Below, one piece after another: positions 1 through 64,000 of a stretch of 64,000 nucleotides of DNA. Both the position numbers and the translations under genes were made by a program. Positions within the stretch are counted from its first letter, which is position 1; every line of letters starts with the position of its first letter. The stretch comes from an uncultured Methanosarcinales archaeon (GTDB lineage: Archaea > Nanobdellota > Nanobdellia > Woesearchaeales > GW2011-AR9). The notes beneath the pieces were generated by a model. It was not told the origin of the DNA and ran no database searches. It was given only the letters and a program-made list of their open reading frames with translations. The stretch covers positions 10,491-74,490 of the forward strand of contig CAYHXT010000001.1 in assembly GCA_964360675.1 (NCBI GenBank), read 5' to 3'.

Positions 1-36
1 AGCAGGACGGTTCTTATACTTGCGTCTTTAACTGAG

Positions 37-1995
37 TCAGTTGACTTTCAATGCCACGGCATTATCGCCTATTTTTGCAACAGTTGTGAAGTAGCCCGAG
101 TTAAGTATATCCTGATATTTTTGGTTCATAATTTCTTCGGGATTTTCAACAGGTAATTTTTCGCTTAAGTGGCGGTAATCCATGGGGCCATTCAGAATAA
201 GATATTCATATCCGTTAGATTTAAGGAAAACGTATAGCTCTTCAGCATCTTTGTCCATTATATCCTCGCGGAAATCAATCACTTCCTGGCACCAGACGCA
301 GCTGAATTTTCCATACCCGATAACTAATTTATCTCTTGGCGCAAAAGTAAATACTTTGGTGTTGTCAGGAATAGTATCAAACCAGGCAGCGTATTGGAAT
401 GGTTCAGAAGAGTCAGTGAATGATCCGGATGTCGGCCAGATGGAGGTGTTGACCTGATATTTCTGGAGGCCGGAAGTAAAAGCAATGCTGATTAAAACTA
501 AACATAAAAAGCCATACTTTAAGGTTTTTGAATTAATCCGGTCTTTAATAAGATATGTTCCTTCAGCAGCCACTAACGATACTGCAATGGCTAAGATCAT
601 CCAGGACCTGAATGCGCCCCTGGCGACAGAGATCGGAAAATTAAGGCCGTTGACTGCCCAAAAAGTAAAGATTAACCAAAATAAAATTAAGCTACGCCAG
701 CCATTCTCTTTTTGTACAATGTTTGATTTGTATTTCCATATAATAAATATTACACCAGCTAAAGTAAGCAATGAGAGGGCAACACCTATGCCGATAGGAT
801 TATTAATCATGTTTTGGCCTTTCGCAAAAAAGAAATCACTAAAACTATAAGTTCTGGAAGCGGTTCCTCCCGGATTGGTAAAAGTTTGCCAAGCAGAAAC
901 AATGAATTTCATAGGTTCAAATCCGGTTCCGCCGGATGAAGAAAGTACTATGGTATCTCCCTGATTAATAACGTCTCCACCGTAATAAGCTAAAAACTTT
1001 TTGAATCCATATTTGTTGATAATAACTGCCCACCAAGCGAATGAAACAGCAATGCCGCTACAAAGCGCAGCAAGGTGTTTCCATAAGAATTTTCTATATG
1101 CTAAAGAAAATACTAAGACATAAATCAGAGCCATGGTAGCTAATTTAATCGGCTGTTCAAAGTTTTGAGTAACCCAGATACTGGCAGTAATAATTCCAGC
1201 AATAAAAAGCCATTTTTTATCTTCAAGGCCTTTATGAAAAGCATACATGAATGGAAAGAAAAGAGCGATTACCAATGAATGAGCCCAAATAAAGTGGCTA
1301 AGATAAGATGGGATCATGGCTAATATGGCAGTCGCTAACAAAGCTTTAATCCTATTTTCCATCAGCAGCTGAGCAAAAAGGTAAAAGAAAATAAATCCCA
1401 GTGAAATGATTAAAGCATTAAAGAACTTAAGAGTCCATCGTAAATCAGGCGAGGTCTGATGAAGTATGCCCATAAGGATGTCATATGCCGGCGGATAAGG
1501 ATCGATGTAAGATAAAACAATATCTATGTCTCTATCAGGGCTTTTAATATCGGGATCATATGCATTTTTTTCTAAGGCAACATATTTTGCCCCAACTGCG
1601 TGGCCCCAAGGGTCTTCATCTTCTAAATAAGGATATCCAAAGGCGCCTTTGGCGTAAATGTAAAAAGAAAGAGCCGCGATAATGATCACTGCTAAGATGA
1701 CCATGTCTGATTTTTTTATGTGTGGCTTAGGGATTGAAAATTCTTTTCTCTTTATTTTTCTGGCAAAATAATAAACTGGAAATGCTATACTTAATATAAA
1801 TATGATTTTCCAATCTAATGTGATATGAAAGAAGTTTAAAAGAATGAAAATAATAGGTAATATGCCTAAGCCTATTGCTAGATTAAGCAGATGTTTTTCT
1901 ATGCCATTCTCAGGTTTTTTAAGAAGATGGGTTGCAGTAAAACCTATTCCCCAGCAGTATGCAAAAAAAAGTAAAATAGTGATATAACTTATCAT
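37..1995 (-). CDS. GT-C superfamily membrane glycosyltransferase (ArnT / dolichyl-phosphate-mannose protein mannosyltransferase-like), 652 aa
   Basis: Translation shows about 10 or more hydrophobic helices in the N-terminal 450 aa and a C-terminal soluble domain. This is the general architecture of ArnT/PMT-family GT-C enzymes. Two further paralogs sit at 2042-3529 and 33730-35484. Confidence 0.5.
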   Translation of the reverse strand: MISYITILLFFAYCWGIGFTATHLLKKPENGIEKHLLNLAIGLGILPIIFILLNFFHITLDWKIIFILSIAFPVYYFARKIKRKEFSIPKPHIKKSDMVILAVIIIAALSFYIYAKGAFGYPYLEDEDPWGHAVGAKYVALEKNAYDPDIKSPDRDIDIVLSYIDPYPPAYDILMGILHQTSPDLRWTLKFFNALIISLGFIFFYLFAQLLMENRIKALLATAILAMIPSYLSHFIWAHSLVIALFFPFMYAFHKGLEDKKWLFIAGIITASIWVTQNFEQPIKLATMALIYVLVFSLAYRKFLWKHLAALCSGIAVSFAWWAVIINKYGFKKFLAYYGGDVINQGDTIVLSSSGGTGFEPMKFIVSAWQTFTNPGGTASRTYSFSDFFFAKGQNMINNPIGIGVALSLLTLAGVIFIIWKYKSNIVQKENGWRSLILFWLIFTFWAVNGLNFPISVARGAFRSWMILAIAVSLVAAEGTYLIKDRINSKTLKYGFLCLVLISIAFTSGLQKYQVNTSIWPTSGSFTDSSEPFQYAAWFDTIPDNTKVFTFAPRDKLVIGYGKFSCVWCQEVIDFREDIMDKDAEELYVFLKSNGYEYLILNGPMDYRHLSEKLPVENPEEIMNQKYQDILNSGYFTTVAKIGDNAVALKVN

Positions 1996-2041
1996 TTTTA
2001 GCTTTTAGATAGCATGGTTATTTAAGTTTATCTCTATCCAG

Positions 2042-3529
2042 TCATTCAGATTTAAATTTATACACCTTGATATCTTTAAATTCATGTTGTTCGATAAGCG
2101 TATATCTGGAGCGTAGAAGATCTTTGTAATAATCTTCAGTTCCTTGATTTCTCGTAAGGACTAACCAAAAATAACTTTCTTGATCGGTAATGGAGAATAA
2201 CTTTCCCGGTTCTATCTTCCAGAGGGGCTGTCCGCGAGGCAACTTGGTAAGAGCCACATAACGCGGTTCAGAATCAGAATAATAAGTCAGTAGAGATGAA
2301 CTAGTCAAACCTCCACGGTCTAATAAAATTAATGGCCCATCATTGGAATTTTGCCCGATAAATGATGTCGCTAGATCCCATTCAGGTTTTGTAGTTTCAG
2401 TATAATATGCCGTCAATGCGAAAGCATTGGTGATCAAAAGAATACTGAAGGCAGCCATCGCTATTTTTTTGGATGAAATCCTAATGATGTGGTAAGAAAA
2501 AAATAGGTAAAAAAGCGGTGCTATCAGGAAAGAATGCCTAATCAAGAAATAAGAATGGATTATGGGACTACGAAATATCGGCAAGCCGAATATGGAAAGA
2601 GGATAAAGCGAGAGGTACATGTAACCTATTGAAAATAGAATCACCACATATAAGAACCATTCTTGCGGTAATTTATGATCCCTGAAAAATGCTTTCATCT
2701 TCTTTCTGCAGAGCAAGGCAAGAATCATCAAAAACATACCTGAAAGGAGCGGCAGAGCAAACATGAATAATCCTAATTTGGCGATAAATGAGGGAACACC
2801 AAAACTGGCGAAAGTTTTGCCTGCGCCGTTTCCAATAGAAGCTAATTGTTTTTGTATGAGTGGAATGAGGGGTATGGAAAATATTAACACTAGGGCATTG
2901 ACTTTGATCCAGCGTTGAAAACCAGTTTTAGAATCTTTTTCCCAGTTCCACAACCAGAAAAATGTATATCCGGCTATCAGGAAACCAGTTAAATAATTAG
3001 TATACATCGCAGTAAGAATAACAAAAAAATAAAAAAGGTAATGTTTAATGGCCAGTTTATTATTGTTTTCATTTCGGTAAATTTTAATGAATAAATAAGT
3101 CGCCAGCAGAGAAAGTAAAGTGTACATAGCATAAAGTCTTGTTTCTCGGGAATAAAGGACCTGAAGCATAGATGTCGCTAATAGTAAAGAAGAAACTAAG
3201 CCCACTTTTTTTCCGAATAGCAGATTGCCAAGATAAAACATAATTATAATGGAAATAGTCCCAAAGATGACTGAAAGCATGCGCGTTGAAAACTCGCTGA
3301 TACCAAATGCTTTTACCCAATAATGAAGCAGAAGATAATGGCCGAAGGGAGCCCCTTCATACTGTCCGACTTTCTCAATAACTTCTATCGGGTTTTTTTC
3401 TTGCGCATGATTGACAGTGATGATCTCATCCATCCAGTAGTTTTCCTTCTCAAGGTCATGGAGGCGGAGCAAGAATCCGAATAATACTATTGCAAAGAGG
3501 ATGAAAAGGTATGATTTGCTTGATTTCAT
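2042..3529 (-). CDS. GT-C superfamily membrane glycosyltransferase (ArnT/PMT-like), 495 aa
   Basis: Polytopic membrane protein with an early periplasmic-loop acidic motif (WMDE) of the kind seen in ArnT/PMT-family enzymes. It lies in tandem with the preceding GT-C gene. Confidence 0.5.
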   Translation of the reverse strand: MKSSKSYLFILFAIVLFGFLLRLHDLEKENYWMDEIITVNHAQEKNPIEVIEKVGQYEGAPFGHYLLLHYWVKAFGISEFSTRMLSVIFGTISIIIMFYLGNLLFGKKVGLVSSLLLATSMLQVLYSRETRLYAMYTLLSLLATYLFIKIYRNENNNKLAIKHYLFYFFVILTAMYTNYLTGFLIAGYTFFWLWNWEKDSKTGFQRWIKVNALVLIFSIPLIPLIQKQLASIGNGAGKTFASFGVPSFIAKLGLFMFALPLLSGMFLMILALLCRKKMKAFFRDHKLPQEWFLYVVILFSIGYMYLSLYPLSIFGLPIFRSPIIHSYFLIRHSFLIAPLFYLFFSYHIIRISSKKIAMAAFSILLITNAFALTAYYTETTKPEWDLATSFIGQNSNDGPLILLDRGGLTSSSLLTYYSDSEPRYVALTKLPRGQPLWKIEPGKLFSITDQESYFWLVLTRNQGTEDYYKDLLRSRYTLIEQHEFKDIKVYKFKSE

Positions 3530-3783
3530 GTATTTTAGGCTTGCTTTCCGGGGTTATATAAATTTTATTAAATAGGGTGCTTCATAATTCACAAATCTTT
3601 TAAATGAAATCAATTTGGTCTTACTATAACTTCAGATCAACTGAATGAAAAACAAACGCAGCATGGAGCACAAAGAAGTGGTAGCCGGTATTATTGAAAG
3701 TAATAATAAGACCAGAGACTAAATTGGAGTCTAAGAACGGCGATTGCCCATAGAAAAAGCATTGTTGAGGTATACAATTAAAG

Positions 3784-4497
3784 ATGGAAACATTCTACGA
3801 CCGATATAATTTTCCAGATGGAGGGGAGAAAAGAAAGGACTGTTGGAAAAAGCATTTAGCGAAGCATTTAGATTTTGATTCTTTAAAAAATAAAACGGTT
3901 TTAGATGTCGGCTGTGGAACTGGGACCATGAGCAAAATACTTTATGGTGCGGGAGCAGATATATATGCAATAGACCTGAGCAGAAAATCAATAGAATCTG
4001 TCAATAAAGCTTATCCGGAAATAAAAGCTAAAGTCGGCGATGCTCTTCACCTTGATTTTCCAGATAATCATTTCGATATTGTCATAAGCATTGGTGTGCT
4101 ACACCATACCCCTGACACTCACAAAGGTTTTGAAGAGTGTGTTAGAGTAACCAAATCTAAAGGACAATGTATCATAATGCTTTATTCTAAATGGCACTAC
4201 TACCCTCTGATATATAAATCATTTAAATTGTTTAGACAAAATAAAAAACCAGAAGATATGCCCAGATGGTTCATTAAATCTATCAAGAGATTTACAGAGT
4301 TCTATTACAAAGAGCCAAGAGATGATCAAGATGCAGTTCATCTAATTGCAGACCAGCTCTTCACTCCAATAGCTAAATTTCATTCAGAATTCGAGATAAA
4401 GAAATATATTAGGGAGATGGAATGCGAACTCATTTCAACATCAACTACATTTTTAGGGCAGCACAAAATATATAACTTATTAAAAAAAAAAGGTTAA
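3784..4497 (+). CDS. class I SAM-dependent methyltransferase
   Basis: Motif I VLDVGCGTG and an acidic motif II (IYAIDLS) are present. Length is 237 aa. Confidence 0.7.
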   Translation: METFYDRYNFPDGGEKRKDCWKKHLAKHLDFDSLKNKTVLDVGCGTGTMSKILYGAGADIYAIDLSRKSIESVNKAYPEIKAKVGDALHLDFPDNHFDIVISIGVLHHTPDTHKGFEECVRVTKSKGQCIIMLYSKWHYYPLIYKSFKLFRQNKKPEDMPRWFIKSIKRFTEFYYKEPRDDQDAVHLIADQLFTPIAKFHSEFEIKKYIREMECELISTSTTFLGQHKIYNLLKKKG

Positions 4498-4501
4498 ATA
4501 T

Positions 4502-5251
4502 TTGAACTTTATGATTACGTCTCAACGAGTGTCCATAGTAATTCCTTGTTATAATGAAGAAGAATCCATCCTAAACTTAACAAACCAGCTAAATTCCGCA
4601 GTAGCTGATTTAGAAAAAGATTACGAAACGGAACTTATTTTTGTTGATGACGGTTCTAAAGATAAAACTTACGAGCTTCTTAATAGCCATTATGAAAAAA
4701 ATAAGAATGTTAAAATAATCAAGCATGAAAGAAATTACAATCTGGGGGCTGCTTTAAGGACCGCGTTTAAATTTTCAACTGGAGACATCATCGTTCCATT
4801 AGATTGCGACTGTACTTTTCCTCCGGGAAAAATCAGAAATCTTCTTGAATTGTTGGACGAAGAAACCGATATTGTAAATGCTTCTCATTATCATCCACAG
4901 GGGACTTTAGATGATGTTCCGCTTTACCGGCGCATATTAAGCAAAACCGTTTCAGAAATGTACCGAGCGGTCTTAGGAAGAAGGGATATCTATACTTACA
5001 CCGGCATCTTTAGAGCTTACAAAAAAAATGTTCTGGAAAATATTAAATTTAAATCTAATGGGTTCCTTTGCAGCGCCGAGATATTAAGCTATGCTATTCT
5101 GAAAGGATATAAAATTAAAGAGTACCCCACCACCCTTTACACCAGGCAATATGGAAAATCAAGCATAAAATTATTCCGGGTAGTGATGAGCCATCTTAAC
5201 TTCATTTTCAAGTTAACTTATATCAAACTATTGAAACAAAAAAACCAATGA
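4502..5251 (+). CDS. GT2 family glycosyltransferase (DPM1/ArnC-like polyprenyl-phosphate sugar synthase type)
   Basis: N-terminus VSIVIPCYNEEESI, an FVDDGSKD motif and a DxD-like LDCD motif. Soluble, 249 aa. Confidence 0.7.
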   Translation: MNFMITSQRVSIVIPCYNEEESILNLTNQLNSAVADLEKDYETELIFVDDGSKDKTYELLNSHYEKNKNVKIIKHERNYNLGAALRTAFKFSTGDIIVPLDCDCTFPPGKIRNLLELLDEETDIVNASHYHPQGTLDDVPLYRRILSKTVSEMYRAVLGRRDIYTYTGIFRAYKKNVLENIKFKSNGFLCSAEILSYAILKGYKIKEYPTTLYTRQYGKSSIKLFRVVMSHLNFIFKLTYIKLLKQKNQ

Positions 5252-6342
5252 AAATTGCTATTGTGGTTGGGACTCGTCCGGAAATAATCAAAATGAGCCC
5301 CATAATCAGATATTGTACTAATAATCAATTTGATTTTTTCATCATACATACGGGTCAACATTATTCTTATAATATGGATAAAATTCTTTTTGAAGAATTA
5401 GGCCTACCCGAAGCCAAATATCATTTGGAAGCCGGTTCGGGTTCCCATGGCAGACAGACGGCGGCAATCTTGGATCGGATAGAAGAAGTTTTAGTAAAAG
5501 AAAATCCGTATATCGTTTTAGTTGAGGGCGACACCAATGGTGTTCTTGCAGGAGCTCTAGCGGCATCCAAATTGCATATTAAAGTTGGGCATATAGAAGC
5601 CTGTTTGCGCAGTTACGATAATCTTATGCCTGAAGAAATAAACCGGGTTATAGCAGATCATACGGCTAATTACTTGTTCGCACCCACAGAAGATTCTAAA
5701 ATAAACGGATTAAAGGAAAATATTCCTGAACATAAAATATTTGTTACCGGCAATACCATCGTCGATGCCGTTTTTCAGAATATTAAATTAGCAGAACGCA
5801 GGGAAGATATTTTTAACAAACTGGGAACTAAAAAAAATGAGTATATTTTACTAACCCTGCATAGGCAGGAAAATGTAGATGATCAGAAAAGATTAAAAGA
5901 GATTCTTTTGGGATTAAAGTTGCTTTATCGGGAACTAAACCTAAATATTATTTATCCCATCCATCCGCGTGCGGAAAAAATGCTAAAAACTTTCAATTTA
6001 GAAATACCTGAAGGTTTAATTTTGGTTCCCCCCGCAAGTTTTCTCGATTTCCTTAATTTGGAAAAGAATGCCCGGTTAATTCTCACCGATTCAGGCGGTG
6101 TGCAAGAGGAAGCCTGCATATTAAAAGTTCCTTGCGTAACTTTAAGATACAACACTGAAAGGCCAGAGACTTTAAGAGTAGGGAGTAACATCCTTGCAGG
6201 AACGGATCCTCTAAAAATAGTTGAATGCAGCAAAAAAATGATTGCCGTCACGAAAGATTGGGAAAATCCTTTCGGCAACGGCCAAGCGACTGAAGAGATT
6301 ATGAGAATCATATCATCACAATACGTACCAAAAGAACCCTAA
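5248..6342 (+). CDS. wecB: UDP-N-acetylglucosamine 2-epimerase (non-hydrolysing)
   Basis: N-terminus MKIAIVVGTRPEIIKMSPII, followed by HTGQHY, and 364 aa length are hallmarks of this family. Its ATG overlaps the upstream stop (ATGA). Confidence 0.85.
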   Translation: MKIAIVVGTRPEIIKMSPIIRYCTNNQFDFFIIHTGQHYSYNMDKILFEELGLPEAKYHLEAGSGSHGRQTAAILDRIEEVLVKENPYIVLVEGDTNGVLAGALAASKLHIKVGHIEACLRSYDNLMPEEINRVIADHTANYLFAPTEDSKINGLKENIPEHKIFVTGNTIVDAVFQNIKLAERREDIFNKLGTKKNEYILLTLHRQENVDDQKRLKEILLGLKLLYRELNLNIIYPIHPRAEKMLKTFNLEIPEGLILVPPASFLDFLNLEKNARLILTDSGGVQEEACILKVPCVTLRYNTERPETLRVGSNILAGTDPLKIVECSKKMIAVTKDWENPFGNGQATEEIMRIISSQYVPKEP

Positions 6343-6532
6343 AATCATAGGATCTGCCTTCCCCGGTAGCAATATGCTCCCATCGCCACACTTGAATTAC
6401 TAATCTTAATTTCCATAAATAAAATAAAGGGGTGCTGATAATAAGCACAAATAAACCCAGTTAAATCTTATTTAGCTAATCAAAAGAACAGGTGAATAAA
6501 TTACAAAAATAATGCGGTGGAGGGAAAATTAA

Positions 6533-8272
6533 ATGTATATCTTAGGAATAAGCGATAGTCATGATGCTGGAGCGGCTCTTATAAAAGATGGGAAAATCAT
6601 CGCAGCTGTAAGTGAAGAGAGATTATGCCGGGAAAAATTCGCTTACGGCTTTCCTTTTAAATCCATAAAAGAAGTATTAAGGATAGTTGCCATTCGAAAA
6701 GAAGATATCTCTCATATAATCAAGGGCGGTTTGCCTTACCCCTACCTATATTCGTTTTACAACACCCGCAGAAATGGAAATAACCGCCACCTTCCAGAAA
6801 TAAAATTGGATGAGATTTACAACTCTTCTTTGTTTCATCGGACCTTCATTAATATTCTTAAAAAAAGAAAAGTTTATTCTATTCAGGAACTTAACGAATT
6901 CAAAAAGATCCGCGGTTTTAATAATGCCAGTGGCAGTTTGACAAAAAGTTCTTTACGGAAATTAGGCTTAAGGCAAAAAATTTATTTTCTAGACCACCAT
7001 TATTCTCATCTAGCTTCGGCATTTTATACTTCCGGTTTTAAAAAATCATTGATCTTTTCACTTGATTTTTCCGGCGATAACAAGTCTGGGATGGTGGGGG
7101 TAGGAGCAAAAACAAAAATTGATGTCGTTGAAGCCTTAGATGCCCAAAATTCTGTCGGCTGTTTTTATGGTTTCATAACCAAAGGGCTGGGGTTTAAATT
7201 AAATCGTCATGAGGGGAAAATCGTCGGCCTGGCCGCTTATGGCGACCCGGAAAAATTGTACCTGCAGTTCAAAAGATTCATTAAGCATCATCAATCCAGA
7301 ATTATCGTTAAAAACAGGTATCAATTATTGGCTCTCGCAGAAAAACTAAAAAACAAAGAAGCTAAAAATGTTGCCTCAACCGCCCAGAGATTATTAGAAG
7401 AAGTTACCGTAAATTGGGTGAAATTCTTCATTGAAAAATATAAAATTTACGATTTAGTTTTAACCGGGGGGGTTTTTGCCAATGTAAAACTAAACCAAAG
7501 AATCCTAGAAATTGAAGGCGTCAAAAACTTATGGATTTTCCCAAACATGGGCGACGGCGGTTTAGCTGCCGGCGCAGCTTTAGAACTTTATCACCGATTA
7601 AACAAGAATACTAAAACGTACCGGTTGCAACACGTTTACCTAGGCTCTAATTTTAGTAATGGACAGATTGAAAAAGAATTAAAAAAATTAAAAGTGAATT
7701 ACATTTACCACCAAGGCATTGAAAAAATTATTGCCCGGCTGGTCAGCCAGGGAAAAGTTGTCGCTAGATTTAACGGCGCAATGGAATACGGGCCCCGGGC
7801 GCTAGGAAACCGCTCGATCATTTACGAAGCCAAGGACCCATCTGTGAACAAATGGCTGAATGAGAGGCTGAACAGAACCGAATTTATGCCTTTTGCGCCA
7901 GCAACGTTATTTGAAGATCGAAGTAAATGTTATAAAAACATCAACGGTGCTGAACATTCAGCAGAATTCATGGCCATTACTTTTGAATGTACAGATTACA
8001 TGAAAAAAAACAGCCCCGCCGCAGTTCACGTCGATGGAACCGCCAGACCACAATTAGTCAAGAAAGAAATTAACCCGAGTTTTTATAAAATCATTCAAGA
8101 ATATAAAAAAATAGCTAAAATACCAACATTGATCAATACCAGCTTTAATATGCATGAAGAACCAATAGTATGCAGCCCTTTTGACGCTATCAGATCATTT
8201 CAACAAGGTAATTTGGATTATTTGGCTATTGGCAATTTCTTAGTGCATAATACTTTAGCCAGCAAAAAGTAA
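6533..8272 (+). CDS. NodU/CmcH-family O-carbamoyltransferase
   Basis: N-terminus MYILGISDSHDAGAALIKDGKIIAAVSEERLCREK is the signature of the carbamoyltransferase N-domain. Length is 579 aa with a C-terminal YrdC-like part. An SD (GGAGGG) sits 8 nt upstream. Confidence 0.8.
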   Translation: MYILGISDSHDAGAALIKDGKIIAAVSEERLCREKFAYGFPFKSIKEVLRIVAIRKEDISHIIKGGLPYPYLYSFYNTRRNGNNRHLPEIKLDEIYNSSLFHRTFINILKKRKVYSIQELNEFKKIRGFNNASGSLTKSSLRKLGLRQKIYFLDHHYSHLASAFYTSGFKKSLIFSLDFSGDNKSGMVGVGAKTKIDVVEALDAQNSVGCFYGFITKGLGFKLNRHEGKIVGLAAYGDPEKLYLQFKRFIKHHQSRIIVKNRYQLLALAEKLKNKEAKNVASTAQRLLEEVTVNWVKFFIEKYKIYDLVLTGGVFANVKLNQRILEIEGVKNLWIFPNMGDGGLAAGAALELYHRLNKNTKTYRLQHVYLGSNFSNGQIEKELKKLKVNYIYHQGIEKIIARLVSQGKVVARFNGAMEYGPRALGNRSIIYEAKDPSVNKWLNERLNRTEFMPFAPATLFEDRSKCYKNINGAEHSAEFMAITFECTDYMKKNSPAAVHVDGTARPQLVKKEINPSFYKIIQEYKKIAKIPTLINTSFNMHEEPIVCSPFDAIRSFQQGNLDYLAIGNFLVHNTLASKK

Positions 8273-8310
8273 AAAAATAGTAGATCATAAAACCGTAATA
8301 AATAACCCAG

Positions 8311-9201
8311 ATGAAAAAAATTCCTAAAATAATCATTGCCATTCCCGCGTACAACGAAGAAAAAACTCTTCCTTTTGTTCTGCAGGAGATAACTGATGTT
8401 ATGAGAAATACCGCATATAACTATCAAATTTTAGTGTTGGATGATGGTTCGCGAGACCACACTGTTGAAGTTGCAAAATCTTACGATGCAGTAGTTGTTT
8501 CAAACCGCAGAAATATGGGGTTAGCAGAGACTTTCAGGGTAGAAATGAGGGAATGTTTACGCTTAGGGGCGGATATAATTGTCCATACCGATGCAGACGG
8601 CCAATACCATTCTAAACATATTCCGGAATTAATCCAAAAAGTTGAACAAGGGTGCGATTTAGTTTTAGGGAGCAGATTTAAGGGAAAAATAGAAAGCATG
8701 TCTCTCTTAAAGCAATTGGGAAATATTGCCTTTGCAGAAGTATTAAGTTCCCTCACCAAAGTGCGTATAACCGACTCAACTACGGGGTTCAGGGCATTTA
8801 CAGCTGAAGTTGCCAGAAATATAAATTATATTAACACTTTTACCTACACCCAGGAGCAGATCATCAAAGCTTCTAAGCAGGGTTTTAGAATAGCTGAAAT
8901 CCCCATCACTGCCAGAAAAACACGAGAAAGCAGGTTATTTAAGAATCCGTTTCAGTTTGCTTGGAGAGCCTGGATTAATATCTTTAGGATTTATCGTGAT
9001 TACGAACCTCTGATGTTTTTTGGAAGAATCGGCTTTGTGTTTCTTTCTTTTGGCGGGATAGTCGGGTTATGGTTAATATACAGATTTATTACTCTTGGAT
9101 CAGTTGGAAGATATCCCTCCACCATATTAAGCGCGTTACTTATAATGGTGGGGGTGCAAATAATATTATTTGGTTTCTTGGCTGATATGTTGCATAAATA
9201 A
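8311..9201 (+). CDS. GT2 glycosyltransferase with C-terminal TM helices (DPM1/GtrB-like polyprenyl-phosphate sugar transferase)
   Basis: IIIAIPAYNEEKTL and VLDDGSRD motifs. The C-terminal 70 aa is hydrophobic (two TM), typical of GtrB/ArnC. Confidence 0.75.
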   Translation: MKKIPKIIIAIPAYNEEKTLPFVLQEITDVMRNTAYNYQILVLDDGSRDHTVEVAKSYDAVVVSNRRNMGLAETFRVEMRECLRLGADIIVHTDADGQYHSKHIPELIQKVEQGCDLVLGSRFKGKIESMSLLKQLGNIAFAEVLSSLTKVRITDSTTGFRAFTAEVARNINYINTFTYTQEQIIKASKQGFRIAEIPITARKTRESRLFKNPFQFAWRAWINIFRIYRDYEPLMFFGRIGFVFLSFGGIVGLWLIYRFITLGSVGRYPSTILSALLIMVGVQIILFGFLADMLHK

Positions 9202-9282
9202 TTATTTGCCTTATACTCAGTTTAATAATATTTAAAAACTATTTAAAGACTATTTCAGCAATAGTTTTATCGGTGCAAATAC

Positions 9283-12168
9283 ATGGAAAAAGTAGTTAGG
9301 AAGATTGCTTATATCGGGGTAGTCTGCGACCTTTTCCATTACGGCCATCTACGTTCCATTCAATTTGCCAAATCTATCTCTGATTACTTGGTTTGCGGGG
9401 TGTTTACTGATGAAGTAGTAGAAGGATATCGGGTTAAGCCGATGGCTAATTATGAAGAGAGGAAAGCCGTGGTGGAAAGTCTTCGCGATGTGGATGCGGT
9501 TGTAGTTCAGGAACAAAGGGACCCCACTAAAAATTTACAACTCATTCATGAAGAGTTTCCAGAGGCAGAAATAATTTTAGTGCATGGTGATGATCTGCAT
9601 TATGTTCACGGAGAAGATTATATTAAAAGCATCGGCGGAAAAGTGGTAAAACACCCTTACTATCCCCGCCTTTCAAATTTTAAGATCATAAATTATCTGT
9701 TGGAAAATAAAGATAAATTCAAAGACATCACGGATTTTACTGCTTTTATAACTGAGAAAGATAAACTTGATGCCGAAGCGCACCAAGGAAATAAAGTGAT
9801 TATCTCTTCTAAAGCAGATACTCTTAAAGCTCTGCAGCCGCTATTGAAAAAATCTAAAATCGAGCCGTTGTATAGTTTTACTATCTCCGACTGGAAGAAT
9901 CAGAAAGAGCAGGTTCTGGCGAGAATACAAGAATTATTTTCTCCTTTTCTGATCGTGGTCAGAAGCTCTGCGGTAAAGGAAGATACTTTCGAACAATCCA
10001 TGGCCGGCTGTTTTGAAAGCGTGCTTAACGTTGATTCTGAAGAAAAAGCAAAAGTGGAAGAAGCAATAAATAAAGTATCCATATCTTACAAAGAAAAAGA
10101 TGCGGAAACTTCTTTCAATCAGATACTTGTTCAAAAGCAGACAGATGATGTCTCTATGAGCGGAGTGGTTTTTACCAGGACTTTAAGCAAAAACGGACCC
10201 TATTACGTCATAAATTACGACGATACTACCGGAAGCACCGATTCAGTGACTGCTGGCAGGGAAAACAAGACCCTCTACATAAGCCGATTCGCCTCTCAAA
10301 TCCCGAAAGAAATGGATGGTTTGATGAGTGCAGTAAGGGAAATTGAAAATATAATCCCTTCCTTCCCGTTAGACATTGAATTTGCCGTGCAGAGCGATGG
10401 AAGCATAGTTATTTTTCAAGTGCGCCCTTTAGCTGCGAATATATACAAGGAAAAATCTGACGAAGAAGTGAAACGGATGATTGATTCCTTAAAATTAACC
10501 TTTCAAAAACATACTGGTCGGCATCCGCATCTGGCGGGAGAAATAACTTTCTTTGGCGATATGCCCGACTGGAATCCGGCAGAAATAATCGGCGACAGGC
10601 CAAACAATCTGGATTATTCCTTATATGGCTATCTAATCACCGATAGCGCATGGCATGAAGCCAGGACTTCACAGGGATATTACAATGTCAATCCGGCCAG
10701 GTTGGTGGAGCTGTTTGGCAACAAACCTTATGTCAATGTGAGAAACACTTTCAATTCTTTTATACCCTCTTCAATTTCTCCGCAGCTGCGCGAAAAGTTA
10801 GTCTCATTTTACTTAGATAAATTGCGCAGAAATCCGCATCTTCAGGACAAGGTTGAATTTGAAGTTCTCTATACCTGTTACGACCTAAATTTTGACCAAA
10901 GGTCTAAAGAATTAGCTGGGGCGGGATTTTCACTCGAAGATATCGCCCAATTAAAAAGCGCTTTGTTATATCTGACCAACCATCTGATCACAGATGCGCC
11001 TAAATCGACAGATGACGATTTAAAAATCGTTTTCAGCATGAATGAATCACGTAAATCAATTTCTACTGTAATCGCAGAATCCGGCAGATCGCAGGAATTG
11101 ATTGCTGAATGTAAGGCCCTTCTAGACCAGTGCAGAAAGAAAGGGACGGTGCAGTTCTCTCGATTGGCAAGGCTGGGCTTCATCGCCAAAATAATATTTC
11201 GGAGCATGGTGGATAGAAAAGTTATAACTCAACAATTTTATGACCAAAAATACAAATCTATAAGCACCGTAGCTACAAAGATCAATGACGATTTTAAGAA
11301 ATTAATGAAGGGGGAATTATCAAAAGAAAATTTCATCAAGGAATATTATCATCTCCGGCCGGGAACATATGATATCACCAGCCCGCGTTATGATGCTAAT
11401 AAGGAACTCATCAACACGTTTAAAATAGTTGGGGGTGGGCTGGAAAAAGAAAGGCTGGAACTAACTAAAGAAGACGATATTAAAATTACCGCTGCATTGC
11501 AGGCGGAAGGATTATTGTGCAATGCAGAGCAATTCCTTAATTTTGTAGAATTATCAACGCAAGCAAGAGAGCTTTCTAAATTTGAATTTACCAAGAATCT
11601 CAGCGATGCTTTAGAATTACTTGCAGAAGCTGCAGAAAGGATGGGGCTTGCTAGAAAAGAGGTTGCTACACTTGATATTAATGATATTTTTTCCAGTATT
11701 TCCGTGCCGCAAACAGAAGAGATTGTAACCGGATGGAAAAAACTTATCCAGAAACACAGTTCCGAAAAAGCGCTGCATGAAAAATTAGTTCTTCCTCCAA
11801 TTATATTTTCCAGCAATGATTTTGAAGTAATACGGTTTTATCTGGCAAAACCTAATTTCATAACTCATAAAAATATTGAGAGTAAAATCGTCCACGTGAA
11901 CGACTTAAAAGACAAAATTGTCCCTGATCTTGAAGGTTGCGTGGTGGTTTTAGAAAATGGAGATCCGGGCTACGATTGGATATTTACCAGAAATCCGGCC
12001 GGATTGATTACGAAATATGGGGGGATCGCTTCGCATATGTCTATAAGGTGCGCAGAATTCGGCATCCCTGCGGCGATTGGCTGCGGCGAACTGATATTCA
12101 ATAAGCTTAAAACTGCGGAAAAAGTCATTCTGGATTGTAAATCAAATAAAATAATCCCTTTACCTTAA
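9283..12168 (+). CDS. fusion protein: N-terminal cytidylyltransferase (HxGH, TagD-like) fused to a PEP-synthase/rifampin-phosphotransferase-like kinase (PPDK_N ATP-grasp + phosphohistidine swivel domain)
   Basis: Residues 10-140: AYIGVVCDLFHYGHLRSIQFAK (cytidylyltransferase HxGH). Residues about 220-420: VRSSAVKEDTFEQSMAGCFESVLNV (PPDK_N signature). C-terminus: ITKYGGIASHMSIRCAEFGIPAAIGCG (PEP-utilisers phosphohistidine motif). The kinase part resembles the Cj1418 L-glutamine kinase architecture. Confidence 0.7.
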   Translation: MEKVVRKIAYIGVVCDLFHYGHLRSIQFAKSISDYLVCGVFTDEVVEGYRVKPMANYEERKAVVESLRDVDAVVVQEQRDPTKNLQLIHEEFPEAEIILVHGDDLHYVHGEDYIKSIGGKVVKHPYYPRLSNFKIINYLLENKDKFKDITDFTAFITEKDKLDAEAHQGNKVIISSKADTLKALQPLLKKSKIEPLYSFTISDWKNQKEQVLARIQELFSPFLIVVRSSAVKEDTFEQSMAGCFESVLNVDSEEKAKVEEAINKVSISYKEKDAETSFNQILVQKQTDDVSMSGVVFTRTLSKNGPYYVINYDDTTGSTDSVTAGRENKTLYISRFASQIPKEMDGLMSAVREIENIIPSFPLDIEFAVQSDGSIVIFQVRPLAANIYKEKSDEEVKRMIDSLKLTFQKHTGRHPHLAGEITFFGDMPDWNPAEIIGDRPNNLDYSLYGYLITDSAWHEARTSQGYYNVNPARLVELFGNKPYVNVRNTFNSFIPSSISPQLREKLVSFYLDKLRRNPHLQDKVEFEVLYTCYDLNFDQRSKELAGAGFSLEDIAQLKSALLYLTNHLITDAPKSTDDDLKIVFSMNESRKSISTVIAESGRSQELIAECKALLDQCRKKGTVQFSRLARLGFIAKIIFRSMVDRKVITQQFYDQKYKSISTVATKINDDFKKLMKGELSKENFIKEYYHLRPGTYDITSPRYDANKELINTFKIVGGGLEKERLELTKEDDIKITAALQAEGLLCNAEQFLNFVELSTQARELSKFEFTKNLSDALELLAEAAERMGLARKEVATLDINDIFSSISVPQTEEIVTGWKKLIQKHSSEKALHEKLVLPPIIFSSNDFEVIRFYLAKPNFITHKNIESKIVHVNDLKDKIVPDLEGCVVVLENGDPGYDWIFTRNPAGLITKYGGIASHMSIRCAEFGIPAAIGCGELIFNKLKTAEKVILDCKSNKIIPLP

Positions 12169-12169
12169 A

Positions 12170-12850
12170 ATGTTATGCGCTATTTCGTTACGGCAGGAAA
12201 AGAACAAGCATGGCGAGGATATTGATGTTTTAGAGCAAAGGTATATCCACTATTTTGAAAAATTCGGCTTGAAACTGCTGCTGATACCTAATGGTCATGA
12301 TGTCGATTATTACTTTGAAAAATTTCCAATAGAAAGGGTTGTCCTGAGCGGAGGAAACGATGTTGATCCGCAGATGTATGGCGGAAAACGTGAAGAAGGG
12401 ATGTCTATAGTTTCCGAACGCGATATAACAGAAAGAAGGATAGTAGAATTAGCTGTCAAGAAGAAGATACCTCTACTGGGAATATGCAGGGGGATGGAAT
12501 TTTTGAATATATATTTTGGCGGAAAATTGATTAATATCAAGAATGAATATGGCAAAGAGGCGCATCTGCCGGGGAAAGAGCATCCTCTGCACATACTTGA
12601 TGGCCAAGAGCTTCTCAGAAAAGAAGTTAGAGTAAACTCTTTCCATAATCAAGCTCTTACTGAGAAAGAGCTTTCTTCAAACTTGCAGGCATTTGCAGTC
12701 AGCGATGAAGGGATAATAGAAGGATTTAATCATTCTTCGTTGCCATTAGTTGGCGTACAGTGGCATCCTGAACGAGAAAGCCCAGATGAAGAATTTAATG
12801 CGCAATTAGTGAAAGCTTTTGTTGAAGGAAAATTGTGGTGGAAGAGATGA
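12170..12850 (+). CDS. class I glutamine amidotransferase-like hydrolase (peptidase C26 / gamma-glutamyl hydrolase type; Cj1417-like)
   Basis: Nucleophile motif LLGICRGMEFL and a C-terminal VQWHPE His-Pro-Glu motif. 226 aa. Confidence 0.6.
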   Translation: MLCAISLRQEKNKHGEDIDVLEQRYIHYFEKFGLKLLLIPNGHDVDYYFEKFPIERVVLSGGNDVDPQMYGGKREEGMSIVSERDITERRIVELAVKKKIPLLGICRGMEFLNIYFGGKLINIKNEYGKEAHLPGKEHPLHILDGQELLRKEVRVNSFHNQALTEKELSSNLQAFAVSDEGIIEGFNHSSLPLVGVQWHPERESPDEEFNAQLVKAFVEGKLWWKR

Positions 12851-13665
12851 AAGCCATTATTCTCGCAGCAGGTATGGGTACCCGCTTAGGCAAATACACC
12901 GAAGACCTTCCGAAATGCATGTTAACTTTTGATGGAAAACCATTGATCGAGAGGCAGGTTGAGACCCTGCGTAGTGCAGGCATCACTGATATTTCTATAG
13001 TTAGGGGATATAAATCTGAGAAAATAAGCCTTGCCGGAGTAAAATATTACCACAATCCAGATTTTGCGACAACTAACATGGTAGAAACTTTATTCTGCGC
13101 AGAAAAAGAGCTGGATGAAAAAGAAGATGTTTTGATATGTTATGCTGATATCATCTATGAACCTAAAGTTCTTCAATCAATAATTGAATCTGGTGCGCAG
13201 ATAGGCGTTACGGTCGACAATGATTATTTGGATTATTGGAAATCAAGGATGGATAATCCGGAATCGGACATGGAAAGTTTAGTGGTTGAGGATGGAATGA
13301 TAACCGAACTCGGCGATACTAAATGTGTCAGAGACAAAGCTGAAGTAAGATACGTTGGATTGATTAAGCTCTCCAAAGAAGGAGTGCGGAAACTAAAGGA
13401 AACATATCATTATCATAAACAACAGCACTTTCATAAAGATGAGCCTTGGCTGAGATCAAAATCTTTCAAGAAAGCATACATGACCTGCATGCTGCAGGCA
13501 TTGATTAACGCAGGGCACGAAGTTAAGCCGATTGTGATTTCGCGGGGCTGGTTAGAATTCGATACTGTTGAAGATTATGAGAAATACAGCAGATGGTTGG
13601 AAGAAGGGACGTTAAGCAGATTTATCAACTTGCAGTTAAACAATAGTATTTCACAACGTTTTTAA
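12847..13665 (+). CDS. sugar-phosphate/phospho-amine nucleotidyltransferase (NTP_transferase fold; LicC/Cj1416-like cytidylyltransferase candidate)
   Basis: MKAIILAAGMGTRLG N-terminal motif. Start chosen at the ATG overlapping the upstream stop (ATGA); the ORF track also allows a GTG at 12835. Confidence 0.6.
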   Translation: MKAIILAAGMGTRLGKYTEDLPKCMLTFDGKPLIERQVETLRSAGITDISIVRGYKSEKISLAGVKYYHNPDFATTNMVETLFCAEKELDEKEDVLICYADIIYEPKVLQSIIESGAQIGVTVDNDYLDYWKSRMDNPESDMESLVVEDGMITELGDTKCVRDKAEVRYVGLIKLSKEGVRKLKETYHYHKQQHFHKDEPWLRSKSFKKAYMTCMLQALINAGHEVKPIVISRGWLEFDTVEDYEKYSRWLEEGTLSRFINLQLNNSISQRF

Positions 13666-13689
13666 AGTAAATTCTCACTTTCATTTTAG

Positions 13690-15957
13690 GTGTCTAAAGG
13701 CATGGAAAAAAAGGTAAAGATAATTGTAACTATAGGGCCATCTACTAATTCTGAAGAAGCGATGCTTAAGATTAAGGATAAAGGCGTTGATTTTGTCAGA
13801 GTAAATATGTCTCATTCTGATATCAATTACCTTAAGGATACCATTGCCTTAGCCAAGAAAGTAGGTCTCCCTTTTGTAATTGATACTGAAGGATCACAGG
13901 TAAGAACCGGCGAGCTGGGCACTTCTACAATCGAATTGGAAGATAATGAAGAAATTAAAATTTATAATCATAAGATAGTCGGAGATAAAGACAAAATCAA
14001 CTTAACTCCTTATTCGGTAGTAGACCAATTAGAAGTGGGCGATTTAATCCTAGTAGATTTTGACACCGCAATATTGCGTATTTCTGACACGGCTACAATC
14101 AATCGGGGATATGTCACTGCCAGAGCTATCACCGGGGGAATAATCGGCAAAAATAAAGCAGTGATAATTGATCCCATATCCAATAAAAAAATAATCCTTC
14201 CCACTCTTTCGGAGAAGGATTATCAATCTATCCAAGTGGGCCTGCAGGAAGGGATTGGGCATATTGCCGCATCATTTATGCGTTCGGGCAAAGCAGTAGA
14301 TGAAGTGCGTAAAGCTACCCAAAATACCATGAAGATAATCTCAAAAGTTGAATGTATAGATGCCTTAGAGAACATTAATGATATTATTCGTAAATCTGAC
14401 TACCTGCTGATTGACAGGGGAGATCTCAGCAAAGAGATCCCCATTGAAAAAATTCCGTTAACTCAGAAGATGATAATCAACAAGGCAAAGAAGTATGGTG
14501 TCGGCGTATTTGTGGCTACTAATCTTCTGGAAACCATGATAGATCATAAGAAACCTACCAGGGCGGAAGTACATGATGTCCTAAACACCATTGTAGATGG
14601 TGCGGGAGGATTAGCATTAGCTGCAGAGACAGCTATCGGAAAATATCCCCTGGCTTGTATTAACATGCTGAACAAAATAATAAAGCATGCTCAACAGGTT
14701 AATGTTGAAGAATTCAGGGATAAAGAAGATAAATTTGTAGAAAAACTTGAAAAGAGCAATTATCTGCTTGATTTCGATATGTCTTCTTCTTTAGTCGCTC
14801 CCCACGGCGGTAAATTAGTTGATCGTATGGTTAAAGAAATGCCTTCCTCGAAATATCTTCATTCCCTGCCAGTTATAAAATTAAATGAAAGTCATCGGCG
14901 CGATGTGGAACAAATAGCAATAGGTACTTACAGCCCGATAGATGGTTTTATGGGAAAAGAAGATTTCCAATCGGTATTAGACAGAATGAGGCTGGCTAAC
15001 GGCCTGGTGTGGCCAATGCCCATAACTCTTGATGTCCCGGAGGATCAAGCAGATATGCTGCTATTGGGTTCTGAAATAGCTTTATCTGGCGATGAGGGCG
15101 AAATCATTGCTTTATTAGCCCTTCAGGAAAAATATACTTTTGATAAATCAGAGACTGCTCAAAAATTATATGCTACTGACAGCTTAGATCATCCTGGAGT
15201 AAAGATGATTATGGGAATGAATTCGGTTCTTCTCGCCGGACCAATAACTTTACTTAAAAGGATCAGGAATGAATTTAAGGAATATGAAATAACCCCTAAA
15301 CAAGCCCGCCGCCTTTTTGAAGAAAGAGGATGGGAGAAAGTAGTAGGTTTCCACACCAGAAATGTGATACATCGCAGTCATGAATTCATCCAGATGGAAG
15401 CATTGCAGAAAAGCAATTGCGACGGCCTTTTTGTACATCCTGTAGTTGGCAAGAAGAAATCAGGCGATTTCAGTGCTAAATTCATAATCAAAGCTTATGA
15501 TCTGATGATAAAAGATTTTTATCCCAAGAATAAAGTTATTTTTGGGACGTTTTCAACTTATTCCAGATATGCCGGACCGAGAGAAGCGCTGTTCACGGCT
15601 TTATGCAGGAAAAATTTCGGATGCAGCCATTTCATCGTAGGCCGTGATCATACCGGAGTGGGAAATTTCTACCATCCCAAGGCATCTCATAATATTTTTG
15701 ACCGCTTTCCTGATTTAGGCATCGTACCTATTCGTTTTGATAATGTGTTCTATACTAAAAAAGAAGGGCGTTATATGCACGAGCAGGAATATCCAAATCA
15801 CCCTGAAGAGGATAAGCTGCTTATCAGCGGCACTCAGGCCAGAAAAATGTTCGAGAACGGAGAACTGCCGCCCGGCTGGTTCATGCGTCCAGAGATTTCG
15901 CAGTTAATTATTGGTGCGGTCAAAAATGGAGAAGAAGTTTTTGTAAAAGATGTTTAA
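13690..15957 (+). CDS. fusion: pyruvate-kinase-like barrel domain (N-terminal 350 aa) + ATP sulfurylase (sulfate adenylyltransferase-like) domain
   Basis: N-terminal part: IIVTIGPS...VDFVRVNMSHSD...FVIDTEGSQVRTG, LIDRGDLSKEIPIEKIPLTQKMII and PTRAEVHDVLNTIVDGAGGLALAAETAIGKYP, all pyruvate kinase motifs. C-terminal part: LVAPHGGKLVDRMV, GFHTRNVIHRSHEFIQ (QTRN..HRAH) and GRDHTGVG (GRDHAG), the ATP sulfurylase signatures. Confidence 0.7.
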   Translation: MSKGMEKKVKIIVTIGPSTNSEEAMLKIKDKGVDFVRVNMSHSDINYLKDTIALAKKVGLPFVIDTEGSQVRTGELGTSTIELEDNEEIKIYNHKIVGDKDKINLTPYSVVDQLEVGDLILVDFDTAILRISDTATINRGYVTARAITGGIIGKNKAVIIDPISNKKIILPTLSEKDYQSIQVGLQEGIGHIAASFMRSGKAVDEVRKATQNTMKIISKVECIDALENINDIIRKSDYLLIDRGDLSKEIPIEKIPLTQKMIINKAKKYGVGVFVATNLLETMIDHKKPTRAEVHDVLNTIVDGAGGLALAAETAIGKYPLACINMLNKIIKHAQQVNVEEFRDKEDKFVEKLEKSNYLLDFDMSSSLVAPHGGKLVDRMVKEMPSSKYLHSLPVIKLNESHRRDVEQIAIGTYSPIDGFMGKEDFQSVLDRMRLANGLVWPMPITLDVPEDQADMLLLGSEIALSGDEGEIIALLALQEKYTFDKSETAQKLYATDSLDHPGVKMIMGMNSVLLAGPITLLKRIRNEFKEYEITPKQARRLFEERGWEKVVGFHTRNVIHRSHEFIQMEALQKSNCDGLFVHPVVGKKKSGDFSAKFIIKAYDLMIKDFYPKNKVIFGTFSTYSRYAGPREALFTALCRKNFGCSHFIVGRDHTGVGNFYHPKASHNIFDRFPDLGIVPIRFDNVFYTKKEGRYMHEQEYPNHPEEDKLLISGTQARKMFENGELPPGWFMRPEISQLIIGAVKNGEEVFVKDV

Positions 15958-15974
15958 ACAAAACAAAATAAAAC

Positions 15975-16559
15975 ATGGAAGATACCAACAATCCTAAATT
16001 ATTGATCGTCTTCTGCGGCCTTTCCGGCTCCGGAAAAAGTTTTAATGCCAGAAAGCTTCAGCAACATCTTCCTGGATATACTATTGTTGGTCCCGGCATT
16101 CTGCGTGAACAATTAAACATCAAAACCTACAGTAGAAAAGATACCCCCAAACTTCTTGCCAAAGTTATCGAACAAATCGAAGAAAACCTAAGAGAGAATA
16201 AAGGGTCTATTGTCGATGCTAACCTTAAAAGCCTGGATGTAAGGCAATTTTTCCACGACACAGCTAAAGAGCTGGGTATAGGTTCCGTTCTTATTGAAAC
16301 CTATTGTTCTTCCGAAACAACCAAAAGCCGCATGGAAAAAAGGGAGCAAAGAACTCTGGCAGAGAATCCCAAACATTTTACTGTTTATCTAGAACAAAAA
16401 CGGTCATGGCAAAACCCCTTATTAGACTTAGAATTAGAAAGGAACAATCATGTTTCGCTAATCCGCATAAACACCGAAAATAAAATGACTGACCAAATTA
16501 AGATAAATGAAAACAACAAATCGATGGTCAATAAAATAATGGAAATACTTAAAGAATGA
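15975..16559 (+). CDS. P-loop kinase, APS-kinase/CysC-like (candidate APS kinase or Cj1415-like CDP-amidate 3'-kinase)
   Basis: P-loop VFCGLSGSGKSF resembles the APS kinase GLSGSGKST loop. 194 aa. The remainder is not strongly CysC-like. Confidence 0.5.
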   Translation: MEDTNNPKLLIVFCGLSGSGKSFNARKLQQHLPGYTIVGPGILREQLNIKTYSRKDTPKLLAKVIEQIEENLRENKGSIVDANLKSLDVRQFFHDTAKELGIGSVLIETYCSSETTKSRMEKREQRTLAENPKHFTVYLEQKRSWQNPLLDLELERNNHVSLIRINTENKMTDQIKINENNKSMVNKIMEILKE

Positions 16560-16560
16560 A

Positions 16561-17502
16561 TTATTTCTTCTGCGCTAAAAACACGACACTATTGCCGAAT
16601 TTATAAATTCCGGGAATGTTCTTCTTATTACTGGCTGATTGCAGGTATCTGTCTAATCTTTTGGCAAACGGGAACAACACCCGTTTCTTAGTAAGGTATC
16701 CCGCCCCGTCATAACGTACAATATTGAATTGTTCCAGCTGAAATAATTTTTTTAATCTGCCAAAGGACAAAGCATTTTTACGCACTAAACCTATTTGTTT
16801 GTGCTGCTGCAAGCTTTCCTTATATTTTTCTGCTTTAGAAAAAACTGAAGATAGCGCAGCAGAAAAAAAATAAGGGATATAAAACAGCGGGGTATCCTGC
16901 CATCGTAATTCATAACGCCTTCGCGTAGTAAGATAATATAGCGACCTTATCCATTTTAAGGGCCCATCAATACTGCTGATGCCATACATATTGCGCTGTG
17001 CCAAAATGAAATGGCCGTTTGGTTTTAAAACACGTTTTACTTCACTAAAACACACTTCTGGAAACTGCAAATATTGTAAGAATCCCAATCCTGCAACACA
17101 ATCAAAAGAATTATTTGGAAAATCTAATTTTTCCGCGTTACCGATGAGGAATTCATAATTGCCCTTCGCATCGGCGGTAGATGTTTTCTGGCAGTTCTTG
17201 ATAGCAATTGCCCTTAATTTATTAGATATATCAATCCCAACTAAATTATGTCCTCTGGCATAAATCTTGGCAGAAGTTATACCTGCTCCGTATCCTAATT
17301 CCAGGACCCGCGCTCCCTGAGGCAAGTTTATAGAATCTAAATATTCTAAAACCGTTTCCTCCCTTCCCCGTAATCTATTCCCGTTGTAATTATCTTCATA
17401 ATAATGCTTTTCCCAGCGGCCTAAATCTTTCTCTTCATTCCACTTCTTTATTGCCTGTTGATTTTGATTATAATCCATAGTATTACCCTTCCTGCGCATC
17501 AA
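16561..17502 (-). CDS. class I SAM-dependent methyltransferase
   Basis: VLELGYGAGITSAKI motif I and a downstream VGIDIS acidic motif. 313 aa. Confidence 0.7.
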   Translation of the reverse strand: MMRRKGNTMDYNQNQQAIKKWNEEKDLGRWEKHYYEDNYNGNRLRGREETVLEYLDSINLPQGARVLELGYGAGITSAKIYARGHNLVGIDISNKLRAIAIKNCQKTSTADAKGNYEFLIGNAEKLDFPNNSFDCVAGLGFLQYLQFPEVCFSEVKRVLKPNGHFILAQRNMYGISSIDGPLKWIRSLYYLTTRRRYELRWQDTPLFYIPYFFSAALSSVFSKAEKYKESLQQHKQIGLVRKNALSFGRLKKLFQLEQFNIVRYDGAGYLTKKRVLFPFAKRLDRYLQSASNKKNIPGIYKFGNSVVFLAQKK

Positions 17503-17652
17503 TTTATAAACATTTCTCCAGTTTAAACGCTGAGAATTCTACCCTTCTAATGAATGGTGGCGGCCGATTTCTCTTTTTGACAAATGAAATAATAAATCTC
17601 ATTAATCCTACCTGCACAACATTTAAAAACACTTTTAACGGGGAACATACCC

Positions 17653-18462
17653 GTGGAAATGAAATCATCTCTATACGGTTTGAAAAGATATGGTATGAAA
17701 AGTTTTCTTAAAAATGTCTTTTCCATCGCTGTTAGCGATGCCGTGGTAGTCTCCTTTCAAAAAAGCGGCAGGACGTGGTTACGTTTGATGTTAGGCAAAG
17801 TATTAGAAGAGCAATATAAAATAAAAAGAGTCCGTTTAGATACTGAATATATGACTTTATTCAAACTCTTACCGAATGTTTTATTTTCACATGGGGGGTG
17901 CACGAAAAATAACAATACAATTGATTTCAGGAAAGTGTTTAAAAATAAAAAAGTTGTGGTCTTGGCAAGAGATCCCCGTGCGGTTATGGTATCATTATTT
18001 TATGACCATACTACCCGTAACCTCTTGTATAATGGAAACAATATCTCCGAATTTATCCGTGATGAAAATTTTGGGCTGCCTAAGGTTATGAAGTTCATGG
18101 ACGCTTGGGGCGGAGAATTACAACAAAGAGATAACATTTTATTGATACGTTACGAAGATCTTTACACAGATACCCCAAAAGAACTGAAACGTTTCCTTGA
18201 ATTTATAGGTCTTACTGCAACAGAAGAAGTATTGAATCGTGCTGTAGAATATGGTTCTGTAAAGAATATGCGCAAAATGGAACTTAAAAATGAATTTAAA
18301 GACCGCCGTATGCTGCCAGGAGACACAAAAAACAAAAACTCATATCGTACCAGAAATTGTAAACTCGGCAGTTTCAGGGAAGAATTAAATAAAGAAGATT
18401 TAGATTATATAACCAAGTTAATGAAAGAACAATTGCATCCTATTTTTAACTATAATGGATAA
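17653..18462 (+). CDS. PAPS-dependent sulfotransferase
   Basis: 5'-PSB loop SFQKSGRTWL (K-S/T-G-T-W type) and 3'-PB motif ARDPRAVMVS (RDPRD type). 269 aa. Confidence 0.7.
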   Translation: MEMKSSLYGLKRYGMKSFLKNVFSIAVSDAVVVSFQKSGRTWLRLMLGKVLEEQYKIKRVRLDTEYMTLFKLLPNVLFSHGGCTKNNNTIDFRKVFKNKKVVVLARDPRAVMVSLFYDHTTRNLLYNGNNISEFIRDENFGLPKVMKFMDAWGGELQQRDNILLIRYEDLYTDTPKELKRFLEFIGLTATEEVLNRAVEYGSVKNMRKMELKNEFKDRRMLPGDTKNKNSYRTRNCKLGSFREELNKEDLDYITKLMKEQLHPIFNYNG

Positions 18463-18464
18463 CT

Positions 18465-19298
18465 ATGTTTTCTGCCCTTCCCATAAAAATCAGAGCAAAT
18501 CTTGCCCGTCCAGTTCTTGAAGCAGCAATTGCTGCCGGAAAGGAAATTTTACAAATATATAATCAAGATTTTAAAATTACATTTAAACAGCAACAAGAAC
18601 CGCTGACAGAAGCCGATCTTGTCAGCAATAAAATTATCTTAAAAGCGCTTAAGAAAACAAATATTGCCATTCTTTCAGAAGAAACTAAGGATAATTTAGA
18701 ACGAGTTGACCAGGATCTTCTATGGATTGTTGATCCATTAGATGGGACCCGGGAGTTTATCAACAAAAATGGAGAATTCTCTGTTATGGTTGGATTAGCA
18801 GAGAAAGGTATTCCGGTCCTTGGTATCATCTATCAGCCTACAACTAAAGATCTTTTTCTCTCCTCTAAAGGCGAAGGCGCATATGAAAAAACTACGGAAG
18901 GCTGGAAAAGGCTCAAAACCACCGCCATCACTACTTTGTCGGAAGCGCGCGGCATTTTAAGCAGAAATAATCTTTCTGAGGAAGAGGCCAGATTTTTAGA
19001 AAGAAATAACATCAATAAGTTTACGCAAAAAGGCAGCGCTGGGTTAAAAGCCGGGGAAATCTGCCGCGGCAACGCCGAATTTTATTTTAACAGCACAAAT
19101 AAACTCAAAGAATGGGATACCTGCGCGGCCCATAGCCTGATTCTAGAGGCGGGGGGCAACCTGACTACATTCAGGGGAGAGGAAATAACTTATAACAAAA
19201 AGGACCCGATACATCATGGAGGGGTTCTCTTTACCAATAATATAATCTTACATGAAAATCTACGGAAGAAAATAATTTCTAAATATAAGAATCTTTAA
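18465..19298 (+). CDS. cysQ: 3'(2'),5'-bisphosphate nucleotidase (inositol monophosphatase family)
   Basis: WIVDPLDGTREF metal-binding motif of the IMPase/CysQ family. Translationally coupled to the sulfotransferase, with a 2-nt gap. Confidence 0.75.
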   Translation: MFSALPIKIRANLARPVLEAAIAAGKEILQIYNQDFKITFKQQQEPLTEADLVSNKIILKALKKTNIAILSEETKDNLERVDQDLLWIVDPLDGTREFINKNGEFSVMVGLAEKGIPVLGIIYQPTTKDLFLSSKGEGAYEKTTEGWKRLKTTAITTLSEARGILSRNNLSEEEARFLERNNINKFTQKGSAGLKAGEICRGNAEFYFNSTNKLKEWDTCAAHSLILEAGGNLTTFRGEEITYNKKDPIHHGGVLFTNNIILHENLRKKIISKYKNL

Positions 19299-20734
19299 TG
19301 TTTTCTCCAAAAATAAAATAATTTCTTATCTTCAGCATTAAATTCCCGCATTAACCATAATAACAAGATATACAAAATAAATAATAAAGTAGAATAAAGT
19401 AATAATCCTATTCCCTTAGCCGGAAGTAAGCGTATTAAAAAAAATAAAGGCGCTGTTGCTAAAATAATGCGGATAAATGACTGCCAGGGAACAAATTTCC
19501 CCGAAATATTGAACAGAGAAAATGTCTGTATAAGGCAGGCTATAAATCCAATTAGGCCCGCAAACAATGTTGCTAACGCCGCCCCTTCCAGGCCGTAGCG
19601 CGGAATAAAAATCAATCCTGATATAAACGCTGCCAACAATGAAACCAAGGCAATTATCATCGCAAAAACATGGCGTCCCGCCCCCGATAATACTGAAGAA
19701 AGTAAGAAAAACAACGCGAAAAATCCGTGCCCTATAATCAGGATGCGTAATGCGTTACCTGCAACTATAAATTCATTAGGATAAAATAATGAAAGTATTT
19801 GTTCTGCGTAACCGTAAATCAAAACACCCAAAGGGATTAATAACATAAGGGAATAGCGCAATGAAAGCGCAACATATTTTTTAACAAGAAATAAATTATT
19901 TTCTGCCACTGCTTTAGAAACAGACGGAAGTAATGTTAGTGGCAATGCCGAAAGCAAGGAGAATGTAATCTTGGCCAAAGTGCTTGCTGCGGTATAATAT
20001 CCCGGTAATGCAGCATCATCCAATTGGCTCTTAATCAAAAACAATCCCGCATCCATGGCCAGCATCAAAGCACCATAATAAACTGTAATAGGCAGTGAAA
20101 ATTTTAACAGAGTTATTATCGGAAATACCTCCCTTGATTTTTCTAAAGAAATAGTCTTCCAAACAAAAAGAAGCGCGAATAAAGGCGCAATGATATATGC
20201 AAACACCACCCCATACAAATTGAACCCAAAATAAACTAATCCAATAGCTAACAAAAATCTAACTACGGAGTGGATTGCTTCTGCCAAGGCTTGCTCTTTG
20301 AAAAGTCTCATCCCATTGAGATAACCATCGTTATATACTACATAAATCCCCACGGATAGGACTACCAGGGAGGATAAACGAATGGGCCAGATTAAAGAAG
20401 AATCGTGTAGTTTTTCGGCTAAAAATCCGGCAAAGAAAAAATACAATATCACACAAAGAGAAATAAATAGCAATTGCAAATGAAACCCGCTTCTTAGCAC
20501 TGCATGGAAAGATTCTTTCTGTTCCGAAATGTATTTTGAAATCGCTTTCGTCGTTCCAGTCAAAAATAAAGTCTTTGTAATCATAATAATAGAAAGGATA
20601 ATTCCCATATTGCCATAGGCTGCTGCGCTTACTAGGTGCGCCAAGGAAATATGGAGCAAATAACCGGAGAGTAAAATCACAAACTGTGTTGCCATCAGAT
20701 AGGCAGTTCCCTTTGCAACGACGTGCTGATCCAT
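19295..20734 (-). CDS. MOP-superfamily polysaccharide transporter (Wzx-like flippase)
   Basis: 479 aa with about 12-14 TM helices and the glycine- and leucine-rich polytopic profile typical of O-unit flippases. Confidence 0.6.
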   Translation of the reverse strand: MDQHVVAKGTAYLMATQFVILLSGYLLHISLAHLVSAAAYGNMGIILSIIMITKTLFLTGTTKAISKYISEQKESFHAVLRSGFHLQLLFISLCVILYFFFAGFLAEKLHDSSLIWPIRLSSLVVLSVGIYVVYNDGYLNGMRLFKEQALAEAIHSVVRFLLAIGLVYFGFNLYGVVFAYIIAPLFALLFVWKTISLEKSREVFPIITLLKFSLPITVYYGALMLAMDAGLFLIKSQLDDAALPGYYTAASTLAKITFSLLSALPLTLLPSVSKAVAENNLFLVKKYVALSLRYSLMLLIPLGVLIYGYAEQILSLFYPNEFIVAGNALRILIIGHGFFALFFLLSSVLSGAGRHVFAMIIALVSLLAAFISGLIFIPRYGLEGAALATLFAGLIGFIACLIQTFSLFNISGKFVPWQSFIRIILATAPLFFLIRLLPAKGIGLLLYSTLLFILYILLLWLMREFNAEDKKLFYFWRKH

Positions 20735-21453
20735 TAAATCTCTCCTGGTTTATCTAGACGGTAATTGTTATTTAATTGAGTTGCGACTTTTCTTATCAGT
20801 TCTAAGAATAAAAATAAGGTGTAAATCACGAGAACATAATAATGTAATCCTAAAAGTGTTCCGAAAAACATCAGATTAAAAAGATATTCTAATCTAAAAA
20901 ATGCAAACACGGAATAAAGTAACGTATGCTGATTCTTAAGCAGTGACTTTCCAAAAGATGCCTCTATAAGATGCTGATGTTTTTTATCTGAGTACCACAA
21001 AGGATTAAGCGTCGTTGCCTTATTCAATAAAAACAGCAGTGCGGCGAAAATACCCAGCAACAGCGGTAAGATTTTTCCGGTAATTCTAAATGTGCCTATG
21101 CCAAAACATATAAGCAATAGGGGATTAGCAATGTAGTGCCCTAAATAATCAAAATATATCCCATTAAGGGAAAACTGCTTCTTATAACGGGCGATAATTC
21201 CGTCGGAACAATCCAGAATAAAGAATAGTTGGAAAATAGTTACGCCTATGAGCATAGATAACCAAGTGCCTTTTGCAACAAAAAGCGCTGATGCGATCTG
21301 CCCGATAATCCAGATAATAGTTACTTGGTTGGCAGTTAGGGGCGTATGTAAAAATAGCCAAGCCGGATAATAAGCCAGATAATCCATAAAGGAATAGATG
21401 AAATCTCTTCTTTTAGTTTTAGATATTTTACGTAATTCTTTGATGGTTATCAT
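20734..21453 (-). CDS. CDP-alcohol phosphatidyltransferase family membrane protein
   Basis: DCSDGIIARYKKQFSLNGIYFDYLG matches D-x2-D-G-x2-A-R-x8-G-x3-D. Polytopic, 239 aa. Confidence 0.55.
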   Translation of the reverse strand: MITIKELRKISKTKRRDFIYSFMDYLAYYPAWLFLHTPLTANQVTIIWIIGQIASALFVAKGTWLSMLIGVTIFQLFFILDCSDGIIARYKKQFSLNGIYFDYLGHYIANPLLLICFGIGTFRITGKILPLLLGIFAALLFLLNKATTLNPLWYSDKKHQHLIEASFGKSLLKNQHTLLYSVFAFFRLEYLFNLMFFGTLLGLHYYVLVIYTLFLFLELIRKVATQLNNNYRLDKPGEI

Positions 21454-21496
21454 TATTTTTTTCTACCAGATTATTTGCCAATTTCGATTATGAAAA

Positions 21497-22000
21497 TTAG
21501 ATTTTTTTAAGCCTTCCCTCTACTCCTGTAAAAATATTGTTGATCAAGGAATTAAGGTAATATAAGTTCTTATGAAATTTTAATCTATGGAATAATATGG
21601 GGGTAATCCATATCTTCCCTTTAAATTTAACTTTAGTGATAACGCTCCTTTTACCGCCTTTTATAAAATGATTGAAAGAATCGGGAGTAAGGTGCTGTTT
21701 ATGGGTAGTGTCCTTGCTGTCTACATGAGTGAATGCCAAAGGCACTCGAAAATATAATTCTCCCCCTTCTTTTAGGATCCGGTGTGTTTCTTCCATAAAT
21801 AACTTAAAGTCAGAAAGGTGCTCTATGACTGCATTAGCAAGGATGTAATCGATTGAATTATCCATAAACGGCCAAGGGGATTTGTCTAAATTCCATTCCA
21901 GGTCTTTACGGACAAAAGGGCTGGAATCCACATTAACATATCCTTCTTTATAATTAGTTCCGCATCCGAGATGCAATTTAACTTGTTTTGGCGAATACAT
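21497..22000 (-). CDS. small class I SAM methyltransferase-like protein
   Basis: LHLGCGTNYKEGYVNVD glycine-rich motif I. 167 aa. Confidence 0.5.
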   Translation of the reverse strand: MYSPKQVKLHLGCGTNYKEGYVNVDSSPFVRKDLEWNLDKSPWPFMDNSIDYILANAVIEHLSDFKLFMEETHRILKEGGELYFRVPLAFTHVDSKDTTHKQHLTPDSFNHFIKGGKRSVITKVKFKGKIWITPILFHRLKFHKNLYYLNSLINNIFTGVEGRLKKI

Positions 22001-22175
22001 CTTCTGTTTCTATGGCGTTAAGTTAATCTTTTTCTACAAAAGTACTGTTGTTGCTACAACATTACACTGCAAGACAGCAAAAAGAAAATCGGGGGCTGTG
22101 GGCTTAATAAATTTTACTAAATTATGTTCTTTGTAGGCCGGAAATCCGGGCTTTAACTTTACTTCTGTAATTTCA

Positions 22176-22973
22176 TCAAAGTTGTTCGTATAGTTCTATA
22201 CCGTTTTTTAAGTCAACTTCGGGTTTCCATTTCAACATCTCTTGCGCTTTTGCATTACATAAACTGCTGAATTCTATCTCTCTTTTTTGATTACGTTTAA
22301 TCTCATTAAGCGCATCGATACCCATAATCAAACCCAATTGGGTCAAGTTAGTATCAATACCAGTACTAATATTAAATGTTTCATTGCATACATCGCTTTT
22401 GATGCTTTTTTCAATAGCCCTACATACATCAGTCACATGAACAAAATCTCTGGTGTAATGGGGCTTGCCTATAAGATTAAATGCCGTATTCTCTTTCCAT
22501 TTAGAAATAACTCCTCGTCCGCCTTTTCCATAAACATTAGAAAAACGTAAAATAATATGCGGGATTTTTTTACCTCTAATTATGTTTTCACAGTATTTTT
22601 TAGCCAAACCATAACTATTGATTGGATGCAAAATCTGATTTTCGTCAGCTTTATGCGCATTGCCGTATACTGCAGCCGAACTTGTAAAAATCAATTTGTT
22701 TACATTATATTTCTTACATAAACCAGTTATAATCATTGTTCCATAAATATTATTTTTTAGATTATTCCAAATTTTATTGTCAAGACCGGCCGCGAGATGT
22801 ATAACATAATCCGGTTTATTTTCTTTAAATATCTTATCCATCAATCCAGGGTTGGTTATGTTATTTTTTGATTTGATATCTACCTCAACTATTTTATATT
22901 TATTTTCTAATAGCTTAATCACTCTTTTTCCTATAAATCCTCCCGCCCCCGTAATCAATATAGTGTGTTTCAT
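22176..22973 (-). CDS. NAD-dependent sugar epimerase/dehydratase (short SDR-type)
   Basis: N-terminal Rossmann motif ILITGAGGFIGKRV. A YxxxK candidate (YGLAKKY) is present. 265 aa. Confidence 0.7.
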   Translation of the reverse strand: MKHTILITGAGGFIGKRVIKLLENKYKIVEVDIKSKNNITNPGLMDKIFKENKPDYVIHLAAGLDNKIWNNLKNNIYGTMIITGLCKKYNVNKLIFTSSAAVYGNAHKADENQILHPINSYGLAKKYCENIIRGKKIPHIILRFSNVYGKGGRGVISKWKENTAFNLIGKPHYTRDFVHVTDVCRAIEKSIKSDVCNETFNISTGIDTNLTQLGLIMGIDALNEIKRNQKREIEFSSLCNAKAQEMLKWKPEVDLKNGIELYEQL

Positions 22974-23293
22974 TTTTTATTCATTGAATTTAAATTTATA
23001 TTTCGTCCCCATTTTTTTTGTATCCGCCCGTGATGGGCGCCTTATATCCACCTATTTTTGTCAAAATCACTTTTTCTTTATAAAAATTACCTGAACTTCG
23101 GTTTTCCCGGCCAATTTTGGCGTTCTCTATTTGCGATAAAAAGCCGTAGAAGTGCAGAAGTCTGTCCGGCACAGATGTCCCTATCTCGACTTGGCTGGAA
23201 AACAACCGGGTTGGACAGTTAAGAAAAGTTTTTTACTACACAATATTTATAAATTTTTTATGGTTTGACAGTATAATTAGCACAAATAAGCTC

Positions 23294-23896
23294 ATGAAAA
23301 AATTAATCATCCGGTTCGACAAAAATAAATGTGTGGGGAATGGTGGTTGTGTAGCTGCGGCTCCAGATTTCTTTAAATTAGAGGAAGATAAGTCTGTATG
23401 TATCGGTGCAAAAGTAGATAAAAAAACCAATATTTATACTTTAATCATCCCTTGCGATGATGATACTGCCAAACAGATCGTTGCAGCAGGAGAAAGCTGT
23501 CCGGTAAACGCGATAGGCGTCTACGATGCTGATACGAAGCGGGAAATCGTCAGCACCAGCGTAGATACACTTAATACTAAAGAAATATTTGCTACTTATG
23601 ACGATGCAAAAGAATTTGTTCTCGATAAAGAAGGATATTTCCTGATAAGGCTTGATAAGGGACGTAAGCTGATTGAAGTCGCATTCTGCAACGAGAAAAA
23701 TAAAATCGTATTAACTGTCCGCGGAAAAAAGCCGATAGATATTTATCATACTATCTTGAATAAAGAAAAGCTCCCCATCAGGAAAGAACATGCTGCATAT
23801 CTCGGCCGGGAACTGCAGAAGGCGTATATAGCGCTGGAGAACGGCTTAAATTATGTACAAGACGACGAACTTGTTCTGACAAAACTAAATAAATGA
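23294..23896 (+). CDS. ferredoxin-domain protein (mono-cluster 4Fe-4S-like N-domain + uncharacterised C-domain)
   Basis: CVGNGGCVAAAP...C...CP cysteine pattern in the first 75 aa. 200 aa. Sits next to B12-radical SAM genes. Confidence 0.45.
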   Translation: MKKLIIRFDKNKCVGNGGCVAAAPDFFKLEEDKSVCIGAKVDKKTNIYTLIIPCDDDTAKQIVAAGESCPVNAIGVYDADTKREIVSTSVDTLNTKEIFATYDDAKEFVLDKEGYFLIRLDKGRKLIEVAFCNEKNKIVLTVRGKKPIDIYHTILNKEKLPIRKEHAAYLGRELQKAYIALENGLNYVQDDELVLTKLNK

Positions 23897-23912
23897 TTAT
23901 TTGAGAATCAAA

Positions 23913-25448
23913 TTATTTCCGCTTCATTTTATTTTTTGATAATTTATTTCTTATCAGTTTCTTAAAGTTGAAAGTGTAATATCCTATATAATTAAAGATA
24001 CGATAATCTGTCTTCTTTAATGCGACCAGTAATTCAAATGGAAGGGGCGGTATAAGGAAAAATCCCTTATATGTCTTTGAAGTAAGAAAGAAATTTACCA
24101 TCCATCGTGGATATAATTGCAGACTTTTCATCATAAATTGAAAATTTTTAATCAACCTTGCTGCTTTTTTATCTTTTACTGAACCGCCGGTAATGTAAGT
24201 GTTCTGCGCTCCTTGTTCAGCTTCTTTGACTTGTTCATCAGTCGCGCTAGTTTTCTGCAGAACCGAAGTGGAAGGGAAATATTGCAGCCAGTAACAAGTA
24301 ATCCTTACCGGCCTGTATTTGTTGAATAAACGTATCGCAAATTTCATGTCCTCTTCAGTTTCACCAAAGCCGAACATCATGTCGACATAGAAATTAAGCT
24401 TATATTTGCTGCAGGCCTTAAGAGCATTGATGATATCTTCAGTAGTCTCAATTCTAGTCATCATTTTTCTCTTAATTTCCTGATTGAAAGTCTGAATGCC
24501 CATCTCTAACTTATAACATCCGCTTTCTTTCAATAGTTTTGCTATTTCATCATCAACGTGAAGCGGATGAGTTATGGCTCGGTAAGGGACATTAATCTCT
24601 AGTTTATATTTTGGCAAAAATTTACGCAGCCATTCTTTATCATGGGTGAATATGTCATCTTCAAAACTGACATACTTGAACTTGTATTTCTGTTTAGCTA
24701 GTCGCAATTCTCCTAAGACATGTTCCGGGCTTCTTCTGCGGACGTATCTGTGCGCATCTTTTACATATAATTTACGCAGAAGATTATGGCAGCAGAAACT
24801 ACATGCAAAAAGGCACCCTCTGGCAGTTGCAATCATGTAATGCTTCATTGGCACATGGGGCGCAAACAACGCTTTATTTGGATAAGGTAAAGAATCTAAA
24901 TCTTGTTTAAGAGGCCTTACTGGATTTCCCATAGCCTTACCGTCTTTCTTATACCATACATTGGGAATAGCATAATTAGGTTCCTTCTTTTGTATTGAAG
25001 CCAGCAGTTCCAGAAGAGAATCTTCCGATTCTCCAACTACAACGTAATCAACACAGTCTTCCTGTACAGTTTTCTCAGGGACTGAGGTAGGATGAATGCC
25101 TCCGAAAATAATCGGTATATTTTTCGCTTGTTTCATTTTGCGTGCTATATCTAAAGCCCATTGATTACAGTCTGAAAATACCGAAAATAATACTATGTCC
25201 GGATTGGTCGCCAGTACATCTTCTACGATGTTTTTATATTTGAATAATTTTGCAAGGAAAGGTATTTGAAGATAATACTTGTCATCAAACAAAGCAGGAT
25301 CAAAAACCAACGCAGTTTGGTGTCCATGTTTCTCCAACATAGCGGAGAGACTTTCGATGCCGAGATTCTCAGCGCCCATATATAAGAAAGTGACTTTCAT
25401 CTTTTTAGGGGAAGAATACTTGTTTTTAAACTTTTCTAGTCTTTGCAA
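23913..25448 (-). CDS. B12-binding (cobalamin) radical SAM enzyme
   Basis: CLFACSFCCH, a CxxxCxxC radical SAM cluster motif, preceded by a B12-binding-like N-domain. 511 aa. The start may be the internal MKVTFLY. Confidence 0.75.
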   Translation of the reverse strand: MQRLEKFKNKYSSPKKMKVTFLYMGAENLGIESLSAMLEKHGHQTALVFDPALFDDKYYLQIPFLAKLFKYKNIVEDVLATNPDIVLFSVFSDCNQWALDIARKMKQAKNIPIIFGGIHPTSVPEKTVQEDCVDYVVVGESEDSLLELLASIQKKEPNYAIPNVWYKKDGKAMGNPVRPLKQDLDSLPYPNKALFAPHVPMKHYMIATARGCLFACSFCCHNLLRKLYVKDAHRYVRRRSPEHVLGELRLAKQKYKFKYVSFEDDIFTHDKEWLRKFLPKYKLEINVPYRAITHPLHVDDEIAKLLKESGCYKLEMGIQTFNQEIKRKMMTRIETTEDIINALKACSKYKLNFYVDMMFGFGETEEDMKFAIRLFNKYRPVRITCYWLQYFPSTSVLQKTSATDEQVKEAEQGAQNTYITGGSVKDKKAARLIKNFQFMMKSLQLYPRWMVNFFLTSKTYKGFFLIPPLPFELLVALKKTDYRIFNYIGYYTFNFKKLIRNKLSKNKMKRK

Positions 25449-25604
25449 TAATTAAAAATTAGCAAGAATGTTTAGATTTTATTTCTTAAAATAATATCTT
25501 TGTGTTGCTAATTAGACCTAACTGATCTCATCACGTATCACATCACCAAAATGCAAAGCGCTTCTACGCCGTTGTCGCTTTACCAATTATCCTTTTTATC
25601 TATT

Positions 25605-26894
25605 TTATTTTGTGGTCTTATTTTCTCCGACTTCTTTTTTAAATTGTTCAATCCAATAGTTGATCCTATCTTCAGTAAGGTTGGGATGCTTAAATAACGG
25701 CTGTTTGCTCTCTAATATCTGATTGTACGATTCCCAGTTATCGGACTTAAAAATATCCATCCCAAACTTTTCCGGATTCCCCCATAATGGCGTCGACGGG
25801 CTAGGGACTAATTTGTAAATATCAGTGATGAATTTTTTGCCCCATTTTTGTTTTAAGTCTTTAGCCCAGTTAATCGTTTCTCTCATAGTTTCATCAGTTT
25901 CACTTGGCAAACCGCATATGAAAAATCCCTTTATGCCTAGGCCATATTTCATGCACATATCTATTCCTTTTTCTTGTTGCGCTACTGACATATATTTATT
26001 CATAGCCTTCAAAACAGTGTCTGAACCAGATTCTATACCTAATGAAATCCATTTGCAACCAGCTTCAGCCATGGCTTTACACAGTTCTTCAGATAATGTG
26101 TCTGCTCTAGTTGTTGCCCTAAATACGACGTCTGGAAATTCAGTTTTCATCAATTTACATAAATTAATGAATCTCTCTTGGTCTGATTTTCTTGGAGATG
26201 TTATGACATCATCAGCAAAATAAAATCCTCTTACACTATATTTTGTGTAAAGTAATCTTAATTCTTCCATTACATGTTCAAAACTTCTTGGCCGCCATTT
26301 TTTTATTTTTGCTGAACCGCAATAGCAACAATTTGCGTAACATCCGCGGCTGGTTATTACAATAGCGCCTTTTTTACCTTCAACAGTCATGAAATATCTT
26401 TCAAATTTAATCCCTTCGTAATCCGGCATTGGCAGCGTATTTAGGTCTAAACTTTTACCGCCATCTATCAATTGCTGCTGGGGCTTATCTCTAATCACCT
26501 TCAATAAAGCTTCTTCCCCATCTCCCGTAATTACATAATTAAACACTTTTAAAGTCCTTTCTTCGCGAGGGTTATCGGTAATGTGGTTGCCGCCAGCCAC
26601 TAAAACATTATTTTCGTGTTTAAACTGTTTTGCTAATTCTAAAACCTGAAAATAGTTTGGCGTCGAAACTGAAAAACAGATGAATTTAGGGTCGTATCTG
26701 AAAATAAACTCTTTCAAACTATCTTCAGTATCATGATTTAAATCAAATATTTTGGTCTCATATCCCTGCTGTTTTAGATAAGCTGAAAGTTGTGCTAAAG
26801 CTAATGGGCATCTATCACCAAGATTTCCGCCCGTTTTTTCTAGATATTTATCTCTTGGATTTATCAGGCAAATCATATTTTTCACGCACTTCAC
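25605..26894 (-). CDS. B12-binding radical SAM enzyme (paralog)
   Basis: CYANCCYCG radical SAM motif after an N-terminal Rossmann-like B12 domain. 429 aa. Confidence 0.75.
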   Translation of the reverse strand: MKCVKNMICLINPRDKYLEKTGGNLGDRCPLALAQLSAYLKQQGYETKIFDLNHDTEDSLKEFIFRYDPKFICFSVSTPNYFQVLELAKQFKHENNVLVAGGNHITDNPREERTLKVFNYVITGDGEEALLKVIRDKPQQQLIDGGKSLDLNTLPMPDYEGIKFERYFMTVEGKKGAIVITSRGCYANCCYCGSAKIKKWRPRSFEHVMEELRLLYTKYSVRGFYFADDVITSPRKSDQERFINLCKLMKTEFPDVVFRATTRADTLSEELCKAMAEAGCKWISLGIESGSDTVLKAMNKYMSVAQQEKGIDMCMKYGLGIKGFFICGLPSETDETMRETINWAKDLKQKWGKKFITDIYKLVPSPSTPLWGNPEKFGMDIFKSDNWESYNQILESKQPLFKHPNLTEDRINYWIEQFKKEVGENKTTK

Positions 26895-26915
26895 ATCATT
26901 TTATGCAATATCTGC

Positions 26916-27980
26916 TCAAACTCCTTTTCCTTTAGCAAGCTCTTCTTGAGGCAGGATTATTTTATTAATAAAATTAACCGTCCATTCTGTCACACTAATT
27001 TTATCTTCCAATAATCTCTTGCGCTTACTCTTCCATTCTTCTTTTAAATTAGGATTATTTAGCATTTCTTCCACACGAAGGAGTAATTTTTTCCCGTCAA
27101 CAATCTTTTCAACGAGATGATATTTATTGGACTCTTCTTCAAGATAGCTGGTATTCAGGTTATTGATGTAAATGGTAGGGATTCCCAATACTGCGGCTTC
27201 TGAAGCAACACTTGCCCCTTCACTGATAACCAAAGAGGAAAAAGCTATAATATCCATAAAATCTTTTGAATCAATTCTCAATAAATATTTTTGTAAATCT
27301 GTGGGGGCTAGATTATCCTCCGCAGAGATAAAAACTTTTCCAAATCTCTCCAGCAGTTGGATGAGTTTCTTTTTATCATCCAGCCCTAACCGCTTCACAT
27401 TAATATCATGGCTGGAATCCCATGATACAAATCTGACTACAAAATATTTTTCGTTGGCTGCAATTCCAATCTTTCTTAATGTTTCTTCCGACGGCGTATA
27501 ATAATCAGGATGCAGGTAAGCTAATTCTTTATAACCATTAAAACGAACATGTTTTTTCCCATAATCATCAGTATAACAACTTGGCGTGCACATTTTTGTG
27601 ATGAATGGGAGTGTAAGGATTTTAATTATTATGGTTGCATGTTCAGCATCATAGAAACTTATTGAAGGTTTTCTTAGCAGCCTACCGACCGGGGCTATGC
27701 TCATGCCCCCAAACCCAATTAGTACATCTGGCCTGAATTTCTTTGCTAGTTTGAGTAATTTGTAATTGTGCTGGCATAATTCCAAAGCAAGCCCCAAGAG
27801 CCCTTTTCCTTTAGTGCTAAGAATGGCGTGTTTAATCCCATAATCGTCCAATAAGTCAACAATAACATCTTTGTTACGGGAAGTTACTAGCACTTGGTGG
27901 CCTGAATCTTCCATGCGCCAAATAAAATTCTTGAAAAAATGGACTTCCGCAGGATGCCATAAGTCGACAATAATATTCAT
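26916..27980 (-). CDS. DUF354-like GT-B fold protein (putative glycosyltransferase/epimerase-associated)
   Basis: N-terminus MNIIVDLWHPAEVHFFKNFI. 354 aa with a two-Rossmann-like layout. Confidence 0.4.
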   Translation of the reverse strand: MNIIVDLWHPAEVHFFKNFIWRMEDSGHQVLVTSRNKDVIVDLLDDYGIKHAILSTKGKGLLGLALELCQHNYKLLKLAKKFRPDVLIGFGGMSIAPVGRLLRKPSISFYDAEHATIIIKILTLPFITKMCTPSCYTDDYGKKHVRFNGYKELAYLHPDYYTPSEETLRKIGIAANEKYFVVRFVSWDSSHDINVKRLGLDDKKKLIQLLERFGKVFISAEDNLAPTDLQKYLLRIDSKDFMDIIAFSSLVISEGASVASEAAVLGIPTIYINNLNTSYLEEESNKYHLVEKIVDGKKLLLRVEEMLNNPNLKEEWKSKRKRLLEDKISVTEWTVNFINKIILPQEELAKGKGV

Positions 27981-29284
27981 TTTCTTCCTACCCCATAATA
28001 AGCAAATCCTTCTTCTTTTACCAGTTCCGGCTCATAGATATTTCTTCCGTCGAAAATAACTTTCTCTTCCATCAGCTTCCCGAGTTCTGCAAAGTTGATG
28101 CTTCTGAATTCATCCCATTCCGTGATCAGCACTATCGCCGAACTTCCTTTGGCGGCTTCTTCTACTGAATCGCAGTAGATGATACGTTTATTGAATATTT
28201 TTTCCGCTTCCCCAATAGCAGCGGGGTCGTATGCCTTTACTTTTGCCCCGGCGGAAAGAAGATCAAGGATTATTCGGATGGACGGCGCTTCCCGCATATC
28301 ATTGGTCTTTGGCTTGAATGAAAGGCCGAGAACGCTGAACGTCCTTCCTGCAATGTCGCCGTTGAAAACAGCAGTTATTTTTTGCACCATCCTTTTCTTC
28401 TGCCGTTCATTTACGGCATCCACTTCCTCAAAAAGCTTAGCGTGATATCCTTTCTGTTTAGCAGTAGCTATCAGCGCCTTGACATCTTTTGGAAAACAGC
28501 TGCCTCCGTAGCCAACTCCAGGGTTCATGAAACGGGGGGAGATCCGGTAATCCATACCCAAAGCCAGAGTTACAATCTTTACATCGGCTTCGACTTCATC
28601 GCAAATATTGGCCATCTCATTGATGAAAGAAATCTTAGTCGCTAGGAAAGTGTTATTGGCATACTTAATCGTCTCTGCCGTTTCCCAGTCTGTTTCAACG
28701 ATGGGAAGATAAGTTCGTAATCTCCCAGAATATACTTTTCTCATTATGGCCAGCGCCTTGTCGGAATTGCTGCCAAGCACTATTTTGTCGGGATAATTGA
28801 AAGCTCTTACTGCGTCGCCTTCGCGTAAAAATTCAGGATTAGCCACGACGTCAAAAATAATCGGCGTTTTAGTATTTTCGGCGATTATCAAAGCTGTTTT
28901 TCTGGTAGTTCCAGGCGGCACAGTACTTTTATTGACCACAACTTTGTATTCTTTTATGTTTTCTCCGATGGTCTTGGCGACCGCAAACACGTAACGGAGA
29001 TCTGCCGAACCATCTTCGCTGCAGGGCGTATTGACGCAATTGAATATGACTTCGCCAAAATTGGCCGCTTCCGTCGCATCAGTAGTAAACCGCAATCTCC
29101 CCTTTTTTTTGTTTTGGGCGACTAATTCAGGTAAACCCGGCTCGAAAAAAGGGAATTTTCCTTCCTCCAGCGATCTGATTCTTTCCTTATCTACATCCAT
29201 GCATAAGACGCTGTGACCAAGATTAGCTAAGCATGCAGCCGTAGTAAGCCCCACATAACCTACGCCGAAAACGCTGATTTTCAT
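27977..29284 (-). CDS. UDP-sugar 6-dehydrogenase (UDP-ManNAc/UDP-glucose dehydrogenase family)
   Basis: MKISVFGVGYVGLTTAACLANLGHSVLCMDVD NAD-binding N-terminus and a catalytic GGSCFPKD motif. Confidence 0.8.
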   Translation of the reverse strand: MKISVFGVGYVGLTTAACLANLGHSVLCMDVDKERIRSLEEGKFPFFEPGLPELVAQNKKKGRLRFTTDATEAANFGEVIFNCVNTPCSEDGSADLRYVFAVAKTIGENIKEYKVVVNKSTVPPGTTRKTALIIAENTKTPIIFDVVANPEFLREGDAVRAFNYPDKIVLGSNSDKALAIMRKVYSGRLRTYLPIVETDWETAETIKYANNTFLATKISFINEMANICDEVEADVKIVTLALGMDYRISPRFMNPGVGYGGSCFPKDVKALIATAKQKGYHAKLFEEVDAVNERQKKRMVQKITAVFNGDIAGRTFSVLGLSFKPKTNDMREAPSIRIILDLLSAGAKVKAYDPAAIGEAEKIFNKRIIYCDSVEEAAKGSSAIVLITEWDEFRSINFAELGKLMEEKVIFDGRNIYEPELVKEEGFAYYGVGRK

Positions 29285-30012
29285 TTTTCATACTCCTTTT
29301 TTGCTTCTTCTAGCGATTCAAAGTTTCCGATGTCGAACCAGTGCTGATCAAATACAAATCCGTGCACTTCAGAGTTTTTTGCCAAATATCTTATGAGGTT
29401 TCCCGGCGCATCAGCTTTTTCTGTTTTGACCAATGTTTCGATATGGAAAATATCTTCTTTCTTAAACAGGTAACACGCCGTACTAGCCAGGGAACTTTTT
29501 GGTTTAGCTGGTTTTTCTTCAAAATCTATTATTCTGCTCCCGTCAAGTATTCCCACGCCGTATTTTCCTTTTACTTTTTCCGGATTCTTGAGGTCATGAA
29601 AAGCTACCACTGAAGAATTCTTCTGCCGGAAAAAATGCACCAGTTCCGGAAGAGGGAACCCAAAAAGATTATCTCCGGCTATGACCAACAGATCGTCTTT
29701 AATCCTTTTATGTTTAATTACGAAATGGATGTCCCCTATTGCGCCCAGGCGGTCTTCATTGCTTTTAGTGCCGTCATTTATCATTTCAATCCTAAGCGGA
29801 GTTTTTATATTTTTTTCCGCCGCGATAAAGGAGGGATAGAATTTGTCGTTGGTTACTATATACACTTCTTTAATATTTTTAATTTCTTCTATCTTAGAGA
29901 GAATATGTTCAATTATGAGCTTATTGCCCACTTTTAGAAGGGGTTTGGGCTGATGTTCTGTCAATGGATAAAGCCTAGTCGCATAACCAGCCGCTAATAT
30001 GAGTGCCTGCAT
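29281..30012 (-). CDS. sugar-1-phosphate nucleotidyltransferase
   Basis: MQALILAAGYATRLYPLT motif. 243 aa. Confidence 0.7.
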   Translation of the reverse strand: MQALILAAGYATRLYPLTEHQPKPLLKVGNKLIIEHILSKIEEIKNIKEVYIVTNDKFYPSFIAAEKNIKTPLRIEMINDGTKSNEDRLGAIGDIHFVIKHKRIKDDLLVIAGDNLFGFPLPELVHFFRQKNSSVVAFHDLKNPEKVKGKYGVGILDGSRIIDFEEKPAKPKSSLASTACYLFKKEDIFHIETLVKTEKADAPGNLIRYLAKNSEVHGFVFDQHWFDIGNFESLEEAKKEYEK

Positions 30013-30109
30013 AAGATAAAAACAAAAGAAAATGCTTTAAAAGGATTATGGAAGATAGGAAGTTAAAAATGAGAACTTTACAGCTAAAAATAATAAAGTA
30101 GATAAAAAA

Positions 30110-30230
30110 GAGTGGACAGCTTACCGGGGTTCCCGCACACTAATGCAGTAAAGCCCAGTACGGAGACGCGCTTAACTTCGGAGTTCGAAATGGGATCCGG
30201 TGAACCACGCCCCTATGACCGTCCATATGC
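30110..30230 (-). rRNA. rrf: 5S ribosomal RNA (orphan copy)
   Basis: The reverse complement reads ATGGACGGTCATAGGGGCGTGGTTCACCGGATCCCATTTCGAACTCCGAAGTTAAGCGCGTCTCCGTACTGGG...GGGAACCCCGGTAAGCTGTCCA. It contains the universal CCCAT(T/A)CCGAAC..GAAGTTAAGC loop B/C core. Helix I ends pair (TGGACGG / CTGTCCA). Confidence 0.7.
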
Positions 30231-30311
30231 TTAGTTTTTCCTTCCATTTAAAAAGATTACGACTTTTTTTTCATAATTCTTTAAATAACAGCCATAATTC
30301 TTACCATAATA

Positions 30312-32099
30312 ATGGTGGTTCTGGATACGGCAATTATTCTGGCGGGCGGGTTAGGAGCCAGACTCAGGCCTCTTACAGAAGCAATCCCCAAACCTTTAGT
30401 TCCGGTTCACGGAAAACCTATCCTTGAACATACCATCAAACAGCTTTCCAAACACGGCGTTAAGAACATTATCATTTCTGTTGGATATAAAGCTCAACAA
30501 ATCATGGAATGTTTTGGCGATGGTTCAAGATGGAAGCTTAAAATATCTTATATTGTGGAATTAGAACCTTTGGGTACCGGCGGCGCAGTTAAAAAAGCAG
30601 CGTTGGGATTACAAAAACCTTTCCTGTTGGTTTGGGGGGATAATCTGATGGATATCAATTATTCTCAGATGAAGAAAGAGTTCTATGAAAATAATGCTTC
30701 CATCATGATGGCGCTCACGCACCGGGAAGATGTAGAAAATTTCGGGGTGGCCAAATTAGATAAAAATAAAATTGCGGCTTTCATAGAAAAGCCAAAACGG
30801 GAAGATGCTCCCTCCACTTTTATCAATGCAGGAGCTTTTGTCTTGGATCCTTCCTGCCTGAGAATTCTACCTGAAGGCAAGTCTTCTATTGAAAAGGATT
30901 GTTTTGAAAAGCTGGCTTTGCTGGGAGAGATATTTGCATTCATCCACAAGGGGCAATGGTTCCCTACCGATACGCTGGAAAAGTATCATCATGCCAACGC
31001 TTATTTTCAGCCAGATATCAATCTAAAAGAAAAAAAGGTAATCATTGCCGACGTGGACGACACTATCTGCGAAACCTGCCAGCAGATTTCTGCAGAGATG
31101 GCTGAACAAATCTCGCGCATGATCAAAAATGGATATGAATTTGCCTTTATCAGCGGAACTAAAATAGATGATCTGCAAAAAATGATATCTTCAAGGGTAA
31201 AAGGCAAACATCATCTTCTGGCTACAACCGGAACCAATTATGCCGTAGTGGAGGATGATAAAGCGGAAGTAAAATATGCTCTTCTTTTCTCAGAAGAAGA
31301 AAAAAAAGAAATCCTGCTTGCATTTGAGAAATTAATATCTCATTTTAATATAAATTCTGTTACCACCAAAGAAGATCAGCTGCAGGACAGAGGTTCGCAA
31401 ATCACTCTTTCTGCCATCGGCCGAAACGCGCCGTTGGAATTGAAACAGAAATACGACCCCGATGCCTCAAAGAGGAAAACATGGGTTGAATTTCTAACGT
31501 GGCATCTGGATGAAACCAAATACGATATAAACATCGGCGGAACTACGTCCATAGACGTGACGCGCGGCGGGTCGGATAAAGAGCAGGGCATAAGAAAGTT
31601 CGCTGAGCACAATGCCTTTCCGCTGGACAGCATTCTCTTTATAGGAGATAAAATCTTTCCCGGAGGAAACGATTTTCCGGCAACTAAAATAGTTGATTGT
31701 ATTTCCGTTAAATCTCCGTATTATACCCTCAAGGAATTGCGGAAACTAGAAATTATGAACGAGATTATAACTGTGGAAAAACCATGGGGAAATTTTGAAC
31801 GATTTACCTGCAATGGCCCTTCTACAGTGAAAATATTGGAAATCGAACCGAATAATCGGCTTTCATTACAATCTCATCGGCATCGCGATGAGTTATGGGT
31901 GGCGCTCGATGAGGGGGCAGTCGCAGAAATAGATGGCTTGAAATTCCCCCTTAATCGCGGCGGAAAAATAGTTGTGCTTAGGGGCACGAAACATCGCATT
32001 TATTCTGCCAACGAGAAAGTAAGGGTGTTAGAGATATCTTTTGGTATTTTTAACGAAGATGATATAATAAGATATGAAGATGATTTCGGAAGAATTTAA
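30312..32099 (+). CDS. tri-domain fusion: mannose-1-phosphate guanylyltransferase-like NTP-transferase + eukaryotic-type (HAD-IIB) phosphomannomutase + C-terminal cupin (type II PMI-like)
   Basis: Residues 1-230: VLDTAIILAGGLGARLRPLTEAIPKPL. Residues 235-455: VIIADVDDTICE (DxD HAD motif I), TSIDVTRGGSDK and FPGGNDFP, which parallel eukaryotic PMM FDVFPEGWDK / SPGGNDFE. Residues 470-595: WGNFERF...SLQSHRHRDELW cupin. Confidence 0.65.
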   Translation: MVVLDTAIILAGGLGARLRPLTEAIPKPLVPVHGKPILEHTIKQLSKHGVKNIIISVGYKAQQIMECFGDGSRWKLKISYIVELEPLGTGGAVKKAALGLQKPFLLVWGDNLMDINYSQMKKEFYENNASIMMALTHREDVENFGVAKLDKNKIAAFIEKPKREDAPSTFINAGAFVLDPSCLRILPEGKSSIEKDCFEKLALLGEIFAFIHKGQWFPTDTLEKYHHANAYFQPDINLKEKKVIIADVDDTICETCQQISAEMAEQISRMIKNGYEFAFISGTKIDDLQKMISSRVKGKHHLLATTGTNYAVVEDDKAEVKYALLFSEEEKKEILLAFEKLISHFNINSVTTKEDQLQDRGSQITLSAIGRNAPLELKQKYDPDASKRKTWVEFLTWHLDETKYDINIGGTTSIDVTRGGSDKEQGIRKFAEHNAFPLDSILFIGDKIFPGGNDFPATKIVDCISVKSPYYTLKELRKLEIMNEIITVEKPWGNFERFTCNGPSTVKILEIEPNNRLSLQSHRHRDELWVALDEGAVAEIDGLKFPLNRGGKIVVLRGTKHRIYSANEKVRVLEISFGIFNEDDIIRYEDDFGRI

Positions 32100-32138
32100 A
32101 AAAATATAAAAATAATTTTTTGAAGTCAAGGTAAAAAA

Positions 32139-32172
32139 AGAAAAGGGTTGCTTTTCTTGATTTTTGTTCAAT
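32139..32172. terminator. candidate bidirectional terminator between convergent 30312-32099 (+) and csp (-)
   Basis: GAAAAGggttgCTTTTC stem-loop followed by a TTGATTTTTGTT T-rich run. The stem is AT-rich, so it is weak. Confidence 0.25.
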
Positions 32173-32177
32173 GCTTT

Positions 32178-32441
32178 TTAAGCTTCGTCTTCGTCAGATT
32201 CTTCAGAATCTTCACGAGGCGTTTCTTGCACAGGACTAGCTTGTCCTTTCTCAAGCAATTGAACATTTTGAGCTTGCTTTCCTCGTTCGGTGTCGACAGC
32301 ATCGAAAGATACTTTATCGTTTTCACGTAATCTTAATCCTCGAGGCACTGCAGTGTAGTGCACAAAGTATTCCTGTCCATCAGTTGAAACGATGAAACCG
32401 TATCCTTTTTTTCCGTCAAACCATTTTACTGTTCCTTCCAT
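32178..32441 (-). CDS. cspA: cold-shock protein (CspA family) with acidic C-terminal extension
   Basis: MEGTVKWFDGKKGYGFI...VHY RNP motifs. GGAGGAG SD 7 nt upstream of the internal ATG chosen as start. About 25-aa Glu/Asp/Ser-rich tail. Confidence 0.85.
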   Translation of the reverse strand: MEGTVKWFDGKKGYGFIVSTDGQEYFVHYTAVPRGLRLRENDKVSFDAVDTERGKQAQNVQLLEKGQASPVQETPREDSEESDEDEA

Positions 32442-32609
32442 TTTATTTACTCCTCCTAAAGAATACGCCCGGCAAGATACCCAGCGCATTTACTTGTGTT
32501 TCCTTATCCAAACCATCTGATTTATAAATCTACCCCTCATTAATTTGATTTTTGAGTAGACTAATAGTTTTGAACGCCCCACGGAAAATCTAACCTTAAA
32601 TTTCCGTAA

Positions 32610-33605
32610 TCACATCTTCTGTGCTTTTTTTTCAGTCATACTATACCTGCCGTAGAAAGTTAGTATCAGCGCTCCTACAGCAACGAGAAAATAATAAGCT
32701 ATTACTCTATCTAGCAACACGCCGCTGGTTACCAATCCTTTCGGCAGGGAGGGGACCAGCTGCGTGATTATTTCTGCTGCCGAGAGTTCTGTTACCCCTA
32801 TTCCGCCAGGGATCATGGTGACTACACCTATAAGAATGGAGGCAGTAAAAGCAAACCCTACCGCTGCCAGTGAGACGCCAAGACCGGCCATCTGCAGCAG
32901 CAAATAAAAGCGGACTATTTCTATCCCGTTGATTGCTATGGAAAATAAAGTCATGCCGGTGACGTATCTTTTTTCTAATCGCGATAACCCTTCAAAAAAA
33001 GAAGTTAAGAACTGCCGTATTTTTTCCCTGGCGTTTTCTTTTCTTACAAATATAAACAGGAATCTTTCTATTATAGAAATCCAATAGGGCGTGAAAATCG
33101 TCACAAAGAAAAAGAAAATCAATACAATAATTACCGCTACTAATGCTGGCAATATGAAACTTATACTGATGGAGGTTGATAAAAAGAGTATGCCTAAGGT
33201 CATAATTATCAATAAGGAAACTAGATCCATTACTCTTTCTATGCTTAGCGCCGAAACGGAACGGGAAAGCGGGACGTCGTACTCGGTTTTCAGCATGAGC
33301 GGCCGGGTTAACTCTATTCTGCCAGGTACGATACTGCTGCCGGCAATTCCCGCTAAGACCGTGCTGAAAGAAAATTTCAGCGGTATTTTGACCGCAGTTA
33401 TCTTGTGAATAAGCAACTGCCACCGCACCGCTTTTAAAAATAGGTCTAATGCCGTTAGTGATAATAAGATGATTATATTTATCAATCCTATCTCCCGCAA
33501 GCTCAATGAAAGCAATTCAGAGGGGATATTTTTTATGAATATTATCAGGATAATTACTCCAATTAAAGGCAAGACATAATTTTTTAGCACTTTTTTTGTT
33601 ATCAC
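32610..33605 (-). CDS. polytopic membrane protein, UPF0104/flippase-like (MprF-TM-like) family
   Basis: 331 aa, about 8 TM. Its profile resembles the lysyl-PG synthase TM/flippase-like proteins often encoded next to GT2/GT-C genes. Confidence 0.4.
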   Translation of the reverse strand: MITKKVLKNYVLPLIGVIILIIFIKNIPSELLSLSLREIGLINIIILLSLTALDLFLKAVRWQLLIHKITAVKIPLKFSFSTVLAGIAGSSIVPGRIELTRPLMLKTEYDVPLSRSVSALSIERVMDLVSLLIIMTLGILFLSTSISISFILPALVAVIIVLIFFFFVTIFTPYWISIIERFLFIFVRKENAREKIRQFLTSFFEGLSRLEKRYVTGMTLFSIAINGIEIVRFYLLLQMAGLGVSLAAVGFAFTASILIGVVTMIPGGIGVTELSAAEIITQLVPSLPKGLVTSGVLLDRVIAYYFLVAVGALILTFYGRYSMTEKKAQKM

Positions 33606-33729
33606 TGCCTTAGTAAGCAGTTTTTGTTTTATATGCTTTGTGCAAAAAGCAGCTAGAGATTGGTTGTTTTACCAAGGAGCGATAAGTTTAAATAAACTTT
33701 GGCGGTGAACAGGTCATGGGCGGTTTGCA

Positions 33730-35484
33730 GTGAAGATTTCTAAAACATTTGGATATTTGTTCTTAATTTTCCTGCTAGCTCTAATTTTACGATTTCTTGC
33801 GGCTTCCTATGTTGATGTGGGCACCGATGAGATGATTTATTCCATCATACCGCTGAATATCATTTCTGCCGGAAGGCTGGGAACGGTAGAGCAGTCTCCA
33901 TTATATTTTTATTTGGCCGATGTCGGATATACCTTTAGTGGAGGTTTAGGACAAATTACTGCTCGGTTGCCTTCCATTATTTTTGGTTCGCTGGCGGTTT
34001 TTTTAGTGTATCTGCTTTCCTTGGAAATGTTTGCTAATAAGAAAGCCGCTTACATCTCTTCGTTTTTGTGGGCGTTATCGGGATATGCGTTGCGGCACAA
34101 TGGTGAGATGGATATGTCTGCTTTTTTCTTTGCTTTATTGAGCCTGTTTTTGTTTATTCGCGCCCTTAAAACCGAATCGCCGAAGTTTTTTTATCTCTCA
34201 GCCATTAGTTTTGGTTTGGCAGTAATGATAAAAAATATTGTGGTCCTATTTGTTCCCGCTTATTTGTTGGTTTTTTGGCTGAAGCAACGAAAAGAAAAAG
34301 CTCTTTCCAAGTCTGCGCTAAAAACAATGATTATAAGCGTGGTTATTTTTCTAGCAGTGCTGATCCCTATATTTGCTTATAATTACCTCACTTATACTTA
34401 TACTAAAGAAGGAATAACCGATGTTTATTTTTCTACTATGCTGGGCATAGGCAAGACCGTACATGCGGGCATGGAGTCTAAACCCTGGGAGTTCTCAAGA
34501 GTATTGCATGTGACAAAAGAGATATTTACGCAATTATTTAAATGGGAAATAATCACTGTCATAGGCGGAGCTCTTGGTACTGCCCTCTGCCTGCGAAAAA
34601 ACAATTGGGTGAAATATAAAGAAGGTTTCCTGCTACTATGGATTTCGTTATTATCTCTTCCTGCTTACGTGGGTGGTTCGACAGCCAGTTCAACACATTA
34701 TTTGTGGGTCCCTATGGTTTTAAGTATTTTTGCTGGATACGGTATTTTTTCAGTTCATGAAATGATATTAAAGAGATTTTCTTTTAAGTATAGTTTGCAT
34801 CTAATTTTGTTAATAGCTATAATAATAAATGTCTTATTTTTCAGTTGGCTAGTACAGAAATATACTTCTGCCAGCACGGTTCCTTTATGGGAATTTGTGC
34901 ATGAAAACATTCCTGAAGATGCTATAGTGGTTATCGATCCGCGGATTTATAGAGGCGTTAATGCTTGGGTTTTTAACGACCGACATTATTTAGAAGGGGG
35001 GCATTTCCCATTGTTGCAGGAAGCTATTGAAAAATCCGCAGGAGCAAAGCAAGAAATCCCCCTTTATTATTTAGAATGCGGCAAGGATAGCGACTACATC
35101 TACTGTGGATGGAAGCCGGAAGATTTTGAAAGAATAAAAAGTGCCGGAGAACAGCTTAGCGCATTTTTAGTGCCGTCGATGCAAAAAGTTGCAGAGATAA
35201 AAACATCAACCCATTTCGTGCTTTACCAAGGGACTATCAATGCTCCGCGACGAGTTTACAACTTCATTGATGGAACCCATACGTTCTGGTTTTATCCGGT
35301 GGGTTGGAGGGGCGGGTCAGCAGTAGATGATTATACTGCCCGCGGAATTGGTGTTTTAGTAAATTTACTGGGGTTCCTAGTGCTCTATCTGGATCTGCTC
35401 TTAGCTTTGGCAGCGATACCGTTTGTTTTTTATCTAACGAATAAAAGGGGGGAAAATATTACTCCTCAAGAAAACAAACAATGA
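33730..35484 (+). CDS. GT-C superfamily membrane glycosyltransferase (ArnT/PMT-like), third paralog
   Basis: 584 aa. N-terminal polytopic region with an early acidic loop (DVGTDEM), a C-terminal soluble domain, then two further TM helices. Confidence 0.5.
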   Translation: MKISKTFGYLFLIFLLALILRFLAASYVDVGTDEMIYSIIPLNIISAGRLGTVEQSPLYFYLADVGYTFSGGLGQITARLPSIIFGSLAVFLVYLLSLEMFANKKAAYISSFLWALSGYALRHNGEMDMSAFFFALLSLFLFIRALKTESPKFFYLSAISFGLAVMIKNIVVLFVPAYLLVFWLKQRKEKALSKSALKTMIISVVIFLAVLIPIFAYNYLTYTYTKEGITDVYFSTMLGIGKTVHAGMESKPWEFSRVLHVTKEIFTQLFKWEIITVIGGALGTALCLRKNNWVKYKEGFLLLWISLLSLPAYVGGSTASSTHYLWVPMVLSIFAGYGIFSVHEMILKRFSFKYSLHLILLIAIIINVLFFSWLVQKYTSASTVPLWEFVHENIPEDAIVVIDPRIYRGVNAWVFNDRHYLEGGHFPLLQEAIEKSAGAKQEIPLYYLECGKDSDYIYCGWKPEDFERIKSAGEQLSAFLVPSMQKVAEIKTSTHFVLYQGTINAPRRVYNFIDGTHTFWFYPVGWRGGSAVDDYTARGIGVLVNLLGFLVLYLDLLLALAAIPFVFYLTNKRGENITPQENKQ

Positions 35485-35647
35485 TTTGTTTTCCACAAAA
35501 AGTGAAGAATTCACTTTTGTGCACAAGAAATGAGATTGTTTTCTCATTTCTGTGCTGAAAATAAGTATTTTCTTATTTTCATGCACAAATAGGATAATTT
35601 CCTATTTTGTGTGAGCAGAAATGCGGCATTTTTCACATTTCTTGCTC
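35471..35647. repeat. tandem array of five or six different near-perfect palindromes (28-34 bp each) in the leader of the 35692 operon
   Basis: Read directly: AAAACAAA-caatga-TTTGTTTT; CACAAAAAGTGAAgaaTTCACTTTTGTG; CACAAGAAATGAGAttgttTCTCATTTCTGTG; GAAAATAAGtatttCTTATTTTC; CACAAATAGGAtaatttCCTATTTTGTG; GCAGAAATGcggcatttttCACATTTCTTGC. Confidence 0.6.
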
Positions 35648-35691
35648 CATAACCTTTTTATATCATCGTTTCCGAATATTTAGGGGCCATT

Positions 35692-36135
35692 ATGAAAGAA
35701 ATTGAGAACGTGGAGTACAAAGGCAGGACTTTGGCCGTAGTTGTGCGGGCTCATGCCCTGCGCGAGCTTAAATCAGCAGGAAATAAAGTTTCCTTTGCCA
35801 CTCCAGAACACTTCCCCCTTCAAATGGGCATTCACGCCAGACTTAAAGGTGACATAGTTTCTGCCCACTTCCACAGGCCTTTTCAGGAGCTGAAAAATCT
35901 GCCAGTTCAAGAGTTTTTTCATGTTAAATCTGGAAAAGTCAAGATAGAATTATATGATGAGCGGGAAAATGATGCAAAAGTGTCGGAAATTATTGCTGAA
36001 GATGGCGACATGTTAATCTTAAACACCGGACACGGGATGACTTTTTTAGAAGATACTGAATTGGTGGAATTAAAGCAAGGGCCTTACAGAGGAAGAGAAG
36101 AAGAAAAAAGATTCGTTGGCGGGGTAAAAAAATGA
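35692..36135 (+). CDS. WxcM-like cupin (FdtA-type NDP-4-keto-6-deoxyhexose 3,4-ketoisomerase candidate)
   Basis: 147 aa single cupin barrel (HxH-like SAHFHRP, FHVKSGKVKIELYD) located directly upstream of a DegT aminotransferase. Confidence 0.5.
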   Translation: MKEIENVEYKGRTLAVVVRAHALRELKSAGNKVSFATPEHFPLQMGIHARLKGDIVSAHFHRPFQELKNLPVQEFFHVKSGKVKIELYDERENDAKVSEIIAEDGDMLILNTGHGMTFLEDTELVELKQGPYRGREEEKRFVGGVKK

Positions 36136-38432
36136 AATTTATCCCGGTATGTGAGCCGACGTTGAATGGAAATGAGCTTTCGTATATCATCGATGCGGTA
36201 AAATCAGGCTGGATATCTTCTTCAGGAAAATACCTTCAAGAGTTTGAAGACAAATTCAGCGCTTACTGCGGCGTGAAATATGGCATAAGCTGCGCTAATG
36301 GAACGCTAGCTATCCATCTTGCTTTATTAGCAGTGGGTATCAAGGAAGGTGATGAAGTTATTCTTCCGTCTTTTACCATGATTGGTTCCTGCAATCCGAT
36401 CGTGCAGATCGGAGCAAAGCCGGTATTCATAGATTCCGAATTGCAGACTTGGAATATAGACCCAGCGAAGATAGAAGAGAAAATCACCGCTAAAACCAAA
36501 GCCATAATGGTGGTTCATACCTATGGGCATCCGGTAGATATGGATGCGGTATCAGCTGTTGCCAGAAAACATAATCTGATAGTCATTGAAGACGCGGCCG
36601 AAGCGCATGGGGCTGAATACAAAAGCAGAAAAACCGGTTCTCTTGCAGATATTGCCGCTTTCAGTTTTTATGCTAATAAGATTATCACTTGTTTTCCCCC
36701 CTCCACAAAAATATTAATAGAACCCCCCAAGGGAAATAAGGGATCTAGTCGAATGAAAGATATTAAAGATTTAGAAGTTGGGGATAGTGTGCTTACTTAT
36801 GATATCGATACTTCTGCTAAGGAATATAAGAAAATAACGAGAACCTTTGAAAGAGAGTATCACGAGCAGATGGTTAACCTTTTTTTTTCAAATAATAATA
36901 AGTTATGTATGACTCCAAATCATCCGGTTTATGTTATTAATAAAGGCTGGGTGCCTGCAGAACTATTAAAGATTGGCGACGAGGTGATCCAATATAATTA
37001 TCGCGGACTTGCATACAAAGAAATGCATGCTGGCAAAACTTATGATTCTATCATGGGCAAGGAAGAAGCCGAAAAGAAGCGTAGAAACCATTCGCTGGCA
37101 ATAAAGCAAAGGCATAAGGACCCCAGATCCGGATATGCACGAATTGATAAGGTTTTAGTAGCTCTAAAAATCGGCAAAGCAAACAAAGGGAAAAAACGTT
37201 CTGAAGCTCAAAAAAAGAGATTACATAATTCTCAGTTATTGCGATGGGAAATGATGAGCCCAGATAAATACCAAGAATTCTGTAAAAAGATGAACCTAAT
37301 CAATTCCAATCCAGAAATTAGACTGAGAAAGAGTGCAGTTGCTAAAAAATTGGTCCAAGATCCGGAATATATTAAGCGTGTGAGTGCTGGTGTGAAAAAA
37401 GCTATGCAGAAAGAGTCTTATTGGAAAAATTATGCCAAGGGAATGAATTTTAAACCAAACAAACCGGAACAACTCCTCCTTACCTTTCTGGAGGCGCATT
37501 TCCCAGGAGAATTCGGATATAATGGCGACTATCGGTTAGGAGTAAGAATTGACAGGCTTATCCCAGACTTTGTACATATAAAAGGAAAAAAGAAAGTTAT
37601 AGACCTTCTCGGGAGTTATTGGCATACCAAAGATGAATTCTTTACACGGAGTAAAAGATATAAAAAATACGGCTATGATTGTCTTATTTTGTGGGAGCAA
37701 GAACTGAAAAATAAAGAAATGTTGAAGGAGAGAATTAAGACCTTTATTTATAACCCAAATATCAAGATTGTGAAAGTCGCAAAAATCACCACAAAAGAGT
37801 ATACTGGTAAAGTTTATAATCTAGAAACTGAAAAAAACCATAATTATTTTGCGCATGGCATTCTAGTTCATAACTGTGGAGAAGGGGGCATGGTCGTTAC
37901 CAATAATGAGCAGTGGGCAGAAAGAGCGCGAAAATTGCGAAACCATTTCTTTGGCGAGCCGCGATTTTTACATCAGGAAGTAGGATATAATTATCGGCTC
38001 ACTAATATGCAGGCAGCCATCGGATTGGCGCAGCTGGAAAAGATAGAATACTATGTTGATTCCAGAAGGAGAAATGCCCAATTGTACAATTCCTTGCTGA
38101 AAGATGTTCCCGGAATAATCCTGCCTCCAGAAGCATCCTGGGTCAAGAATGTGTATTGGATGTACGGCGTTTTATTAAATAATGATTTTCCATTGACCAT
38201 GCCGCAATTGAGAGAAGAGTTGCAGAAGAAAGGCGTTGAAACGAGAACTTTTTTTATAGGCATGCATAAACAGCCGGCATACAAAGAGCTGGGCGTTAAC
38301 GGCGAATTTCCTAATGCAGAATATCTAGGAGAGAATGGTTTTTATCTGCCGTCTTCCAGCCATTTGACTGAGGAACAGATTAGGTATATTACGGCGACCA
38401 TTAAGCAAATTTATGAGGAGCATAAAAAATGA
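36132..38432 (+). CDS. DegT/DnrJ/EryC1/ArnB-family PLP-dependent sugar aminotransferase, interrupted by a 395-aa intein
   Basis: N-extein: MKFIPVCEPTLNGNELSYIIDAVKSGWISSSGKYLQEFEDKFSAYCG...AAFSFYANKIIT. C-extein: CGEGGMVVTNNEQWAERARKLRNH. ArnB-like enzymes have the contiguous motif SF(H/Y)xxKxIT-C-xEGG. Combined extein length is 371 aa, the normal family size. Confidence 0.8.
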   Translation: MKFIPVCEPTLNGNELSYIIDAVKSGWISSSGKYLQEFEDKFSAYCGVKYGISCANGTLAIHLALLAVGIKEGDEVILPSFTMIGSCNPIVQIGAKPVFIDSELQTWNIDPAKIEEKITAKTKAIMVVHTYGHPVDMDAVSAVARKHNLIVIEDAAEAHGAEYKSRKTGSLADIAAFSFYANKIITCFPPSTKILIEPPKGNKGSSRMKDIKDLEVGDSVLTYDIDTSAKEYKKITRTFEREYHEQMVNLFFSNNNKLCMTPNHPVYVINKGWVPAELLKIGDEVIQYNYRGLAYKEMHAGKTYDSIMGKEEAEKKRRNHSLAIKQRHKDPRSGYARIDKVLVALKIGKANKGKKRSEAQKKRLHNSQLLRWEMMSPDKYQEFCKKMNLINSNPEIRLRKSAVAKKLVQDPEYIKRVSAGVKKAMQKESYWKNYAKGMNFKPNKPEQLLLTFLEAHFPGEFGYNGDYRLGVRIDRLIPDFVHIKGKKKVIDLLGSYWHTKDEFFTRSKRYKKYGYDCLILWEQELKNKEMLKERIKTFIYNPNIKIVKVAKITTKEYTGKVYNLETEKNHNYFAHGILVHNCGEGGMVVTNNEQWAERARKLRNHFFGEPRFLHQEVGYNYRLTNMQAAIGLAQLEKIEYYVDSRRRNAQLYNSLLKDVPGIILPPEASWVKNVYWMYGVLLNNDFPLTMPQLREELQKKGVETRTFFIGMHKQPAYKELGVNGEFPNAEYLGENGFYLPSSSHLTEEQIRYITATIKQIYEEHKK
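36690..37874 (+). mobile_element. intein (Hint domain with embedded DUF559/Vsr-like PD-(D/E)XK endonuclease and NUMOD3-like DNA-binding repeats)
   Basis: Begins with Cys (CFPPSTKIL...). Block B TxxH-like NHPVY. Ends ...GILVHN followed by +1 Cys. Internal KRRNHSLAIKQRHK and GKKRSEAQKKRL (NUMOD3-like). IPDFVHIKGKKKVIDLLGSYWH...YGYDCLILWE is a DUF559/Vsr-like pattern. Confidence 0.7.
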
Positions 38433-39145
38433 AAATAAAAAGCGATGTTTCAGTGGTCCTCCCCTCGTATAATGAACGAGAAAATATTGTGGAAGCGATT
38501 GAACGGATTTCTGAAGCGGTCGGTTCTCGACTGAAAGAGATTGTCATTGTGGATGATAATAGTCCCGATGAGACCTGGAAAGTTGTTGAGGAATACGGGC
38601 ATCCTAAAGTACGGCTTATTCGGCGGATGGGGGAGAAAGGGTTGGCTTCGGCATTAGATGATGGAATACAAGCAGCAGAAGGGAGTATCGTTGTTTGGAT
38701 GGATTGTGATTTGGGGCTTTCTCCGGAAGAGATTCCTTCCTTAGTAAATCAATTAGATAACCATGATGTGGCGATAGCTTCACGATATGTTAAAGGGGGA
38801 AAAGATCCACGGCCATTTTTTAGAGTATCATTAAGTATAGCAATTAATGCTTTTTGTATCCTTTTATTGGGTTGGGGTGTGCGTGACTACACGTCTGGAT
38901 TTGCTGCGGTAAAGAAAGATGTTTTTGATAAGATATCCTTCTCTCGTTATGGTTTTGGGGAATATTTCATAGATTTTGCTTATAAGGCAAAAAAAAATAA
39001 ATTTAGGATCATTGAAGTCCCCTGTGCATACAATATTCGTCTAGGGGGCGTGTCCAAATCTGATGGAGATATTCGAACATTGTTGGGCTTAGGGAAGGAT
39101 TATGGTCTTAGGGCAATAAGATTAAGACTTGGACTGCAAAAATGA
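38429..39145 (+). CDS. GT2 glycosyltransferase (ArnC/DPM1-like polyprenyl-phosphate aminosugar synthase candidate)
   Basis: VSVVLPSYNERENI, VDDNSPDET and a DxD-like DCD motif. 238 aa. ATGA overlap with the upstream gene. Confidence 0.7.
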   Translation: MKIKSDVSVVLPSYNERENIVEAIERISEAVGSRLKEIVIVDDNSPDETWKVVEEYGHPKVRLIRRMGEKGLASALDDGIQAAEGSIVVWMDCDLGLSPEEIPSLVNQLDNHDVAIASRYVKGGKDPRPFFRVSLSIAINAFCILLLGWGVRDYTSGFAAVKKDVFDKISFSRYGFGEYFIDFAYKAKKNKFRIIEVPCAYNIRLGGVSKSDGDIRTLLGLGKDYGLRAIRLRLGLQK

Positions 39146-39525
39146 ATCTTAGCTCGGAGTTAAAGAAAGATTTATTCCGCTATGTCAAATTTTTATTCGG
39201 CGGCGGGTTAAGCCTGCTGTTGAATCTGCTTATAACTTACTCGCTGACGGAATTCCTGCAGTTATGGCATATGCTTTCATTCGGCATCGCGTTAGGATGC
39301 GAAATCCTGTTTCTTTTTGTATATCATTCTTATGTCACTTTCAGGAAGGATGGCAAATTTTTGGTTTTTGCTTTAGTGGTCTTGTTTATAAGCGGCCTGA
39401 ACTGGATGTTTGTATATCTGCTGACGGAATTACTGGGTGTTCCTTATTTATATGCGATTGTAGTTTCTGCTGCGGCGATCTCTGTGCTGAACTATGGATT
39501 AAATAAGAAGATCGTGTTCAAATGA
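39142..39525 (+). CDS. GtrA-family small membrane protein (lipid-linked sugar flippase candidate)
   Basis: 127 aa with 4 TM helices. KFLFGGGLS N-terminal motif typical of GtrA. Coupled to the upstream GT2. Confidence 0.6.
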   Translation: MNLSSELKKDLFRYVKFLFGGGLSLLLNLLITYSLTEFLQLWHMLSFGIALGCEILFLFVYHSYVTFRKDGKFLVFALVVLFISGLNWMFVYLLTELLGVPYLYAIVVSAAAISVLNYGLNKKIVFK

Positions 39526-39569
39526 ATTTTTAGGAAATCTTTTTAAACGGGGCGTGTTTTGCAAAATAT

Positions 39570-40400
39570 ATGTTAGAAGTTACATTACTAAAAATAGCAC
39601 ACGGTACAGCAGAAGATGCTAAAAAAATGTTTCCTTATTTGAGGGATTGCCATGTGTATTCGCAGGAAAATGCATTAGCCTCAGAGGAAAGGGCAGTACT
39701 TTGTGAGAATGAACACGAGGATGATCTTTCCTCGAATGAAAAAAAAGAAAACTTCTTTAAAGAAGTGAATAAACTTCTCAAATATAGAACATCAAATCTT
39801 GAGCATATTTATGAGCATTTTGATATTGAAGAAACGAGATTTCTTTTCGATAAAAATATCCCTTTGTGGCATCTGGAACGATTTACTACAGAAAAAGCTA
39901 AAGCACTTAAAGTAAGATTAAATAAAATTGAAGACAAAATGAATGAGGCATTTACAAACCTACTCAATGGTAAAATTGATTTATATCTAAAAGATGTAGC
40001 CTTTTATTTTAATGGCATGAGCGAGATTACTATAGCTAGAGACCAGGAAATTGCTAGAAATATTGTAGAAGCTGAAGATCGTATTCGACAGAGATATCCT
40101 TTGCTTAGAAATGTCGACCCTTTAAGATTAATGGGAAGCATAGGTCACCTACACACACCGGAAGAAGTTACTTCGAGAGTTAAAGTAATTCTTATTGAGA
40201 ATTACGATCATGATTTATTCTGTTCTCTCATGTCTAATTACATACGTTCTAAAAAGACAGAGGAGACATTTACGGATGAGCCTGCTCTTCTTAGGTTTGG
40301 ATTATATGGTCTTGATTGTACAAAAGAATATATTGAAAAGCTGAGTGATCAGAAGCTTTTCGAAGCCCTTTATAATGTAGTAGCTTCTGGAAGAAGATAA
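39570..40400 (+). CDS. hypothetical protein, no recognisable motif
   Basis: 276 aa ORF in an operonic position. Charged and helical, no TM. Confidence 0.35.
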   Translation: MLEVTLLKIAHGTAEDAKKMFPYLRDCHVYSQENALASEERAVLCENEHEDDLSSNEKKENFFKEVNKLLKYRTSNLEHIYEHFDIEETRFLFDKNIPLWHLERFTTEKAKALKVRLNKIEDKMNEAFTNLLNGKIDLYLKDVAFYFNGMSEITIARDQEIARNIVEAEDRIRQRYPLLRNVDPLRLMGSIGHLHTPEEVTSRVKVILIENYDHDLFCSLMSNYIRSKKTEETFTDEPALLRFGLYGLDCTKEYIEKLSDQKLFEALYNVVASGRR

Positions 40401-40429
40401 TACTGACTGCTCTTTAACAATCTTTTTAA

Positions 40430-42673
40430 ATGGGAATTGTCTCTGAAAAAACCATGTCCGAAGTTCCTCAGACTTATACCACCAGAACTACCTGCAGGGT
40501 ATGCTATTCTCCCAAATTGGTTCCTCTTTTTTCTTTAGGGATGCAGTATATCAACAATTTCATCAATAAAGAAGATTTGCATAAGTGCGGGAGAGCTCCT
40601 CTGGAGATGGTCTTGTGCGAAAATTGCACTTTAGTGCAGCTGCGGCATACCGCCCCTCAGGAATTGCTGTATGCACGCTTCTACTGGTATAAGTCCGGAA
40701 TCACCGATACCATGAAGAAAGCTCTGCGGGACATTACCGAAAAAACAGAGAAAATGTTTAATCTTAAGGCCGGCGATGTAGTGCTGGACATAGGCTCCAA
40801 TGACGGAACTCTGTTGCGTTCTTTTCAGGTTCCCGGCTTAGTTACCGTAGGCGTTGAACCCGCAAACAATCTGGCAGAGGAAGGGAGCAAGGGCATAACT
40901 CATTTCATCCACGATTTCTGGACGTTAGACAGTTATTGGAAGACAGTGGGAAGGAAAGCGAAAGTGGTGACTGCCATCGGCATGTTTTATGATATGGAAG
41001 ATCCTAATCAGTTTGTCGCTGATGCTGCGAATGCCTTGACTGATGATGGTGTTTTTATTGCGCAGTTGATGTGCTTAAAGAATATGCTGGACAGCAATGA
41101 TGTCGGAAATATCTGCCATGAGCATCTGGAATATTATTCTTTCAAGTCGCTGGAATATTTATTCAACAAGAATGGATTGGAAATAATTGATGTTGAAATC
41201 AACTATGTAAATGGCGGGAGCTACCGCATTTACGGCAGGAAGATTGGTGCGCATACGCGGCCGGCGGAAGGGGCAGCAGAAAGGATACAGAAAGTAAGAG
41301 ATTCCGAAAAAGGATTTGAGCGGAAAGAAGTGTATTTAGATTTCTTCAACCGCCTTGAAGAGAACAAGAAAAGGTGTGTTGATTTTATCAAGCAAGAAAC
41401 CGCTAAAGGCAAGAAAGTATGGGTATATGGTGCTTCTACCAAAGGCAATGTAATATTACAATATTATGGTTTGGGTCCTGAATTGATCCAAGGCGCTTCT
41501 GAAAGAAGCTCATTCAAGTGGGGGAAATATACCGTCGGTTCGATGATCCCTATTTATTCAGAAGAAGAGGCGCGAAAAGCGCAGCCGGATTATTTTTTAG
41601 TCCTTCCCTATGCATTCTTTAATGAATTTTACGATAGAGAAGAAGAGTGGCGAAAGAAAGGCGGGAAATTTATTGTGCCGCTGCCAGAGTTCAGGATAGC
41701 TCCTGCGAAAAAAGGGCTGGTGCTTGGAATTACCGGACAAGACGGCTCGTATTTGGCTGAAGTATTGCTTTCTAAAGGTTACGAAGTTCATGGATTTATC
41801 CGGCGTTCCGCTACCGGCAATACCAAGAATATCGATCATTTGATGGATAAAATTACTTTGCATAGGGGCGATTTGGCTGATGCGACTTCCCTGTATAGAG
41901 TCATAGCCAAAGTCATGCCTGATGAGATTTACAACGAAGCGGATCAGGATCATGTCAGCTGGAGTTATGACGGCGTAGGATACAGCTGCGATATTACTGG
42001 GGCGGCAGTCGGCAGAATTTTAGAGACTATCAAGCAGATTAATCCTAAGATAAAATATTTCCAGCCGGTTTCTTCTAACATGTTTGGCAAGGCAGACAAT
42101 CCGCAGACGGAAGAAACTTATCTGCGTCCGCAAAGCCCCTATGCCTGCGCCAAAGCATTCGCTTATTTACTTTGCAGATATTATCGCGATGTCTTTGGCA
42201 TGCATGTATCTACAGGAATCTTTTACAATCATGAATCTCCGCGAAGGACGGAGGAATATGTTACTCGTAAGATAACCATGGGCGCCGCCAGAATTAAATT
42301 GGGGCTGCAGCAGAAATTATCTCTCGGCAATCTTGATCTGAAGATCGATTTTGGCTATGCGCGGGAATACATGGAAGCGGCGTGGAGCATCATGCAATTG
42401 GATAAGCCGGACGATTTTATCATCTGTACTGAAGAATTACATTCGGTCAAAGAATGGCTGGAAGAGGCGTTTAATGCATTAGGATTGAAAGCTTCTGATT
42501 ATGTAGAGTTTGATCCAAGGTTTGCCAGGCCTTCCACTACTTCGCCTTTGTTGGGAAGCAATTTCAAGGCGCGGGAGAAGTTCGGATTTGATCCAAAGGT
42601 TAGATTTAAAGAATTAGTGAAATTGATGGTAGAGCATGATCTGAAGCTGGTGGGAGAAGAGAGGAAGAAGTGA
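40430..42673 (+). CDS. fusion: NDP-hexose C-methyltransferase (TylCIII-like, Zn-ribbon + class I MTase) + GDP-mannose 4,6-dehydratase
   Basis: N-terminus: TCRVCYSPKLVPLF...CENCTLVQL (4-Cys zinc ribbon of C3-methyltransferases), then VLDIGSNDGTL. C-terminal 330 aa: GLVLGITGQDGSYLAEVLLSKGYEVHGFIRRS and later YACAKAFAY (YxxxK), the Gmd hallmarks. Confidence 0.65.
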   Translation: MGIVSEKTMSEVPQTYTTRTTCRVCYSPKLVPLFSLGMQYINNFINKEDLHKCGRAPLEMVLCENCTLVQLRHTAPQELLYARFYWYKSGITDTMKKALRDITEKTEKMFNLKAGDVVLDIGSNDGTLLRSFQVPGLVTVGVEPANNLAEEGSKGITHFIHDFWTLDSYWKTVGRKAKVVTAIGMFYDMEDPNQFVADAANALTDDGVFIAQLMCLKNMLDSNDVGNICHEHLEYYSFKSLEYLFNKNGLEIIDVEINYVNGGSYRIYGRKIGAHTRPAEGAAERIQKVRDSEKGFERKEVYLDFFNRLEENKKRCVDFIKQETAKGKKVWVYGASTKGNVILQYYGLGPELIQGASERSSFKWGKYTVGSMIPIYSEEEARKAQPDYFLVLPYAFFNEFYDREEEWRKKGGKFIVPLPEFRIAPAKKGLVLGITGQDGSYLAEVLLSKGYEVHGFIRRSATGNTKNIDHLMDKITLHRGDLADATSLYRVIAKVMPDEIYNEADQDHVSWSYDGVGYSCDITGAAVGRILETIKQINPKIKYFQPVSSNMFGKADNPQTEETYLRPQSPYACAKAFAYLLCRYYRDVFGMHVSTGIFYNHESPRRTEEYVTRKITMGAARIKLGLQQKLSLGNLDLKIDFGYAREYMEAAWSIMQLDKPDDFIICTEELHSVKEWLEEAFNALGLKASDYVEFDPRFARPSTTSPLLGSNFKAREKFGFDPKVRFKELVKLMVEHDLKLVGEERKK

Positions 42674-42674
42674 C

Positions 42675-43274
42675 TTATAATGTATTCTCTTTTTCTAACC
42701 AAATTTTAAACTCTTTTGCATTCGTAAAATGAAATGATTTTATCCCTAAGCTTTCAGCGGCGTTTACATTTTCTATCCTGTCGTCAACAAAGATGATATC
42801 TTTAGCGTTCAGATCCGTTTTTTGGAAAAGGTAATTGTATATTTTTGGGTCGGGTTTGGCTAAGCCTATCTCTGAAGAAGATAGTATCATTTCAAAATAT
42901 TTTTTTAAATTAAACTTATTTATTCTGTATTCAATCCATTCTTTTACATCGTTGGTCAAAGCGAAAAGCTGAAAATGATTTTTCAATCCTGCTAAAATAG
43001 TAAGCATTTCTTGATTAATAACATCGGAATCTCTAATAATGTCCTTTATCTCCTGTAGTGAGATGGGCAGTTGGTGTGTTGAAATCAGCTCCCCGAAGAA
43101 CCCATCTTCCGATATTTTACCGATAATTATTTGTTCCCTTCGTTCAAACCAAAACTCCTGTAATTTAGATGGTTCAATTCCTATCTGCCTGGCTAATTTT
43201 TCCCTGCCTTCATACGAAGCGGCATTCGATGAAAAGATTACTCCTCCTAAATCAAATACGATGGCTTTGAGCAT
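42675..43274 (-). CDS. HAD-superfamily hydrolase (subfamily IA phosphatase-like)
   Basis: MLKAIVFDLGGVIF motif I (DxG) and a C-terminal IFVDDRIEN motif IV. Confidence 0.7.
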   Translation of the reverse strand: MLKAIVFDLGGVIFSSNAASYEGREKLARQIGIEPSKLQEFWFERREQIIIGKISEDGFFGELISTHQLPISLQEIKDIIRDSDVINQEMLTILAGLKNHFQLFALTNDVKEWIEYRINKFNLKKYFEMILSSSEIGLAKPDPKIYNYLFQKTDLNAKDIIFVDDRIENVNAAESLGIKSFHFTNAKEFKIWLEKENTL

Positions 43275-43275
43275 T

Positions 43276-43851
43276 TTACCTTCTCTTGAAAGGTTCTAAT
43301 CCTAACTCGGATACAACTTTATCCGGTGAATCTGAGAAATTGAATGAATAGGGTTCTAATTTAACTCCATATTCGCAAAATAACCCTTTTAATAGTAAGC
43401 TTCTTTTATATCGTAATTCTAAATCTGTCGTTCTCAAACCATCATCTTCTACTTGTAAATTAAAATTTAGGGGTAAGTAAATAATCTTATCATAATATTT
43501 TTCTTCAACCATTCTACGCATGGAATCTCTTACTCTCTGATGTTGTCCGGGAGTCGCTCCCTGCCACATATTAGCGAACCATCTTGCTCCATAATCCAAA
43601 AAACATTTATCTGCAATATAACTCTCCCGTTGCGTATGTTCTTTTATTGCCCTATCTAGGGATACAAAAAACCAATCTATCATTCCGGCATCTCCTTTTA
43701 CTTTATGCAATTCGCGACCGCTTTTGAAGCCTAATTCTGCGATAACCACTTCTTCAATCTCTGGAATATATTCTAAGGTCGTGTGATTGGCTAGAAACCT
43801 TCCGAGAGTAGATTTCCCTGTTCCCTGTACACCGCTGATTACAACTCTCAT
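43276..43851 (-). CDS. P-loop NTPase / small-molecule kinase-like protein
   Basis: MRVVISGVQGTGKSTLGRFL Walker A. 191 aa. Confidence 0.45.
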   Translation of the reverse strand: MRVVISGVQGTGKSTLGRFLANHTTLEYIPEIEEVVIAELGFKSGRELHKVKGDAGMIDWFFVSLDRAIKEHTQRESYIADKCFLDYGARWFANMWQGATPGQHQRVRDSMRRMVEEKYYDKIIYLPLNFNLQVEDDGLRTTDLELRYKRSLLLKGLFCEYGVKLEPYSFNFSDSPDKVVSELGLEPFKRR

Positions 43852-43944
43852 GTAACTTACTTCATTGAATATTTTATAAAGATTATGTTATATTGTTCAA
43901 ATTAACAGTAAAGCTTATTAATATTCTAACAACTTTTTACAAAA

Positions 43945-44409
43945 ATGACCTCACCATTAATCCCAGAAAAATTGTATTCTCAAATCCGCGAACACATGCC
44001 CATTCCTTGCCTGGATTTAGTGCTTTTCCATAAGGGAAAAGTGCTTCTTACTCAGAGAACCCAGGAGCCGGCAAAAGGCCAATGGTGGGTGCAGGGCGGA
44101 AGGATTTTCAAGCACGAGACCTTTGAACAAGCTTTACAACGGTTAGCAAAAAGAGAGATAGGTTCAGAAATAAAAATTATTCGACAGATAGGGGCTTATG
44201 AATTTCATTCTGATAGTGCAAACTTCGATGTAAAAACTGGCACCCATGATGTTGCAGTAGTATTTTTAGCCGCACCGATAAATGATGATTTTGAAATTTC
44301 GTTAGACGAGACCCATTCTAAGCTTAAATGGGTTGGGGACATTGATTCTGATCTGCATCCTTATGTTAAAAGGGTTGTTAACGATTCTGGCGTCTTTAGG
44401 AAGGTATGA
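43945..44409 (+). CDS. Nudix hydrolase, GDP-mannose mannosyl hydrolase-like
   Basis: Nudix box region GGRIFKHETFEQALQRLAKREIG. 154 aa. Adjacent to GDP-mannose pathway genes. Confidence 0.6.
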   Translation: MTSPLIPEKLYSQIREHMPIPCLDLVLFHKGKVLLTQRTQEPAKGQWWVQGGRIFKHETFEQALQRLAKREIGSEIKIIRQIGAYEFHSDSANFDVKTGTHDVAVVFLAAPINDDFEISLDETHSKLKWVGDIDSDLHPYVKRVVNDSGVFRKV

Positions 44410-45097
44410 ATCTTTGGCATGCTTCAAGATATTTTTCCATAGTATCAAGAGGAAACCAGGGCTTTTCATGTATGAAACCGAAGACCTTTCCCATCTGCAC
44501 ATAATTTTCAAAACAAGCAGTGCTCAAAGATGATTTCCCTTCAGGGATAATTTTTAAACATTTTGGGTCAACGATATACGCCCCGATATCTACTATTTTT
44601 GAAGGAGCTTCTTCTCGTGTTGGTTTATTTACAAATTTTATTATCTTATTTCCCTCTAAAACTGTTGAGCCAAAATTTTCTACATCTTCCCTATATGTTA
44701 AGGCCATGACTACTTCAGCTTTCTCCTTTACAAACAACTCATACATCTTAGTCCAATTCAAATCCATTAAACTATCCCCATATATTAAAAAAAATGGTTT
44801 TGTTAGATTTTTAGCAGCCTTCTTGACCGCCCCTCCTGTTCCTAAAGGATAATCTTCTGTTGAATAAGTAATTTTCATGCCTAAATGAGACCCATCTTTA
44901 AAATAATTCTGGATGGTTTCTCCTTTATAATTGATAGAGATAATTAAATTTTCAATATTATGTTTTCGAAGATTTTCAACAATGTAATGAAGAGCTGGTT
45001 TTCCCTTTACGGGGACCATTGGCTTTGGAACATTATCCGTGAGCGGTCTCAGTCTGGTTCCTAATCCACCAGCTACAATAATTGCCGTGTCTATCAT
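44396..45097 (-). CDS. sugar-1-phosphate nucleotidyltransferase (mannose-1-P guanylyltransferase-like)
   Basis: MIDTAIIVAGGLGTRLRPLTDNVPKPM. It is a close paralog of the N-domain of the 30312 gene. Confidence 0.7.
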   Translation of the reverse strand: MIDTAIIVAGGLGTRLRPLTDNVPKPMVPVKGKPALHYIVENLRKHNIENLIISINYKGETIQNYFKDGSHLGMKITYSTEDYPLGTGGAVKKAAKNLTKPFFLIYGDSLMDLNWTKMYELFVKEKAEVVMALTYREDVENFGSTVLEGNKIIKFVNKPTREEAPSKIVDIGAYIVDPKCLKIIPEGKSSLSTACFENYVQMGKVFGFIHEKPWFPLDTMEKYLEACQRFIPS

Positions 45098-45825
45098 TTC
45101 CTCCCAACCGCCAATATGTTTATTCCTACTGGATATGAAATATATCGCAATAATCTCAATTCAGTCAAGTACATCTTCTTCAATATGGAATTCAACATAG
45201 GATTGATAGTCTCTTCCACTTCTGATTTGGGCGGAGCAGAACTAAGTTTCTCTAATTTTCTTTTGAGATAAACTGGTAAAAATAGTGCAAAGTTATAATA
45301 TTGCATCCGTTCAATTCTTAATCCTGCCTGCTGCATCTTCATTGTTAAGTCTTTTTTAGTATAACGTCTTATGCCATGAAATGCAAGATCGTGTTTTCCG
45401 TACAGCGAAGGCATGGCGCAATCCATGGACAATAATCTTCCTCCAGGTTTAAGTATCCTTTTGATCTCTTTCATAGCCATAAGGTCGTCTTTCACACCTT
45501 CATGATAAAAAACTCCTAAACAGGTTATGATATCAAAAGAATCATCTGGGAAGGGCATCTTAGCGACATCTCCTTTAGTGATGGAAAATCCTCTTTTCTT
45601 GCAGAAATCTATTGCGTCGTCAGATAAATCCATACCTTCTGCTTTTCCGAATTCCTGCAGAATCTGTAAAGTAATGCCAGTACCGCATCCAATGTCTAAC
45701 AAATGCAGGTCTTTCTGTCCAGGATAATGTTTCTGTAAAAATTCCCGCACTAAGAACTGCTGACCTACAAACCACCAATAGTTCTCTTCGACTTTAAAAG
45801 AAGTTTCGTATTCTTTAGTATCCAT
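45094..45825 (-). CDS. class I SAM-dependent methyltransferase
   Basis: LLDIGCGTGITLQ motif. 243 aa. Confidence 0.7.
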   Translation of the reverse strand: MDTKEYETSFKVEENYWWFVGQQFLVREFLQKHYPGQKDLHLLDIGCGTGITLQILQEFGKAEGMDLSDDAIDFCKKRGFSITKGDVAKMPFPDDSFDIITCLGVFYHEGVKDDLMAMKEIKRILKPGGRLLSMDCAMPSLYGKHDLAFHGIRRYTKKDLTMKMQQAGLRIERMQYYNFALFLPVYLKRKLEKLSSAPPKSEVEETINPMLNSILKKMYLTELRLLRYISYPVGINILAVGRK

Positions 45826-45837
45826 GGAGAATGAGCA

Positions 45838-46950
45838 TTAGAATCGCTTTAATAATCTTTTCAATCCGGATTTTTTCCTGCCGGAATTTTCTTTCTGGGC
45901 ATCTCTTACTACATTTCTGGAAATCACGTCCATCTCGTGAGGAAAATTCGGGGCATCCCACGGAACAATCTTACCTTCTTTATACAACTGCCAGCGGCGT
46001 AAATCTTCTTCAACCATGATTTTAACCAACTGCTTGAATGTTACCGACGGCTTCCAGCCAAAGGCTTTCTGCGCTTTAGAAGGATTACCGCAGAGTTGAT
46101 GTACGTCTAAAGGCCTTTTCAGCTTTTTATCGGTAATCACATATTTTCTCCAATCTAATCCTGCTGCGGCAAAAGCTTCTTCCACAAATTCGCGCACGGA
46201 ATGAGTTTCTCCCGTAGCAATAACAAAATCATCGGGTTTTTGCTGCTGCATCATCATCCACATGACCTTTACATATTCTGGTGCGAAGCCCCAATCGCGT
46301 TTAGCATCAAGATTTCCTAATCTAAGTTCTTTCTGCATGCCCAACTTTATTTTGGCTACCGAGTTGGTGATTTTTCTGGTGACAAATTCCAATCCGCGCA
46401 AAGGACTTTCGTGATTGAATAAAATGCCGTTGCAGGCAAAAATACCATACGATCGACGATAAATGCGGACCATATGATAGGAATGGAGTTTTGCAGCCGC
46501 ATACGGAGAATTGGGAATCATCTTGGTATCCTCATCTTGCGGGCTGACGGTATTTGCGCCATACAATTCGCTGGTCGAAGCCTGATAGAATTTAATGTTT
46601 CGGTTGAAATGCCTGATTATCTCCAGGAAACGGGTGGTGCCGCTGGCATCTACTTCCGTAGTCAGCAGGGGAAAGTCAAAAGAGTTTCCTACAAAGCTCT
46701 GCGCAGCTAAATTATAGATTTCATGGGGATCAGAGATGGCAACTGCTTCAAGCAAAGAAGATGTGTCAGATAGGTCTGCAGGGATTAGAGTAACTTTATC
46801 CAGAATCTCGAGATGCTGCAGGCGCCAGAAATTAGGGGTGGATACTCTTCTGTAAGTGCCGAATACCTTATAGCCCTTGCTGAGAAGGAGTTTTGCCAAG
46901 TATGGGCCGTCCTGCCCGGTGATTCCGGTTATAAGCGCTCTTTTCATCAT
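45838..46950 (-). CDS. gmd: GDP-mannose 4,6-dehydratase
   Basis: ALITGITGQDGPYLAKLLLSKGYKVFGTYRR and YAAAKLHSY motifs. Start placed at the internal MMKRALITG. Confidence 0.8.
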   Translation of the reverse strand: MMKRALITGITGQDGPYLAKLLLSKGYKVFGTYRRVSTPNFWRLQHLEILDKVTLIPADLSDTSSLLEAVAISDPHEIYNLAAQSFVGNSFDFPLLTTEVDASGTTRFLEIIRHFNRNIKFYQASTSELYGANTVSPQDEDTKMIPNSPYAAAKLHSYHMVRIYRRSYGIFACNGILFNHESPLRGLEFVTRKITNSVAKIKLGMQKELRLGNLDAKRDWGFAPEYVKVMWMMMQQQKPDDFVIATGETHSVREFVEEAFAAAGLDWRKYVITDKKLKRPLDVHQLCGNPSKAQKAFGWKPSVTFKQLVKIMVEEDLRRWQLYKEGKIVPWDAPNFPHEMDVISRNVVRDAQKENSGRKKSGLKRLLKRF

Positions 46951-47005
46951 ATTGGCTGCATTGCGCAAGTTTAAAAATATTTCTAAAGATGGTTCTATCT
47001 ATCCC

Positions 47006-48169
47006 TTAGCAGGAGTTATTAAGCTCCCTCCCTTTTTCTAATAGTTTTTCGTATTCTTTTACAAATTGTCGCGTTATCTTATCCACTGAAAATTCTTGCA
47101 CCGTTTCGAAACCATTTTCATTTAATTTCTTCATCTTTGTTTTGTTTTCTAACGCAATAATAATATTTTCTGCAATTGCTAATGGGCTAGCTGGTTCTAC
47201 CATAAGGCAATCTAGATTATCTCTTAGGATTTCTCGCAATTCTTCGAGATTAGAGGTAATCACTGGTGTTTTGCAAGCTAGGCATTCAAGCACACAAGAT
47301 GGATTGCTTTCAGTTCTAGTCAAAGTACGATAAGGAAAGACAGCCACATCGGCAAGATTTATATATTCAACAATATCCGCTTTATCAGTAATAATTTTCA
47401 CATGATTCTGAAGGTTATTATTGATGACAAAATCATAATATTTTATATCTATATTGCTAAATCGGCAGATATAGATAAATAAAACCTCGGGCTTCTCTCG
47501 AACTACTTTTGGCATAGATTGAAAAAGGTCATAAGTTCCTTTATCATCACGCATGGCTCCGTAGAAGAGGATTATTTTTTTAGTTGCAATTAAATGCTTC
47601 TCTTTTAGTTTATTCTTCGGCGAGGGCACAAATTTAGTAGTATTAATATGGGAACGAATTACCTTGATTTTTTCTTCTTTAATTCCTTTATTAACTAATT
47701 CTGATTTAAAATTTTCGGTGGCAACCGTTATTAGTTCAACATATTTGAGGAGAAAATACATGCTATTCCCTATTTTTTCTCGCGAGCGCGATTTAATGGT
47801 ATGTATAATTTTTGCGGCAGGAAATATTCTTTTAGCTATTATCCCATTAAGAGCCAATGGTATTGCAGAACTAAAATTATGGATTATTTCCGGTTCAAAT
47901 AATGATAGTTTCTTTATTTTGTTCAATGTAAAATAAACACTTAAGAGGGGGCTTGTTTTTTTAATAAGGGGATATTTGCAGATTAGGGAACTTCTATAAA
48001 TAGAGATGCCTTGAAAATGTTCAAAATCGGGAAATCCTGCTCTGCCCCGGGAGACAATAATTACTTCATTCCCTATCTTCTGCAGTTGATGAGCAAAATC
48101 AGTGATGGTTATGTTGGTCGCTTCTTTCAAGTTACCTGTAAATGAAGTGGAAATCAAAATGATATTCAT
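47006..48169 (-). CDS. GT-B fold glycosyltransferase (GT4-like)
   Basis: 387 aa. C-terminal E...G.P motif region (TESNPSCVLECLACKTPVITS). Confidence 0.55.
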   Translation of the reverse strand: MNIILISTSFTGNLKEATNITITDFAHQLQKIGNEVIIVSRGRAGFPDFEHFQGISIYRSSLICKYPLIKKTSPLLSVYFTLNKIKKLSLFEPEIIHNFSSAIPLALNGIIAKRIFPAAKIIHTIKSRSREKIGNSMYFLLKYVELITVATENFKSELVNKGIKEEKIKVIRSHINTTKFVPSPKNKLKEKHLIATKKIILFYGAMRDDKGTYDLFQSMPKVVREKPEVLFIYICRFSNIDIKYYDFVINNNLQNHVKIITDKADIVEYINLADVAVFPYRTLTRTESNPSCVLECLACKTPVITSNLEELREILRDNLDCLMVEPASPLAIAENIIIALENKTKMKKLNENGFETVQEFSVDKITRQFVKEYEKLLEKGRELNNSC

Positions 48170-48170
48170 A

Positions 48171-49475
48171 TCAATACCACTCCAGTAGCAGTTTATTCAA
48201 AACAAACTCGTTGATTTCCTGATTATCCTTGCTGCTGTCAGCAGTTTTAAGCTCTAAATCGTAAGTGAGCCTATTAAATATGGATAGTTGGCGTTCAAGC
48301 TCTTCTATGGTTTCTTTTGGGCGGCGTTGATGAAGAACCTCTGCAGAATTATAGAGTAAAATGCTCAAGGTAGGTTTTGGAAAAAGCCACATCAATATTT
48401 TTTTATATCCCAAATGAACATTTTTCATAAGTATTATGTCGGAACAGTATCTGTCAGTGATTACTATTTGTCTGCTCATCCTTCTTGGAAAGATCTTAAG
48501 ATAATATCTTAATAATAAATCTAGAGTGAAGATGTGCGAGCTGAGTGTGTAAAGGAACTTTTTTGCTAAACTAATCTCAACGCTTGGTATCCCCCTTTTG
48601 GCCAATTCAGTTTCCTTCTGGTTATTTTCTAATGATTTGTATTTCTTTCCAAGAAAGGTTATGGGGAGTATATGGCTGCGGCCCCTGCCGGTATAAATAA
48701 TATCAGTTTTTCTTCTAGTTCCCTCAAGAAATGTTCTTAGCTGGCTCACCGCCGTCGATTTTCCGGCCCCATCAGGCCCTACTATACTGATCAATGGCCA
48801 AGGCTTAAGAAACTTTTTCCATTTCACCCAACGAAAGAAAAGCTTGCTGATTATAACTGGATGTCTAGGATTCTTTAAAATAAAATAGGTGACTATTTTG
48901 GGAATGTTTATTTTGCTGAAGGATTGGCTATCTATGTTTTTTAAGATATGCCCTGTTATCTTTTTATTAAATATCTCTGAGAGTTTATTTAGGCAGTATT
49001 CCCGGTCTATTCTTTTTTCTTTCAGCAGGCCCGTTAATATTTTTTGATATTTCTCCTTAAAATACCTCTTACCTAATATTGAATGGGCTGTAAGCATAAC
49101 AAAAGTATCATTATCGTTAGGGGTAAAGAAAAAGGACTGATTTATTCTATTCTTAAGTATTGACTCTTTATAATAGGACATGTCATTCCAATATACCCCA
49201 CCCACCTGGACGTCAAAACTGCAATATTTTTGATCTTCTATCTTGAAAAAAGCTTTATGCTTAAGGGAAAACTGCGGTTTTCTTTTATTGAATCCGTGGT
49301 TTTTAAGTATAGCTTCGGCTCTTGAAAAATCCTCTTCAGCGATAGTTGTATCTAAGCTCTCCGGAGGAAACGGCTTTCCTAACAGAAATTCGTAATTCCT
49401 GAGTATACAATAATTGATATTATGCCGGTTGAAATCAAGCAGTACTAGTTTAAGATTTTCTATTTGGGAATTCAT
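48171..49475 (-). CDS. two-domain protein: uncharacterised N-domain + thymidylate-kinase-like P-loop domain (paralog of 62521-63870)
   Basis: ISIVGPDGAGKST Walker A and a downstream VITDRY (Tmk-like DRY). The N-terminal 200 aa aligns with the paralog (LDFNRHNINYCILR vs ELFNRNSLSYILFK). Confidence 0.4.
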   Translation of the reverse strand: MNSQIENLKLVLLDFNRHNINYCILRNYEFLLGKPFPPESLDTTIAEEDFSRAEAILKNHGFNKRKPQFSLKHKAFFKIEDQKYCSFDVQVGGVYWNDMSYYKESILKNRINQSFFFTPNDNDTFVMLTAHSILGKRYFKEKYQKILTGLLKEKRIDREYCLNKLSEIFNKKITGHILKNIDSQSFSKINIPKIVTYFILKNPRHPVIISKLFFRWVKWKKFLKPWPLISIVGPDGAGKSTAVSQLRTFLEGTRRKTDIIYTGRGRSHILPITFLGKKYKSLENNQKETELAKRGIPSVEISLAKKFLYTLSSHIFTLDLLLRYYLKIFPRRMSRQIVITDRYCSDIILMKNVHLGYKKILMWLFPKPTLSILLYNSAEVLHQRRPKETIEELERQLSIFNRLTYDLELKTADSSKDNQEINEFVLNKLLLEWY

Positions 49476-50977
49476 TCTTCATCTTTCCGTTTATTTTTTT
49501 TATTTTTGATTATTCGGTAATGATATTTAAGCTCTTTTATATTAATTATCTGCAATAGGCATAAACATAAAAAATATACTCCCCCTGAAATAGCTATTCC
49601 AATAATTATAAACGCTGTATTGGTGATTAACAGATTTATCATCTCCAGTAAAGCAAATAACATCAAAGCAGGTATTGTAAGGCGCAGCCATGTTTTCCAA
49701 GGGACGGCCATGCCGGTATTGGCGTTTATCTTATAAGTGGAAAGTAAAAAAATTAAAAAATAGCTTATGGTAGTAGCTATGGCCGCCCCGATCATGCCTA
49801 ATGAAGGGATCAATAAGATATTTATTACGACGTTGGCCGCAGCAGAAAGGAAGATTATTCCGGTCACAATTTTAGGTTTTCCAATACCCGAGAGAACCTT
49901 GGTGTTAATCACGCCTAAAGTACAAAAGAAAACCCCCACCATCAATATTTGGAAGGGGACAATGCCTGAACTGAATTCTTCTCGAAATAGAGTGGTTAAA
50001 ATCGGTTTAGCAAAAACAAAAGGGATAATCACCAACGGGACAATGGCCGTAAACATATATCTGTGGATCAGCTCCATTCCCTGAGCAAGTTTTTCTTTCT
50101 GGTTTCGCGACCATAGTTCTGAAGCCAAGGGAAACATGGGAGTAGCGACCGCAGTTCCTAAGTAAAGTATTGTCAAAGCAGTAGGGAGAATTGCATTATA
50201 AACTCCAACCTCAAACGGGGTCCTAAAATAAGTTAAAATCAGTGTATCTATATAACCGATTATTTTACTGCCTAAAGCGGTTGCGAATAATGGTATTCCA
50301 AAAGAAGCGACCTTAAATGAAGTCTCTTTAAATTTAGCAGTTTTGATGCGTAAGAAAGGAAAACGGCGAAGAGTAGCGGGAAGATAAATAAAAAACAAAA
50401 TAGGGCAGACCAACAGATAAGCAAGAGCCGGACCGAAAATTCCGGCCCCCCCATTAACAAATATTATGATTAGCAACAGCAGCAACACATTTTTAACCAA
50501 GTCTACAGAAGAAAATAAGGCCATTTCCTGAAGACCGAGAAGGATTTCTTTAAGTATTATAAAAAATATGCTAAAGAAGATGTACAGTATAAGGATGTAT
50601 AAGAGGATAATGGAAGAAGATTCTTTGAAGTATTTTTGGGCAAGGAAGCTGGAAGAAAAAAATAAAATAATCCCTAAAACCAATGAACCGATTATTTTTA
50701 AGGAAACTACGGAGATTATGGCGCTTTTTATTTGGCCGAATTTCTCGTGAACTTTATATTCAGCGATATGTTTAATCAATGATTCGCCTAAACCTAAATC
50801 GCGAATAAACAAGCAAATTATCACTAAATTCAGTACGGAATAAAGAATGCCAAATTCTTCGGTGGTGAAATAATTAGCTAAATATACTCTAATTGCATAT
50901 GCAATCAGGGCTGCTAAGAAACTGAACATTAGGGTTGTTCCGATTCCGTTAACAGCTTTCTTAATGTAAGAACTCAC
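49472..50977 (-). CDS. MOP-superfamily polysaccharide flippase (Wzx-like)
   Basis: 501 aa with about 14 TM helices. Confidence 0.6.
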   Translation of the reverse strand: MSSYIKKAVNGIGTTLMFSFLAALIAYAIRVYLANYFTTEEFGILYSVLNLVIICLFIRDLGLGESLIKHIAEYKVHEKFGQIKSAIISVVSLKIIGSLVLGIILFFSSSFLAQKYFKESSSIILLYILILYIFFSIFFIILKEILLGLQEMALFSSVDLVKNVLLLLLIIIFVNGGAGIFGPALAYLLVCPILFFIYLPATLRRFPFLRIKTAKFKETSFKVASFGIPLFATALGSKIIGYIDTLILTYFRTPFEVGVYNAILPTALTILYLGTAVATPMFPLASELWSRNQKEKLAQGMELIHRYMFTAIVPLVIIPFVFAKPILTTLFREEFSSGIVPFQILMVGVFFCTLGVINTKVLSGIGKPKIVTGIIFLSAAANVVINILLIPSLGMIGAAIATTISYFLIFLLSTYKINANTGMAVPWKTWLRLTIPALMLFALLEMINLLITNTAFIIIGIAISGGVYFLCLCLLQIINIKELKYHYRIIKNKKNKRKDEE

Positions 50978-51204
50978 ATTTTCACGATTTAGATAGGATA
51001 TTTAAATGTGATGAAGCAAGAGGCGGATTCTATTTTTTAATCAATCCAAATAGTCAAAATACCGTGAATTGGCATATTGATAAATTAATCAGAACTGTTT
51101 ATAATAACATTTATATAATGGTATTCTTGGATTTAAATGGAAATGACATTATTAATATCCTCTTTTGAGAGAAATTATTTCTTAAATACTCCCGGTGTTA
51201 AGAA

Positions 51205-52290
51205 ATGAAATTGATGACTATAGGTCCGACGGAAATCGAAAAAGAGATCCTGGAGTTGGGAAAAAACCCGATGGTGTACAATAGAACTTCTGAATTTTGC
51301 AGTGTAATCAAAGAAATTGATGGAAATTTAAAATATGTTTTCAATACAAAAAATCAGGTATTTATATTAACTTGTTCTGGAACTGGAGCTATGGAAGCTG
51401 CAATTGTTAATACGCTTTCCAGAAATGATGAAGTAGTAATCGCCAATAATGGTGTATTTGGGCAAAGGTGGGTAGAAATCTGTAATAATTATGGCTTAAA
51501 TGTTAAAGAGATCAAAGGGACATTTGGTCAAACCATAGATCCGGAAAAAATAAGATTAGTTATAACTGAGGATACAAAAGCAGTGATTATAACTGCCAAT
51601 GAAACTTCATCTGGCACAGTTTCAGATGTACAAAGAATAGGTGAAGTAGTTAAAAAAACAAATTCCCTACTTATTGTCGATGCAATTTCAGATTTGTGTT
51701 GCGATGAATTTAAGACCGACGAATGGCATTGTGATGTAGTTGTAGTCAGCAGCAATAAAGGATTAGCAATACCACCGGGGTTAGCGTTCATTACCTTCAG
51801 TGAAAAAGCATGGAAAAGTGTAAATAATTCAAACTTACCAAAATATTATTTTGATATCAAAACCTATCAAAAAAATCAAATAAGGGGGCATACCCCATTT
51901 ACTCCACCTATAGGGACATTGTTTCAACTCCAAAGACGGCTCCAAATATACAAAGAAGAGGGTCTTGAAAAGATACTTGATAAAAATAAAAGACTCTCTA
52001 AGCTACTAAGAGAAGGCGTTAAGAAACTAAACCTAAAGCTAGCTTCTGACAGCCCATCTAATGGTGTTACGGCAATCTCCTGTCCTGAAGGAATAGATGC
52101 TAAAGAAATAGTGGCGGCTTTAAGAGAAAAATATAAAATTGAGGTGGCCCCTAGTTCGCTACCGTACGATCATTCCATATTTAAAGTTGGTGTGTTAGGA
52201 GATATCCAGGAACAAGATGTAATAGATCTGTTAAGCGCTTTAGGCGAAATATTAAACCAATTACAAGCTAATATAAACATAATTAAATGA
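51205..52290 (+). CDS. class V PLP-dependent aminotransferase (AGXT/PhnW-like)
   Basis: 361 aa. MKLMTIGPTEI N-terminus and SSNKGLAIPPGLAF (PLP-lysine region) typical of class V. Confidence 0.55.
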   Translation: MKLMTIGPTEIEKEILELGKNPMVYNRTSEFCSVIKEIDGNLKYVFNTKNQVFILTCSGTGAMEAAIVNTLSRNDEVVIANNGVFGQRWVEICNNYGLNVKEIKGTFGQTIDPEKIRLVITEDTKAVIITANETSSGTVSDVQRIGEVVKKTNSLLIVDAISDLCCDEFKTDEWHCDVVVVSSNKGLAIPPGLAFITFSEKAWKSVNNSNLPKYYFDIKTYQKNQIRGHTPFTPPIGTLFQLQRRLQIYKEEGLEKILDKNKRLSKLLREGVKKLNLKLASDSPSNGVTAISCPEGIDAKEIVAALREKYKIEVAPSSLPYDHSIFKVGVLGDIQEQDVIDLLSALGEILNQLQANINIIK

Positions 52291-52336
52291 CTAGTTGAAG
52301 TGGTTTTATAATTTATGTTGATAAAAAGAGATTACT

Positions 52337-53161
52337 ATGGGGAAATGTATGAATAAACCAATCAAATTAATATTAACTAAAAAATTATTGGAATTATGCA
52401 ATTGTAAACCCAGTTATAGTATTTATGCTCTTCTTCCAGAGATAAATGGGGGTGATTATTTTTATGAAGTTGATTCTCACTCTTTATTATCGCTCCCAAG
52501 AAATATAGAATTGGTAAAAAGCATATTTTCTCTGCAGACAAATGGAAGTAAATATGGTTCTAATCAACATCAATATACGGCAGAATTTAAAGAAGGTCTC
52601 CTGAACCAGCTTTCACAACATAAAGTGTGGCTGGGAGAAAAAGAATTAGAAATCAAAGGAGACGATAAAGTCAGTATAACTTTAAGCTTATTATTCAGTT
52701 CTTACCTGGATTGTTTCGTAAAACCAGTTCAGTTTTATATCCCGATGTCTTCCAGTTGCGCAGGACAATGGGATCTATGGGACAAACAGGATTATTTTTT
52801 ATTTTTGAAAAATATAATGGACAAAGATAAACCTCATAAATTAATAGATAAATTATCTAAAAATATGATCTGGAAAACTAAGTTTAAACCTGAAGATTTC
52901 AATTTGGCAGTAAGAAAAGCACTCCTAAAAAGAGAGATGTTTGATAAAGACCTTGAACCCGAGGCGATGATCAAAGCGATAATCATCAGGACGGGAGAGT
53001 TAAGCAATCCGAGAGTAGGTTATGAGACTATCGATTATGTAATGAGGACATTGTTTGTTAATTTAAAAGTGGATAAATATTTAAGAGTGGATAGAGAGAT
53101 AGAATTTTTGAAGAGACTTGAAAAAACAATAAAAGAAGAAATATTAAATTGTTTACAATAA
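52337..53161 (+). CDS. hypothetical protein
   Basis: 274 aa ORF in an operon. No recognisable motif. Confidence 0.35.
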   Translation: MGKCMNKPIKLILTKKLLELCNCKPSYSIYALLPEINGGDYFYEVDSHSLLSLPRNIELVKSIFSLQTNGSKYGSNQHQYTAEFKEGLLNQLSQHKVWLGEKELEIKGDDKVSITLSLLFSSYLDCFVKPVQFYIPMSSSCAGQWDLWDKQDYFLFLKNIMDKDKPHKLIDKLSKNMIWKTKFKPEDFNLAVRKALLKREMFDKDLEPEAMIKAIIIRTGELSNPRVGYETIDYVMRTLFVNLKVDKYLRVDREIEFLKRLEKTIKEEILNCLQ

Positions 53162-53227
53162 TCTTCGGATAATCATAATTTTTACAATCATCATATATAA
53201 GCTTTTTGGCGAAACCTTTTAAAATGG

Positions 53228-54676
53228 GTGGAGTCTGTTCGGATTATGGAAAACACACCAAATATAAAACGGAGAATCGATAGGCCGCTTGTAAAGATTT
53301 CAACAGGAACTTACCCTAATAAATGGTATGGTTCATATGCAGCAAAAGTCGCTGAAGAATTAGGAGTTAAACCTATATCAATGGGTTATGGGGATCCGGC
53401 AGTGAATGCTGTTATCCCAGAAAACTTATTAGCTATATTTCAAAAACATCTTACTTTTCCAAATGCAGGAGCTTATTCCAACGACTTGGGTGAACCTTGT
53501 CTACGTAAGGCTTATGAAGATTTTATAATGAGGGATGAAGCTCTTGAATCAAAAATAAATTTAGTTGTAGGCACGGCCGGTGGTAGAAGTATCATCACTT
53601 CAACATTTAAAGCATCGACTAAACCTGGGGATGTCGTTTTAGTGCCTGATCCGGCCTGGAGCGGTTATGAAGCCTTAGCAAGAGATGCTAGAATAAATTT
53701 AGTAGATATATCTACTAATTCAGAAAATAATTTCGTTCCGACTAAACAAAGTATCGAAGCTGCCATTGAAAAAGCAGGAAGGATGTACCCGGACGGGGAA
53801 GTCAAATTAATGATTATCAATACGCCGCATAATCCTACCGGGACCGTCTATGATGAGAAGGATATCACTGACATTTTAGCAGCACTTAAAGAAAATCACA
53901 TCAAAGGATTAGTGGATTATACTTATAGATCAATCAAGGCCGAAGGTACAAGCATCCCGTCTGTCCATAAGATTGCTGAAAAATTGGCCGCAAAGGCTGG
54001 AGTTCCTTTAAGAGAATATACGGACAACTTAATTGCTATGCAAACTTTAGGTAAGGTCACTCTCACACCTGGCTTTAGGGTAGGTTATGTAATGTCAACC
54101 GATTTAGATTTTATTGGGAAATTCATGACGGAAAAACAAGCTAATGATTTAAGCGGTCACATATTCATTCAAACCGCATTTGCTGAATATCTTGGCAGTC
54201 AGGGGCAAAAAGATGATTTCGCAAAGACTGTAAAACAATTTGAAGAAAGGCGGGCTTATTTATTGGAACAATTAAGCTGTTTTAATTATAGCCCTGAGCA
54301 AGGAAACGTCGTAGCTAATCCAGTAGGCTTTTATCTGACTTTTGAAGTGCCGAAAAGATTCAAAGAAGAAAAGGTGCCTTTAAGAGATGTTTCTGAACTA
54401 TTTAGCAGGTATCCTTTCATCAGGCAGACTGTTTCTGAGGATGAATATACAAAATTGTTTGAAAGTAGAGGCTATATTCCCGCTTCAGAGTTATTCGCTT
54501 TAGAATTGGTCGATAAATCTGCAGTAGCTGTATGCCCGGGACACCTATTTACCAAAGAATCAAACAAAGAAAATGGTTACGAAAATTGGTGCAGGGTAGC
54601 ATTAATACAGCCGGTCCAGAAATTATGGGAGATGTTTTATCGTTTAAAAGACCATAATAACATTTTACAATACTGA
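53228..54676 (+). CDS. class I/II PLP-dependent aminotransferase
   Basis: IINTPHNPTGTVYDE (N-P-x-N-P-T-G signature). 482 aa. Confidence 0.65.
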   Translation: MESVRIMENTPNIKRRIDRPLVKISTGTYPNKWYGSYAAKVAEELGVKPISMGYGDPAVNAVIPENLLAIFQKHLTFPNAGAYSNDLGEPCLRKAYEDFIMRDEALESKINLVVGTAGGRSIITSTFKASTKPGDVVLVPDPAWSGYEALARDARINLVDISTNSENNFVPTKQSIEAAIEKAGRMYPDGEVKLMIINTPHNPTGTVYDEKDITDILAALKENHIKGLVDYTYRSIKAEGTSIPSVHKIAEKLAAKAGVPLREYTDNLIAMQTLGKVTLTPGFRVGYVMSTDLDFIGKFMTEKQANDLSGHIFIQTAFAEYLGSQGQKDDFAKTVKQFEERRAYLLEQLSCFNYSPEQGNVVANPVGFYLTFEVPKRFKEEKVPLRDVSELFSRYPFIRQTVSEDEYTKLFESRGYIPASELFALELVDKSAVAVCPGHLFTKESNKENGYENWCRVALIQPVQKLWEMFYRLKDHNNILQY

Positions 54677-54689
54677 TAAATGTGGCCTG

Positions 54690-55133
54690 ATGATGCAACA
54701 AGGAACAAAACCAGTGAAAAAGAGGGTAGTTTTTACCGCAGGAACCTGGGATTTGTTCCATGTCGGACATTTAAATCTGATAAAAAAATCCAAGGAACTC
54801 GGTGATTTTTTAATTGTCGCTGTGAGTACAGATGAATTAGTGGCTTCATATAAAAAAGGCCTTCTAGTAATCCCTTTCGATGAAAGAGTGGCAATACTTG
54901 AGTCCTGCAAGTATGTAGATAAAGTCATCAAACAAAGTTCTTTGATCGAACTAAAGCAACTTAAAGAATATGATCCAGACATCATCACCATCGGAGATGA
55001 CTGGAAAGGAAAGCAGTTAAGCAGTCTAGAATGGTTTAAGAATCAACCTAATAAGAAGGTGGTATATCTTCCTTATACGTCGCATGTCAGTTCTACAAAA
55101 ATAAAAGAAACAATAAGGAAATCTAATTTTTAA
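54690..55133 (+). CDS. cytidylyltransferase, TagD-like (glycerol-3-phosphate cytidylyltransferase family)
   Basis: VVFTAGTWDLFHVGHLNLIKK (HxGH). 147 aa. Confidence 0.7.
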   Translation: MMQQGTKPVKKRVVFTAGTWDLFHVGHLNLIKKSKELGDFLIVAVSTDELVASYKKGLLVIPFDERVAILESCKYVDKVIKQSSLIELKQLKEYDPDIITIGDDWKGKQLSSLEWFKNQPNKKVVYLPYTSHVSSTKIKETIRKSNF

Positions 55134-55172
55134 TTTTCTTCTAAAAGAGTACAAAATCACAAAGTTTATTAA

Positions 55173-56213
55173 ATGGTTCTTGAGAATCTAGCTATGGACT
55201 TTTTAAAAATTTCCTGCCCCATCTGCGGTTCTGATGAACATTCGTTAGTCTCCAACAAGGGCCAGTTCAATATCAAATTATATGCCTCGTTATGCAAACA
55301 ATGCGGATTGATGTATCTAAATCCAAGATGGTCTAAAAGTTCTTATGACCACTTTTATGCCAACCTTTATGACCACTTTTATAGGACTTCTAAATCTAAA
55401 AAAAATTTTCCGGAATTGTATTACGGTAAAATCAAACAGATCCACGGGAGGATGCTGAAAGAGGGCTTATTCCCTGCTAAAATAGAAAATGCGCTGGATA
55501 TAGGCAGCGGAGAAGGGTGGCCGCTGCTGTATCTTAAGGAAAATCATGAAAAAAGCGGGAAAAATACCCCTCTAAATCTTCATGCCATCGAACCTTCTTC
55601 ACGTTGTCTTAAAACTCTGAAAGAATTCGGAATAAATGTGATCTCTAACGATGTAGATTCTGATTGGCATAAAAAATATAAACATAAATTTGACTTCATA
55701 ATTATGAGGCATGTCCTAGAGCATTTCATGGATCCAGTCTCTGTGCTGAAAAAAGTATCTTCCTCATTAACAAAAGACGGTCTGGTGTATATCGCAGTGC
55801 CTAATTCGATGAATCCACAATTGCCGTTAAACAAGACTTTCTTCAGGGCAGTGCACACTTTTTATTTTTCCAGGATCTCTTTGCATAACGTAATAAATCT
55901 TTCAAATCTGGAGATTATGCACTTATCAGCGAGTCCTAAAGATAGTCCTCATGAGATATATGCCCTGTGCAGAAAGTCAAGAAAAGCGGTTCCTCCGGTA
56001 ATCCTAAATGATGAGTTTTTTTTACAGAAAGAAGTGTTATCTAATTCATATAAAAAAGAAAAATCATTTAAGTTTAAGATTGATAATTCCATAAATAATT
56101 TAAAGAACCATACTAAAAGAAGGATTATAAAATTAATCCCTTCCGGGATAAAAAAGAGCAGTTATTTAAAAAAGGCGATTGGAATTTATCATCGTACAAA
56201 AATTATTAATTAA
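55173..56213 (+). CDS. SAM methyltransferase with N-terminal zinc ribbon
   Basis: CPICGSDEH...CKQCG, then LDIGSGEGW. 346 aa. Confidence 0.55.
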   Translation: MVLENLAMDFLKISCPICGSDEHSLVSNKGQFNIKLYASLCKQCGLMYLNPRWSKSSYDHFYANLYDHFYRTSKSKKNFPELYYGKIKQIHGRMLKEGLFPAKIENALDIGSGEGWPLLYLKENHEKSGKNTPLNLHAIEPSSRCLKTLKEFGINVISNDVDSDWHKKYKHKFDFIIMRHVLEHFMDPVSVLKKVSSSLTKDGLVYIAVPNSMNPQLPLNKTFFRAVHTFYFSRISLHNVINLSNLEIMHLSASPKDSPHEIYALCRKSRKAVPPVILNDEFFLQKEVLSNSYKKEKSFKFKIDNSINNLKNHTKRRIIKLIPSGIKKSSYLKKAIGIYHRTKIIN

Positions 56214-56235
56214 TCAAGTGGTAAGGGAGAGCGTA

Positions 56236-58317
56236 ATGAAAAAAATAGTTTGTGTTATTCCTGCGAGAGGCGGTTCTAAAGGAATTCCGAGGAAGAATAT
56301 CAAATCATTAGCTGGAAAACCTTTGATAAGTTATAATATCTCGGCTTCTAAGAATTCCGGGCATATAATTGAAACTTATGTTTCTACCGACGATCAAGAA
56401 ATAGCTGAAATTTCCAGTAATTTTGGCGCGAAGATTATTGATAGGCCGAAGGAATTTGCGACAGATACCGCAAGCAGCGAATCAGCATTGCTACATTTCG
56501 CAGAAAATGTAGATTTTGATGTGCTGGTCTTCCTGCAATGCACTTCTCCATTGACCAAAACCGAGGATATCGATGGGGCGATTGAAAAATATCTTTTCGG
56601 AAATTATGATTCTGTTCTTTCTGTCTGTGAAGATAGAGGGGGATTTCTTTGCGGCGGTTTTACTTGGGATGAAGATGGAAATTCAGTGAATTACGACTTT
56701 AAGAATAGAAAGCGCCGACAGCAGAATAAAAGATTCTATCGTGAAAATGGGGCGATTTATGTATTCAGCAAAGAAGGATTATTAAAACACAAAAATCGGC
56801 TGCATGAGAAGGTGGGTCTTTACGTAATGCCTTCGTTAAGATCTTTCGAGATAGATGAACCTGAAGATTTTCTAACTATTGAAAAATTATTTACAATTGA
56901 CAAAAGGCAGGATAATGTTAACAATAATAATTTCCATATGATAAAGATGGTCATTTTTGACTGCGACGGGGTACTTACTGATGGTTCAGTATATATGGAT
57001 CCTGACGGAAAGGAAACTTTGAGGTTCTCAAGAATAGACGGCCATGGAATAGGCATGTTAAATAAAGCAGGGTACATACTGGGTATCATCAGTTCTGAAA
57101 ATTCCGAAATCATCCGAAAAAGGGCTGAAAAGTTGAATATATCCGAAGTGTTTTTAGGAATTAAAGATAAATTAAAAATATATCAAGAATTAAAGGACAA
57201 ATATAATCTAAAAGATGGGGAAATATGTTACTGCGGAGACGACCTTTCTGATATGGAGATATTAAAGAAAGTAGGCCTGTCCTGCTGTCCATCCAATTCT
57301 CAACCAGAAGTTAAAGAGATATGTACTTTTGTTTCAGAATACGAAGGAAGCAATGGTTTTGTAAGGCAAGTATCAAATCTTATTTTAAAGAGCATAAAAT
57401 CAAAAGAGATATTAAATAAAGGTGATAAAGAAAAAATGAAAACACTAAAAATAAATGATGTGGAAATCTCAAATGAAAGCAAGCCTTTTTTCATCGCTGA
57501 AATAGGCATCAATCATAATGGTTCGATGGATCTTGCAAAAAAAATGATTGATCTGGCAGTCATTACCGGCGTAAACGCAGTTAAGTTTCAAAAAAGAACG
57601 GTAGAACTATGTGTGCCGGACAACGTTAAAAATTCCATGCGAGAAACCCCTTGGGGAAAAATGACTTATTTTGATTACAAAAAGAAAATTGAATTTGAAG
57701 AAGAAGAATACAAAGAAATAGACCGTTATTGCAAGGAGAAAGGAATACTTTGGACCGCTTCTGTCTGGGATATACCCAGCCTTGAGTTTATCGAAAGATT
57801 CAACGTGGCTTTCCATAAAATACCTTCTGCGTTATTAACCCATAAAGATTTATTATTAAAAATCAAAGAAACTGGAAAACCAGTTATCCTTTCCACAGGC
57901 ATGAGCACTGAAGAGGAAGTCTTAAAAGCAGTATCTTTATTTGGGGAGAATTATCCTTTGGCGATATTACATTGTAATTCCGGCTATCCGGCTAAAGAAG
58001 AAGAACTTAATTTAAATTACATACTGAATTTAAAACAAATGTTCCCAAATAACATCATCGGTTATAGCGGACATGAGAGGGGAATCTCAGCCACTTTGGT
58101 TGCTGCTACGCTTGGCGCAAAGATATTAGAAAGGCATATAACTTTAGATAGGTCTATGTGGGGCACTGATCAGGCCGCATCTATCGAATTCGATGGATTA
58201 AGGAGATTAGTAAGGGATTTAAATAGTTTAAATATCTGGTTTGGAAACGGAATTAAAACCGTAACAGAAACCGAAAAAACAGTTAGAGATAAATTAAGAA
58301 ATGTCAACACATTGTGA
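56236..58317 (+). CDS. tri-domain fusion: CMP-nonulosonate cytidylyltransferase (NeuA-like) + HAD-IIIA phosphatase (KdsC-like) + nonulosonic acid synthase (NeuB-like)
   Basis: MKKIVCVIPARGGSKGIPRKNIKSLAGKPLI (NeuA/KdsB motif). MVIFDCDGVLTDG and a later GDDLSD (HAD motifs). FFIAEIGINHNGSMDLAKKMID (NeuB N-terminus). AGGGAG SD upstream of the chosen ATG. Confidence 0.7.
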   Translation: MKKIVCVIPARGGSKGIPRKNIKSLAGKPLISYNISASKNSGHIIETYVSTDDQEIAEISSNFGAKIIDRPKEFATDTASSESALLHFAENVDFDVLVFLQCTSPLTKTEDIDGAIEKYLFGNYDSVLSVCEDRGGFLCGGFTWDEDGNSVNYDFKNRKRRQQNKRFYRENGAIYVFSKEGLLKHKNRLHEKVGLYVMPSLRSFEIDEPEDFLTIEKLFTIDKRQDNVNNNNFHMIKMVIFDCDGVLTDGSVYMDPDGKETLRFSRIDGHGIGMLNKAGYILGIISSENSEIIRKRAEKLNISEVFLGIKDKLKIYQELKDKYNLKDGEICYCGDDLSDMEILKKVGLSCCPSNSQPEVKEICTFVSEYEGSNGFVRQVSNLILKSIKSKEILNKGDKEKMKTLKINDVEISNESKPFFIAEIGINHNGSMDLAKKMIDLAVITGVNAVKFQKRTVELCVPDNVKNSMRETPWGKMTYFDYKKKIEFEEEEYKEIDRYCKEKGILWTASVWDIPSLEFIERFNVAFHKIPSALLTHKDLLLKIKETGKPVILSTGMSTEEEVLKAVSLFGENYPLAILHCNSGYPAKEEELNLNYILNLKQMFPNNIIGYSGHERGISATLVAATLGAKILERHITLDRSMWGTDQAASIEFDGLRRLVRDLNSLNIWFGNGIKTVTETEKTVRDKLRNVNTL

Positions 58318-59873
58318 GGTTTTTAAGAAAAATGATAAAAGAAGCAGATTTGTCTAATTTTAAGGTATTGATGTTATACCCTAATCAGCGTACAGTTAGT
58401 TTGGTTCCTCCTTCATTAGCTTTGTTCTCAAGCTTGTTAAAAGAGAGAAATGCTGAAGTAAAGCTGTTTGATACTACTTTTTATCGAATGGACTGTGAAG
58501 ATTCAGACAAAGCACGTGAGAAAAATCTGACAGTACATCCGGTAAATGAGGCTTCTTTAGTAATCGAATATCATAATGGAAATGTATTTGAAGACTTATG
58601 TAAAGTTGTAGAAGATTTCCGCCCAAATATAATCTTGGCAACAGCTACAGACAGCACTTTTCCTTTGGCTTTAGATCTATTCAAAGCAGTACAGAAATAT
58701 AAATCTCAATATCATTTTTTAACATTATTGGGTGGTGTTTTTGCTACCTTCGCTCCGGAAAGAAGCATAAGTTATCCTGAAATAGACATTATCTGCGTCG
58801 GTGAAGGAGAAGGTCCGCTCATAGATCTCTGCGATCGTCTGTGCAAAGGCGAATCATACGACGATATCCCTAATATCTGGTTGAAAACTAAAGAGGGAAC
58901 AATAGTAAAAAATAAAGTCCGGCCTCCAGCAGATATCAGTGAATTGCCTTCACCAGACTTCAGCATATTTGATGAGAAGAGGCTTTACAGGATGATGGGG
59001 GGTAAAGTGTATAAAATGCTGCCTATAGAGACCCATAGGGGCTGCCCTTATATGTGCACCTACTGCGGCTCTCCTACTCAAAATCGTTTTTATCTGGAAC
59101 AGACCAGCTCTAAATTTTATCGTGAAAAATCACTACGGGAAGTAAAGGAAGACTTATTGTTTCAAATTAAAAAATGGAAACCGACATACATTTTCTTTTG
59201 GGCAGATACTTTCTTAGCCTATAGCGAGGAAAAGATAGATGAATTCTGTGAATTCTATTCTAAAATCAAAATCCCTTTTTATTGCCAGGCAAGACCTGAG
59301 ACGATTACTGAATCTAAAATCATAAAATTGAAAGCCGTAGGCCTTGATCGTGTAGGCGTAGGCATAGAGCATGGCAACGAGCAGTATAGAAGCACCGTGC
59401 TTAAGAGGTATTACAAGAATTCGCAGGTCATAGAATGCATGGAGATTGTAAGAAAGCATGGCATAAGTTTCAGCCTTAATAACATTATCGGTCTTCCCGA
59501 TGAAACTCCGGAACTGGCCATGGATACTGTTGAACTTAACCGAAGCATAAAAGGTTTTGAAGATTCAAGCTGTTCTATCTTCCAGCCTTATTACGGCACC
59601 CCTTTAAGGGCTTTATGTGTGGAGAAAGGATATATCAGTCCCGACTTAATATGTCCGCATAACGCATCAGACTCTCTGTTGAACATGCCTAGTTTTCCTA
59701 AAGAAAGAATCTCCGGTTTAGCAAGAACTTTCAGCTTATATATCCGGCTACCAAAAGATAGATGGGATGAGATAAAAGTAGCTGAAAAATTCACGGAAGA
59801 AGGAAATGCGATGTTTGAAAAATTATCCCAAGAAGTCATAGAGAAGTTCTTTGTTCCGGAAAGCGATCTGTGA
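58314..59873 (+). CDS. B12-binding radical SAM enzyme (third paralog)
   Basis: RGCPYMCTYCGS CxxxCxxC motif after a B12-like N-domain. 519 aa. Confidence 0.75.
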   Translation: MRFLRKMIKEADLSNFKVLMLYPNQRTVSLVPPSLALFSSLLKERNAEVKLFDTTFYRMDCEDSDKAREKNLTVHPVNEASLVIEYHNGNVFEDLCKVVEDFRPNIILATATDSTFPLALDLFKAVQKYKSQYHFLTLLGGVFATFAPERSISYPEIDIICVGEGEGPLIDLCDRLCKGESYDDIPNIWLKTKEGTIVKNKVRPPADISELPSPDFSIFDEKRLYRMMGGKVYKMLPIETHRGCPYMCTYCGSPTQNRFYLEQTSSKFYREKSLREVKEDLLFQIKKWKPTYIFFWADTFLAYSEEKIDEFCEFYSKIKIPFYCQARPETITESKIIKLKAVGLDRVGVGIEHGNEQYRSTVLKRYYKNSQVIECMEIVRKHGISFSLNNIIGLPDETPELAMDTVELNRSIKGFEDSSCSIFQPYYGTPLRALCVEKGYISPDLICPHNASDSLLNMPSFPKERISGLARTFSLYIRLPKDRWDEIKVAEKFTEEGNAMFEKLSQEVIEKFFVPESDL

Positions 59874-60033
59874 TTTAATCTCTTGCAGAAGTTAAGAGAA
59901 ATGTTAAAGTTTCTGTAAAGAAAGACTATTTTAATTTATATCTTATTGCCATGATTATCGCATGGTTTGCGTATGTTATATATTATGAATGGGAGAAGAA
60001 AAGGAGATAAGGGGCCAATCAATAGATTTTCAT

Positions 60034-60972
60034 TCATTCCTTCACCGCGTGGATGAGCATCGCGGTAGGGGATAGCTTTTTGCTGCGGACCATGTATCCG
60101 TCCAGGAATTTAAGAAAGGCCGCAAGTTGATGAGCATTCTCGCCTCTTATCCCCCCGATTATCTTATCGATAAAAGAGTTTGAATAATCGATGCTCTTGA
60201 TATTAAAATGTTCTTCCACGGTTTTCAGGATGACTTCTTCAGAGTCGGTGATATTGTCCATCGGAGACTGTTCGTGCTCTTCCAGATATTTTATCTCATT
60301 ATATATCTCATCTACATAGTTATTCCATTCTTCATCACTATTAAGGTGGTTTAATTTTTTGTCATAATCTATCCAAGTAGGCAGAATCGCTCTCATAAGA
60401 GCTAAAAATTCGGCCGAATCACGAGTGATATTGTTCCTTATAGGTTCAAAAATAATGATATTACCTCCTTTCTTCAATGAAGCAGATAATTTTCCCATCA
60501 ACGATTTAACTTCTGGAAGATGATGAAGAGATCCAAAGAACACAATAGTATCAAAATAATCTTTTTCTAAACTCATGGTAAGAATATTGTCATTGGCATA
60601 TCTTAAAGAACCGAAATTGTCCTTGAATTTATTTTCAGAAAGGAATTCTTCAGCGATCTCAATGCTTTTTTCAGAGACATCTATTCCGACCACATCAAGC
60701 CCATTCCTGGCCAATTCTAAACTGAGATAACCCATTCCGCAGCCGACTTCCAGAACATTCCCGCCCCGTTTTCTGGCGGTATCAATCATAAAATTAAAAA
60801 TCGGCATCAGATGGATATCTACTAATTTTGGGTCTCTCCAGACATTGTTATAGAACCAATCTACTTTTTTGAGTTTCCTTAGATCAGGTACAAAACCGTT
60901 TTTTATCCTCTCAATATTATTCCTGTCGAATTCCTTAGCTTCTTCTTTTATCTTTTCTTTGTAATTGTCCAT
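60034..60972 (-). CDS. class I SAM-dependent methyltransferase
   Basis: VLEVGCGMGYLSLELA motif. 312 aa. Confidence 0.7.
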   Translation of the reverse strand: MDNYKEKIKEEAKEFDRNNIERIKNGFVPDLRKLKKVDWFYNNVWRDPKLVDIHLMPIFNFMIDTARKRGGNVLEVGCGMGYLSLELARNGLDVVGIDVSEKSIEIAEEFLSENKFKDNFGSLRYANDNILTMSLEKDYFDTIVFFGSLHHLPEVKSLMGKLSASLKKGGNIIIFEPIRNNITRDSAEFLALMRAILPTWIDYDKKLNHLNSDEEWNNYVDEIYNEIKYLEEHEQSPMDNITDSEEVILKTVEEHFNIKSIDYSNSFIDKIIGGIRGENAHQLAAFLKFLDGYMVRSKKLSPTAMLIHAVKE

Positions 60973-60982
60973 TTTTAAGAAC

Positions 60983-62542
60983 CTATCTTAATGATTTTTT
61001 GATGATATTATAAATCCTTTTATGGCCATTTCCATCCACTTTATAAAAGTTATCTTTGACATATTTATCTCTGCGGGCCTTATTTGATTTGAGGTTGAAA
61101 CCTTCTAAGAAGCGGCTAATCTTATCTAAAATTTGGCTTGTATCAATAAGGTATAAAGAGATTTCCTTGTTTATGTATCTGGCACCACCCCAGTCTTGTT
61201 GGTTGATGTTGTTAAATAAATCCAATAGTATTATCGGTTTATTAAGTATGGTGGCAGCGCATAAAGTTGTTGAATAGATGCCAATCACTAAATCAGCCTG
61301 ATCAATCAGTTCATAAGTATCGGCCTCTTTTTGGATATCGACCCGCCCATTGTCTTTTAAAAAATAGATATAACCTTCTTTATCTTCCAGAGGATGCAAT
61401 TTAATTGTTTTTTTAGATTCCTCAAATAAGCTGAATATTCTAGACAAATGTTCCATAAATAACTCTTTCTGCTCGGCGTTCCATATATTTAACTCTAAAA
61501 ACGGCTGGGTCAATACTAAAATGTTTTTAACCTCTTTTATGCTCTTAAGTTGGGATTTTTTATATTTCAACAGATCATCAAACATCAAAGGACCAGTGAC
61601 TTGTATTTTCTCTTTATCACATCCTAATTCAATCAAGTTCTTTTTATATCTCTCTCCGAAAACTAATATATTGGTGGAATATAATTCCATAGAGAGAACT
61701 CCTTCTCCTATCCCGTGCTGTATGTAATATACCAAGAGATGGTTGTTTTTAGCGATGGCTATAGCGCATCTTTCAGCAAGGCTATTGACTGCCGTAAGCA
61801 CAATTGCCTTAATATCACGTTCTTTGACTATCTTTTTCAGAAGTTCATAATAAAGAACGAGAAGATACAGAAATTCTTTTGAGAAATAAAAATCGAGGGG
61901 ATGCTTAAAATAAGACCAAGCCGATTTGCCGCCGATAGTTATTAATTCCTGTTTGTGCTCTTCGGATAATTGTTTCCACTTATAAAATAATTCTCTTGAA
62001 CTATTTTTTGCCTTCTCATGAATAGCAGTATCATAATAATTGTAAATATTATTCTTATCTTTAATCAGGTCATAGGTGTTTTTAGACAGAGGATCAACAA
62101 ATAAGACAAAATCATTAAAGCCGGCATCATCCTTAAAATCATCGATCAAATTCTGGAGACGGTCAATTTTCCATTCTTTAGAAAGATGGTTGGTATAAGT
62201 TATGAACATGACATTGTTTTCTTTACTCAAACTAGCCTCGCTTGAAGTTCTTTTCCTGATTTTGTTTTTCTCGTTTAAAAGAAGATATTTGGCCATCAAT
62301 TTGGCAGTCAGCGATAACTTCTTTTGTTCGTACAGCCCTAATGGCTTATCCTCTTTAAAATTCTTATAAGTGTTTATCTTTGCTGGAAGGACATGTTCAG
62401 CTAAGAATCTTTCCAAGAACCACCACAGCGGTGTACCTTCTATCTGAAACAGTTCATCAAAACTATTTCCTCCAATGATCTTCTTTTTTGACCAGTTATC
62501 CGATGATAGATCCAATAGATTCATTTTATAAGCTTCCCCCAA
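60983..62542 (-). CDS. TagF-like CDP-alditol phosphotransferase candidate (Glyphos_transf-like C-domain)
   Basis: ILVLTQPFLE (compare TagF ILYAPTFRE) and DLVIGIYSTTLCAATILNKPIILLD (compare the TagF D-YSS...L.KP.I motif). 519 aa. Confidence 0.4.
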   Translation of the reverse strand: MGEAYKMNLLDLSSDNWSKKKIIGGNSFDELFQIEGTPLWWFLERFLAEHVLPAKINTYKNFKEDKPLGLYEQKKLSLTAKLMAKYLLLNEKNKIRKRTSSEASLSKENNVMFITYTNHLSKEWKIDRLQNLIDDFKDDAGFNDFVLFVDPLSKNTYDLIKDKNNIYNYYDTAIHEKAKNSSRELFYKWKQLSEEHKQELITIGGKSAWSYFKHPLDFYFSKEFLYLLVLYYELLKKIVKERDIKAIVLTAVNSLAERCAIAIAKNNHLLVYYIQHGIGEGVLSMELYSTNILVFGERYKKNLIELGCDKEKIQVTGPLMFDDLLKYKKSQLKSIKEVKNILVLTQPFLELNIWNAEQKELFMEHLSRIFSLFEESKKTIKLHPLEDKEGYIYFLKDNGRVDIQKEADTYELIDQADLVIGIYSTTLCAATILNKPIILLDLFNNINQQDWGGARYINKEISLYLIDTSQILDKISRFLEGFNLKSNKARRDKYVKDNFYKVDGNGHKRIYNIIKKSLR

Positions 62543-63870
62543 CTGCCATTAATAATTTTCCAGACATTTTCATTGAGATTTCCATCATTTTCCATCCTTG
62601 TTGCTTTTACAAGTGTTATTAAATGGGAGTAGTTTTCTATCTGTCTTTTAAGGTATGGGGCTGGCATAGCTTCTCTTTGGATCTGATCGACCTCTTTTCT
62701 GTTTTCATCTACTTTTTTCCGGTTGATGATTGTATTTAATTCTACATCCAAAATATAAGAGAAATCTGGTTTAGGAAACAGTTTTAATAATCTCCTTAAA
62801 ACCAAGCTATTTTTGGCATAAGGGTACTGCCCATAAAAATCATAAAAATATCTATCTGTTATAACTAACTCTCCCCTCTTCAGCGAGGGCCTGATGTTTT
62901 TCATGTAGCGGTAATAAAACTCAGTAAAAGAATATAAAAATAATAATTCCTGAAATAAATCAAATCTCTTAATCTCCTCGCGATAATTAATGCTTTTGAA
63001 AAGTGAATTGTCCCGTCTTTTAAACAATTTAGAGAGCAATCTGGTAAGGGGCATTTCAGGCTTCCAGCCAAAATAATAATAATGCGGTCTTACACCTAAA
63101 TGTTTAGTAAGCTCTTCATATCTTTCTAAAGTTCTTCGCGAGAGTGTACTTTTACCGCTGCCATTGACGCCGCTTAGTGTGATTAGGCAGCCCTTTCTTC
63201 TGAAATCTACTTTTCGCAGTAAAGCCATAAACACTTTTTTAGAGAGATAGAGTACTGTAGAAGGTTCTTGTGATAATTTGCATAGCCATGAAATAAAAAT
63301 GCCCCCTTTGTCAAGCTGATATTTACATAAAATGACTTTCTTGAATCCAATTTCCCAGCGGTTCTTTACTAATTGCTGTTTAATATAATCGCAGTCTATA
63401 CCGGAATCATTGATTCTGTCCAATATGTCCTTCTCTTTTTCCGTGATCCTGAAATTTTCAAAAATAATATGTCCGGCATGAATCAAGATGGAATCTTCAA
63501 TGCTGGGAATTATAATCAGTGGGGCAATTATTTTTTTTCTTTCAAATACCGGTATCTTATCTAATGCCTTAATACCATGCCAAGCGATCTCTCTGTGAAG
63601 GTGGACGGAAATCAGCCGATCATTGACTAATCCGCAATACATCCGTTTATATCTCTCTATTTTTTCAGACAGTCTCAAAAGAAATCCTTTTTCTTCTAAT
63701 AAATCAGCTGCTTTCCTGTAATCTTTATCGGTCTCAAAAAGGATATCCAGGTTCTTGTTCTGGCCTTTAAAAATATGCTCGCATTTGAAGAGGATATAAC
63801 TTAAACTATTCCGATTAAACAATTCAATAATGTTCATCAGTTCTGGCGTGGTTTTGTGATACCTATCCAT
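62521..63870 (-). CDS. two-domain protein: uncharacterised N-domain + thymidylate-kinase-like P-loop domain (paralog of 48171-49475)
   Basis: ITLSGVNGSGKST Walker A and VITDRY. The N-domain is similar to its paralog. Confidence 0.4.
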   Translation of the reverse strand: MDRYHKTTPELMNIIELFNRNSLSYILFKCEHIFKGQNKNLDILFETDKDYRKAADLLEEKGFLLRLSEKIERYKRMYCGLVNDRLISVHLHREIAWHGIKALDKIPVFERKKIIAPLIIIPSIEDSILIHAGHIIFENFRITEKEKDILDRINDSGIDCDYIKQQLVKNRWEIGFKKVILCKYQLDKGGIFISWLCKLSQEPSTVLYLSKKVFMALLRKVDFRRKGCLITLSGVNGSGKSTLSRRTLERYEELTKHLGVRPHYYYFGWKPEMPLTRLLSKLFKRRDNSLFKSINYREEIKRFDLFQELLFLYSFTEFYYRYMKNIRPSLKRGELVITDRYFYDFYGQYPYAKNSLVLRRLLKLFPKPDFSYILDVELNTIINRKKVDENRKEVDQIQREAMPAPYLKRQIENYSHLITLVKATRMENDGNLNENVWKIINGSWGKLIK

Positions 63871-64000
63871 TATTTTTTAACTATAAGGTCATTATACACT
63901 TGACCATATTCTTCCTCAAATTTTTTTTTAGAAAATTTACTCTCAGCAACTTTTCTGCAGTTCTGCTGATAATGATTATAATTTTTCTTCAGTTTTTTTA

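Follow-up and report, generated by a model that had tools for sequence, protein, structure and literature searches.

A single protein of a DPANN archaeon probably carries out, as predicted from its sequence, all three steps that lead from fructose-6-phosphate (F6P) through mannose-6-phosphate (M6P) and mannose-1-phosphate (M1P) to GDP-mannose. The gene for this putative trifunctional enzyme (30312..32099, forward strand, stop codon at 32097-32099) lies within a 64,000-nucleotide stretch of DNA that was analyzed at its full length (the window) and encodes 595 amino acids. Along the chain, an NTP_transferase domain is followed by a HAD-IIB domain of the phosphomannomutase (PMM)/alpha-phosphoglucomutase (alpha-PGM) family and then by a PF01050 cupin of the type II phosphomannose isomerase (PMI) kind. 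An earlier note on this DNA had proposed one polypeptide with three domains in this order, and the intact open reading frame and the Pfam domain matches, all of which exceed their gathering scores, bear this out.

In the pathway that we propose, the C-terminal cupin would act first, as a metal-dependent type II PMI that converts F6P to M6P. Next, with D247 as the phosphorylated residue and a hexose-1,6-bisphosphate as the primer, the HAD domain would turn M6P into M1P in the ping-pong manner, with cap closure, that is known for PMM1/PMM2 and the Lactococcus lactis alpha-PGM. Finally, the N-terminal domain would use M1P and GTP to form GDP-mannose and PPi, and the GDP-mannose would feed the surrounding glycan locus. 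We infer these enzymatic activities, the sugar and nucleotide specificities, and any channeling between the active sites. What we observe are the domain identities, the conservation of catalytic residues, a recurrent architecture, and modular fusion and fission with mannose-pathway partners.

An intact and recurrent three-domain gene

The reading frame opens with an ATG and contains neither internal stop codons nor frameshifts between 30312 and 32099, and thus the frameshift between domains that had been considered as a possible flaw is absent. Upstream, a TATA-box-like element, TTTAAATA, can be read at 30280..30287 (forward strand), with its center approximately 28 nt 5′ of the ATG. This element is a putative archaeal promoter, and the mRNA would be leaderless or have a short leader. 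The earlier note had assumed a bacterial host. The labels of homologues and contigs instead identify a DPANN (Woese/Nanoarchaeota) archaeon from groundwater. A search of the window for RNA genes gave no tRNA, and a 5S RNA was the sole Rfam match.

An identical 595-amino-acid protein is called on five public contigs, and its neighbors are unchanged on the 64,845-bp contig Hain_H52_02um_R2_157 (ENA ERZ1292622). A database search for the same architecture, as had been suggested, returned approximately 44 clusters of 590 to 620 amino acids that have all three domains, come from independent assemblies, and share 57-89% identity. Likewise, one continuous frame encodes the three domains in nine species-representative genomes. 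Because the same fusion recurs in these clusters and genomes, the architecture is not an assembly artifact. Split or frame-disrupted versions do exist (L017, L020, L039, and L036), as might be expected if misassembly or a sequencing frameshift had joined separate genes, but the chance that the three-domain frame arose in this way is practically negligible given the repeated occurrence of the fusion and a full-length AF2 model that is compact (pLDDT 89, pTM 0.84).

Conservation was counted in an alignment of 121 sequences, with the cupin columns drawn from the 47 cupin-bearing members. By these counts, the catalytic residues of all three domains are nearly invariant.

The N-terminal nucleotidylyltransferase domain

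Domain 1 (aa 1-233; 30312..31010, forward strand) is a Rossmann-like sugar-1-phosphate nucleotidylyltransferase that matches Pfam NTP_transferase (PF00483) over aa 7-230 (E = 5.6e-42). It displays the signature G12-G13-L-G15-A-R17-L-R-P-L-T22 together with P26-K27-P28, G109-D110, and E159-K160-P161, and 119-121 of the 121 sequences share the residues G12-G13-x-G15-x-R17, K27, D110, E159-K160-P161, and D220. The G-G-x-G-x-R-L-x-P-L-T...PKP signature and the GD and EKP motifs are shared with GMPPB, VTC1, and Rv3264c, whereas the C-terminal left-handed beta-helix domain of those proteins is missing here.

The best NCBIfam model for this domain is man1P_GTase_Rv (NF052502), at 153 bits against a cutoff of 440 for a model whose C-terminal domain is absent from this protein, followed by Arch_glmU (149 bits) and rmlA_long (134 bits). 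The domain stays below every NCBIfam equivalog cutoff, including that of the mannose-1-phosphate guanylyltransferase model. Foldseek places VTC1 (7x8j) and GMPPB (7d72) as the best NTP matches, with the UGPase 8x7s equal to them, and 8x7s, the CDP-glucose enzyme 1tzf, HddC, and GMPPB all match at approximately 1e-28 to 1e-29. Enzymes for GDP-mannose, UDP-glucose, CDP-glucose, GDP-heptose, and MurNAc thus score alike, and neither NCBIfam, nor the PDB sequence search, nor Foldseek separates the sugar or nucleotide specificity of the domain. That its scores fit several sugars and nucleotides without meeting an equivalog cutoff counts against the mannose reading. Regardless, we propose that domain 1 is a mannose-1-phosphate guanylyltransferase that would catalyze the final step of the pathway.

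By these sequence comparisons, domain 1 is GMPPB/RmlA-like and not ManC-like. The view that a HAD domain had been inserted into a bacterial ManC/PMI enzyme therefore had to be given up: TIGR01479 matches essentially the last 110 residues, and the N-terminal domain resembles Rv3264c/GMPPB, archaeal GlmU, and the long form of RmlA. For the whole protein, TIGR01479 gives 66.8 bits against a cutoff of 372.95, with the best stretch confined to aa 486-593.

The central HAD domain

Domain 2 (aa 242-480; 31035..31751, forward strand) is identified by profile, PDB, and Foldseek searches as a HAD-IIB domain with a C2B cap. Pfam hardly distinguishes PMM (PF03332; aa 340-478, 4e-11, 43.6 bits) from Hydrolase_3 (aa 244-447, 5e-11, 43.2 bits), and NCBI names relatives merely "HAD-IIB family hydrolase." Both facts would suit a phosphatase of the HAD type, whether Cof-type, MPGP-like, or one for sugar phosphates, in place of a mutase, and the earlier note had already raised the first two of these. 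However, a HAD-only profile is far better matched by the PMM/alpha-PGM family, of which 17 sequences align over their full length (1e-37 to 2e-12), than by the best Cof-type protein, which reaches 1.2e-4 over half of the domain. The same search yielded zero MPGP matches. Furthermore, the Cof model gives 46.9 bits against a cutoff of 137, and the Arg/Lys triad of the cap that binds the distal phosphate is invariant. We consequently regard a phosphatase as very improbable, and by sequence criteria domain 2 is a member of the PMM/alpha-PGM clade of HAD-IIB proteins and not of the Cof/MPGP phosphatases.

Its closest solved relative is the L. lactis alpha-PGM (PgmH/APGM; 4bnd), the best match in sequence, profile, and fold: 6e-24 in the PDB sequence search, 1.2e-37 and 133 bits with the HAD-only profile, and a TMt of 0.84 (E = 3.8e-22, rmsd 2.8 Å over 254 columns) when Foldseek compares the AF2 model with it. 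Fifteen eukaryotic PMM sequences match the profile over their full length at 2e-20 to 2e-12, with 50-77 bits. The domain had been called a eukaryotic-type PMM. This description is right as to the PMM/alpha-PGM family, but the nearest member is bacterial (133 versus 50-77 bits). Nor does the fusion newly suggest HAD-type mutase chemistry in bacteria, as had been claimed, because the L. lactis alpha-phosphoglucomutase already established that bacteria use HAD-type hexose-phosphate mutases. Standalone homologues are common in Sphingomonadales.

All three motifs that had been quoted from this region are present: DVDDT at aa 247-251, TSIDVTRGGSDK at aa 412-423, and FPGGNDFP at aa 449-456. HAD motif I, DVDDT (31050..31064, forward strand), was aligned to PMM2 and APGM. 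D247 corresponds to PMM2 D12, which confirms the expected position of the nucleophile, and is found in 121/121 sequences; D249 corresponds to D14 (120/121). By analogy, D247 is the likely phospho-acceptor nucleophile and D249 the likely general acid/base. T283 of motif II is invariant or nearly so in the same alignment. The stretch TSIDVTRGGSDK (31545..31580, forward strand), assigned by alignment and conservation, contains S413 (PMM2 S179), D415 (D181), D422 (D188), and the motif III lysine K423 (K189). HAD motif IV, GDKIFPGGND (aa 445-454; 31644..31673, forward strand), is an invariant Mg2+ ligand region that includes D446 (D209), N453, and D454 (D217). The nearly invariant set among the 121 sequences is D247/D249/T283/R360/R371/K378/S413/D415/K423/D446/N453/D454.

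The phosphate-binding stretch of the cap (aa 360-378; 31389..31445, forward strand), located by conservation and alignment to PMM2, holds R360 (PMM2 R123), R371 (R134), and K378 (R141), each present in 121/121 sequences. In PMM2, R134 and R141 bind the distal phosphate in the cap, and the R141H change inactivates the enzyme (PMC4263888). Thus two of the three PMM2 arginines for which a check had been suggested are kept, and the third is replaced by lysine. The substitution counts against the mannose reading, as does the replacement of Arg21 by cysteine, although the active L. lactis enzyme likewise has lysine at the Arg141 position.

The cysteine belongs to a clade-specific CxxC motif, C253-E-T-C256 (31068..31079, forward strand), recognized by conservation and by alignment to PMM2 and APGM. 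C253 occurs in 121/121 sequences and C256, which aligns with PMM2 Arg21, in 107/121. PMM2, APGM, and the bacterial/HAD-cupin clade lack the motif and have R or K at this position. Arg21 of PMM2 is a core "clasp" residue (PMC4263888). The segment that contains the CxxC motif (aa 250-256) is the sole internal segment of the AF2 model with a pLDDT below 50.

Among the residues of PMM2, D12, D14, R123, R134, S179, D181, D188, K189, D209, K210, N216, and D217 are kept. PMM1, PMM2, and Sec53 (PF03332) share family and fold with domain 2 and presumably the reaction, the interconversion of M6P and M1P via a bisphosphate. In contrast to these eukaryotic PMMs, domain 2 has Lys for Arg141 and Cys for Arg21 within CxxC, lacks a 3-residue insertion after the cap arginines, and is fused to other domains in a prokaryotic host, in addition to its weaker profile match. 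The L. lactis APGM and domain 2 are alike in their DxDxT motif, C2B cap, Lys at the Arg141 position, and indels (e.g., the DPD segment), but APGM is a standalone protein of 252 amino acids whereas domain 2 is fused on both sides. The two also differ at PMM2 positions 134, 179/181, 188, 210, and 21, which are Q, T/N, N, M, and K in APGM and R, S/D, D, K, and C in the window protein. We propose that domain 2 is a phosphomannomutase that would interconvert M6P and M1P as the middle step of the pathway.

The C-terminal cupin domain

Domain 3 (aa 484-595; 31761..32096, forward strand) consists of one cupin barrel and belongs to the C-terminal family of type II PMIs. It matches Pfam MannoseP_isomer (PF01050) over aa 486-590 (4.7e-15, 56.2 bits against a gathering score of 23.6, covering profile positions 10-116 of 116) and positions 357-466 of the 467 in TIGR01479 (2e-14). 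Motif 1, QSHRHRDELW (aa 520-529; 31869..31898, forward strand), was recognized by its conservation: each of the residues Q520, H522, R525, E527, and W529 is shared by no fewer than 45 of the 47 members that have the cupin. Motif 2, H561-R562 (31992..31997, forward strand), occurs in 47 of 49 aligned sequences, and at least 45 of the 47 members keep H561 and R562 as well as EDDIIRYEDDFGR at the C terminus. Q520, H522, and E527 are candidate metal ligands and H561 is a candidate fourth ligand, an assignment by analogy with PMI, whose zinc site is made up of Gln/His/Glu/His.

A cupin-only AF2 model is an all-beta barrel (pLDDT 81.7) whose Foldseek neighbors are small cupins, including the Thermococcus "phosphomannose isomerase" entries 7zvm and 7zvy. 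FdtA/FdtD/QdtA 3,4-ketoisomerases, RmlC, and CapF are also found, with E-values level with those of the Thermococcus cupins. The PDB sequence and profile searches gave only marginal matches, the best being 7zvm, annotated as a mannose-6-phosphate isomerase (E = 0.002), and returned no close homologue that is solved or characterized. These generic structural neighbors, which include nucleotide-sugar ketoisomerases, count against the pathway reading.

They fit instead a cupin that has a regulatory role or that acts on a nucleotide sugar in the manner of the ketoisomerases and epimerases FdtA, QdtA, and RmlC, so that the protein would take M6P through M1P to GDP-mannose and then modify this product. 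The abundance of deoxy-sugar enzymes at the locus and the lack of a solved type II PMI domain for comparison in the PDB searches also leave room for this explanation. Its chance of holding is nevertheless slim. The sequence family is that of PF01050 and the TIGR01479 C terminus, and the Q-x-H...E...H set fits a metal site of the PMI type. Moreover, HAD-cupin proteins exist without a nucleotidyltransferase, also in association with GH130, a setting that yields no nucleotide sugar, and a PGI/PMI module is interchangeable at the cupin position. We therefore propose that domain 3 is a mannose-6-phosphate isomerase, which would interconvert F6P and M6P in the first step.

Modular rearrangements among relatives

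Most relatives are approximately 478 amino acids long and have no fused isomerase, which counts against the pathway reading. Two relatives, P0053 and L011, have in place of the cupin an SIS module of approximately 350 amino acids that is non-homologous to it and passes the TIGR02128 model "bifunctional phosphoglucose/phosphomannose isomerase" (217.2 bits against a cutoff of 213.9). Outside of this module, these two proteins are 65-67% identical to the window protein. The SIS-fold enzyme, which the window protein lacks, follows the NTP-HAD portion just as the cupin does, and its presumed role is the same (formation of an aldose-6-phosphate from F6P).

The HAD and cupin domains are also found together in other contexts. 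They are fused without an NTP_transferase in L029, P0154, P0175, and P0227, fused in reversed order in P0136, and encoded by abutting genes in L033, where the cupin has its own ATG and the split is genuine. GH130 beta-mannoside phosphorylases release M1P, and a domain of this family (PF04041, 3.6e-30) is fused in P0243 to a HAD-cupin portion that is 34% identical to that of the window protein. The GH130-linked relatives have S/D, the PMM state, at PMM2 positions 179/181.

Two further candidates for split genes were set aside. L017 had been considered as an NTP-HAD gene with a separate cupin gene, but it is a frame-disrupted fusion, because the first in-frame start codon (3839) falls inside the cupin homology, which begins at 3770. 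A 349-amino-acid gene located 3′ of the two-domain form in L002 had been considered as a split PGI/PMI, but BLASTP against the C terminus of P0053 gave an E-value of 2.5, and Pfam returned zero matches for it. A related fusion of an NTP_transferase with a GHMP kinase occurs in P0129 and, like the fusions to PMM and PMI modules, is indirect evidence for GTP and M1P as the substrates of domain 1.

Genomic neighborhood and the choice between mannose and glucose

The fusion gene lies in a glycan locus with two Gmd-type dehydratases, a GT2/GtrA/GT-C polyprenyl-phosphate-sugar system, and other glycosyltransferases. Divergent from it on the reverse strand is a pair of genes (27977..30012) for a short NTP_transferase of 243 aa (29281..30012), which shares 24% identity with domain 1, and for an overlapping UDP-glucose 6-dehydrogenase (27977..29284). 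L001, L002, and most DPANN loci likewise have this pair 5′ of the fusion gene, and the dehydrogenase operon is the most conserved neighbor of that gene. Farther along the window, a gmd operon on the reverse strand comprises gmd (45838..46968; TIGR01472, 393 bits), a methyltransferase identified by Pfam (45094..45825), and, as its last gene, a standalone NTP_transferase (44396..45097) that is a paralogue of domain 1 (BLASTP, 54% identity over 232 aa, E = 5e-99). On the forward strand, Pfam and TIGR01472 identify a protein (40430..42673) that joins a C-methyltransferase to a second GDP-mannose 4,6-dehydratase domain (aa 427-740). This dehydratase domain gives 337 bits with TIGR01472 versus 57 bits for dTDP-glucose dehydratase, and the protein is a predicted consumer of GDP-mannose.

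Parts of this neighborhood would fit a glucose pathway, in which the HAD domain has the alpha-phosphoglucomutase function of L. lactis PgmH, domain 1 makes UDP-, dTDP-, or GDP-glucose, the product supplies the adjacent UDP-glucose dehydrogenase, and the cupin is a glucose-6-phosphate isomerase or an accessory domain. The nearest characterized homologue of the HAD domain, 4bnd, is far ahead of other solved matches and is reportedly glucose-specific. The dehydrogenase operon, whose pair of genes adjoins the fusion gene across all architectures, needs glucose-1-phosphate. Both points count against the mannose reading. Likewise, domain 1 matches the UGPase 8x7s as well as it matches GDP-mannose pyrophosphorylases, and the bifunctional PGI/PMI of P0053 could equally provide glucose-6-phosphate.

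We nonetheless consider the glucose pathway unlikely and favor mannose because the cupin falls in PF01050 and in the C-terminal PMI part of TIGR01479, outside of the cupin-PGI family, and because the PGI/PMI module replaces this cupin in two relatives. The mannose reading also draws on the GH130 mannoside phosphorylase fused to a HAD-cupin relative and on the tendency of HAD and cupin to travel together. Within the window, it is supported by the domain-1 paralogue that closes the gmd operon and by the presence of two Gmd-like GDP-mannose consumers. Residues S413 and D415 (PMM2 positions 179/181) side with the PMMs and not with the T/N of the L. lactis alpha-PGM, and the UDP-glucose dehydrogenase is already served by a translationally coupled NTP_transferase of its own. 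A mutase that takes both mannose and glucose phosphates, as in a mixed version of the two readings, would be compatible with the mannose pathway, and a HAD-type PMM of Trypanosoma brucei handles both sugars (PMC3465800).

We also entertain, as a doubtful extension, the combined proposal that the fused HAD domain is the sole hexose-phosphate mutase of the organism and takes both sugars, that it feeds its own guanylyltransferase as well as the divergent UDP-glucose pyrophosphorylase/dehydrogenase pair, that the DPANN-specific CxxC motif, located where PMM2 has its Arg21 clasp on a flexible loop beside the nucleophile, controls the closing of the cap as a redox or metal switch, and that intermediates are handed intramolecularly among the three active sites. 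If this were true, a small protein would serve as a regulated hub through which a genome-reduced symbiont obtains all of its nucleotide-hexoses.

Relation to known enzymes and implications

The ManC/CpsB, AlgA, and XanB enzymes (TIGR01479) resemble the window protein in joining a nucleotidyltransferase and a C-terminal PMI cupin on one chain, and their cupins share the QxH..RxExW, HR, and EDDIxRxxDxxGR motifs with domain 3. In contrast to them, the window protein has no linker/beta-helix region, and its 240-amino-acid HAD domain adds a step that ManC-type enzymes lack. Within the limited literature collection that was searched, no trifunctional enzyme or DPANN GDP-mannose fusion is described. 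Confirmation of its activities would make this the first described enzyme to take a glycolytic intermediate to GDP-mannose through all three steps. Genome-reduced DPANN archaea would then make a mannose donor for their surface glycans rather than scavenge it. The "eukaryotic" HAD-type PMM family would likewise gain a broad prokaryotic branch, one whose members combine modularly with nucleotidyltransferases and isomerases, each of two kinds, and with a mannoside phosphorylase. In addition, a soluble 68-kDa protein that converts F6P and GTP to GDP-mannose would be useful for enzymatic nucleotide-sugar synthesis, and hundreds of database entries now called "HAD-IIB family hydrolase" or "sugar phosphate nucleotidyltransferase" could be renamed.

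A single reading frame with three sugar-nucleotide modules

The fusion gene at 30312..32099(+) is a frame of 595 codons that begins with ATG and has no internal stops. Five public contigs have an identical protein among their gene calls, and one of them (ENA ERZ1292622 'Hain_H52_02um_R2_157', 64,845 bp, from a groundwater 0.2-um-fraction assembly) also carries the same neighbors. Three Pfam modules were found without overlap, each above its gathering score: NTP_transferase at aa 7-230 (E = 5.6e-42), a HAD-IIB region matched equally by PMM PF03332 (aa 340-478, 4e-11) and Hydrolase_3 (aa 244-447, 5e-11), and MannoseP_isomer PF01050 at aa 486-590 (4.7e-15). The unbroken frame and the three domains bear out the proposal that one polypeptide carries all three modules, and the motifs cited for it are present at aa 247-251, 412-423, and 449-456. 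That the three-domain ORF is an artifact is extremely improbable.

A TATA-like element (TTTAAATA) lies about 28 nt 5' of the fusion-gene ATG. Just past it, on the opposite strand, is a 5S rRNA gene (RF00001, 64.5 bits; 30111..30226(-)), and this lone gene separates two divergent sugar-nucleotide operons; no 16S rRNA, 23S rRNA, or tRNA genes were found within the 64-kb window. Directly 3' of the fusion gene, in convergent orientation, is a gene whose product has a cold-shock domain and a long acidic tail of Ser, Glu, and Asp (32178..32489(-)), for which the public gene call is shorter (87 aa).

The earlier note assumed a bacterial host. This assumption is wrong because the nearest homologues of the fusion protein (57-89% identity) come from MAGs named Nanoarchaeota, Woesearchaeota, or Nanoarchaeia, the closest 37 loci among species-representative genomes are also from DPANN archaea, and the neighborhood has an archaeal character, with DUF354, Agl-like GT2/GtrA/GT-C genes, and an aminotransferase that contains an intein. 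Seven contigs (L004-L007, L008, L011, and L015) carry the DPANN-type gene at 65-74% identity under the deposit name 'uncultured Methanosarcinales archaeon' or, in one instance, 'Candidatus Nomurabacteria bacterium'. These records are probably mislabeled or mis-binned.

The middle domain belongs to the phosphomannomutase family

When searched against solved structures, the isolated HAD domain matched only PMM-family proteins, with the L. lactis alpha-phosphoglucomutase (alpha-PGM) structure 4bnd at 6e-24 and eukaryotic PMMs at 2.5e-10 to 2e-3. With a profile of 22 family members (A1), full-length matches were obtained to 4bnd (1.2e-37) and to 15 PMM sequences (1.8e-20 to 2e-12). The top Cof-type phosphatase reached 1.2e-4 with half of the domain covered, and mannosyl-3-phosphoglycerate phosphatase gave no match with this profile. 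An AlphaFold2 model of the whole fusion protein (46-sequence alignment A2) has a mean pLDDT of 89 and a pTM of 0.84, and its top Foldseek match in the PDB is again 4bnd (TMt 0.84, E = 3.8e-22).

Residues were compared with the 246-aa human PMM2, in which R21, R123, R134, R141, D12, D14, S179, D181, K189, and D209 fall at their published numbers. The fusion protein aligns D247 with PMM2 D12, D249 with D14, T283 with S47, R360 with R123, R371 with R134, K378 with R141, S413 with S179, D415 with D181, D422 with D188, K423 with K189, D446 with D209, and N453/D454 with N216/D217. All of these residues are invariant or almost so in an alignment of 121 sequences. In PMM2, one phosphate of the bisphosphate intermediate is bound by Lys189 and the other by Arg134 and Arg141, and the two domains are held in a clasp by Arg21 and Arg141 (PMC4263888). 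Two of these arginines differ in the fusion protein. Arg141 is replaced by Lys, as it also is in the active L. lactis alpha-PGM, and Arg21 by Cys256, which closes a C253-x-x-C256 motif specific to the clade (31068..31079, aa 253-256). C253 is present in 121 of 121 sequences and C256 in 107, and the motif lies inside aa 250-256, the sole internal low-confidence loop of the model.

Across the prokaryotic branch of the PMM family, the residues at PMM2 positions 21 and 134 vary together. In the DPANN clade, position 21 lies within the conserved CxxC and is Cys, Thr, Val, or Ala, and position 134 is Arg. In the bacterial and HAD-cupin clade, position 21 is Lys and position 134 is Gln, Met, or Gly. 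Eukaryotic PMMs have Arg at both.

Neither a better fit to Cof-type or mannosyl-3-phosphoglycerate phosphatases nor a loss of the PMM arginines as a group, which the earlier note had named as grounds for rejection, was what we found, and it is very unlikely that the HAD domain is a phosphatase. Family membership thus stands, but "eukaryotic-type" is too strong a description because the domain falls in a prokaryotic branch whose nearest characterized member is the bacterial alpha-PGM.

The flanking domains

The N-terminal domain retains all hallmarks of a sugar-1-phosphate nucleotidylyltransferase, which are invariant in the family alignment. Its specificity cannot be read from database scores: the NCBIfam models man1P_GTase_Rv (153 bits), archaeal GlmU-type (149), and RmlA-long (134) all score below cutoff; UGPase, the CDP-glucose enzyme, HddC, GMPPB, and VTC1 all match among PDB sequences at about 1e-28 to 1e-29; and Foldseek groups VTC1, 8x7s, and GMPPB together. 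The match to TIGR01479 (ManC-type GMP/PMI) is essentially limited to the final 110 residues, and therefore the protein is not a ManC-type enzyme with a HAD insertion, as had been proposed.

At its C-terminus the protein has one cupin domain (AlphaFold2 pLDDT 81.7) with the conserved motifs PWG, S-L-Q520-S-H522-x-x-R525-x-E527-x-W529, H561-R562, and EDDIxRYEDDFGR. Its Q/H/E/H set presumably parallels the zinc ligands of PMI. The Foldseek neighbors are generic small cupins, including the 110-aa Thermococcus 'phosphomannose isomerases' 7zvm and 7zvy as well as nucleotide-sugar ketoisomerases, and therefore the PMI assignment rests on sequence family and context. A cupin without an isomerase role is improbable.

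A probable route from fructose-6-phosphate to GDP-mannose

We consider it probable that the fusion protein is a three-step enzyme that makes GDP-mannose from fructose-6-phosphate (F6P). The alternative, a glucose-nucleotide pathway, is unlikely, but it draws on alpha-PGM being the nearest characterized enzyme to the HAD domain, on this L. lactis enzyme being reportedly inactive on mannose phosphates, and on a UDP-glucose dehydrogenase operon being the most conserved neighbor of the fusion gene. Several observations count instead for mannose. The cupin partner of the HAD domain is of the PMI family and the alternative isomerase partner is PGI/PMI, and a HAD-cupin homologue (P0243) is joined to a family of mannose-1-phosphate-releasing enzymes. 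The gene for UDP-glucose dehydrogenase overlaps one for an NTP-transferase of its own, which is just 24% identical to the N-domain. A gmd-methyltransferase operon 12 kb from the fusion gene ends with a standalone N-domain paralogue that is 54% identical. Two Gmd-type GDP-mannose 4,6-dehydratases are encoded in the window (TIGR01472, 393 and 337 bits). Finally, every prokaryotic relative, the GH130-linked one among them, has the PMM state S/D at PMM2 positions 179/181, with L. lactis alpha-PGM alone carrying T/N. A dual role in which the HAD domain also feeds a UDP-glucose branch is plausible, because HAD-type PMMs from T. brucei (PMC3465800) and P. falciparum (HAD5) can also serve as PGM, and would be compatible with GDP-mannose synthesis.

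In the proposed GDP-mannose route, the cupin would turn F6P into mannose-6-phosphate; the HAD domain, phosphorylated at D247 and primed by hexose-1,6-bisphosphate, would convert this to mannose-1-phosphate through cap opening and closing; and the N-domain would combine the product with GTP to yield GDP-mannose. This pathway order runs opposite to the domain order along the chain. The high pTM suggests that the domains may be held in a fixed arrangement, and channeling between the active sites might be imagined.

Distribution of the fusion and related architectures

Three forms were seen in a collection of 5.8 billion proteins: the three-domain form (~44 clusters), an NTP+HAD-only form of ~478 aa (>70 clusters), and one 829-aa protein (P0053) with a SIS module after NTP-HAD (bact-PGI_C, 6.5e-37). 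This module exceeds the cutoff of TIGR02128, bifunctional phosphoglucose/phosphomannose isomerase (217.2 versus 213.9 bits), and locus L011 has the same architecture. When species genomes were scanned with the HAD profile and arrangements were classed by reading frame, nine loci had the fused NTP-HAD-cupin form and many had NTP-HAD. Other arrangements include HAD-cupin without NTP (L029, a clean 376-aa ORF), NTP-HAD with a separately ATG-initiated cupin gene directly after it (L033), a frame-disrupted copy (L017), NTP and HAD in adjacent genes (L020, L039), standalone HAD genes at several DPANN loci, and standalone 255-273-aa homologues (~38% identical) in Sphingomonadales bacteria. The latter genes are widespread in this order (L041-L083; e.g., L042 at 2980..3744, and L080 on a Sphingobium plasmid).

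Among 1.84 billion representatives searched exhaustively with HMMER, NTP+HAD occurred in just one 50%-identity cluster (P0121), and therefore the fusion is limited to one tight lineage. More divergent HAD-cupin proteins (P0154, P0175, P0227; 33-36% identity) were recovered by this search, as were a protein of reverse order, cupin-HAD (P0136, 340 aa), and a HIGH-type cytidylyltransferase fused with HAD (P0124, 398 aa). The search also brought up P0243 (986 aa), in which the HAD-cupin pair is fused with a beta-mannoside phosphorylase domain of family GH130 (PF04041, 3.6e-30), a putative catabolic chain from mannoside to F6P. In P0129 (620 aa), the NTP-transferase subfamily of the N-domain is joined to a GHMP kinase. 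These last four proteins (P0136, P0124, P0243, and P0129) are further unreported fusions of the same modules.

Each domain of the fusion protein belongs to, or stands near, a known family, and GMP+PMI fusions and prokaryotic HAD-type mutases are already known. The novelty lies in having the three steps together on a single chain and in the way the HAD mutase serves as a module that takes alternative partners. No description of a three-step fusion was found in the searchable literature, and related proteins are named just 'HAD-IIB family hydrolase' in databases.

Other genes in the window

Two PMT_2/GT-C glycosyltransferases, a GT2 resembling dolichyl-phosphate-hexose transferases, and a GtrA flippase-like gene (33730..35484(+), 38429..39525(+), 2042..3529(-)) form a predicted polyprenyl-phosphate-sugar glycosylation system, which could be a user of the GDP-mannose. 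A DegT/LegC-family sugar aminotransferase (36132..38432(+)) is split by an intein (Intein_splicing, aa 208-581) with both N- and C-terminal splicing motifs, and its extein halves match TIGR04181 (3e-99). A 747-aa protein (40430..42673(+)) fuses a sugar C-methyltransferase (Methyltransf_13/23/14) to a GDP-mannose 4,6-dehydratase (TIGR01472, 337 bits), which suggests a C-methylated 6-deoxy-GDP-sugar pathway on a single chain.

A 755-aa protein (13690..15957(+)) combines a pyruvate-kinase barrel, a PUA_2 domain, and ATP-sulfurylase. Together with a nearby sulfotransferase gene (17653..18462(+)), this odd sulfate-activation fusion hints at sulfated glycans. Unusual for a glycan locus is the architecture of a 961-aa protein (9283..12168(+)) with a cytidylyltransferase-like N-terminus, a PPDK_N ATP-grasp domain, and a PEP-utilizer mobile domain. 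The region 23294..26894 holds a tandem pair of B12-binding radical SAM genes (23913..25448, 25605..26894) adjoined by a ferredoxin-DUF4346 (pterin-binding-like) gene (23294..23896), and a DUF4346 gene is also near the fusion gene at locus L002.

Follow-up and report, generated by a model that had tools for sequence, protein, structure and literature searches.

Background

A gene for a DegT-family sugar aminotransferase, found on a 64,000-nucleotide stretch of DNA (the window), encodes a protein that is interrupted in the middle of its active-site motif. The open reading frame (36132..38432, plus strand) specifies 766 aa (88.1 kDa) and, by the ORF list and matches to PF01041 and PF14890, is an aminotransferase split by an intein. 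The names of near homologues point to a groundwater DPANN archaeon as the probable host organism. What is the insert, and what does it do to its host? Is it an intein that removes itself by protein splicing and carries a nuclease for its own spread? Or is it a domain that stays in the mature enzyme, a switch that controls it, a relic that no longer moves, or an error of assembly?

The original prediction, made from the sequence alone, was of an intein with a DUF559/Vsr-like endonuclease, lodged in an unusual host. Here we investigate the host gene, the insert, its relatives and its empty sites. In our estimate the chance that this DegT gene carries a genuine class 1 intein with a homing nuclease, as its sequence indicates, is about 88%.

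Results and Discussion

The host gene and its neighbours

The sequences flanking the insert are two halves of PF01041 (DegT_DnrJ_EryC1), which matches the protein in two stretches (393.6 bits, E 1.2e-117), the first of them ending at profile position 179 of 360. The predicted division of the aminotransferase within a conserved motif is therefore borne out. The closest solved relative of the host enzyme is the GDP-perosamine synthase 3BN1; its alignment with the spliced exteins crosses the junction gaplessly (E 1.5e-99) and places FSFYANK183 opposite fsffgnk. Function-specific models were below their cut-offs, both for LegC (TIGR04181, 332 against 420) and for PseC (267 against 423.5). As judged from these matches, the host gene is a DegT-family, perosamine-synthase-like aminotransferase.

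The N-extein (aa 1-186; 36132..36689, plus strand), delimited by the 3BN1 alignment and a codon check, closes with FSFYANK183IIT. The C-extein (37875..38432, plus strand) runs from the +1 Cys of CGEGG up to and including the stop codon, and the host motif is split as FSFYANK(183)IIT|C...HN|CGEGG. K183 (AAG, 36678-36680) supplies the lysine of SFxxxK, the conserved PLP motif; from established knowledge of the DegT family we take it to be the Schiff-base lysine. The insertion lies four residues further on.

All of the neighbouring genes described here are on the plus strand. Upstream are a PMT_2-family glycosyltransferase (33730..35484) and a 147-aa protein without a family match (35692..36135), the stop codon of which overlaps the DegT start. 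Downstream are a GT2 glycosyltransferase (38429..39145) and a GtrA-like membrane protein (39142..39525). Because stop and start codons overlap, the DegT, GT2 and GtrA-like genes are probably co-transcribed. A scan for promoters and terminators near the gene, of a kind that does not cover archaeal promoters, gave counts equal to the shuffled expectation. Rfam and tRNA scans found one 5S rRNA and nothing else.

The insert as a class 1 intein

A coordinate check places the insert at precursor residues 187-581, nt 36690..37874 on the plus strand, confirming the predicted position and the 766-aa length of the frame. The intein has 395 aa, a mass of 46.4 kDa and a pI of 9.7, and is assigned to class 1. 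The searches with Hint models that the original prediction had proposed gave scores above the cut-offs for PF14890 (82.5 bits, cut-off 35.8), TIGR01445 (31.4, cut-off 24.5) and TIGR01443 (30.1, cut-off 15.6), which supports its identification as an intein. The Hint splicing domain's N-terminal part comprises intein aa 1-104 with blocks A and B (36690..37001, plus strand). The C-terminal part, marked by TIGR01443 and by strands at 358-394, comprises aa 355-395 with blocks F and G (37752..37874, plus strand) and ends in GILVHN.

Every class 1 splicing residue is present. These are Cys1 (TGT, 36690-36692), T75 and H78 of block B (T75-P-N-H78, nt 36912-36923), His394 and Asn395 (nt 37869-37874), and the Cys at +1 (TGT, 37875-37877). 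The boundary chemistry that had been proposed could thus be located in full, the block first read as NHPVY being TPNH. The 1185 nt of the intein contain no frameshift or stop codon and have a GC content of 0.36, against 0.43 for the exteins. No further copies were found in the window by tblastn with the Hint and nuclease parts in all six frames.

Empty sites

Intein-free alleles of this gene, in the same gene order, are present in the same aquifer and share 85% amino acid and 78% nucleotide identity with the window gene. The intein-free gene of 1116 nt has exactly the spliced length of the window gene, and against it the insert is codon-exact. Together with the gapless alignment to 3BN1, this equal length makes the extein junction seamless, as predicted. 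The allele at 6001..7116 of locus L004, where the upstream and downstream neighbour order is also conserved, has the insertion site AAGATCATCACC|ACCGGCGAGGGC. In the syntenic intein-free allele the position of the +1 Cys is occupied by Thr (ACC). This position is Cys in every DegT intein allele seen, and Thr or Ser in most intein-free alleles. The closest extein homologues lack the intein in 120 of 120 cases. All contigs of the window population carry it, and no intein-free allele of more than 86% amino acid identity was found. A frameshifted, near-identical copy (P0001 on contig L003) was considered as a decaying allele and rejected, since that contig is covered at 2.5x and all of its genes are fragmented.

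The nuclease domain and the basic arm

Between the two Hint parts lie a basic helical region and a nuclease domain. No LAGLIDADG or HNH match was found there with Pfam even at E <= 1, in line with the predicted absence of these motifs. The Vsr-like, EDxHD-type nuclease domain spans intein aa 256-354 (37455..37751, plus strand). Its motif residues are E260 (PNKPE), P292-D293-F294, D305, W311-H312 and W335-E336, and the catalytic Glu/Asp/His/acidic set is present as E260, D293 (PDF), H312 (YWH) and E336 (WE). Residue 305 is Asp in the window, a conservative change from the Glu of most family members.

How secure is the assignment of this domain? PF04480 (DUF559) scores 14.0 bits on the window intein (E 0.049), under its gathering cut-off of 20.6, so the window nuclease is DUF559-related and not a scoring member. 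The same model gives 20.3 for the allelic intein in L008, and two relatives, P0222 (27.9) and P0035 (27.6), exceed the cut-off. No Vsr Pfam match was found on the window sequence. The profile of the nuclease-domain family matches 3R3P (E 1e-10) and Vsr (E 1.2e-5). In the profile alignments the PDF, (Y/F)WH and W(E/D) motifs of the family line up with the catalytic motifs of Vsr, PDF and WH standing opposite its D51 and F67-W68-H69, and YWH stands opposite the mutated H213A position of 3R3P. The best solved relatives by profile and fold are I-Bth0305I, the DUF559-like protein 3HRL and Vsr, and the predicted structure has a Vsr-type nuclease fold. Because the single sequence misses the DUF559 cut-off, the nuclease call depends on the family profile and the predicted structure. 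The Vsr/DUF559-like module of the original prediction is real on this evidence, weak by PF04480 taken alone (14 bits) and significant by family profile and fold. PHROGs contained no family for the nuclease region, and a BFVD fold search returned generic Hint-containing viral proteins only.

The basic region covers intein aa 105-255 (37002..37454, plus strand) and is 26% Lys+Arg. Helices are predicted over aa 105-252, with low confidence at aa 145-169, and from its helices and composition we presume this region to be a DNA-binding arm. It had been described as a series of NUMOD3-like repeats. Pfam NUMOD models do not match intein aa 105-260 even at E <= 10, and what stands of that description is indirect: in BLASTP, aa ~157-178 align with P0017, a free-standing relative, over its NUMOD3 motif. 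This stretch may hold a single degenerate NUMOD3-like motif.

A family of inteins centred on DegT genes

The intein belongs to a family with 73 matching cluster representatives at E <= 1e-30. The best ten intein-bearing representatives scanned with Pfam (P0189-P0200) are all DegT proteins, interrupted at one and the same profile position, and DegT is the commonest host of the family. Other hosts are Gmd (P0006, P0012, P0204 and P0222), ThyX, primase, RecA/KaiC-like proteins, DnaE, UvrD, GT2, GHMP kinase and O-mannosyltransferase-like proteins. A glycan-pathway enzyme had been thought an odd home for an intein. That view does not survive, given that DegT is the commonest host and that Gmd, GT2, GHMP kinase and O-mannosyltransferase-like proteins are hosts as well. 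Some members are on virus-like contigs. Among 50,697 deposited phage genomes no nuclease-bearing relative of the window intein was found.

Across 15 DegT alleles there is no variation at C1, T75, H78, H394, N395, E260, D293, W311, H312 or W335, and position 336 holds only E or D. On this alignment the invariant residues are under purifying selection. Identity to the window is higher in the intein than in the extein in 12 of 14 alleles (for example 52% vs 32% and 43% vs 24%), and the histories of intein and extein appear to be decoupled. At the same DegT site there are also mini-intein alleles from which the nuclease is deleted, P0003 (174 aa) and P0013 (151 aa), and in some other family members the nuclease motifs have decayed.

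Proposed splicing and homing

The 88-kDa precursor would be made as a single chain from which the Hint domain excises the 46-kDa intein. An N-S acyl shift at Cys1 would be followed by transesterification to Cys+1, by cyclisation of Asn395 with the help of His394, and by an S-N shift that joins the exteins. The product would be an aminotransferase with a computed mass of 41.7 kDa, reading ...SFYANKIIT-CGEGG... across the junction. Given an insertion four residues beyond the PLP lysine, the precursor most likely has no activity, and the enzyme would become active only after splicing.

The basic arm and the Vsr-like nuclease, placed in frame after Hint block B and before block F, would be carried by the excised intein or by the precursor. 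The nuclease would cut intein-free DegT alleles at the conserved sequence coding for NK(I/L)(I/L)T-(T/S/C)-GEGG, and repair of the break from an intein-bearing copy would spread the element. We infer such homing on intein-free alleles with the sporadic distribution and the mismatch of intein and extein identities as indirect support.

Alternative explanations

Could the architecture be an error, with an intein gene fused to a DegT gene by chimeric assembly or sequencing? The near-identical contig L003 is indeed full of frameshifts, though it has only 2.5x coverage. The same 766-aa protein occurs on 8 contigs, one of which is present in 10 samples, the window contig has ~21x coverage, the insert is in frame and codon-exact against the empty allele, and at least 15 independent DegT alleles have this architecture; we regard the chance of an artefact as negligible. 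A fixed, non-splicing insertion, in which a Hint-like and nuclease module is kept in the mature enzyme, is highly improbable. All of the splicing residues are conserved, the 120 nearest homologues are without the insert, mini-intein variants occupy the same site, and a retained insert would disrupt the PLP-binding motif. The original prediction had named homologues with such a domain at the site as its refutation; those that we found are sporadic inteins, some of them nuclease-deleted.

The other two alternatives accept splicing. The nuclease may no longer home here, leaving a vertically inherited relic on its way to becoming a mini-intein. The intein on all contigs of the population, the lack of any intein-free allele above 86% identity, the decayed motifs and nuclease deletions elsewhere in the family, and Asp305 in place of the usual Glu would suit this explanation. 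However, the window intein retains each of the invariant nuclease residues (E260, D293, G308, W311, H312, G328, W335 and E336), the 1185 nt are free of frameshifts and stop codons, and P0002, which also has Asp at position 305, retains PDF, WH and WE. We consider a non-homing relic rather unlikely. Alternatively, the intein may have been co-opted as a post-translational switch, so that splicing, for example through Cys1-Cys+1 redox, gates the aminotransferase and with it surface-glycan modification. In favour of this are the established conditional splicing of other archaeal inteins, an insert inside the active-site motif, which should inactivate the precursor, and the Cys at both 1 and +1 of all DegT intein alleles, against Thr or Ser at +1 in most alleles without the intein. 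Yet the sporadic distribution, the spread over several hosts and the conserved nuclease are what is expected of a selfish element, and Cys+1 is simply the nucleophile that the intein uses. A regulatory role seems to us quite improbable. The reading that we prefer remains that of a class 1 intein with a homing nuclease.

Implications

The intein host range now includes DegT aminotransferases, and glycan-pathway genes are frequent intein targets in the metagenome sequences of DPANN, CPR and viral origin covered here. For annotation, DegT genes of ~750 aa are to be read as intein-bearing precursors and not as novel fusion enzymes. A large family with conserved catalytic residues is natural material for the study of nuclease and splicing-domain co-adaptation. 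It is also a candidate source of new compact homing nucleases and of inteins that work with Cys at +1.

A further reading is tentative, and we think it on the whole unlikely: the family may be an undescribed end product of the model of Dassa et al. (2009) that also shuttles between viruses and DPANN/CPR hosts, with a preference for surface-glycan genes (DegT, Gmd, GT2, O-mannosyltransferase-like). If so, viral copies would cut and convert host alleles, as in phage marker exclusion, and the spread of the intein would be linked to virus-host conflict over cell-surface glycans.

Comparison with known systems

Inteins in nucleotide-sugar genes have a precedent, an intein in gmd of Thermosynechococcus having been published (PMC9403480). 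Both hosts are nucleotide-sugar pathway enzymes and the present family also occurs in Gmd, but the host enzyme and the insertion site of the window intein are different. The 'DUF559-containing gene' of that paper was considered as a prior report of the architecture and rejected because the wording is ambiguous (PMC9403480). In searchable papers nothing relevant was found on inteins in DegT or perosamine synthase genes or on DPANN inteins.

The canonical LAGLIDADG and HNH inteins, such as PI-SceI and PI-PfuI, have another class of nuclease. Closer in this respect is I-Bth0305I, whose free-standing ORF lies within a group I intron in the recA gene of a phage (PMC3239194; PDB 3R3P). In both proteins the DNA-binding region, a presumed one in the window intein, is on the N-terminal side and the nuclease on the C-terminal side, and the Glu/Asp/His/acidic residues are conserved. 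However, I-Bth0305I has its own ORF in an intron and bears NUMOD2/HTH motifs, whereas the window nuclease is an in-frame domain inside an intein that has no direct match to a NUMOD model. In the actinobacteriophage inteins described by Gosselin, Arsenault and Gogarten (bioRxiv 10.1101/2025.01.02.630785) a VSR-like endonuclease is encoded antisense to the intein, and the in-frame middle has no recognisable fold; in the window the nuclease is within the intein polypeptide.

Vsr-like endonuclease genes also lie between split-intein halves in the 'fractured genes' of Dassa et al. (2009) (PMC2677866). The type of nuclease and its association with an intein are the same. In the fractured genes the nuclease has a gene to itself, complete with start and stop codons, that breaks the host gene in two; here there is one continuous ORF. 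The hosts also differ, being DNA synthesis and repair enzymes, mostly of phage, in the one case and a glycan-pathway PLP enzyme in a cellular genome in the other. The endonuclease type, which had been called unusual, is so in a narrower sense than claimed: the unusual feature is a Vsr/EDxHD nuclease fused in frame within a contiguous intein, the searchable literature having only free-standing, split-intein-associated or antisense genes. Steps IIa and IIIa of the Dassa et al. model predicted the in-frame integration of a free-standing nuclease into an intein (PMC2677866), and for the Vsr/EDxHD class the in-frame intein described here fills that gap.

Intein in a DegT-family aminotransferase

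The DegT-family aminotransferase gene of the window is interrupted by a real, intact intein that carries an in-frame homing nuclease of the Vsr/EDxHD type. The precursor is a 766-aa ORF at 36132..38432 (+) that matches Pfam DegT_DnrJ_EryC1 (E 1.2e-117) in two stretches, the first stopping at profile position 179/360. Between them lies Intein_splicing (PF14890), which scores 82.5 bits for the insert alone (cut-off 35.8), and the NCBIfam models intein_Nterm (TIGR01445, 31.4 bits, cut-off 24.5) and intein_Cterm (TIGR01443, 30.1 bits, cut-off 15.6) also match the ORF, so that all three intein models are above cut-off. Residues 187-581 map exactly to 36690..37874 (+), in agreement with the original prediction. 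The splicing residues that it had proposed are present, with Cys1, T75-P-N-H78 and H394-N395 at the end of the insert, then Cys+1. As it had also claimed, no LAGLIDADG or HNH model of Pfam matches the ORF.

The spliced extein has 371 aa (41.7 kDa) and aligns with Caulobacter GDP-perosamine synthase (3BN1, E 1.5e-99). There is no gap over the junction (...aafsfyankiit/cgeggmvvtn..., the slash marking the insertion point), which is the seamless join that had been foreseen. From what is established for the DegT family, K183 of SFYANK (nt 36678-36680) belongs to its PLP-lysine motif; the intein therefore lies four residues past that lysine, a position from which the unspliced precursor would be expected to be inactive. 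GC content is 0.36 in the intein vs 0.43 in the exteins.

The window contig (ENA Hain_H52_02um_R2_157, 64,845 bp) is from Hainich groundwater and has ~21x coverage. The same 766-aa protein is found, identical, on 8 contigs, one of which is present in 10 samples. A near-identical frameshifted copy (P0001, on contig L003) was dismissed as noise because that contig has 2.5x coverage and every gene on it is broken.

Nuclease and helical arm

An endonuclease like DUF559 and Vsr had been predicted within the insert. The single window sequence reaches just 14 bits for Pfam DUF559, but a profile of 20 aligned nuclease modules matches both I-Bth0305I (3R3P, E 1e-10) and E. coli Vsr (1CW0, E 1.2e-5). 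In the underlying alignment E19, P51-D52-F53, G67, H71 and G87 do not vary, and W70, W94 and E97 are almost invariant. PDF corresponds to the Vsr RPDF motif (Asp51) and YWH to Vsr FWH (His69), the roles of these Vsr residues being taken from PMC2677866. Database searches with the intein returned full-length relatives, 31-45% identical over roughly their whole length, and free-standing proteins matching its C-terminal two thirds. Some of the latter are named 'very-short-patch-repair endonuclease' and some have NUMOD3 and DUF559 matches.

An AlphaFold model (29-sequence alignment, mean pLDDT 85.9) places Hint strands at intein residues 7-102 and 358-394, helices at 105-252 (145-169 with low confidence) and an alpha/beta nuclease domain at 258-354. 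The NUMOD3-like repeats of the original prediction were only partly borne out: NUMOD3 was not detected directly in the window intein, but one stretch (~aa 157-178) aligns to the NUMOD3 motif of the database protein P0017. The helical arm may bind DNA, with which its Lys+Arg content of 26% agrees.

Empty site in related genomes

Could the insert instead be a fixed domain that does not splice? The intein models match it, the nearest 120 homologues are insert-free, and nuclease-deleted mini-inteins occupy the same site; all three argue for an intein. The best 120 extein homologues have identities up to 86% and are ~372 aa long, or ~530 aa when NUDIX-fused; those that are named come from Nanoarchaeota, Woesearchaeota or Diapherotrites MAGs. 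Going by these names, the window probably comes from a DPANN archaeon. The NUDIX fusion is seen in many close homologues (P0080, P0085, P0086, P0094 and others) of ~530 aa at 65-72% identity.

Contigs from three wells of the same aquifer (H52, H41 and H51) encode the intein-free protein P0051, which has 85% aa identity to the window extein. At 1116 nt its gene has exactly the length of the spliced DegT gene of the window, with 78% nucleotide identity. Gene order is also that of the window: NTP-transferase/PMM, CSD, LPG_synthase_TM, PMT_2, a 147-aa protein, DegT, GT2, GtrA and a methyltransferase-epimerase fusion. Position +1 is occupied by Thr (ACC) in this empty allele but by Cys (TGT) in all DegT intein alleles, that of the window included; of the 120 intein-free homologues, 85 have Thr there, 16 Ser and 11 Cys. 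By hand count over ±12 nt around the junction, the window matches the distant intein-bearing allele of L008, a Micrarchaeota MAG, at 21/24 positions and the close empty allele at 16/24, small numbers that hint at possible co-conversion.

Intein family and hosts

When 1.84 billion cluster representatives were searched exhaustively with HMMER, 73 proteins reached E <= 1e-30, and most of them match intein residues 1-395. Pfam scans of ten of the best-scoring intein-bearing representatives (P0189-P0200) showed a DegT protein in every case, split at the same profile position. Fifteen full-length DegT alleles, including L008 (~54-55% intein identity to the window), P0002, P0201 and P0203, all have K-x-x-(T/S) before the intein, C...HN at its ends and C-G-E-G-G after it. 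Beyond DegT, the family occurs in Gmd/epimerases, ThyX, primase, a RecA/KaiC-like protein, E1 dehydrogenase, cupin, GT2, a radical-SAM enzyme, GHMP kinase, UvrD, TMEM260-like O-mannosyltransferases, a methyltransferase and a DnaE with four inteins. This last protein (P0188, 2724 aa) joins Pol III alpha to a UDG domain and has four Intein_splicing stretches; its intein at aa 1716-2109 has 39% identity to the window intein over the full length.

The contigs of P0002 (DegT; L088) and P0006 (Gmd; L090) carry HNH, integrase, Sipho_Gp157, NADAR and many small unannotated ORFs, and from this gene content look like viruses carrying glycan genes. On IMG/VR contigs the same intein recurs in ThyX and a P-loop NTPase, alongside many free-standing relatives of the nuclease. 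No relatives with the nuclease were found among 50,697 deposited phage genomes or in PHROGs.

Contiguous inteins of another, more distantly related subfamily are present on IMG/VR contigs (L120, L143, L145, L146) and at 1612..4755 of L014, a Patescibacteria MAG from the window's aquifer. This subfamily has an in-frame zinc-finger, a helical region and a Vsr-like nuclease (KNPDF...VIEVGD.YFWHT...), ends in LVSN or LVHN before C, and is hosted by viral helicases and a UvrD/PcrA helicase. DegT inteins also occur at other sites, in P0047 just before HSFQAVK with a different PD-(D/E)xK-like middle (VIPDFIAMKDGKVIAVEVES) and in P0229 at profile position 222 or just before. A terminase-like ORF at 2530..4716 of L015 (Bathyarchaeota MAG VBBA01000139.1) has an intein with a low-complexity in-frame middle; inside it, an ORF in another frame (3266..4270) has a LAGLIDADG-like appearance (LLGDFSL..., WFMDDGS) and would be an out-of-frame homing nuclease.

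Indications of mobility and selection

C1, T75, H78, H394 and N395 are invariant in the 15 DegT alleles, as are E260, D293, W311, H312 and W335 of the nuclease; position 336 is E or D throughout. Identity to the window is higher for the intein than for the extein in 12 of 14 DegT alleles (52% vs 32% in P0190, 43% vs 24% in P0002, 55% vs 46% in L008), and the closest exteins (86%) are intein-free. This is the pattern expected if the intein had homed horizontally into divergent DegT genes, not if it had been co-inherited with them. Mini-inteins lacking the nuclease are present at the window's DegT site in P0003 (174 aa), which retains short remnants of the nuclease-region flanks, and P0013 (151 aa), and the nuclease motifs are decayed in P0011, P0014, P0016 and P0032. 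These are later stages of the homing cycle.

Genomic neighbourhood

The genes at 33730..39525 encode a PMT_2 glycosyltransferase, a 147-aa protein, DegT, GT2 and a GtrA-like protein, with overlapping stop and start codons, and their order is kept in the intein-free locus L004. The arrangement resembles the logic of ArnB/ArnC/flippase/ArnT, by which an aminosugar would be synthesised, attached to a lipid carrier, flipped and transferred. Apart from a single 5S rRNA gene (30111..30226 (-), 64.5 bits), the 64 kb are a run of genes for glycan biosynthesis; scans of the window found no tRNA and no further rRNA. Fusion proteins include an unusual combination of pyruvate-kinase barrel, PUA_2 and ATP-sulfurylase domains (13690..15957 (+), 755 aa), possibly related to sulfated glycans. 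Others join Methyltransf_13/14 with an epimerase/GDP_Man_Dehyd domain (40430..42673 (+), 747 aa) and cytidylyltransferase with HAD and NeuB domains (56179..58317 (+), 712 aa).

Proposed mechanism and comparison with known systems

With architecture, folds, residue conservation and presence/absence polymorphism established, a working cycle can be proposed. Splicing would be class-1, with a Cys1 acyl shift, transesterification to Cys+1 and Asn395 cyclisation, releasing the 41.7-kDa enzyme and a basic intein of 46.4 kDa (pI 9.7). The helical arm may then bind the conserved DNA coding for NK(I/L)(I/L)T-x-GEGG, and the intein would cleave it at a Vsr-type active site in which, as has been proposed for I-Bth0305I (PMC3239194), His serves as general base and Asp binds Mg2+. 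During repair, the cut allele would receive a copy of the intein. I-Bth0305I is reported to have broad specificity (PMC3239194), which, if shared, would fit invasion of DegT genes at only 24-50% shared identity.

The first link between Vsr-like nucleases and inteins came from separate nuclease genes lying between the halves of split inteins, and the same paper proposed in-frame integration as model step IIa/IIIa (PMC2677866). In the window intein, by contrast, the nuclease is in frame. The EDxHD family was defined by I-Bth0305I, from a group I intron (PMC3239194). Full inteins with antisense VSR-like genes inside them have also been described (bioRxiv 10.1101/2025.01.02.630785); there the in-frame middle is unstructured, whereas here it contains the Vsr-like nuclease. 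In the literature searched, which was largely open access, neither an in-frame Vsr/EDxHD intein domain nor a DegT intein nor this intein family is described, though an earlier report may exist. Inteins in sugar-nucleotide enzymes are already known from gmd (PMC9403480). What is new is not a principle but the nuclease-intein architecture, the DegT host and a previously undescribed metagenomic family.

Follow-up and report, generated by a model that had tools for sequence, protein, structure and literature searches.

The 64,000-nt stretch of DNA that was analysed (the window) carries a gene whose product joins a NeuA-type cytidylyltransferase, a KdsC-like HAD phosphatase and a NeuB-type synthase in a single polypeptide. 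The genes and features on which the following discussion draws are:

30312..32099, + strand, fused mannose-1-P guanylyltransferase/phosphomannomutase/mannose-6-P isomerase, 595 aa (Pfam NTP_transferase, PMM/Hydrolase_3, MannoseP_isomer)
51205..55133, + strand, four genes: class V aminotransferase, unknown protein of 274 aa, class I/II aminotransferase, TagD-like cytidylyltransferase (Pfam, NCBIfam)
55173..56213, + strand, SAM-dependent methyltransferase, 346 aa, immediately 5′ of the fusion (Pfam Methyltransf_23)
56224..56229, + strand, Shine-Dalgarno (SD)-like AGGGAG, 6 nt 5′ of the ATG at 56236 (read from the sequence)
56236..58317, + strand, complete NeuA-HAD-NeuB fusion CDS, 693 aa, stop codon 58315-58317 (ORF list, domain scans)
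56236..56919, + strand, domain 1, NeuA-type CMP-nonulosonate synthetase, aa 1-228 (Pfam CTP_transf_3)
56935..57405, + strand, domain 2, KdsC/YrbI-type HAD-IIIA phosphatase, aa 234-390 (TIGR01670)
57097-57099, 57121-57123 and 57130-57132, + strand, HAD sugar-binding triad E288, R296 and K299 (alignment to BT1713)
57385..57435, + strand, Lys-rich linker LKSIKSKEILNKGDKEK, aa 384-400, a former stop/intergenic region (collinearity with the unfused operons L093 and L094)
57436..58314, + strand, domain 3, SAF-less NeuB-type PEP-aldose(-phosphate) condensing synthase, aa 401-693 (Pfam NeuB)
58332..59873, + strand, B12-binding radical SAM enzyme, 513 aa from its ATG (Pfam B12-binding and Radical_SAM)
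60983..62542, - strand, GT-B-like protein, 519 aa (weak NCBIfam matches)

The open reading frame of the fusion runs without interruption from 56179 to 58317 (+), and the 693 residues are counted from the ATG at 56236, the start also chosen by public gene callers; the gene on its 5′ side ends with its stop at 56213. A scan for operon promoters and terminators, which does not cover archaeal promoters, returned counts near the shuffled expectation. The three domain assignments of a preliminary description of this DNA were borne out by Pfam, NCBIfam and PDB searches, which agree with one another, and the motifs it had pointed out (VIPARGGSKGIPRKN, FDCDGVLTDG, GDDLSD and AEIGINHNGS) are all present. 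It had also proposed a domain scan; with Pfam, this found CTP_transf_3, HAD/Hydrolase_3 and NeuB (PF03102), and the predicted structure displays three confident folds with a mean pLDDT of 87.6. The protein thus consists of three domains of established identity, each with intact catalytic residues.

The N-terminal domain matches CTP_transf_3 at aa 5-224 (E 2.6e-27, 96.5 bits versus a Pfam cutoff of 22.6) and harbors the P-loop PARGGSKGIPRKN together with LQCTSP, RRQ...NGAIY and EIDEPED. When aligned to 1eyr, 6ifd and 9t4z, it exhibits the motifs of CMP-nonulosonate synthetases, i.e. the P-loop PARGGSKG-x-P-x-KN, LQ-x-TSP and the Asp-rich metal motif. Its predicted fold superimposes on solved structures with TM scores of 0.81-0.86, with pLDDT mostly above 90. 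A KdsB match of this domain, or an SpsE-only match of the C-terminal one, had been named beforehand as the outcomes that would speak against the nonulosonate reading; neither was found. The NeuA enzymes in the PDB reach 79-127 bits against 41 for KdsB, and the NCBIfam KdsB models score 27-56 bits (cutoffs 155-281) while covering only about aa 2-120. The PseF equivalog cutoff is missed as well (120 vs 205.7 bits). The best solved match is the P. parvum CMP-Kdn synthetase 9t4z (40.5%, 132 bits), tied with the V. cholerae CMP-Neu5Ac synthetase (38.7%, 131 bits), and the domain was hence dismissed as a discriminator between Kdn and Neu5Ac.

The central domain matches HAD/Hydrolase_3 at approximately aa 236-385 (Pfam), passes the NCBIfam cutoff of TIGR01670, the YrbI/KdsC subfamily (141 vs 106.95 bits), and has a predicted fold with TM scores of 0.85-0.91 to YrbI structures. 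Its catalytic residues comprise the nucleophile motif D242/D244, K312 of motif III and D336/D339 of motif IV. In an alignment without gaps, E288/R296/K299 correspond to E56/R64/K67 of BT1713 (3e81). Kdo-8-P phosphatases carry G/R/A (4hgn), R/R/S (3mn1) or R/R/E (2p9j) at these positions. Glu56 and Lys67* are said to have been proposed by Lu and colleagues in 2009 as markers of Kdn-9-P phosphatases. The E/R/K triad recurs in 189 of 193 family members, among them each of the 8 triple fusions of full length, and the triad and the five catalytic residues are each at least 90% conserved across the family. The domain misses the cutoffs of both NF058599 (Kdn-9-P phosphatase of the BT1713 type; 131.4 vs 180 bits) and NF007019 (KdsC, Kdo-8-P phosphatase; 130.8 vs 208 bits), with marker residues that differ from the latter. 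To judge by its residues, the HAD domain is like a Kdn-9-P phosphatase, though it stays below the threshold of the curated family.

The C-terminal domain aligns over the entire NeuB profile (PF03102, positions 1-241 of 241) at aa 437-674 (E 1.1e-72, 244.8 bits vs a cutoff of 22.1), and its predicted fold matches 1xuu, 1vli and 6ncs. Mapping on 1xuu, the N. meningitidis NeuB (NmNeuB), revealed that the metal/PEP residues E25, K53, Q55, K129, S132 and S154 are kept as E422, K450, Q452, K528, S531 and S553, and that Y186, S213, H215, E234, H236 and D247 are kept as Y584, S611, H613, E632, H634 and D645. Three positions are replaced (L533 for E134, S582 for N184 and W511 for F112); both the E134 and the N184 position are occupied by Ser in the P. 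parvum enzyme, which is active. In addition, the domain carries a K453-R454 dyad. It falls short of the cutoffs of TIGR03586 (PseI; 179 vs 340.25 bits) and TIGR03569 (NeuB/NnaB; 243.5 vs 399.65 bits), the latter being matched only at positions 2-275 of 329. Pfam found no SAF domain (PF08666) in the fusion protein, which ends 8 residues past the point aligned to NmNeuB residue 287, with the next gene following immediately. The C-terminal SAF domain, whose retention had been put forward as a point to check, is therefore absent. Its absence was rejected as a marker for phospho-sugar use, since BT1714-like synthases and NANS keep SAF and the P. parvum enzyme is without it.

A bootstrapped, distance-based neighbour-joining tree (computed in numpy, with a small reference set) separates the query clade, NANS, the BT1714-like synthases and the P. 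parvum enzyme from the free-sugar enzymes with 84% bootstrap support. Within the former assemblage, the query clade is distinct from every characterised group (79-83%), and its sister relations to NANS, BT1714-like and P. parvum synthases receive supports of 0-37%. Hence, the phylogeny that had been suggested for telling apart possible products places the domain with the phospho-sugar synthases but, as it lies in a clade of its own, names no sugar. Pairwise scores follow the same lines: among the characterised relatives, vertebrate NANS scores highest (36-41%, 179-210 bits) and shares GYSGHE with the domain, the BT1714-like synthases reach 163-182 bits, and NmNeuB, PseI and the Leptospira enzyme at most 139. 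A Lys after Gln55 (KFQK; K453) combined with G[ST]D[HQ] (here GTDQ) occurs in all 24 clade members, all 7 BT1714-like sequences, NANS and the P. parvum enzyme, compared with 0 of 4 sequences of the free-sugar type. This grouping with phospho-sugar rather than free-sugar NeuB/PseI synthases supports a phosphorylated route, as the preliminary description had anticipated by analogy with NANS/NANP; the BT1713-type triad of the HAD domain points in the same direction. From these sequence signatures, we infer that the fusion would use a phosphorylated substrate; for catalysis with Man-6-P or ManNAc-6-P in particular, the indirect hint is that the synthase is covalently joined to a HAD of the 9-phosphatase type. 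In 9 of 11 radical-SAM-linked loci with a NeuB of the query clade, no KdsC-like HAD gene lies nearby; therefore, some members of this clade may not depend on phospho-sugars.

A plausible sequence of events begins with the condensation of PEP and an aldohexose 6-phosphate into a nonulosonate 9-phosphate by the SAF-less NeuB domain. Then, the 9-phosphate would be stripped off by the central HAD domain, and the NeuA domain at the N-terminus would use CTP to turn the freed sugar into a CMP-activated donor. Conceivably, the adjacent B12-radical-SAM enzyme and the methyltransferase tailor the nonulosonate or its CMP derivative prior to transfer to a surface glycan. The trifunctional enzyme would thus represent a complete phosphorylated nonulosonate route, most likely to Kdn from mannose-6-P, to which we assign a probability of roughly 0.6. 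Kdn as the identity of the sugar is proposed on the basis of gene content. No homologue of NeuC, GNE, ManNAc kinase or NanE was detected among the scanned ORFs of at least 110 aa in the window, and no amino-sugar genes were found beside the actinobacterial homologues or beside L093, the closest unfused operon, which stands alone. As hexosamine-supplying genes were found in neither setting, mannose-6-P to Kdn is at least as likely a route as one from ManNAc-6-P, and the mannose-6-P isomerase domain encoded at 30312..32099 indicates that the glycan island itself provides a source of mannose-6-P.

The preliminary description had favored a phosphorylated hexosamine instead, i.e. conversion of ManNAc-6-P into CMP-Neu5Ac or a different sialic acid with an N-acyl group, with the animal NANS/NANP/CMAS route as the model. 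The top rank of NANS among the characterised relatives of the NeuB domain, the shared GYSGHE and the equal distance of the NeuA domain to CMP-Neu5Ac and CMP-Kdn synthetases all agree with such a route, and BT1713-type phosphatases also act on Neu5Ac-9-P. NANS itself makes both Neu5Ac-9-P and Kdn-9-P (PMC6200933, Table 2). The genomic evidence that had been adduced for a hexosamine does not hold, however. The UDP-GlcNAc 2-epimerase encoded in the window at 5248 lies 50 kb away and is a WecB of the non-hydrolysing type (412 bits) rather than a NeuC (76 bits vs a cutoff of 236). Of the two aminotransferases, the one at 51205 belongs to class V and the one at 53228 to class I/II; both are of the amino-acid type, not DegT/PseC-type sugar aminotransferases. 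Given also the gene inventories of the window, L093 and the actinobacterial loci, an N-acylated product appears unlikely.

It is improbable that the HAD domain serves as a non-catalytic oligomerisation scaffold, a role reported for the C-terminal KdsC-like domain of vertebrate CMP-sialic acid synthetase, next to a NeuB domain that uses an unphosphorylated sugar. The order NeuA-then-HAD is indeed that of vertebrate CMAS, whose structure 3ewi matches the HAD domain, and the many radical-SAM-linked loci without a KdsC-like HAD would fit as well; yet the conservation of the catalytic motifs and of E288/R296/K299 across the family, as well as the motifs and tree position of the NeuB domain, argue for a working phosphatase acting behind a phospho-sugar synthase. 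Similarly slim are the prospects of a sugar acid of other chain length or skeleton, for example, a Kdo-like octulosonate from arabinose-5-P or a product of heptose or another aldose phosphate. Such a product would be compatible with the YrbI/KdsC membership of the HAD domain, with the uncharacterised status of the NeuB clade, and with a split version of the pathway (L002) that adjoins genes for a SIS sugar-phosphate isomerase and a PfkB kinase. Against it stand the HAD residues of Kdn-9-P rather than Kdo-8-P type, the NeuA-like rather than KdsB-like N-domain and, for the Kdo-like variant, the fact that Ara-5-P is not a substrate of the P. parvum Kdn-9-P synthase (PMC6200933, Table 1). Finally, an artefact of assembly or sequencing, like a pseudogene, might be suspected from a single truncated database copy (P0001). 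Both can be dismissed because 13 contigs, assembled independently with several assemblers from several samples (coverage up to 21x), encode exactly this 693-aa protein, all catalytic residues are intact, a Nanoarchaeota MAG protein (P0002) with 79% identity spans the same domain junctions, and the contig of P0001 has only 1.8x coverage and differs from the window by 56 indels over 14 kb.

The route from mannose-6-P to CMP-Kdn proposed here would thus reside in a genuine fusion, the origin of which can be read from its junction. The linker, with pLDDT below 50 at residues 395-398 of the predicted structure, holds a relic SD-like GGTGAT (57421-57426), 9 nt before the codon of Met401, and both this junction DNA and the comparison with the unfused archaeal operons L093 and L094 (neuA-HAD, neuB) identify Met401 as the ancestral neuB start. 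These operons are collinear with the fusion at 59-67% identity, and in L093 neuA-HAD and neuB overlap as ATGA. Hence, the fusion arose by loss of the one stop codon between an overlapping neuA-HAD gene and its neuB neighbour. It is a simple joining of two neighbouring genes from a known kind of pathway. Among the best 150 matches from 1.84 billion cluster representatives, 1 was a full-length triple fusion. The additional fusion to NeuB had been believed to be rare and is so, albeit not unique: other organisms, chiefly Actinobacteria, also encode triple fusions of full length. No relevant account of a trifunctional enzyme of the NeuA-HAD-NeuB kind emerged from literature searches.

The radical SAM gene immediately downstream has an alternative GTG start at 58314 that would create a 4-nt overlap with the stop of the fusion gene, and its product reaches no NCBIfam equivalog. 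Relatives stand among NeuB, HAD and NeuA genes in all three sampled loci. A NeuA, NeuB or HAD homologue was found in 30 of 33 metagenome loci of the family (flanks of at least 8 kb), while generic glycan genes occur in 0-12 of the same 33. An rSAM-NeuB fusion protein (P0026) was judged a weak Rosetta-stone link, its radical SAM half being only 26% identical to that of the window. Judging by this genomic company, the radical SAM protein is a probable tailoring enzyme of the pathway, and the link of its family to NeuA/NeuB genes hints at an undescribed sugar modification; literature searches for a connection between radical SAM enzymes and nonulosonates returned nothing relevant.

Upstream, the methyltransferase has counterparts that adjoin NulO genes in L091, L096 and L098, and one more, in L097, that is fused to NeuA, which makes it a candidate O-methylase of the sugar. 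The four tightly spaced genes at 51205..55133, which run in the same direction as the fusion, possibly provide a substituent of the glycan; genes of the class V aminotransferase and TagD-like kinds recur in the syntenic locus L096. On the opposite strand, the GT-B-like protein resembles the BFO_1060-family glycosyltransferase (50 bits) and TIGR04396, a surface carbohydrate biosynthesis protein, both weakly and below cutoff, and has a counterpart in L091 (Glyphos_transf/Epimerase_2) with 24-25% identity. It is a candidate CMP-sugar transferase; a relationship to DUF6716 was rejected for want of BLAST similarity.

More tentatively, the fused enzyme might stand at the centre of a nonulosonate pathway that is widespread and as yet undescribed, and in which dedicated B12-radical-SAM chemistry and the methyltransferase lead to a new sialic-acid-like surface sugar in DPANN-like archaea and other uncultured lineages. 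This broader scenario, which we regard as conceivable yet the less probable outcome, envisages a radical SAM enzyme that is translationally coupled to the fusion and has as its substrate the nonulosonate, either as such or in CMP-linked form. Some B12-radical-SAM enzymes act on cytidylylated substrates, and C-methylation would, by analogy, be one possible chemistry.

If the prediction holds, one polypeptide of 693 aa makes an activated sialic-acid-like donor from PEP, CTP and a central metabolite, probably mannose-6-P. The fusion would then be a compact natural catalyst for CMP-Kdn-type sugars and provide genomic evidence for sialic-like surface sugars on tiny groundwater archaea. In addition, a large uncharacterised clade of SAF-less NeuB proteins gains a testable function, and two sequence signatures become available for annotating phosphorylated versus non-phosphorylated nonulosonate routes, namely the Lys/Arg dyad that follows Gln55 in the synthase and the E/R/K triad in the HAD domain. 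The steady partnership with a B12-radical-SAM enzyme points to sugar chemistry not yet described.

Compared with known systems, the fusion shares two folds and the chemistry of PEP condensation and CMP activation with the canonical NeuB/NeuA, PseI/PseF and LegI/LegF pairs. Canonical NeuB, PseI and LegI, however, use free sugars, need Arg314 of the SAF domain and involve no phosphatase step; the metal/PEP residues are common to both, yet the bootstrap split and the missed equivalog cutoffs set the query clade apart from these bacterial NulO enzymes. Vertebrate NANS/NANP/CMAS resemble the proposed route in having a phosphorylated substrate and product and in the NeuA-then-KdsC-like order of CMAS. 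However, NANS has an SAF/AFP domain (PF08666) and is not fused, and NANP is a different HAD. The HAD-like domain of vertebrate CMAS has been reported as inactive, whereas that of the fusion keeps every catalytic residue.

Closer in several respects is P. parvum, the Kdn-9-P synthase of which (312 aa) is SAF-less and strictly specific for Man-6-P (PMC6200933) and has KFQKR, S-x-W-D, SGH and GTD[HQ]AAS in common with the query; its CMP-Kdn synthetase provides the top solved-structure match to the NeuA domain. Nevertheless, this eukaryote employs separate proteins, has no dedicated phosphatase homologue, and its synthase is only 35% identical to the NeuB domain, its placement with the query clade being unsupported (37%). 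The same three steps via a 9-phosphate intermediate as proposed for the fusion make up the Kdn pathway of Bacteroides thetaiotaomicron, which, as far as it is recounted in PMC6200933, comprises the Kdn-9-P synthase BT1714, the Kdn-9-P phosphatase BT1713 and a CMP-Kdn synthetase (Wang et al. 2008). BT1713 has the E56/R64/K67 triad and BT1714 the [Q/T]-K-R dyad and G[ST]D[QH], and in virtually every locus of BT1713 orthologues (n=80; 63-76% identity among the matches listed) the gene for the synthase lies next to that for the phosphatase. In contrast to the fusion, these are separate proteins with only 34-38% identity to the query, and the BT1714-type synthases belong to another clade and keep an SAF-like C-terminal extension (median 348 aa).

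The same domain order is found in the uncharacterised NeuA-HAD-NeuB proteins of Actinobacteria, i.e. those of Sediminihabitans luteus (P0024) and Arthrobacter monumenti (P0027) as well as P0037, P0050 and P0121, which align with the query over their full length at 35-39% identity. Their genes neighbour DUF6716, GT2 and PF07388 polysialyltransferase-family genes, a context on which the Kdn reading also drew, and no radical SAM gene. In Streptomyces, an actinobacterium, a Kdn teichulosonic acid is the major wall glycopolymer (PMC7831098, PMC11481543). The actinobacterial triple fusions share the E/R/K triad and the SAF-less NeuB domain with the query, but form a separate clade with 100% support, whereas the NeuB domain of the query groups with non-triple architectures. 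Hence, the two kinds of fusion arose independently.

A single unbroken ORF (56179..58317, +) yields a 693-aa product from the ATG at 56236, a start that is supported by an SD-like AGGGAG 6 nt upstream (+), by the stop of the preceding gene at 56213 and by the public gene calls, which agree with it. The preliminary description had assigned three domains to this protein, NeuA, a phosphatase and NeuB, all of which were upheld by Pfam, NCBIfam and a search against solved structures.

Pfam domains of the fusion
Residues 5-224: CTP_transf_3, E 2.6e-27 (NeuA)
Residues ~236-385: HAD-type hydrolase models
Residues 437-674: NeuB PF03102, E 1.1e-72

An AlphaFold2 model computed from a 52-sequence family alignment (mean pLDDT 87.6) contains three well-folded domains, with disorder only in the linker at 395-398 and in an active-site loop (637-651); its low pTM of 0.49 is as expected for flexibly linked modules. 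In Foldseek comparisons, the NeuA part matched CMP-sialic or CMP-Kdn synthetases (TM 0.81-0.86), the HAD part YrbI/KdsC phosphatases (TM 0.85-0.91) and the third domain NeuB barrels; none of the solved chains matched covers more than one domain. The protein thus joins a synthase, a HAD of 9-phosphatase type and a CMP-transferase covalently, each of them with its catalytic apparatus intact.

The fusion proposed from the raw sequence is genuine, since the same 693-aa protein occurs with 100% identity on 13 contigs that derive from several samples and different assemblers, among them assemblies of Hainich groundwater well H52 with 21x coverage and four assemblies of Logan runs, and since P0002 from a Nanoarchaeota MAG (79% identical) spans both domain junctions. 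The only discordant record, P0001 (496 aa), stems from a 1.8x contig which shares 99.2% identity with the window but shows 56 gap openings in 14 kb and has nearly all its genes fragmented. It is this shortened call (L001, ENA ERZ1300416 NODE_1566) that represents the 90%-identity cluster of the fusion, so that architecture surveys based on cluster representatives would overlook the triple fusion.

A literature search yielded no description of the NeuA-HAD-NeuB architecture. Full-length proteins of the same order are P0018, P0024 (Sediminihabitans luteus), P0025, P0027 (Arthrobacter monumenti), P0037 and P0050, with 35-41% identity at 97-100% coverage. When the representatives of 1.84 billion 50% clusters were scanned exhaustively with HMMER, only one of the best 150 matches (P0121, 683 aa) was an end-to-end match, the remainder being NeuA-HAD, HAD-NeuB, NeuA-NeuB or free SAF-less NeuB proteins, i.e. 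lacking the C-terminal antifreeze-like domain of canonical NeuB. The architecture, which had been believed rare, is thus rare, yet not unique. When NeuB domains are placed in a neighbour-joining tree, the triple fusions of Actinobacteria make up a clade of their own with 100% support, apart from the query and P0002, which group with P0003 (NeuA-NeuB) and P0026 (a fusion of NeuB with a B12-binding radical SAM protein, rSAM). Hence, the archaeal and actinobacterial fusions arose independently.

The closest named homologues come from DPANN and Thermoplasmatales MAGs, the public records being Hainich groundwater assemblies, and the nearest relatives with two domains are NeuA-HAD proteins of archaea, about 385 aa long. 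One of them is encoded in a complete genome of Thermoplasmatales (L093); it shares 63% identity with query residues 3-383, and its gene overlaps, by ATGA, the gene of a separate 290-aa NeuB, which shares 63% identity with residues 404-693. For the equivalent pair of a Woesearchaeota MAG (L094), identity is 59% for NeuA-HAD and 67% for NeuB. The start Met of these free NeuB proteins falls on query Met401, and a Lys-rich linker of 17 residues (384-400) takes the place of the former stop and intergenic region. Hence, the fusion arose by loss of the stop codon between adjacent neuA-HAD and neuB genes. Within the fused reading frame, a relic SD-like GGTGAT (57421-57426) precedes the codon of Met401, the ancestral neuB start, by 9 nt; internal initiation there may provide free NeuB as well.

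Elsewhere, the pathway genes are reshuffled into differing fusions: rSAM-NeuB (L002 10001-12316, 771 aa, with a SIS isomerase and a PfkB kinase beside the pathway genes), NeuA-methyltransferase (L097 10124-11506, 460 aa), NeuB-cupin (L098 3970-5517, 515 aa) and NeuA-NeuB (L091 4773-6350, 525 aa, followed by a HAD gene).

The HAD domain scores above the curated YrbI/KdsC subfamily cutoff (141 vs 107 bits) and stays below those of the KdsC (131 vs 208) and Kdn-9-P phosphatase (131 vs 180) equivalogs. In an ungapped alignment with BT1713 (3e81), its E288, R296 and K299 occupy the positions of Glu56, Arg64* and Lys67*, which we take to be the sugar-binding determinants of this Kdn-9-P phosphatase and which were reportedly described by Lu et al. 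in 2009. In solved Kdo-8-P phosphatases, by contrast, position 56 is Gly or Arg, and position 67 is Ala, Ser or Glu. Of 193 HAD domains in the fused family, 189 have the triad, among them those of all 8 full-length triple fusions, and for the catalytic residues D242, D244, K312, D336 and D339 conservation in the family alignment is 90% or more. Together, these features predict a nonulosonate-9-phosphate phosphatase, which looks active.

In the NeuB domain, the metal-, PEP- and sugar-binding positions E25, K53, Q55, K129, S132, S154, Y186, S213, H215, E234, H236 and D247 (numbering of N. meningitidis NeuB, NmNeuB) are kept, with Glu134 replaced by Leu and Asn184 by Ser. The SAF domain, earlier singled out for checking, is missing and with it the essential Arg314 (Pfam, NCBIfam, NmNeuB mapping). 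SAF-less NeuB proteins, among them those of Streptomyces and Brevibacterium, have been noted before as an 'environmental' group without characterised members (PMC8208679), and the strictly Man-6-P-specific Kdn-9-P synthetase of P. parvum (312 aa; sequence from the supplement of PMC6200933) likewise lacks SAF. The BT1714-type references were taken from 79 loci with a synthase directly upstream of a BT1713 orthologue (median 348 aa, SAF-like tail), the others being source-named vertebrate NANS and the solved NmNeuB, C. jejuni PseI and Leptospira NeuB.

BLASTP of reference synthases against the query NeuB domain
Vertebrate NANS: 179-210 bits, 36-41% identity
BT1714-like: 163-182 bits, 34-38%
P. 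parvum Kdn-9-P synthetase: 139 bits, 35%
NmNeuB: 139 bits, 30.5%
Leptospira NeuB: 137 bits, 34%
PseI: 118 bits, 35%

In an unrooted tree, the query clade is separate (79-83% bootstrap) and is split off together with NANS, BT1714-like and P. parvum enzymes from the free-sugar enzymes with 84% support, the branching order among the phospho-sugar groups not being settled. The aligned motifs fit this grouping: Gln55 has a Lys as its next residue in 24/24 query-clade members, 7/7 BT1714-like synthases, the P. parvum enzyme and NANS (with Arg after this Lys in all phospho-sugar groups except NANS), vs none of four free-sugar-type sequences, and where canonical enzymes have GPD, the phospho-sugar groups have G[ST]D[HQ]. 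A GYSGHE motif is common to the query and NANS. SAF itself was rejected as a marker of substrate type, as it is retained in NANS and BT1714-like enzymes.

The fusion is the sixth of seven genes in a close-set co-directional series (51205-59873).

Gene 1, from 51205, +: class V aminotransferase
Gene 2, +: 274-aa protein without assignment
Gene 3, 53228, +: class I/II aminotransferase
Gene 4, +: TagD-like cytidylyltransferase
Gene 5, directly before the fusion, +: methyltransferase
Gene 6, 56236-58317, +: NeuA-HAD-NeuB fusion
Gene 7, 58332-59873, +: B12-binding radical SAM (rSAM)

The HAD residues and the synthase grouping point to a three-step phosphorylated route, as the preliminary description had proposed, at a probability of about 0.8; as a caveat, 9 of 11 rSAM-family metagenome loci with a query-clade NeuB have no KdsC-like HAD nearby. 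The activating domain is NeuA-like rather than KdsB-like (NCBIfam, solved structures). Its top sequence match among solved structures, 9t4z (132 bits), is the Kdn-specific CMP-Kdn synthetase of P. parvum (supplement sequence comparison, PDB title), practically tied with V. cholerae CMP-Neu5Ac synthetase (131 bits), so that this domain does not tell which sugar is made.

Kdn, formed from mannose-6-P as the presumed substrate, is narrowly favoured. The unfused L093 operon stands alone and must therefore use a common metabolite, a Man-6-P isomerase domain is encoded at 30312-32099 in the fusion's own glycan island, and the major wall glycopolymer of the actinobacterium Streptomyces is a Kdn-containing teichulosonic acid (PMC7831098, PMC11481543). 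Against certainty on Kdn, NANS, the best-scoring relative of the NeuB domain, makes Neu5Ac-9-P too (PMC6200933). The phosphorylated hexosamine suggested earlier did not stand: NeuC, GNE, ManNAc kinase and NanE are absent among the scanned window ORFs, and the epimerase at 5248, 50 kb from the fusion, is a WecB of the non-hydrolysing type, both of which count for Kdn. The aminotransferases at 51205 and 53228 are not of DegT/PseC type and lend no support to an amino-nonulosonate route.

Orthologues of the B. thetaiotaomicron Kdn-9-P phosphatase (63-76%) occur in Bacteroidota and beyond among the matches listed (L005-L084), almost always with a ~346-aa NeuB-like gene directly upstream, which suggests that the Kdn pathway extends far beyond the two cases characterised so far. 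In Actinobacteria, the triple fusions stand first in operons with GT2 and DUF6716, joined in Arthrobacter monumenti by a PF07388 alpha-2,8-polysialyltransferase-family gene, a setting that counts for Kdn as well. DUF6716 also lies beside NeuA/HAD/NeuB genes in actinobacterial and Woesearchaeota loci (L003 12248-16164, L094 7127-9004, L095 10308-14033) and is a candidate nonulosonate transferase or polymerase.

Further features were found in the 64-kb window.

9283-12168, +: TagD-like cytidylyltransferase, PPDK N-terminal ATP-grasp and PEP-utiliser mobile domain, 961 aa
13690-19298: sulfation module; 755-aa fusion of pyruvate-kinase barrel, PUA_2 domain and ATP-sulfurylase (an unusual joining of the two enzymes), then AAA_33 kinase, sulfotransferase and CysQ-like inositol-monophosphatase-family protein
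23913-25448, - and 25605-26894, -: two more B12-binding radical SAM genes (three in the island), adjoining a ferredoxin/PterinBD-DUF4346 protein (23294-23896)
30111-30226, -: solitary 5S rRNA gene (64.5 bits), with no 16S/23S rRNA or tRNA gene in the window
30312-32099, +: mannose-1-P guanylyltransferase, PMM-type HAD phosphomannomutase and mannose-6-P isomerase C-terminal domain, 595 aa; an entire GDP-mannose route in one protein and the island's second three-enzyme fusion
36132-38432, +: DegT/DnrJ-type sugar aminotransferase, 766 aa, split by an intein (Intein_splicing / HINT, residues 208-581)
40430-42673, +: sugar C-methyltransferase (Methyltransf_13/23/14) fused to a GDP-mannose-4,6-dehydratase-like domain, 747 aa; a separate GMD (45838-46968, -) and a nucleotidyltransferase nearby

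The rSAM gene starts with an ATG 14 nt downstream of the fusion stop, which an alternative GTG overlaps. Its product reached no curated family in an NCBIfam profile search and belongs to a large unnamed family. Around its closest relatives (52-69% identity), NeuB, KdsC-like HAD, NeuA and methyltransferase genes were present at all three sampled loci, L096, L097 and L098; L096 shows broad synteny with the window, and in L147 rSAM, NeuA-HAD and SAF-less NeuB are separate neighbouring genes. Among those 33 of the metagenome loci L099-L178 whose flanks measure at least 8 kb, 30 contain a NeuA (26), NeuB (15) or HAD (2) homologue, vs 0-8 for generic glycan genes of the window and 12 for DegT. Hence, the family is a specific companion of CMP-nonulosonate pathways, and it looks like a previously undescribed conserved partner.

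New chemistry is most likely to be hidden in this B12-radical-SAM enzyme, the recurrent partner, and the fused architecture in itself is of moderate interest. The fusion is built around an uncharacterised SAF-less synthase clade by joining of neighbouring genes and is best described as a one-polypeptide variant of the known Kdn/NANS-type three-step route.
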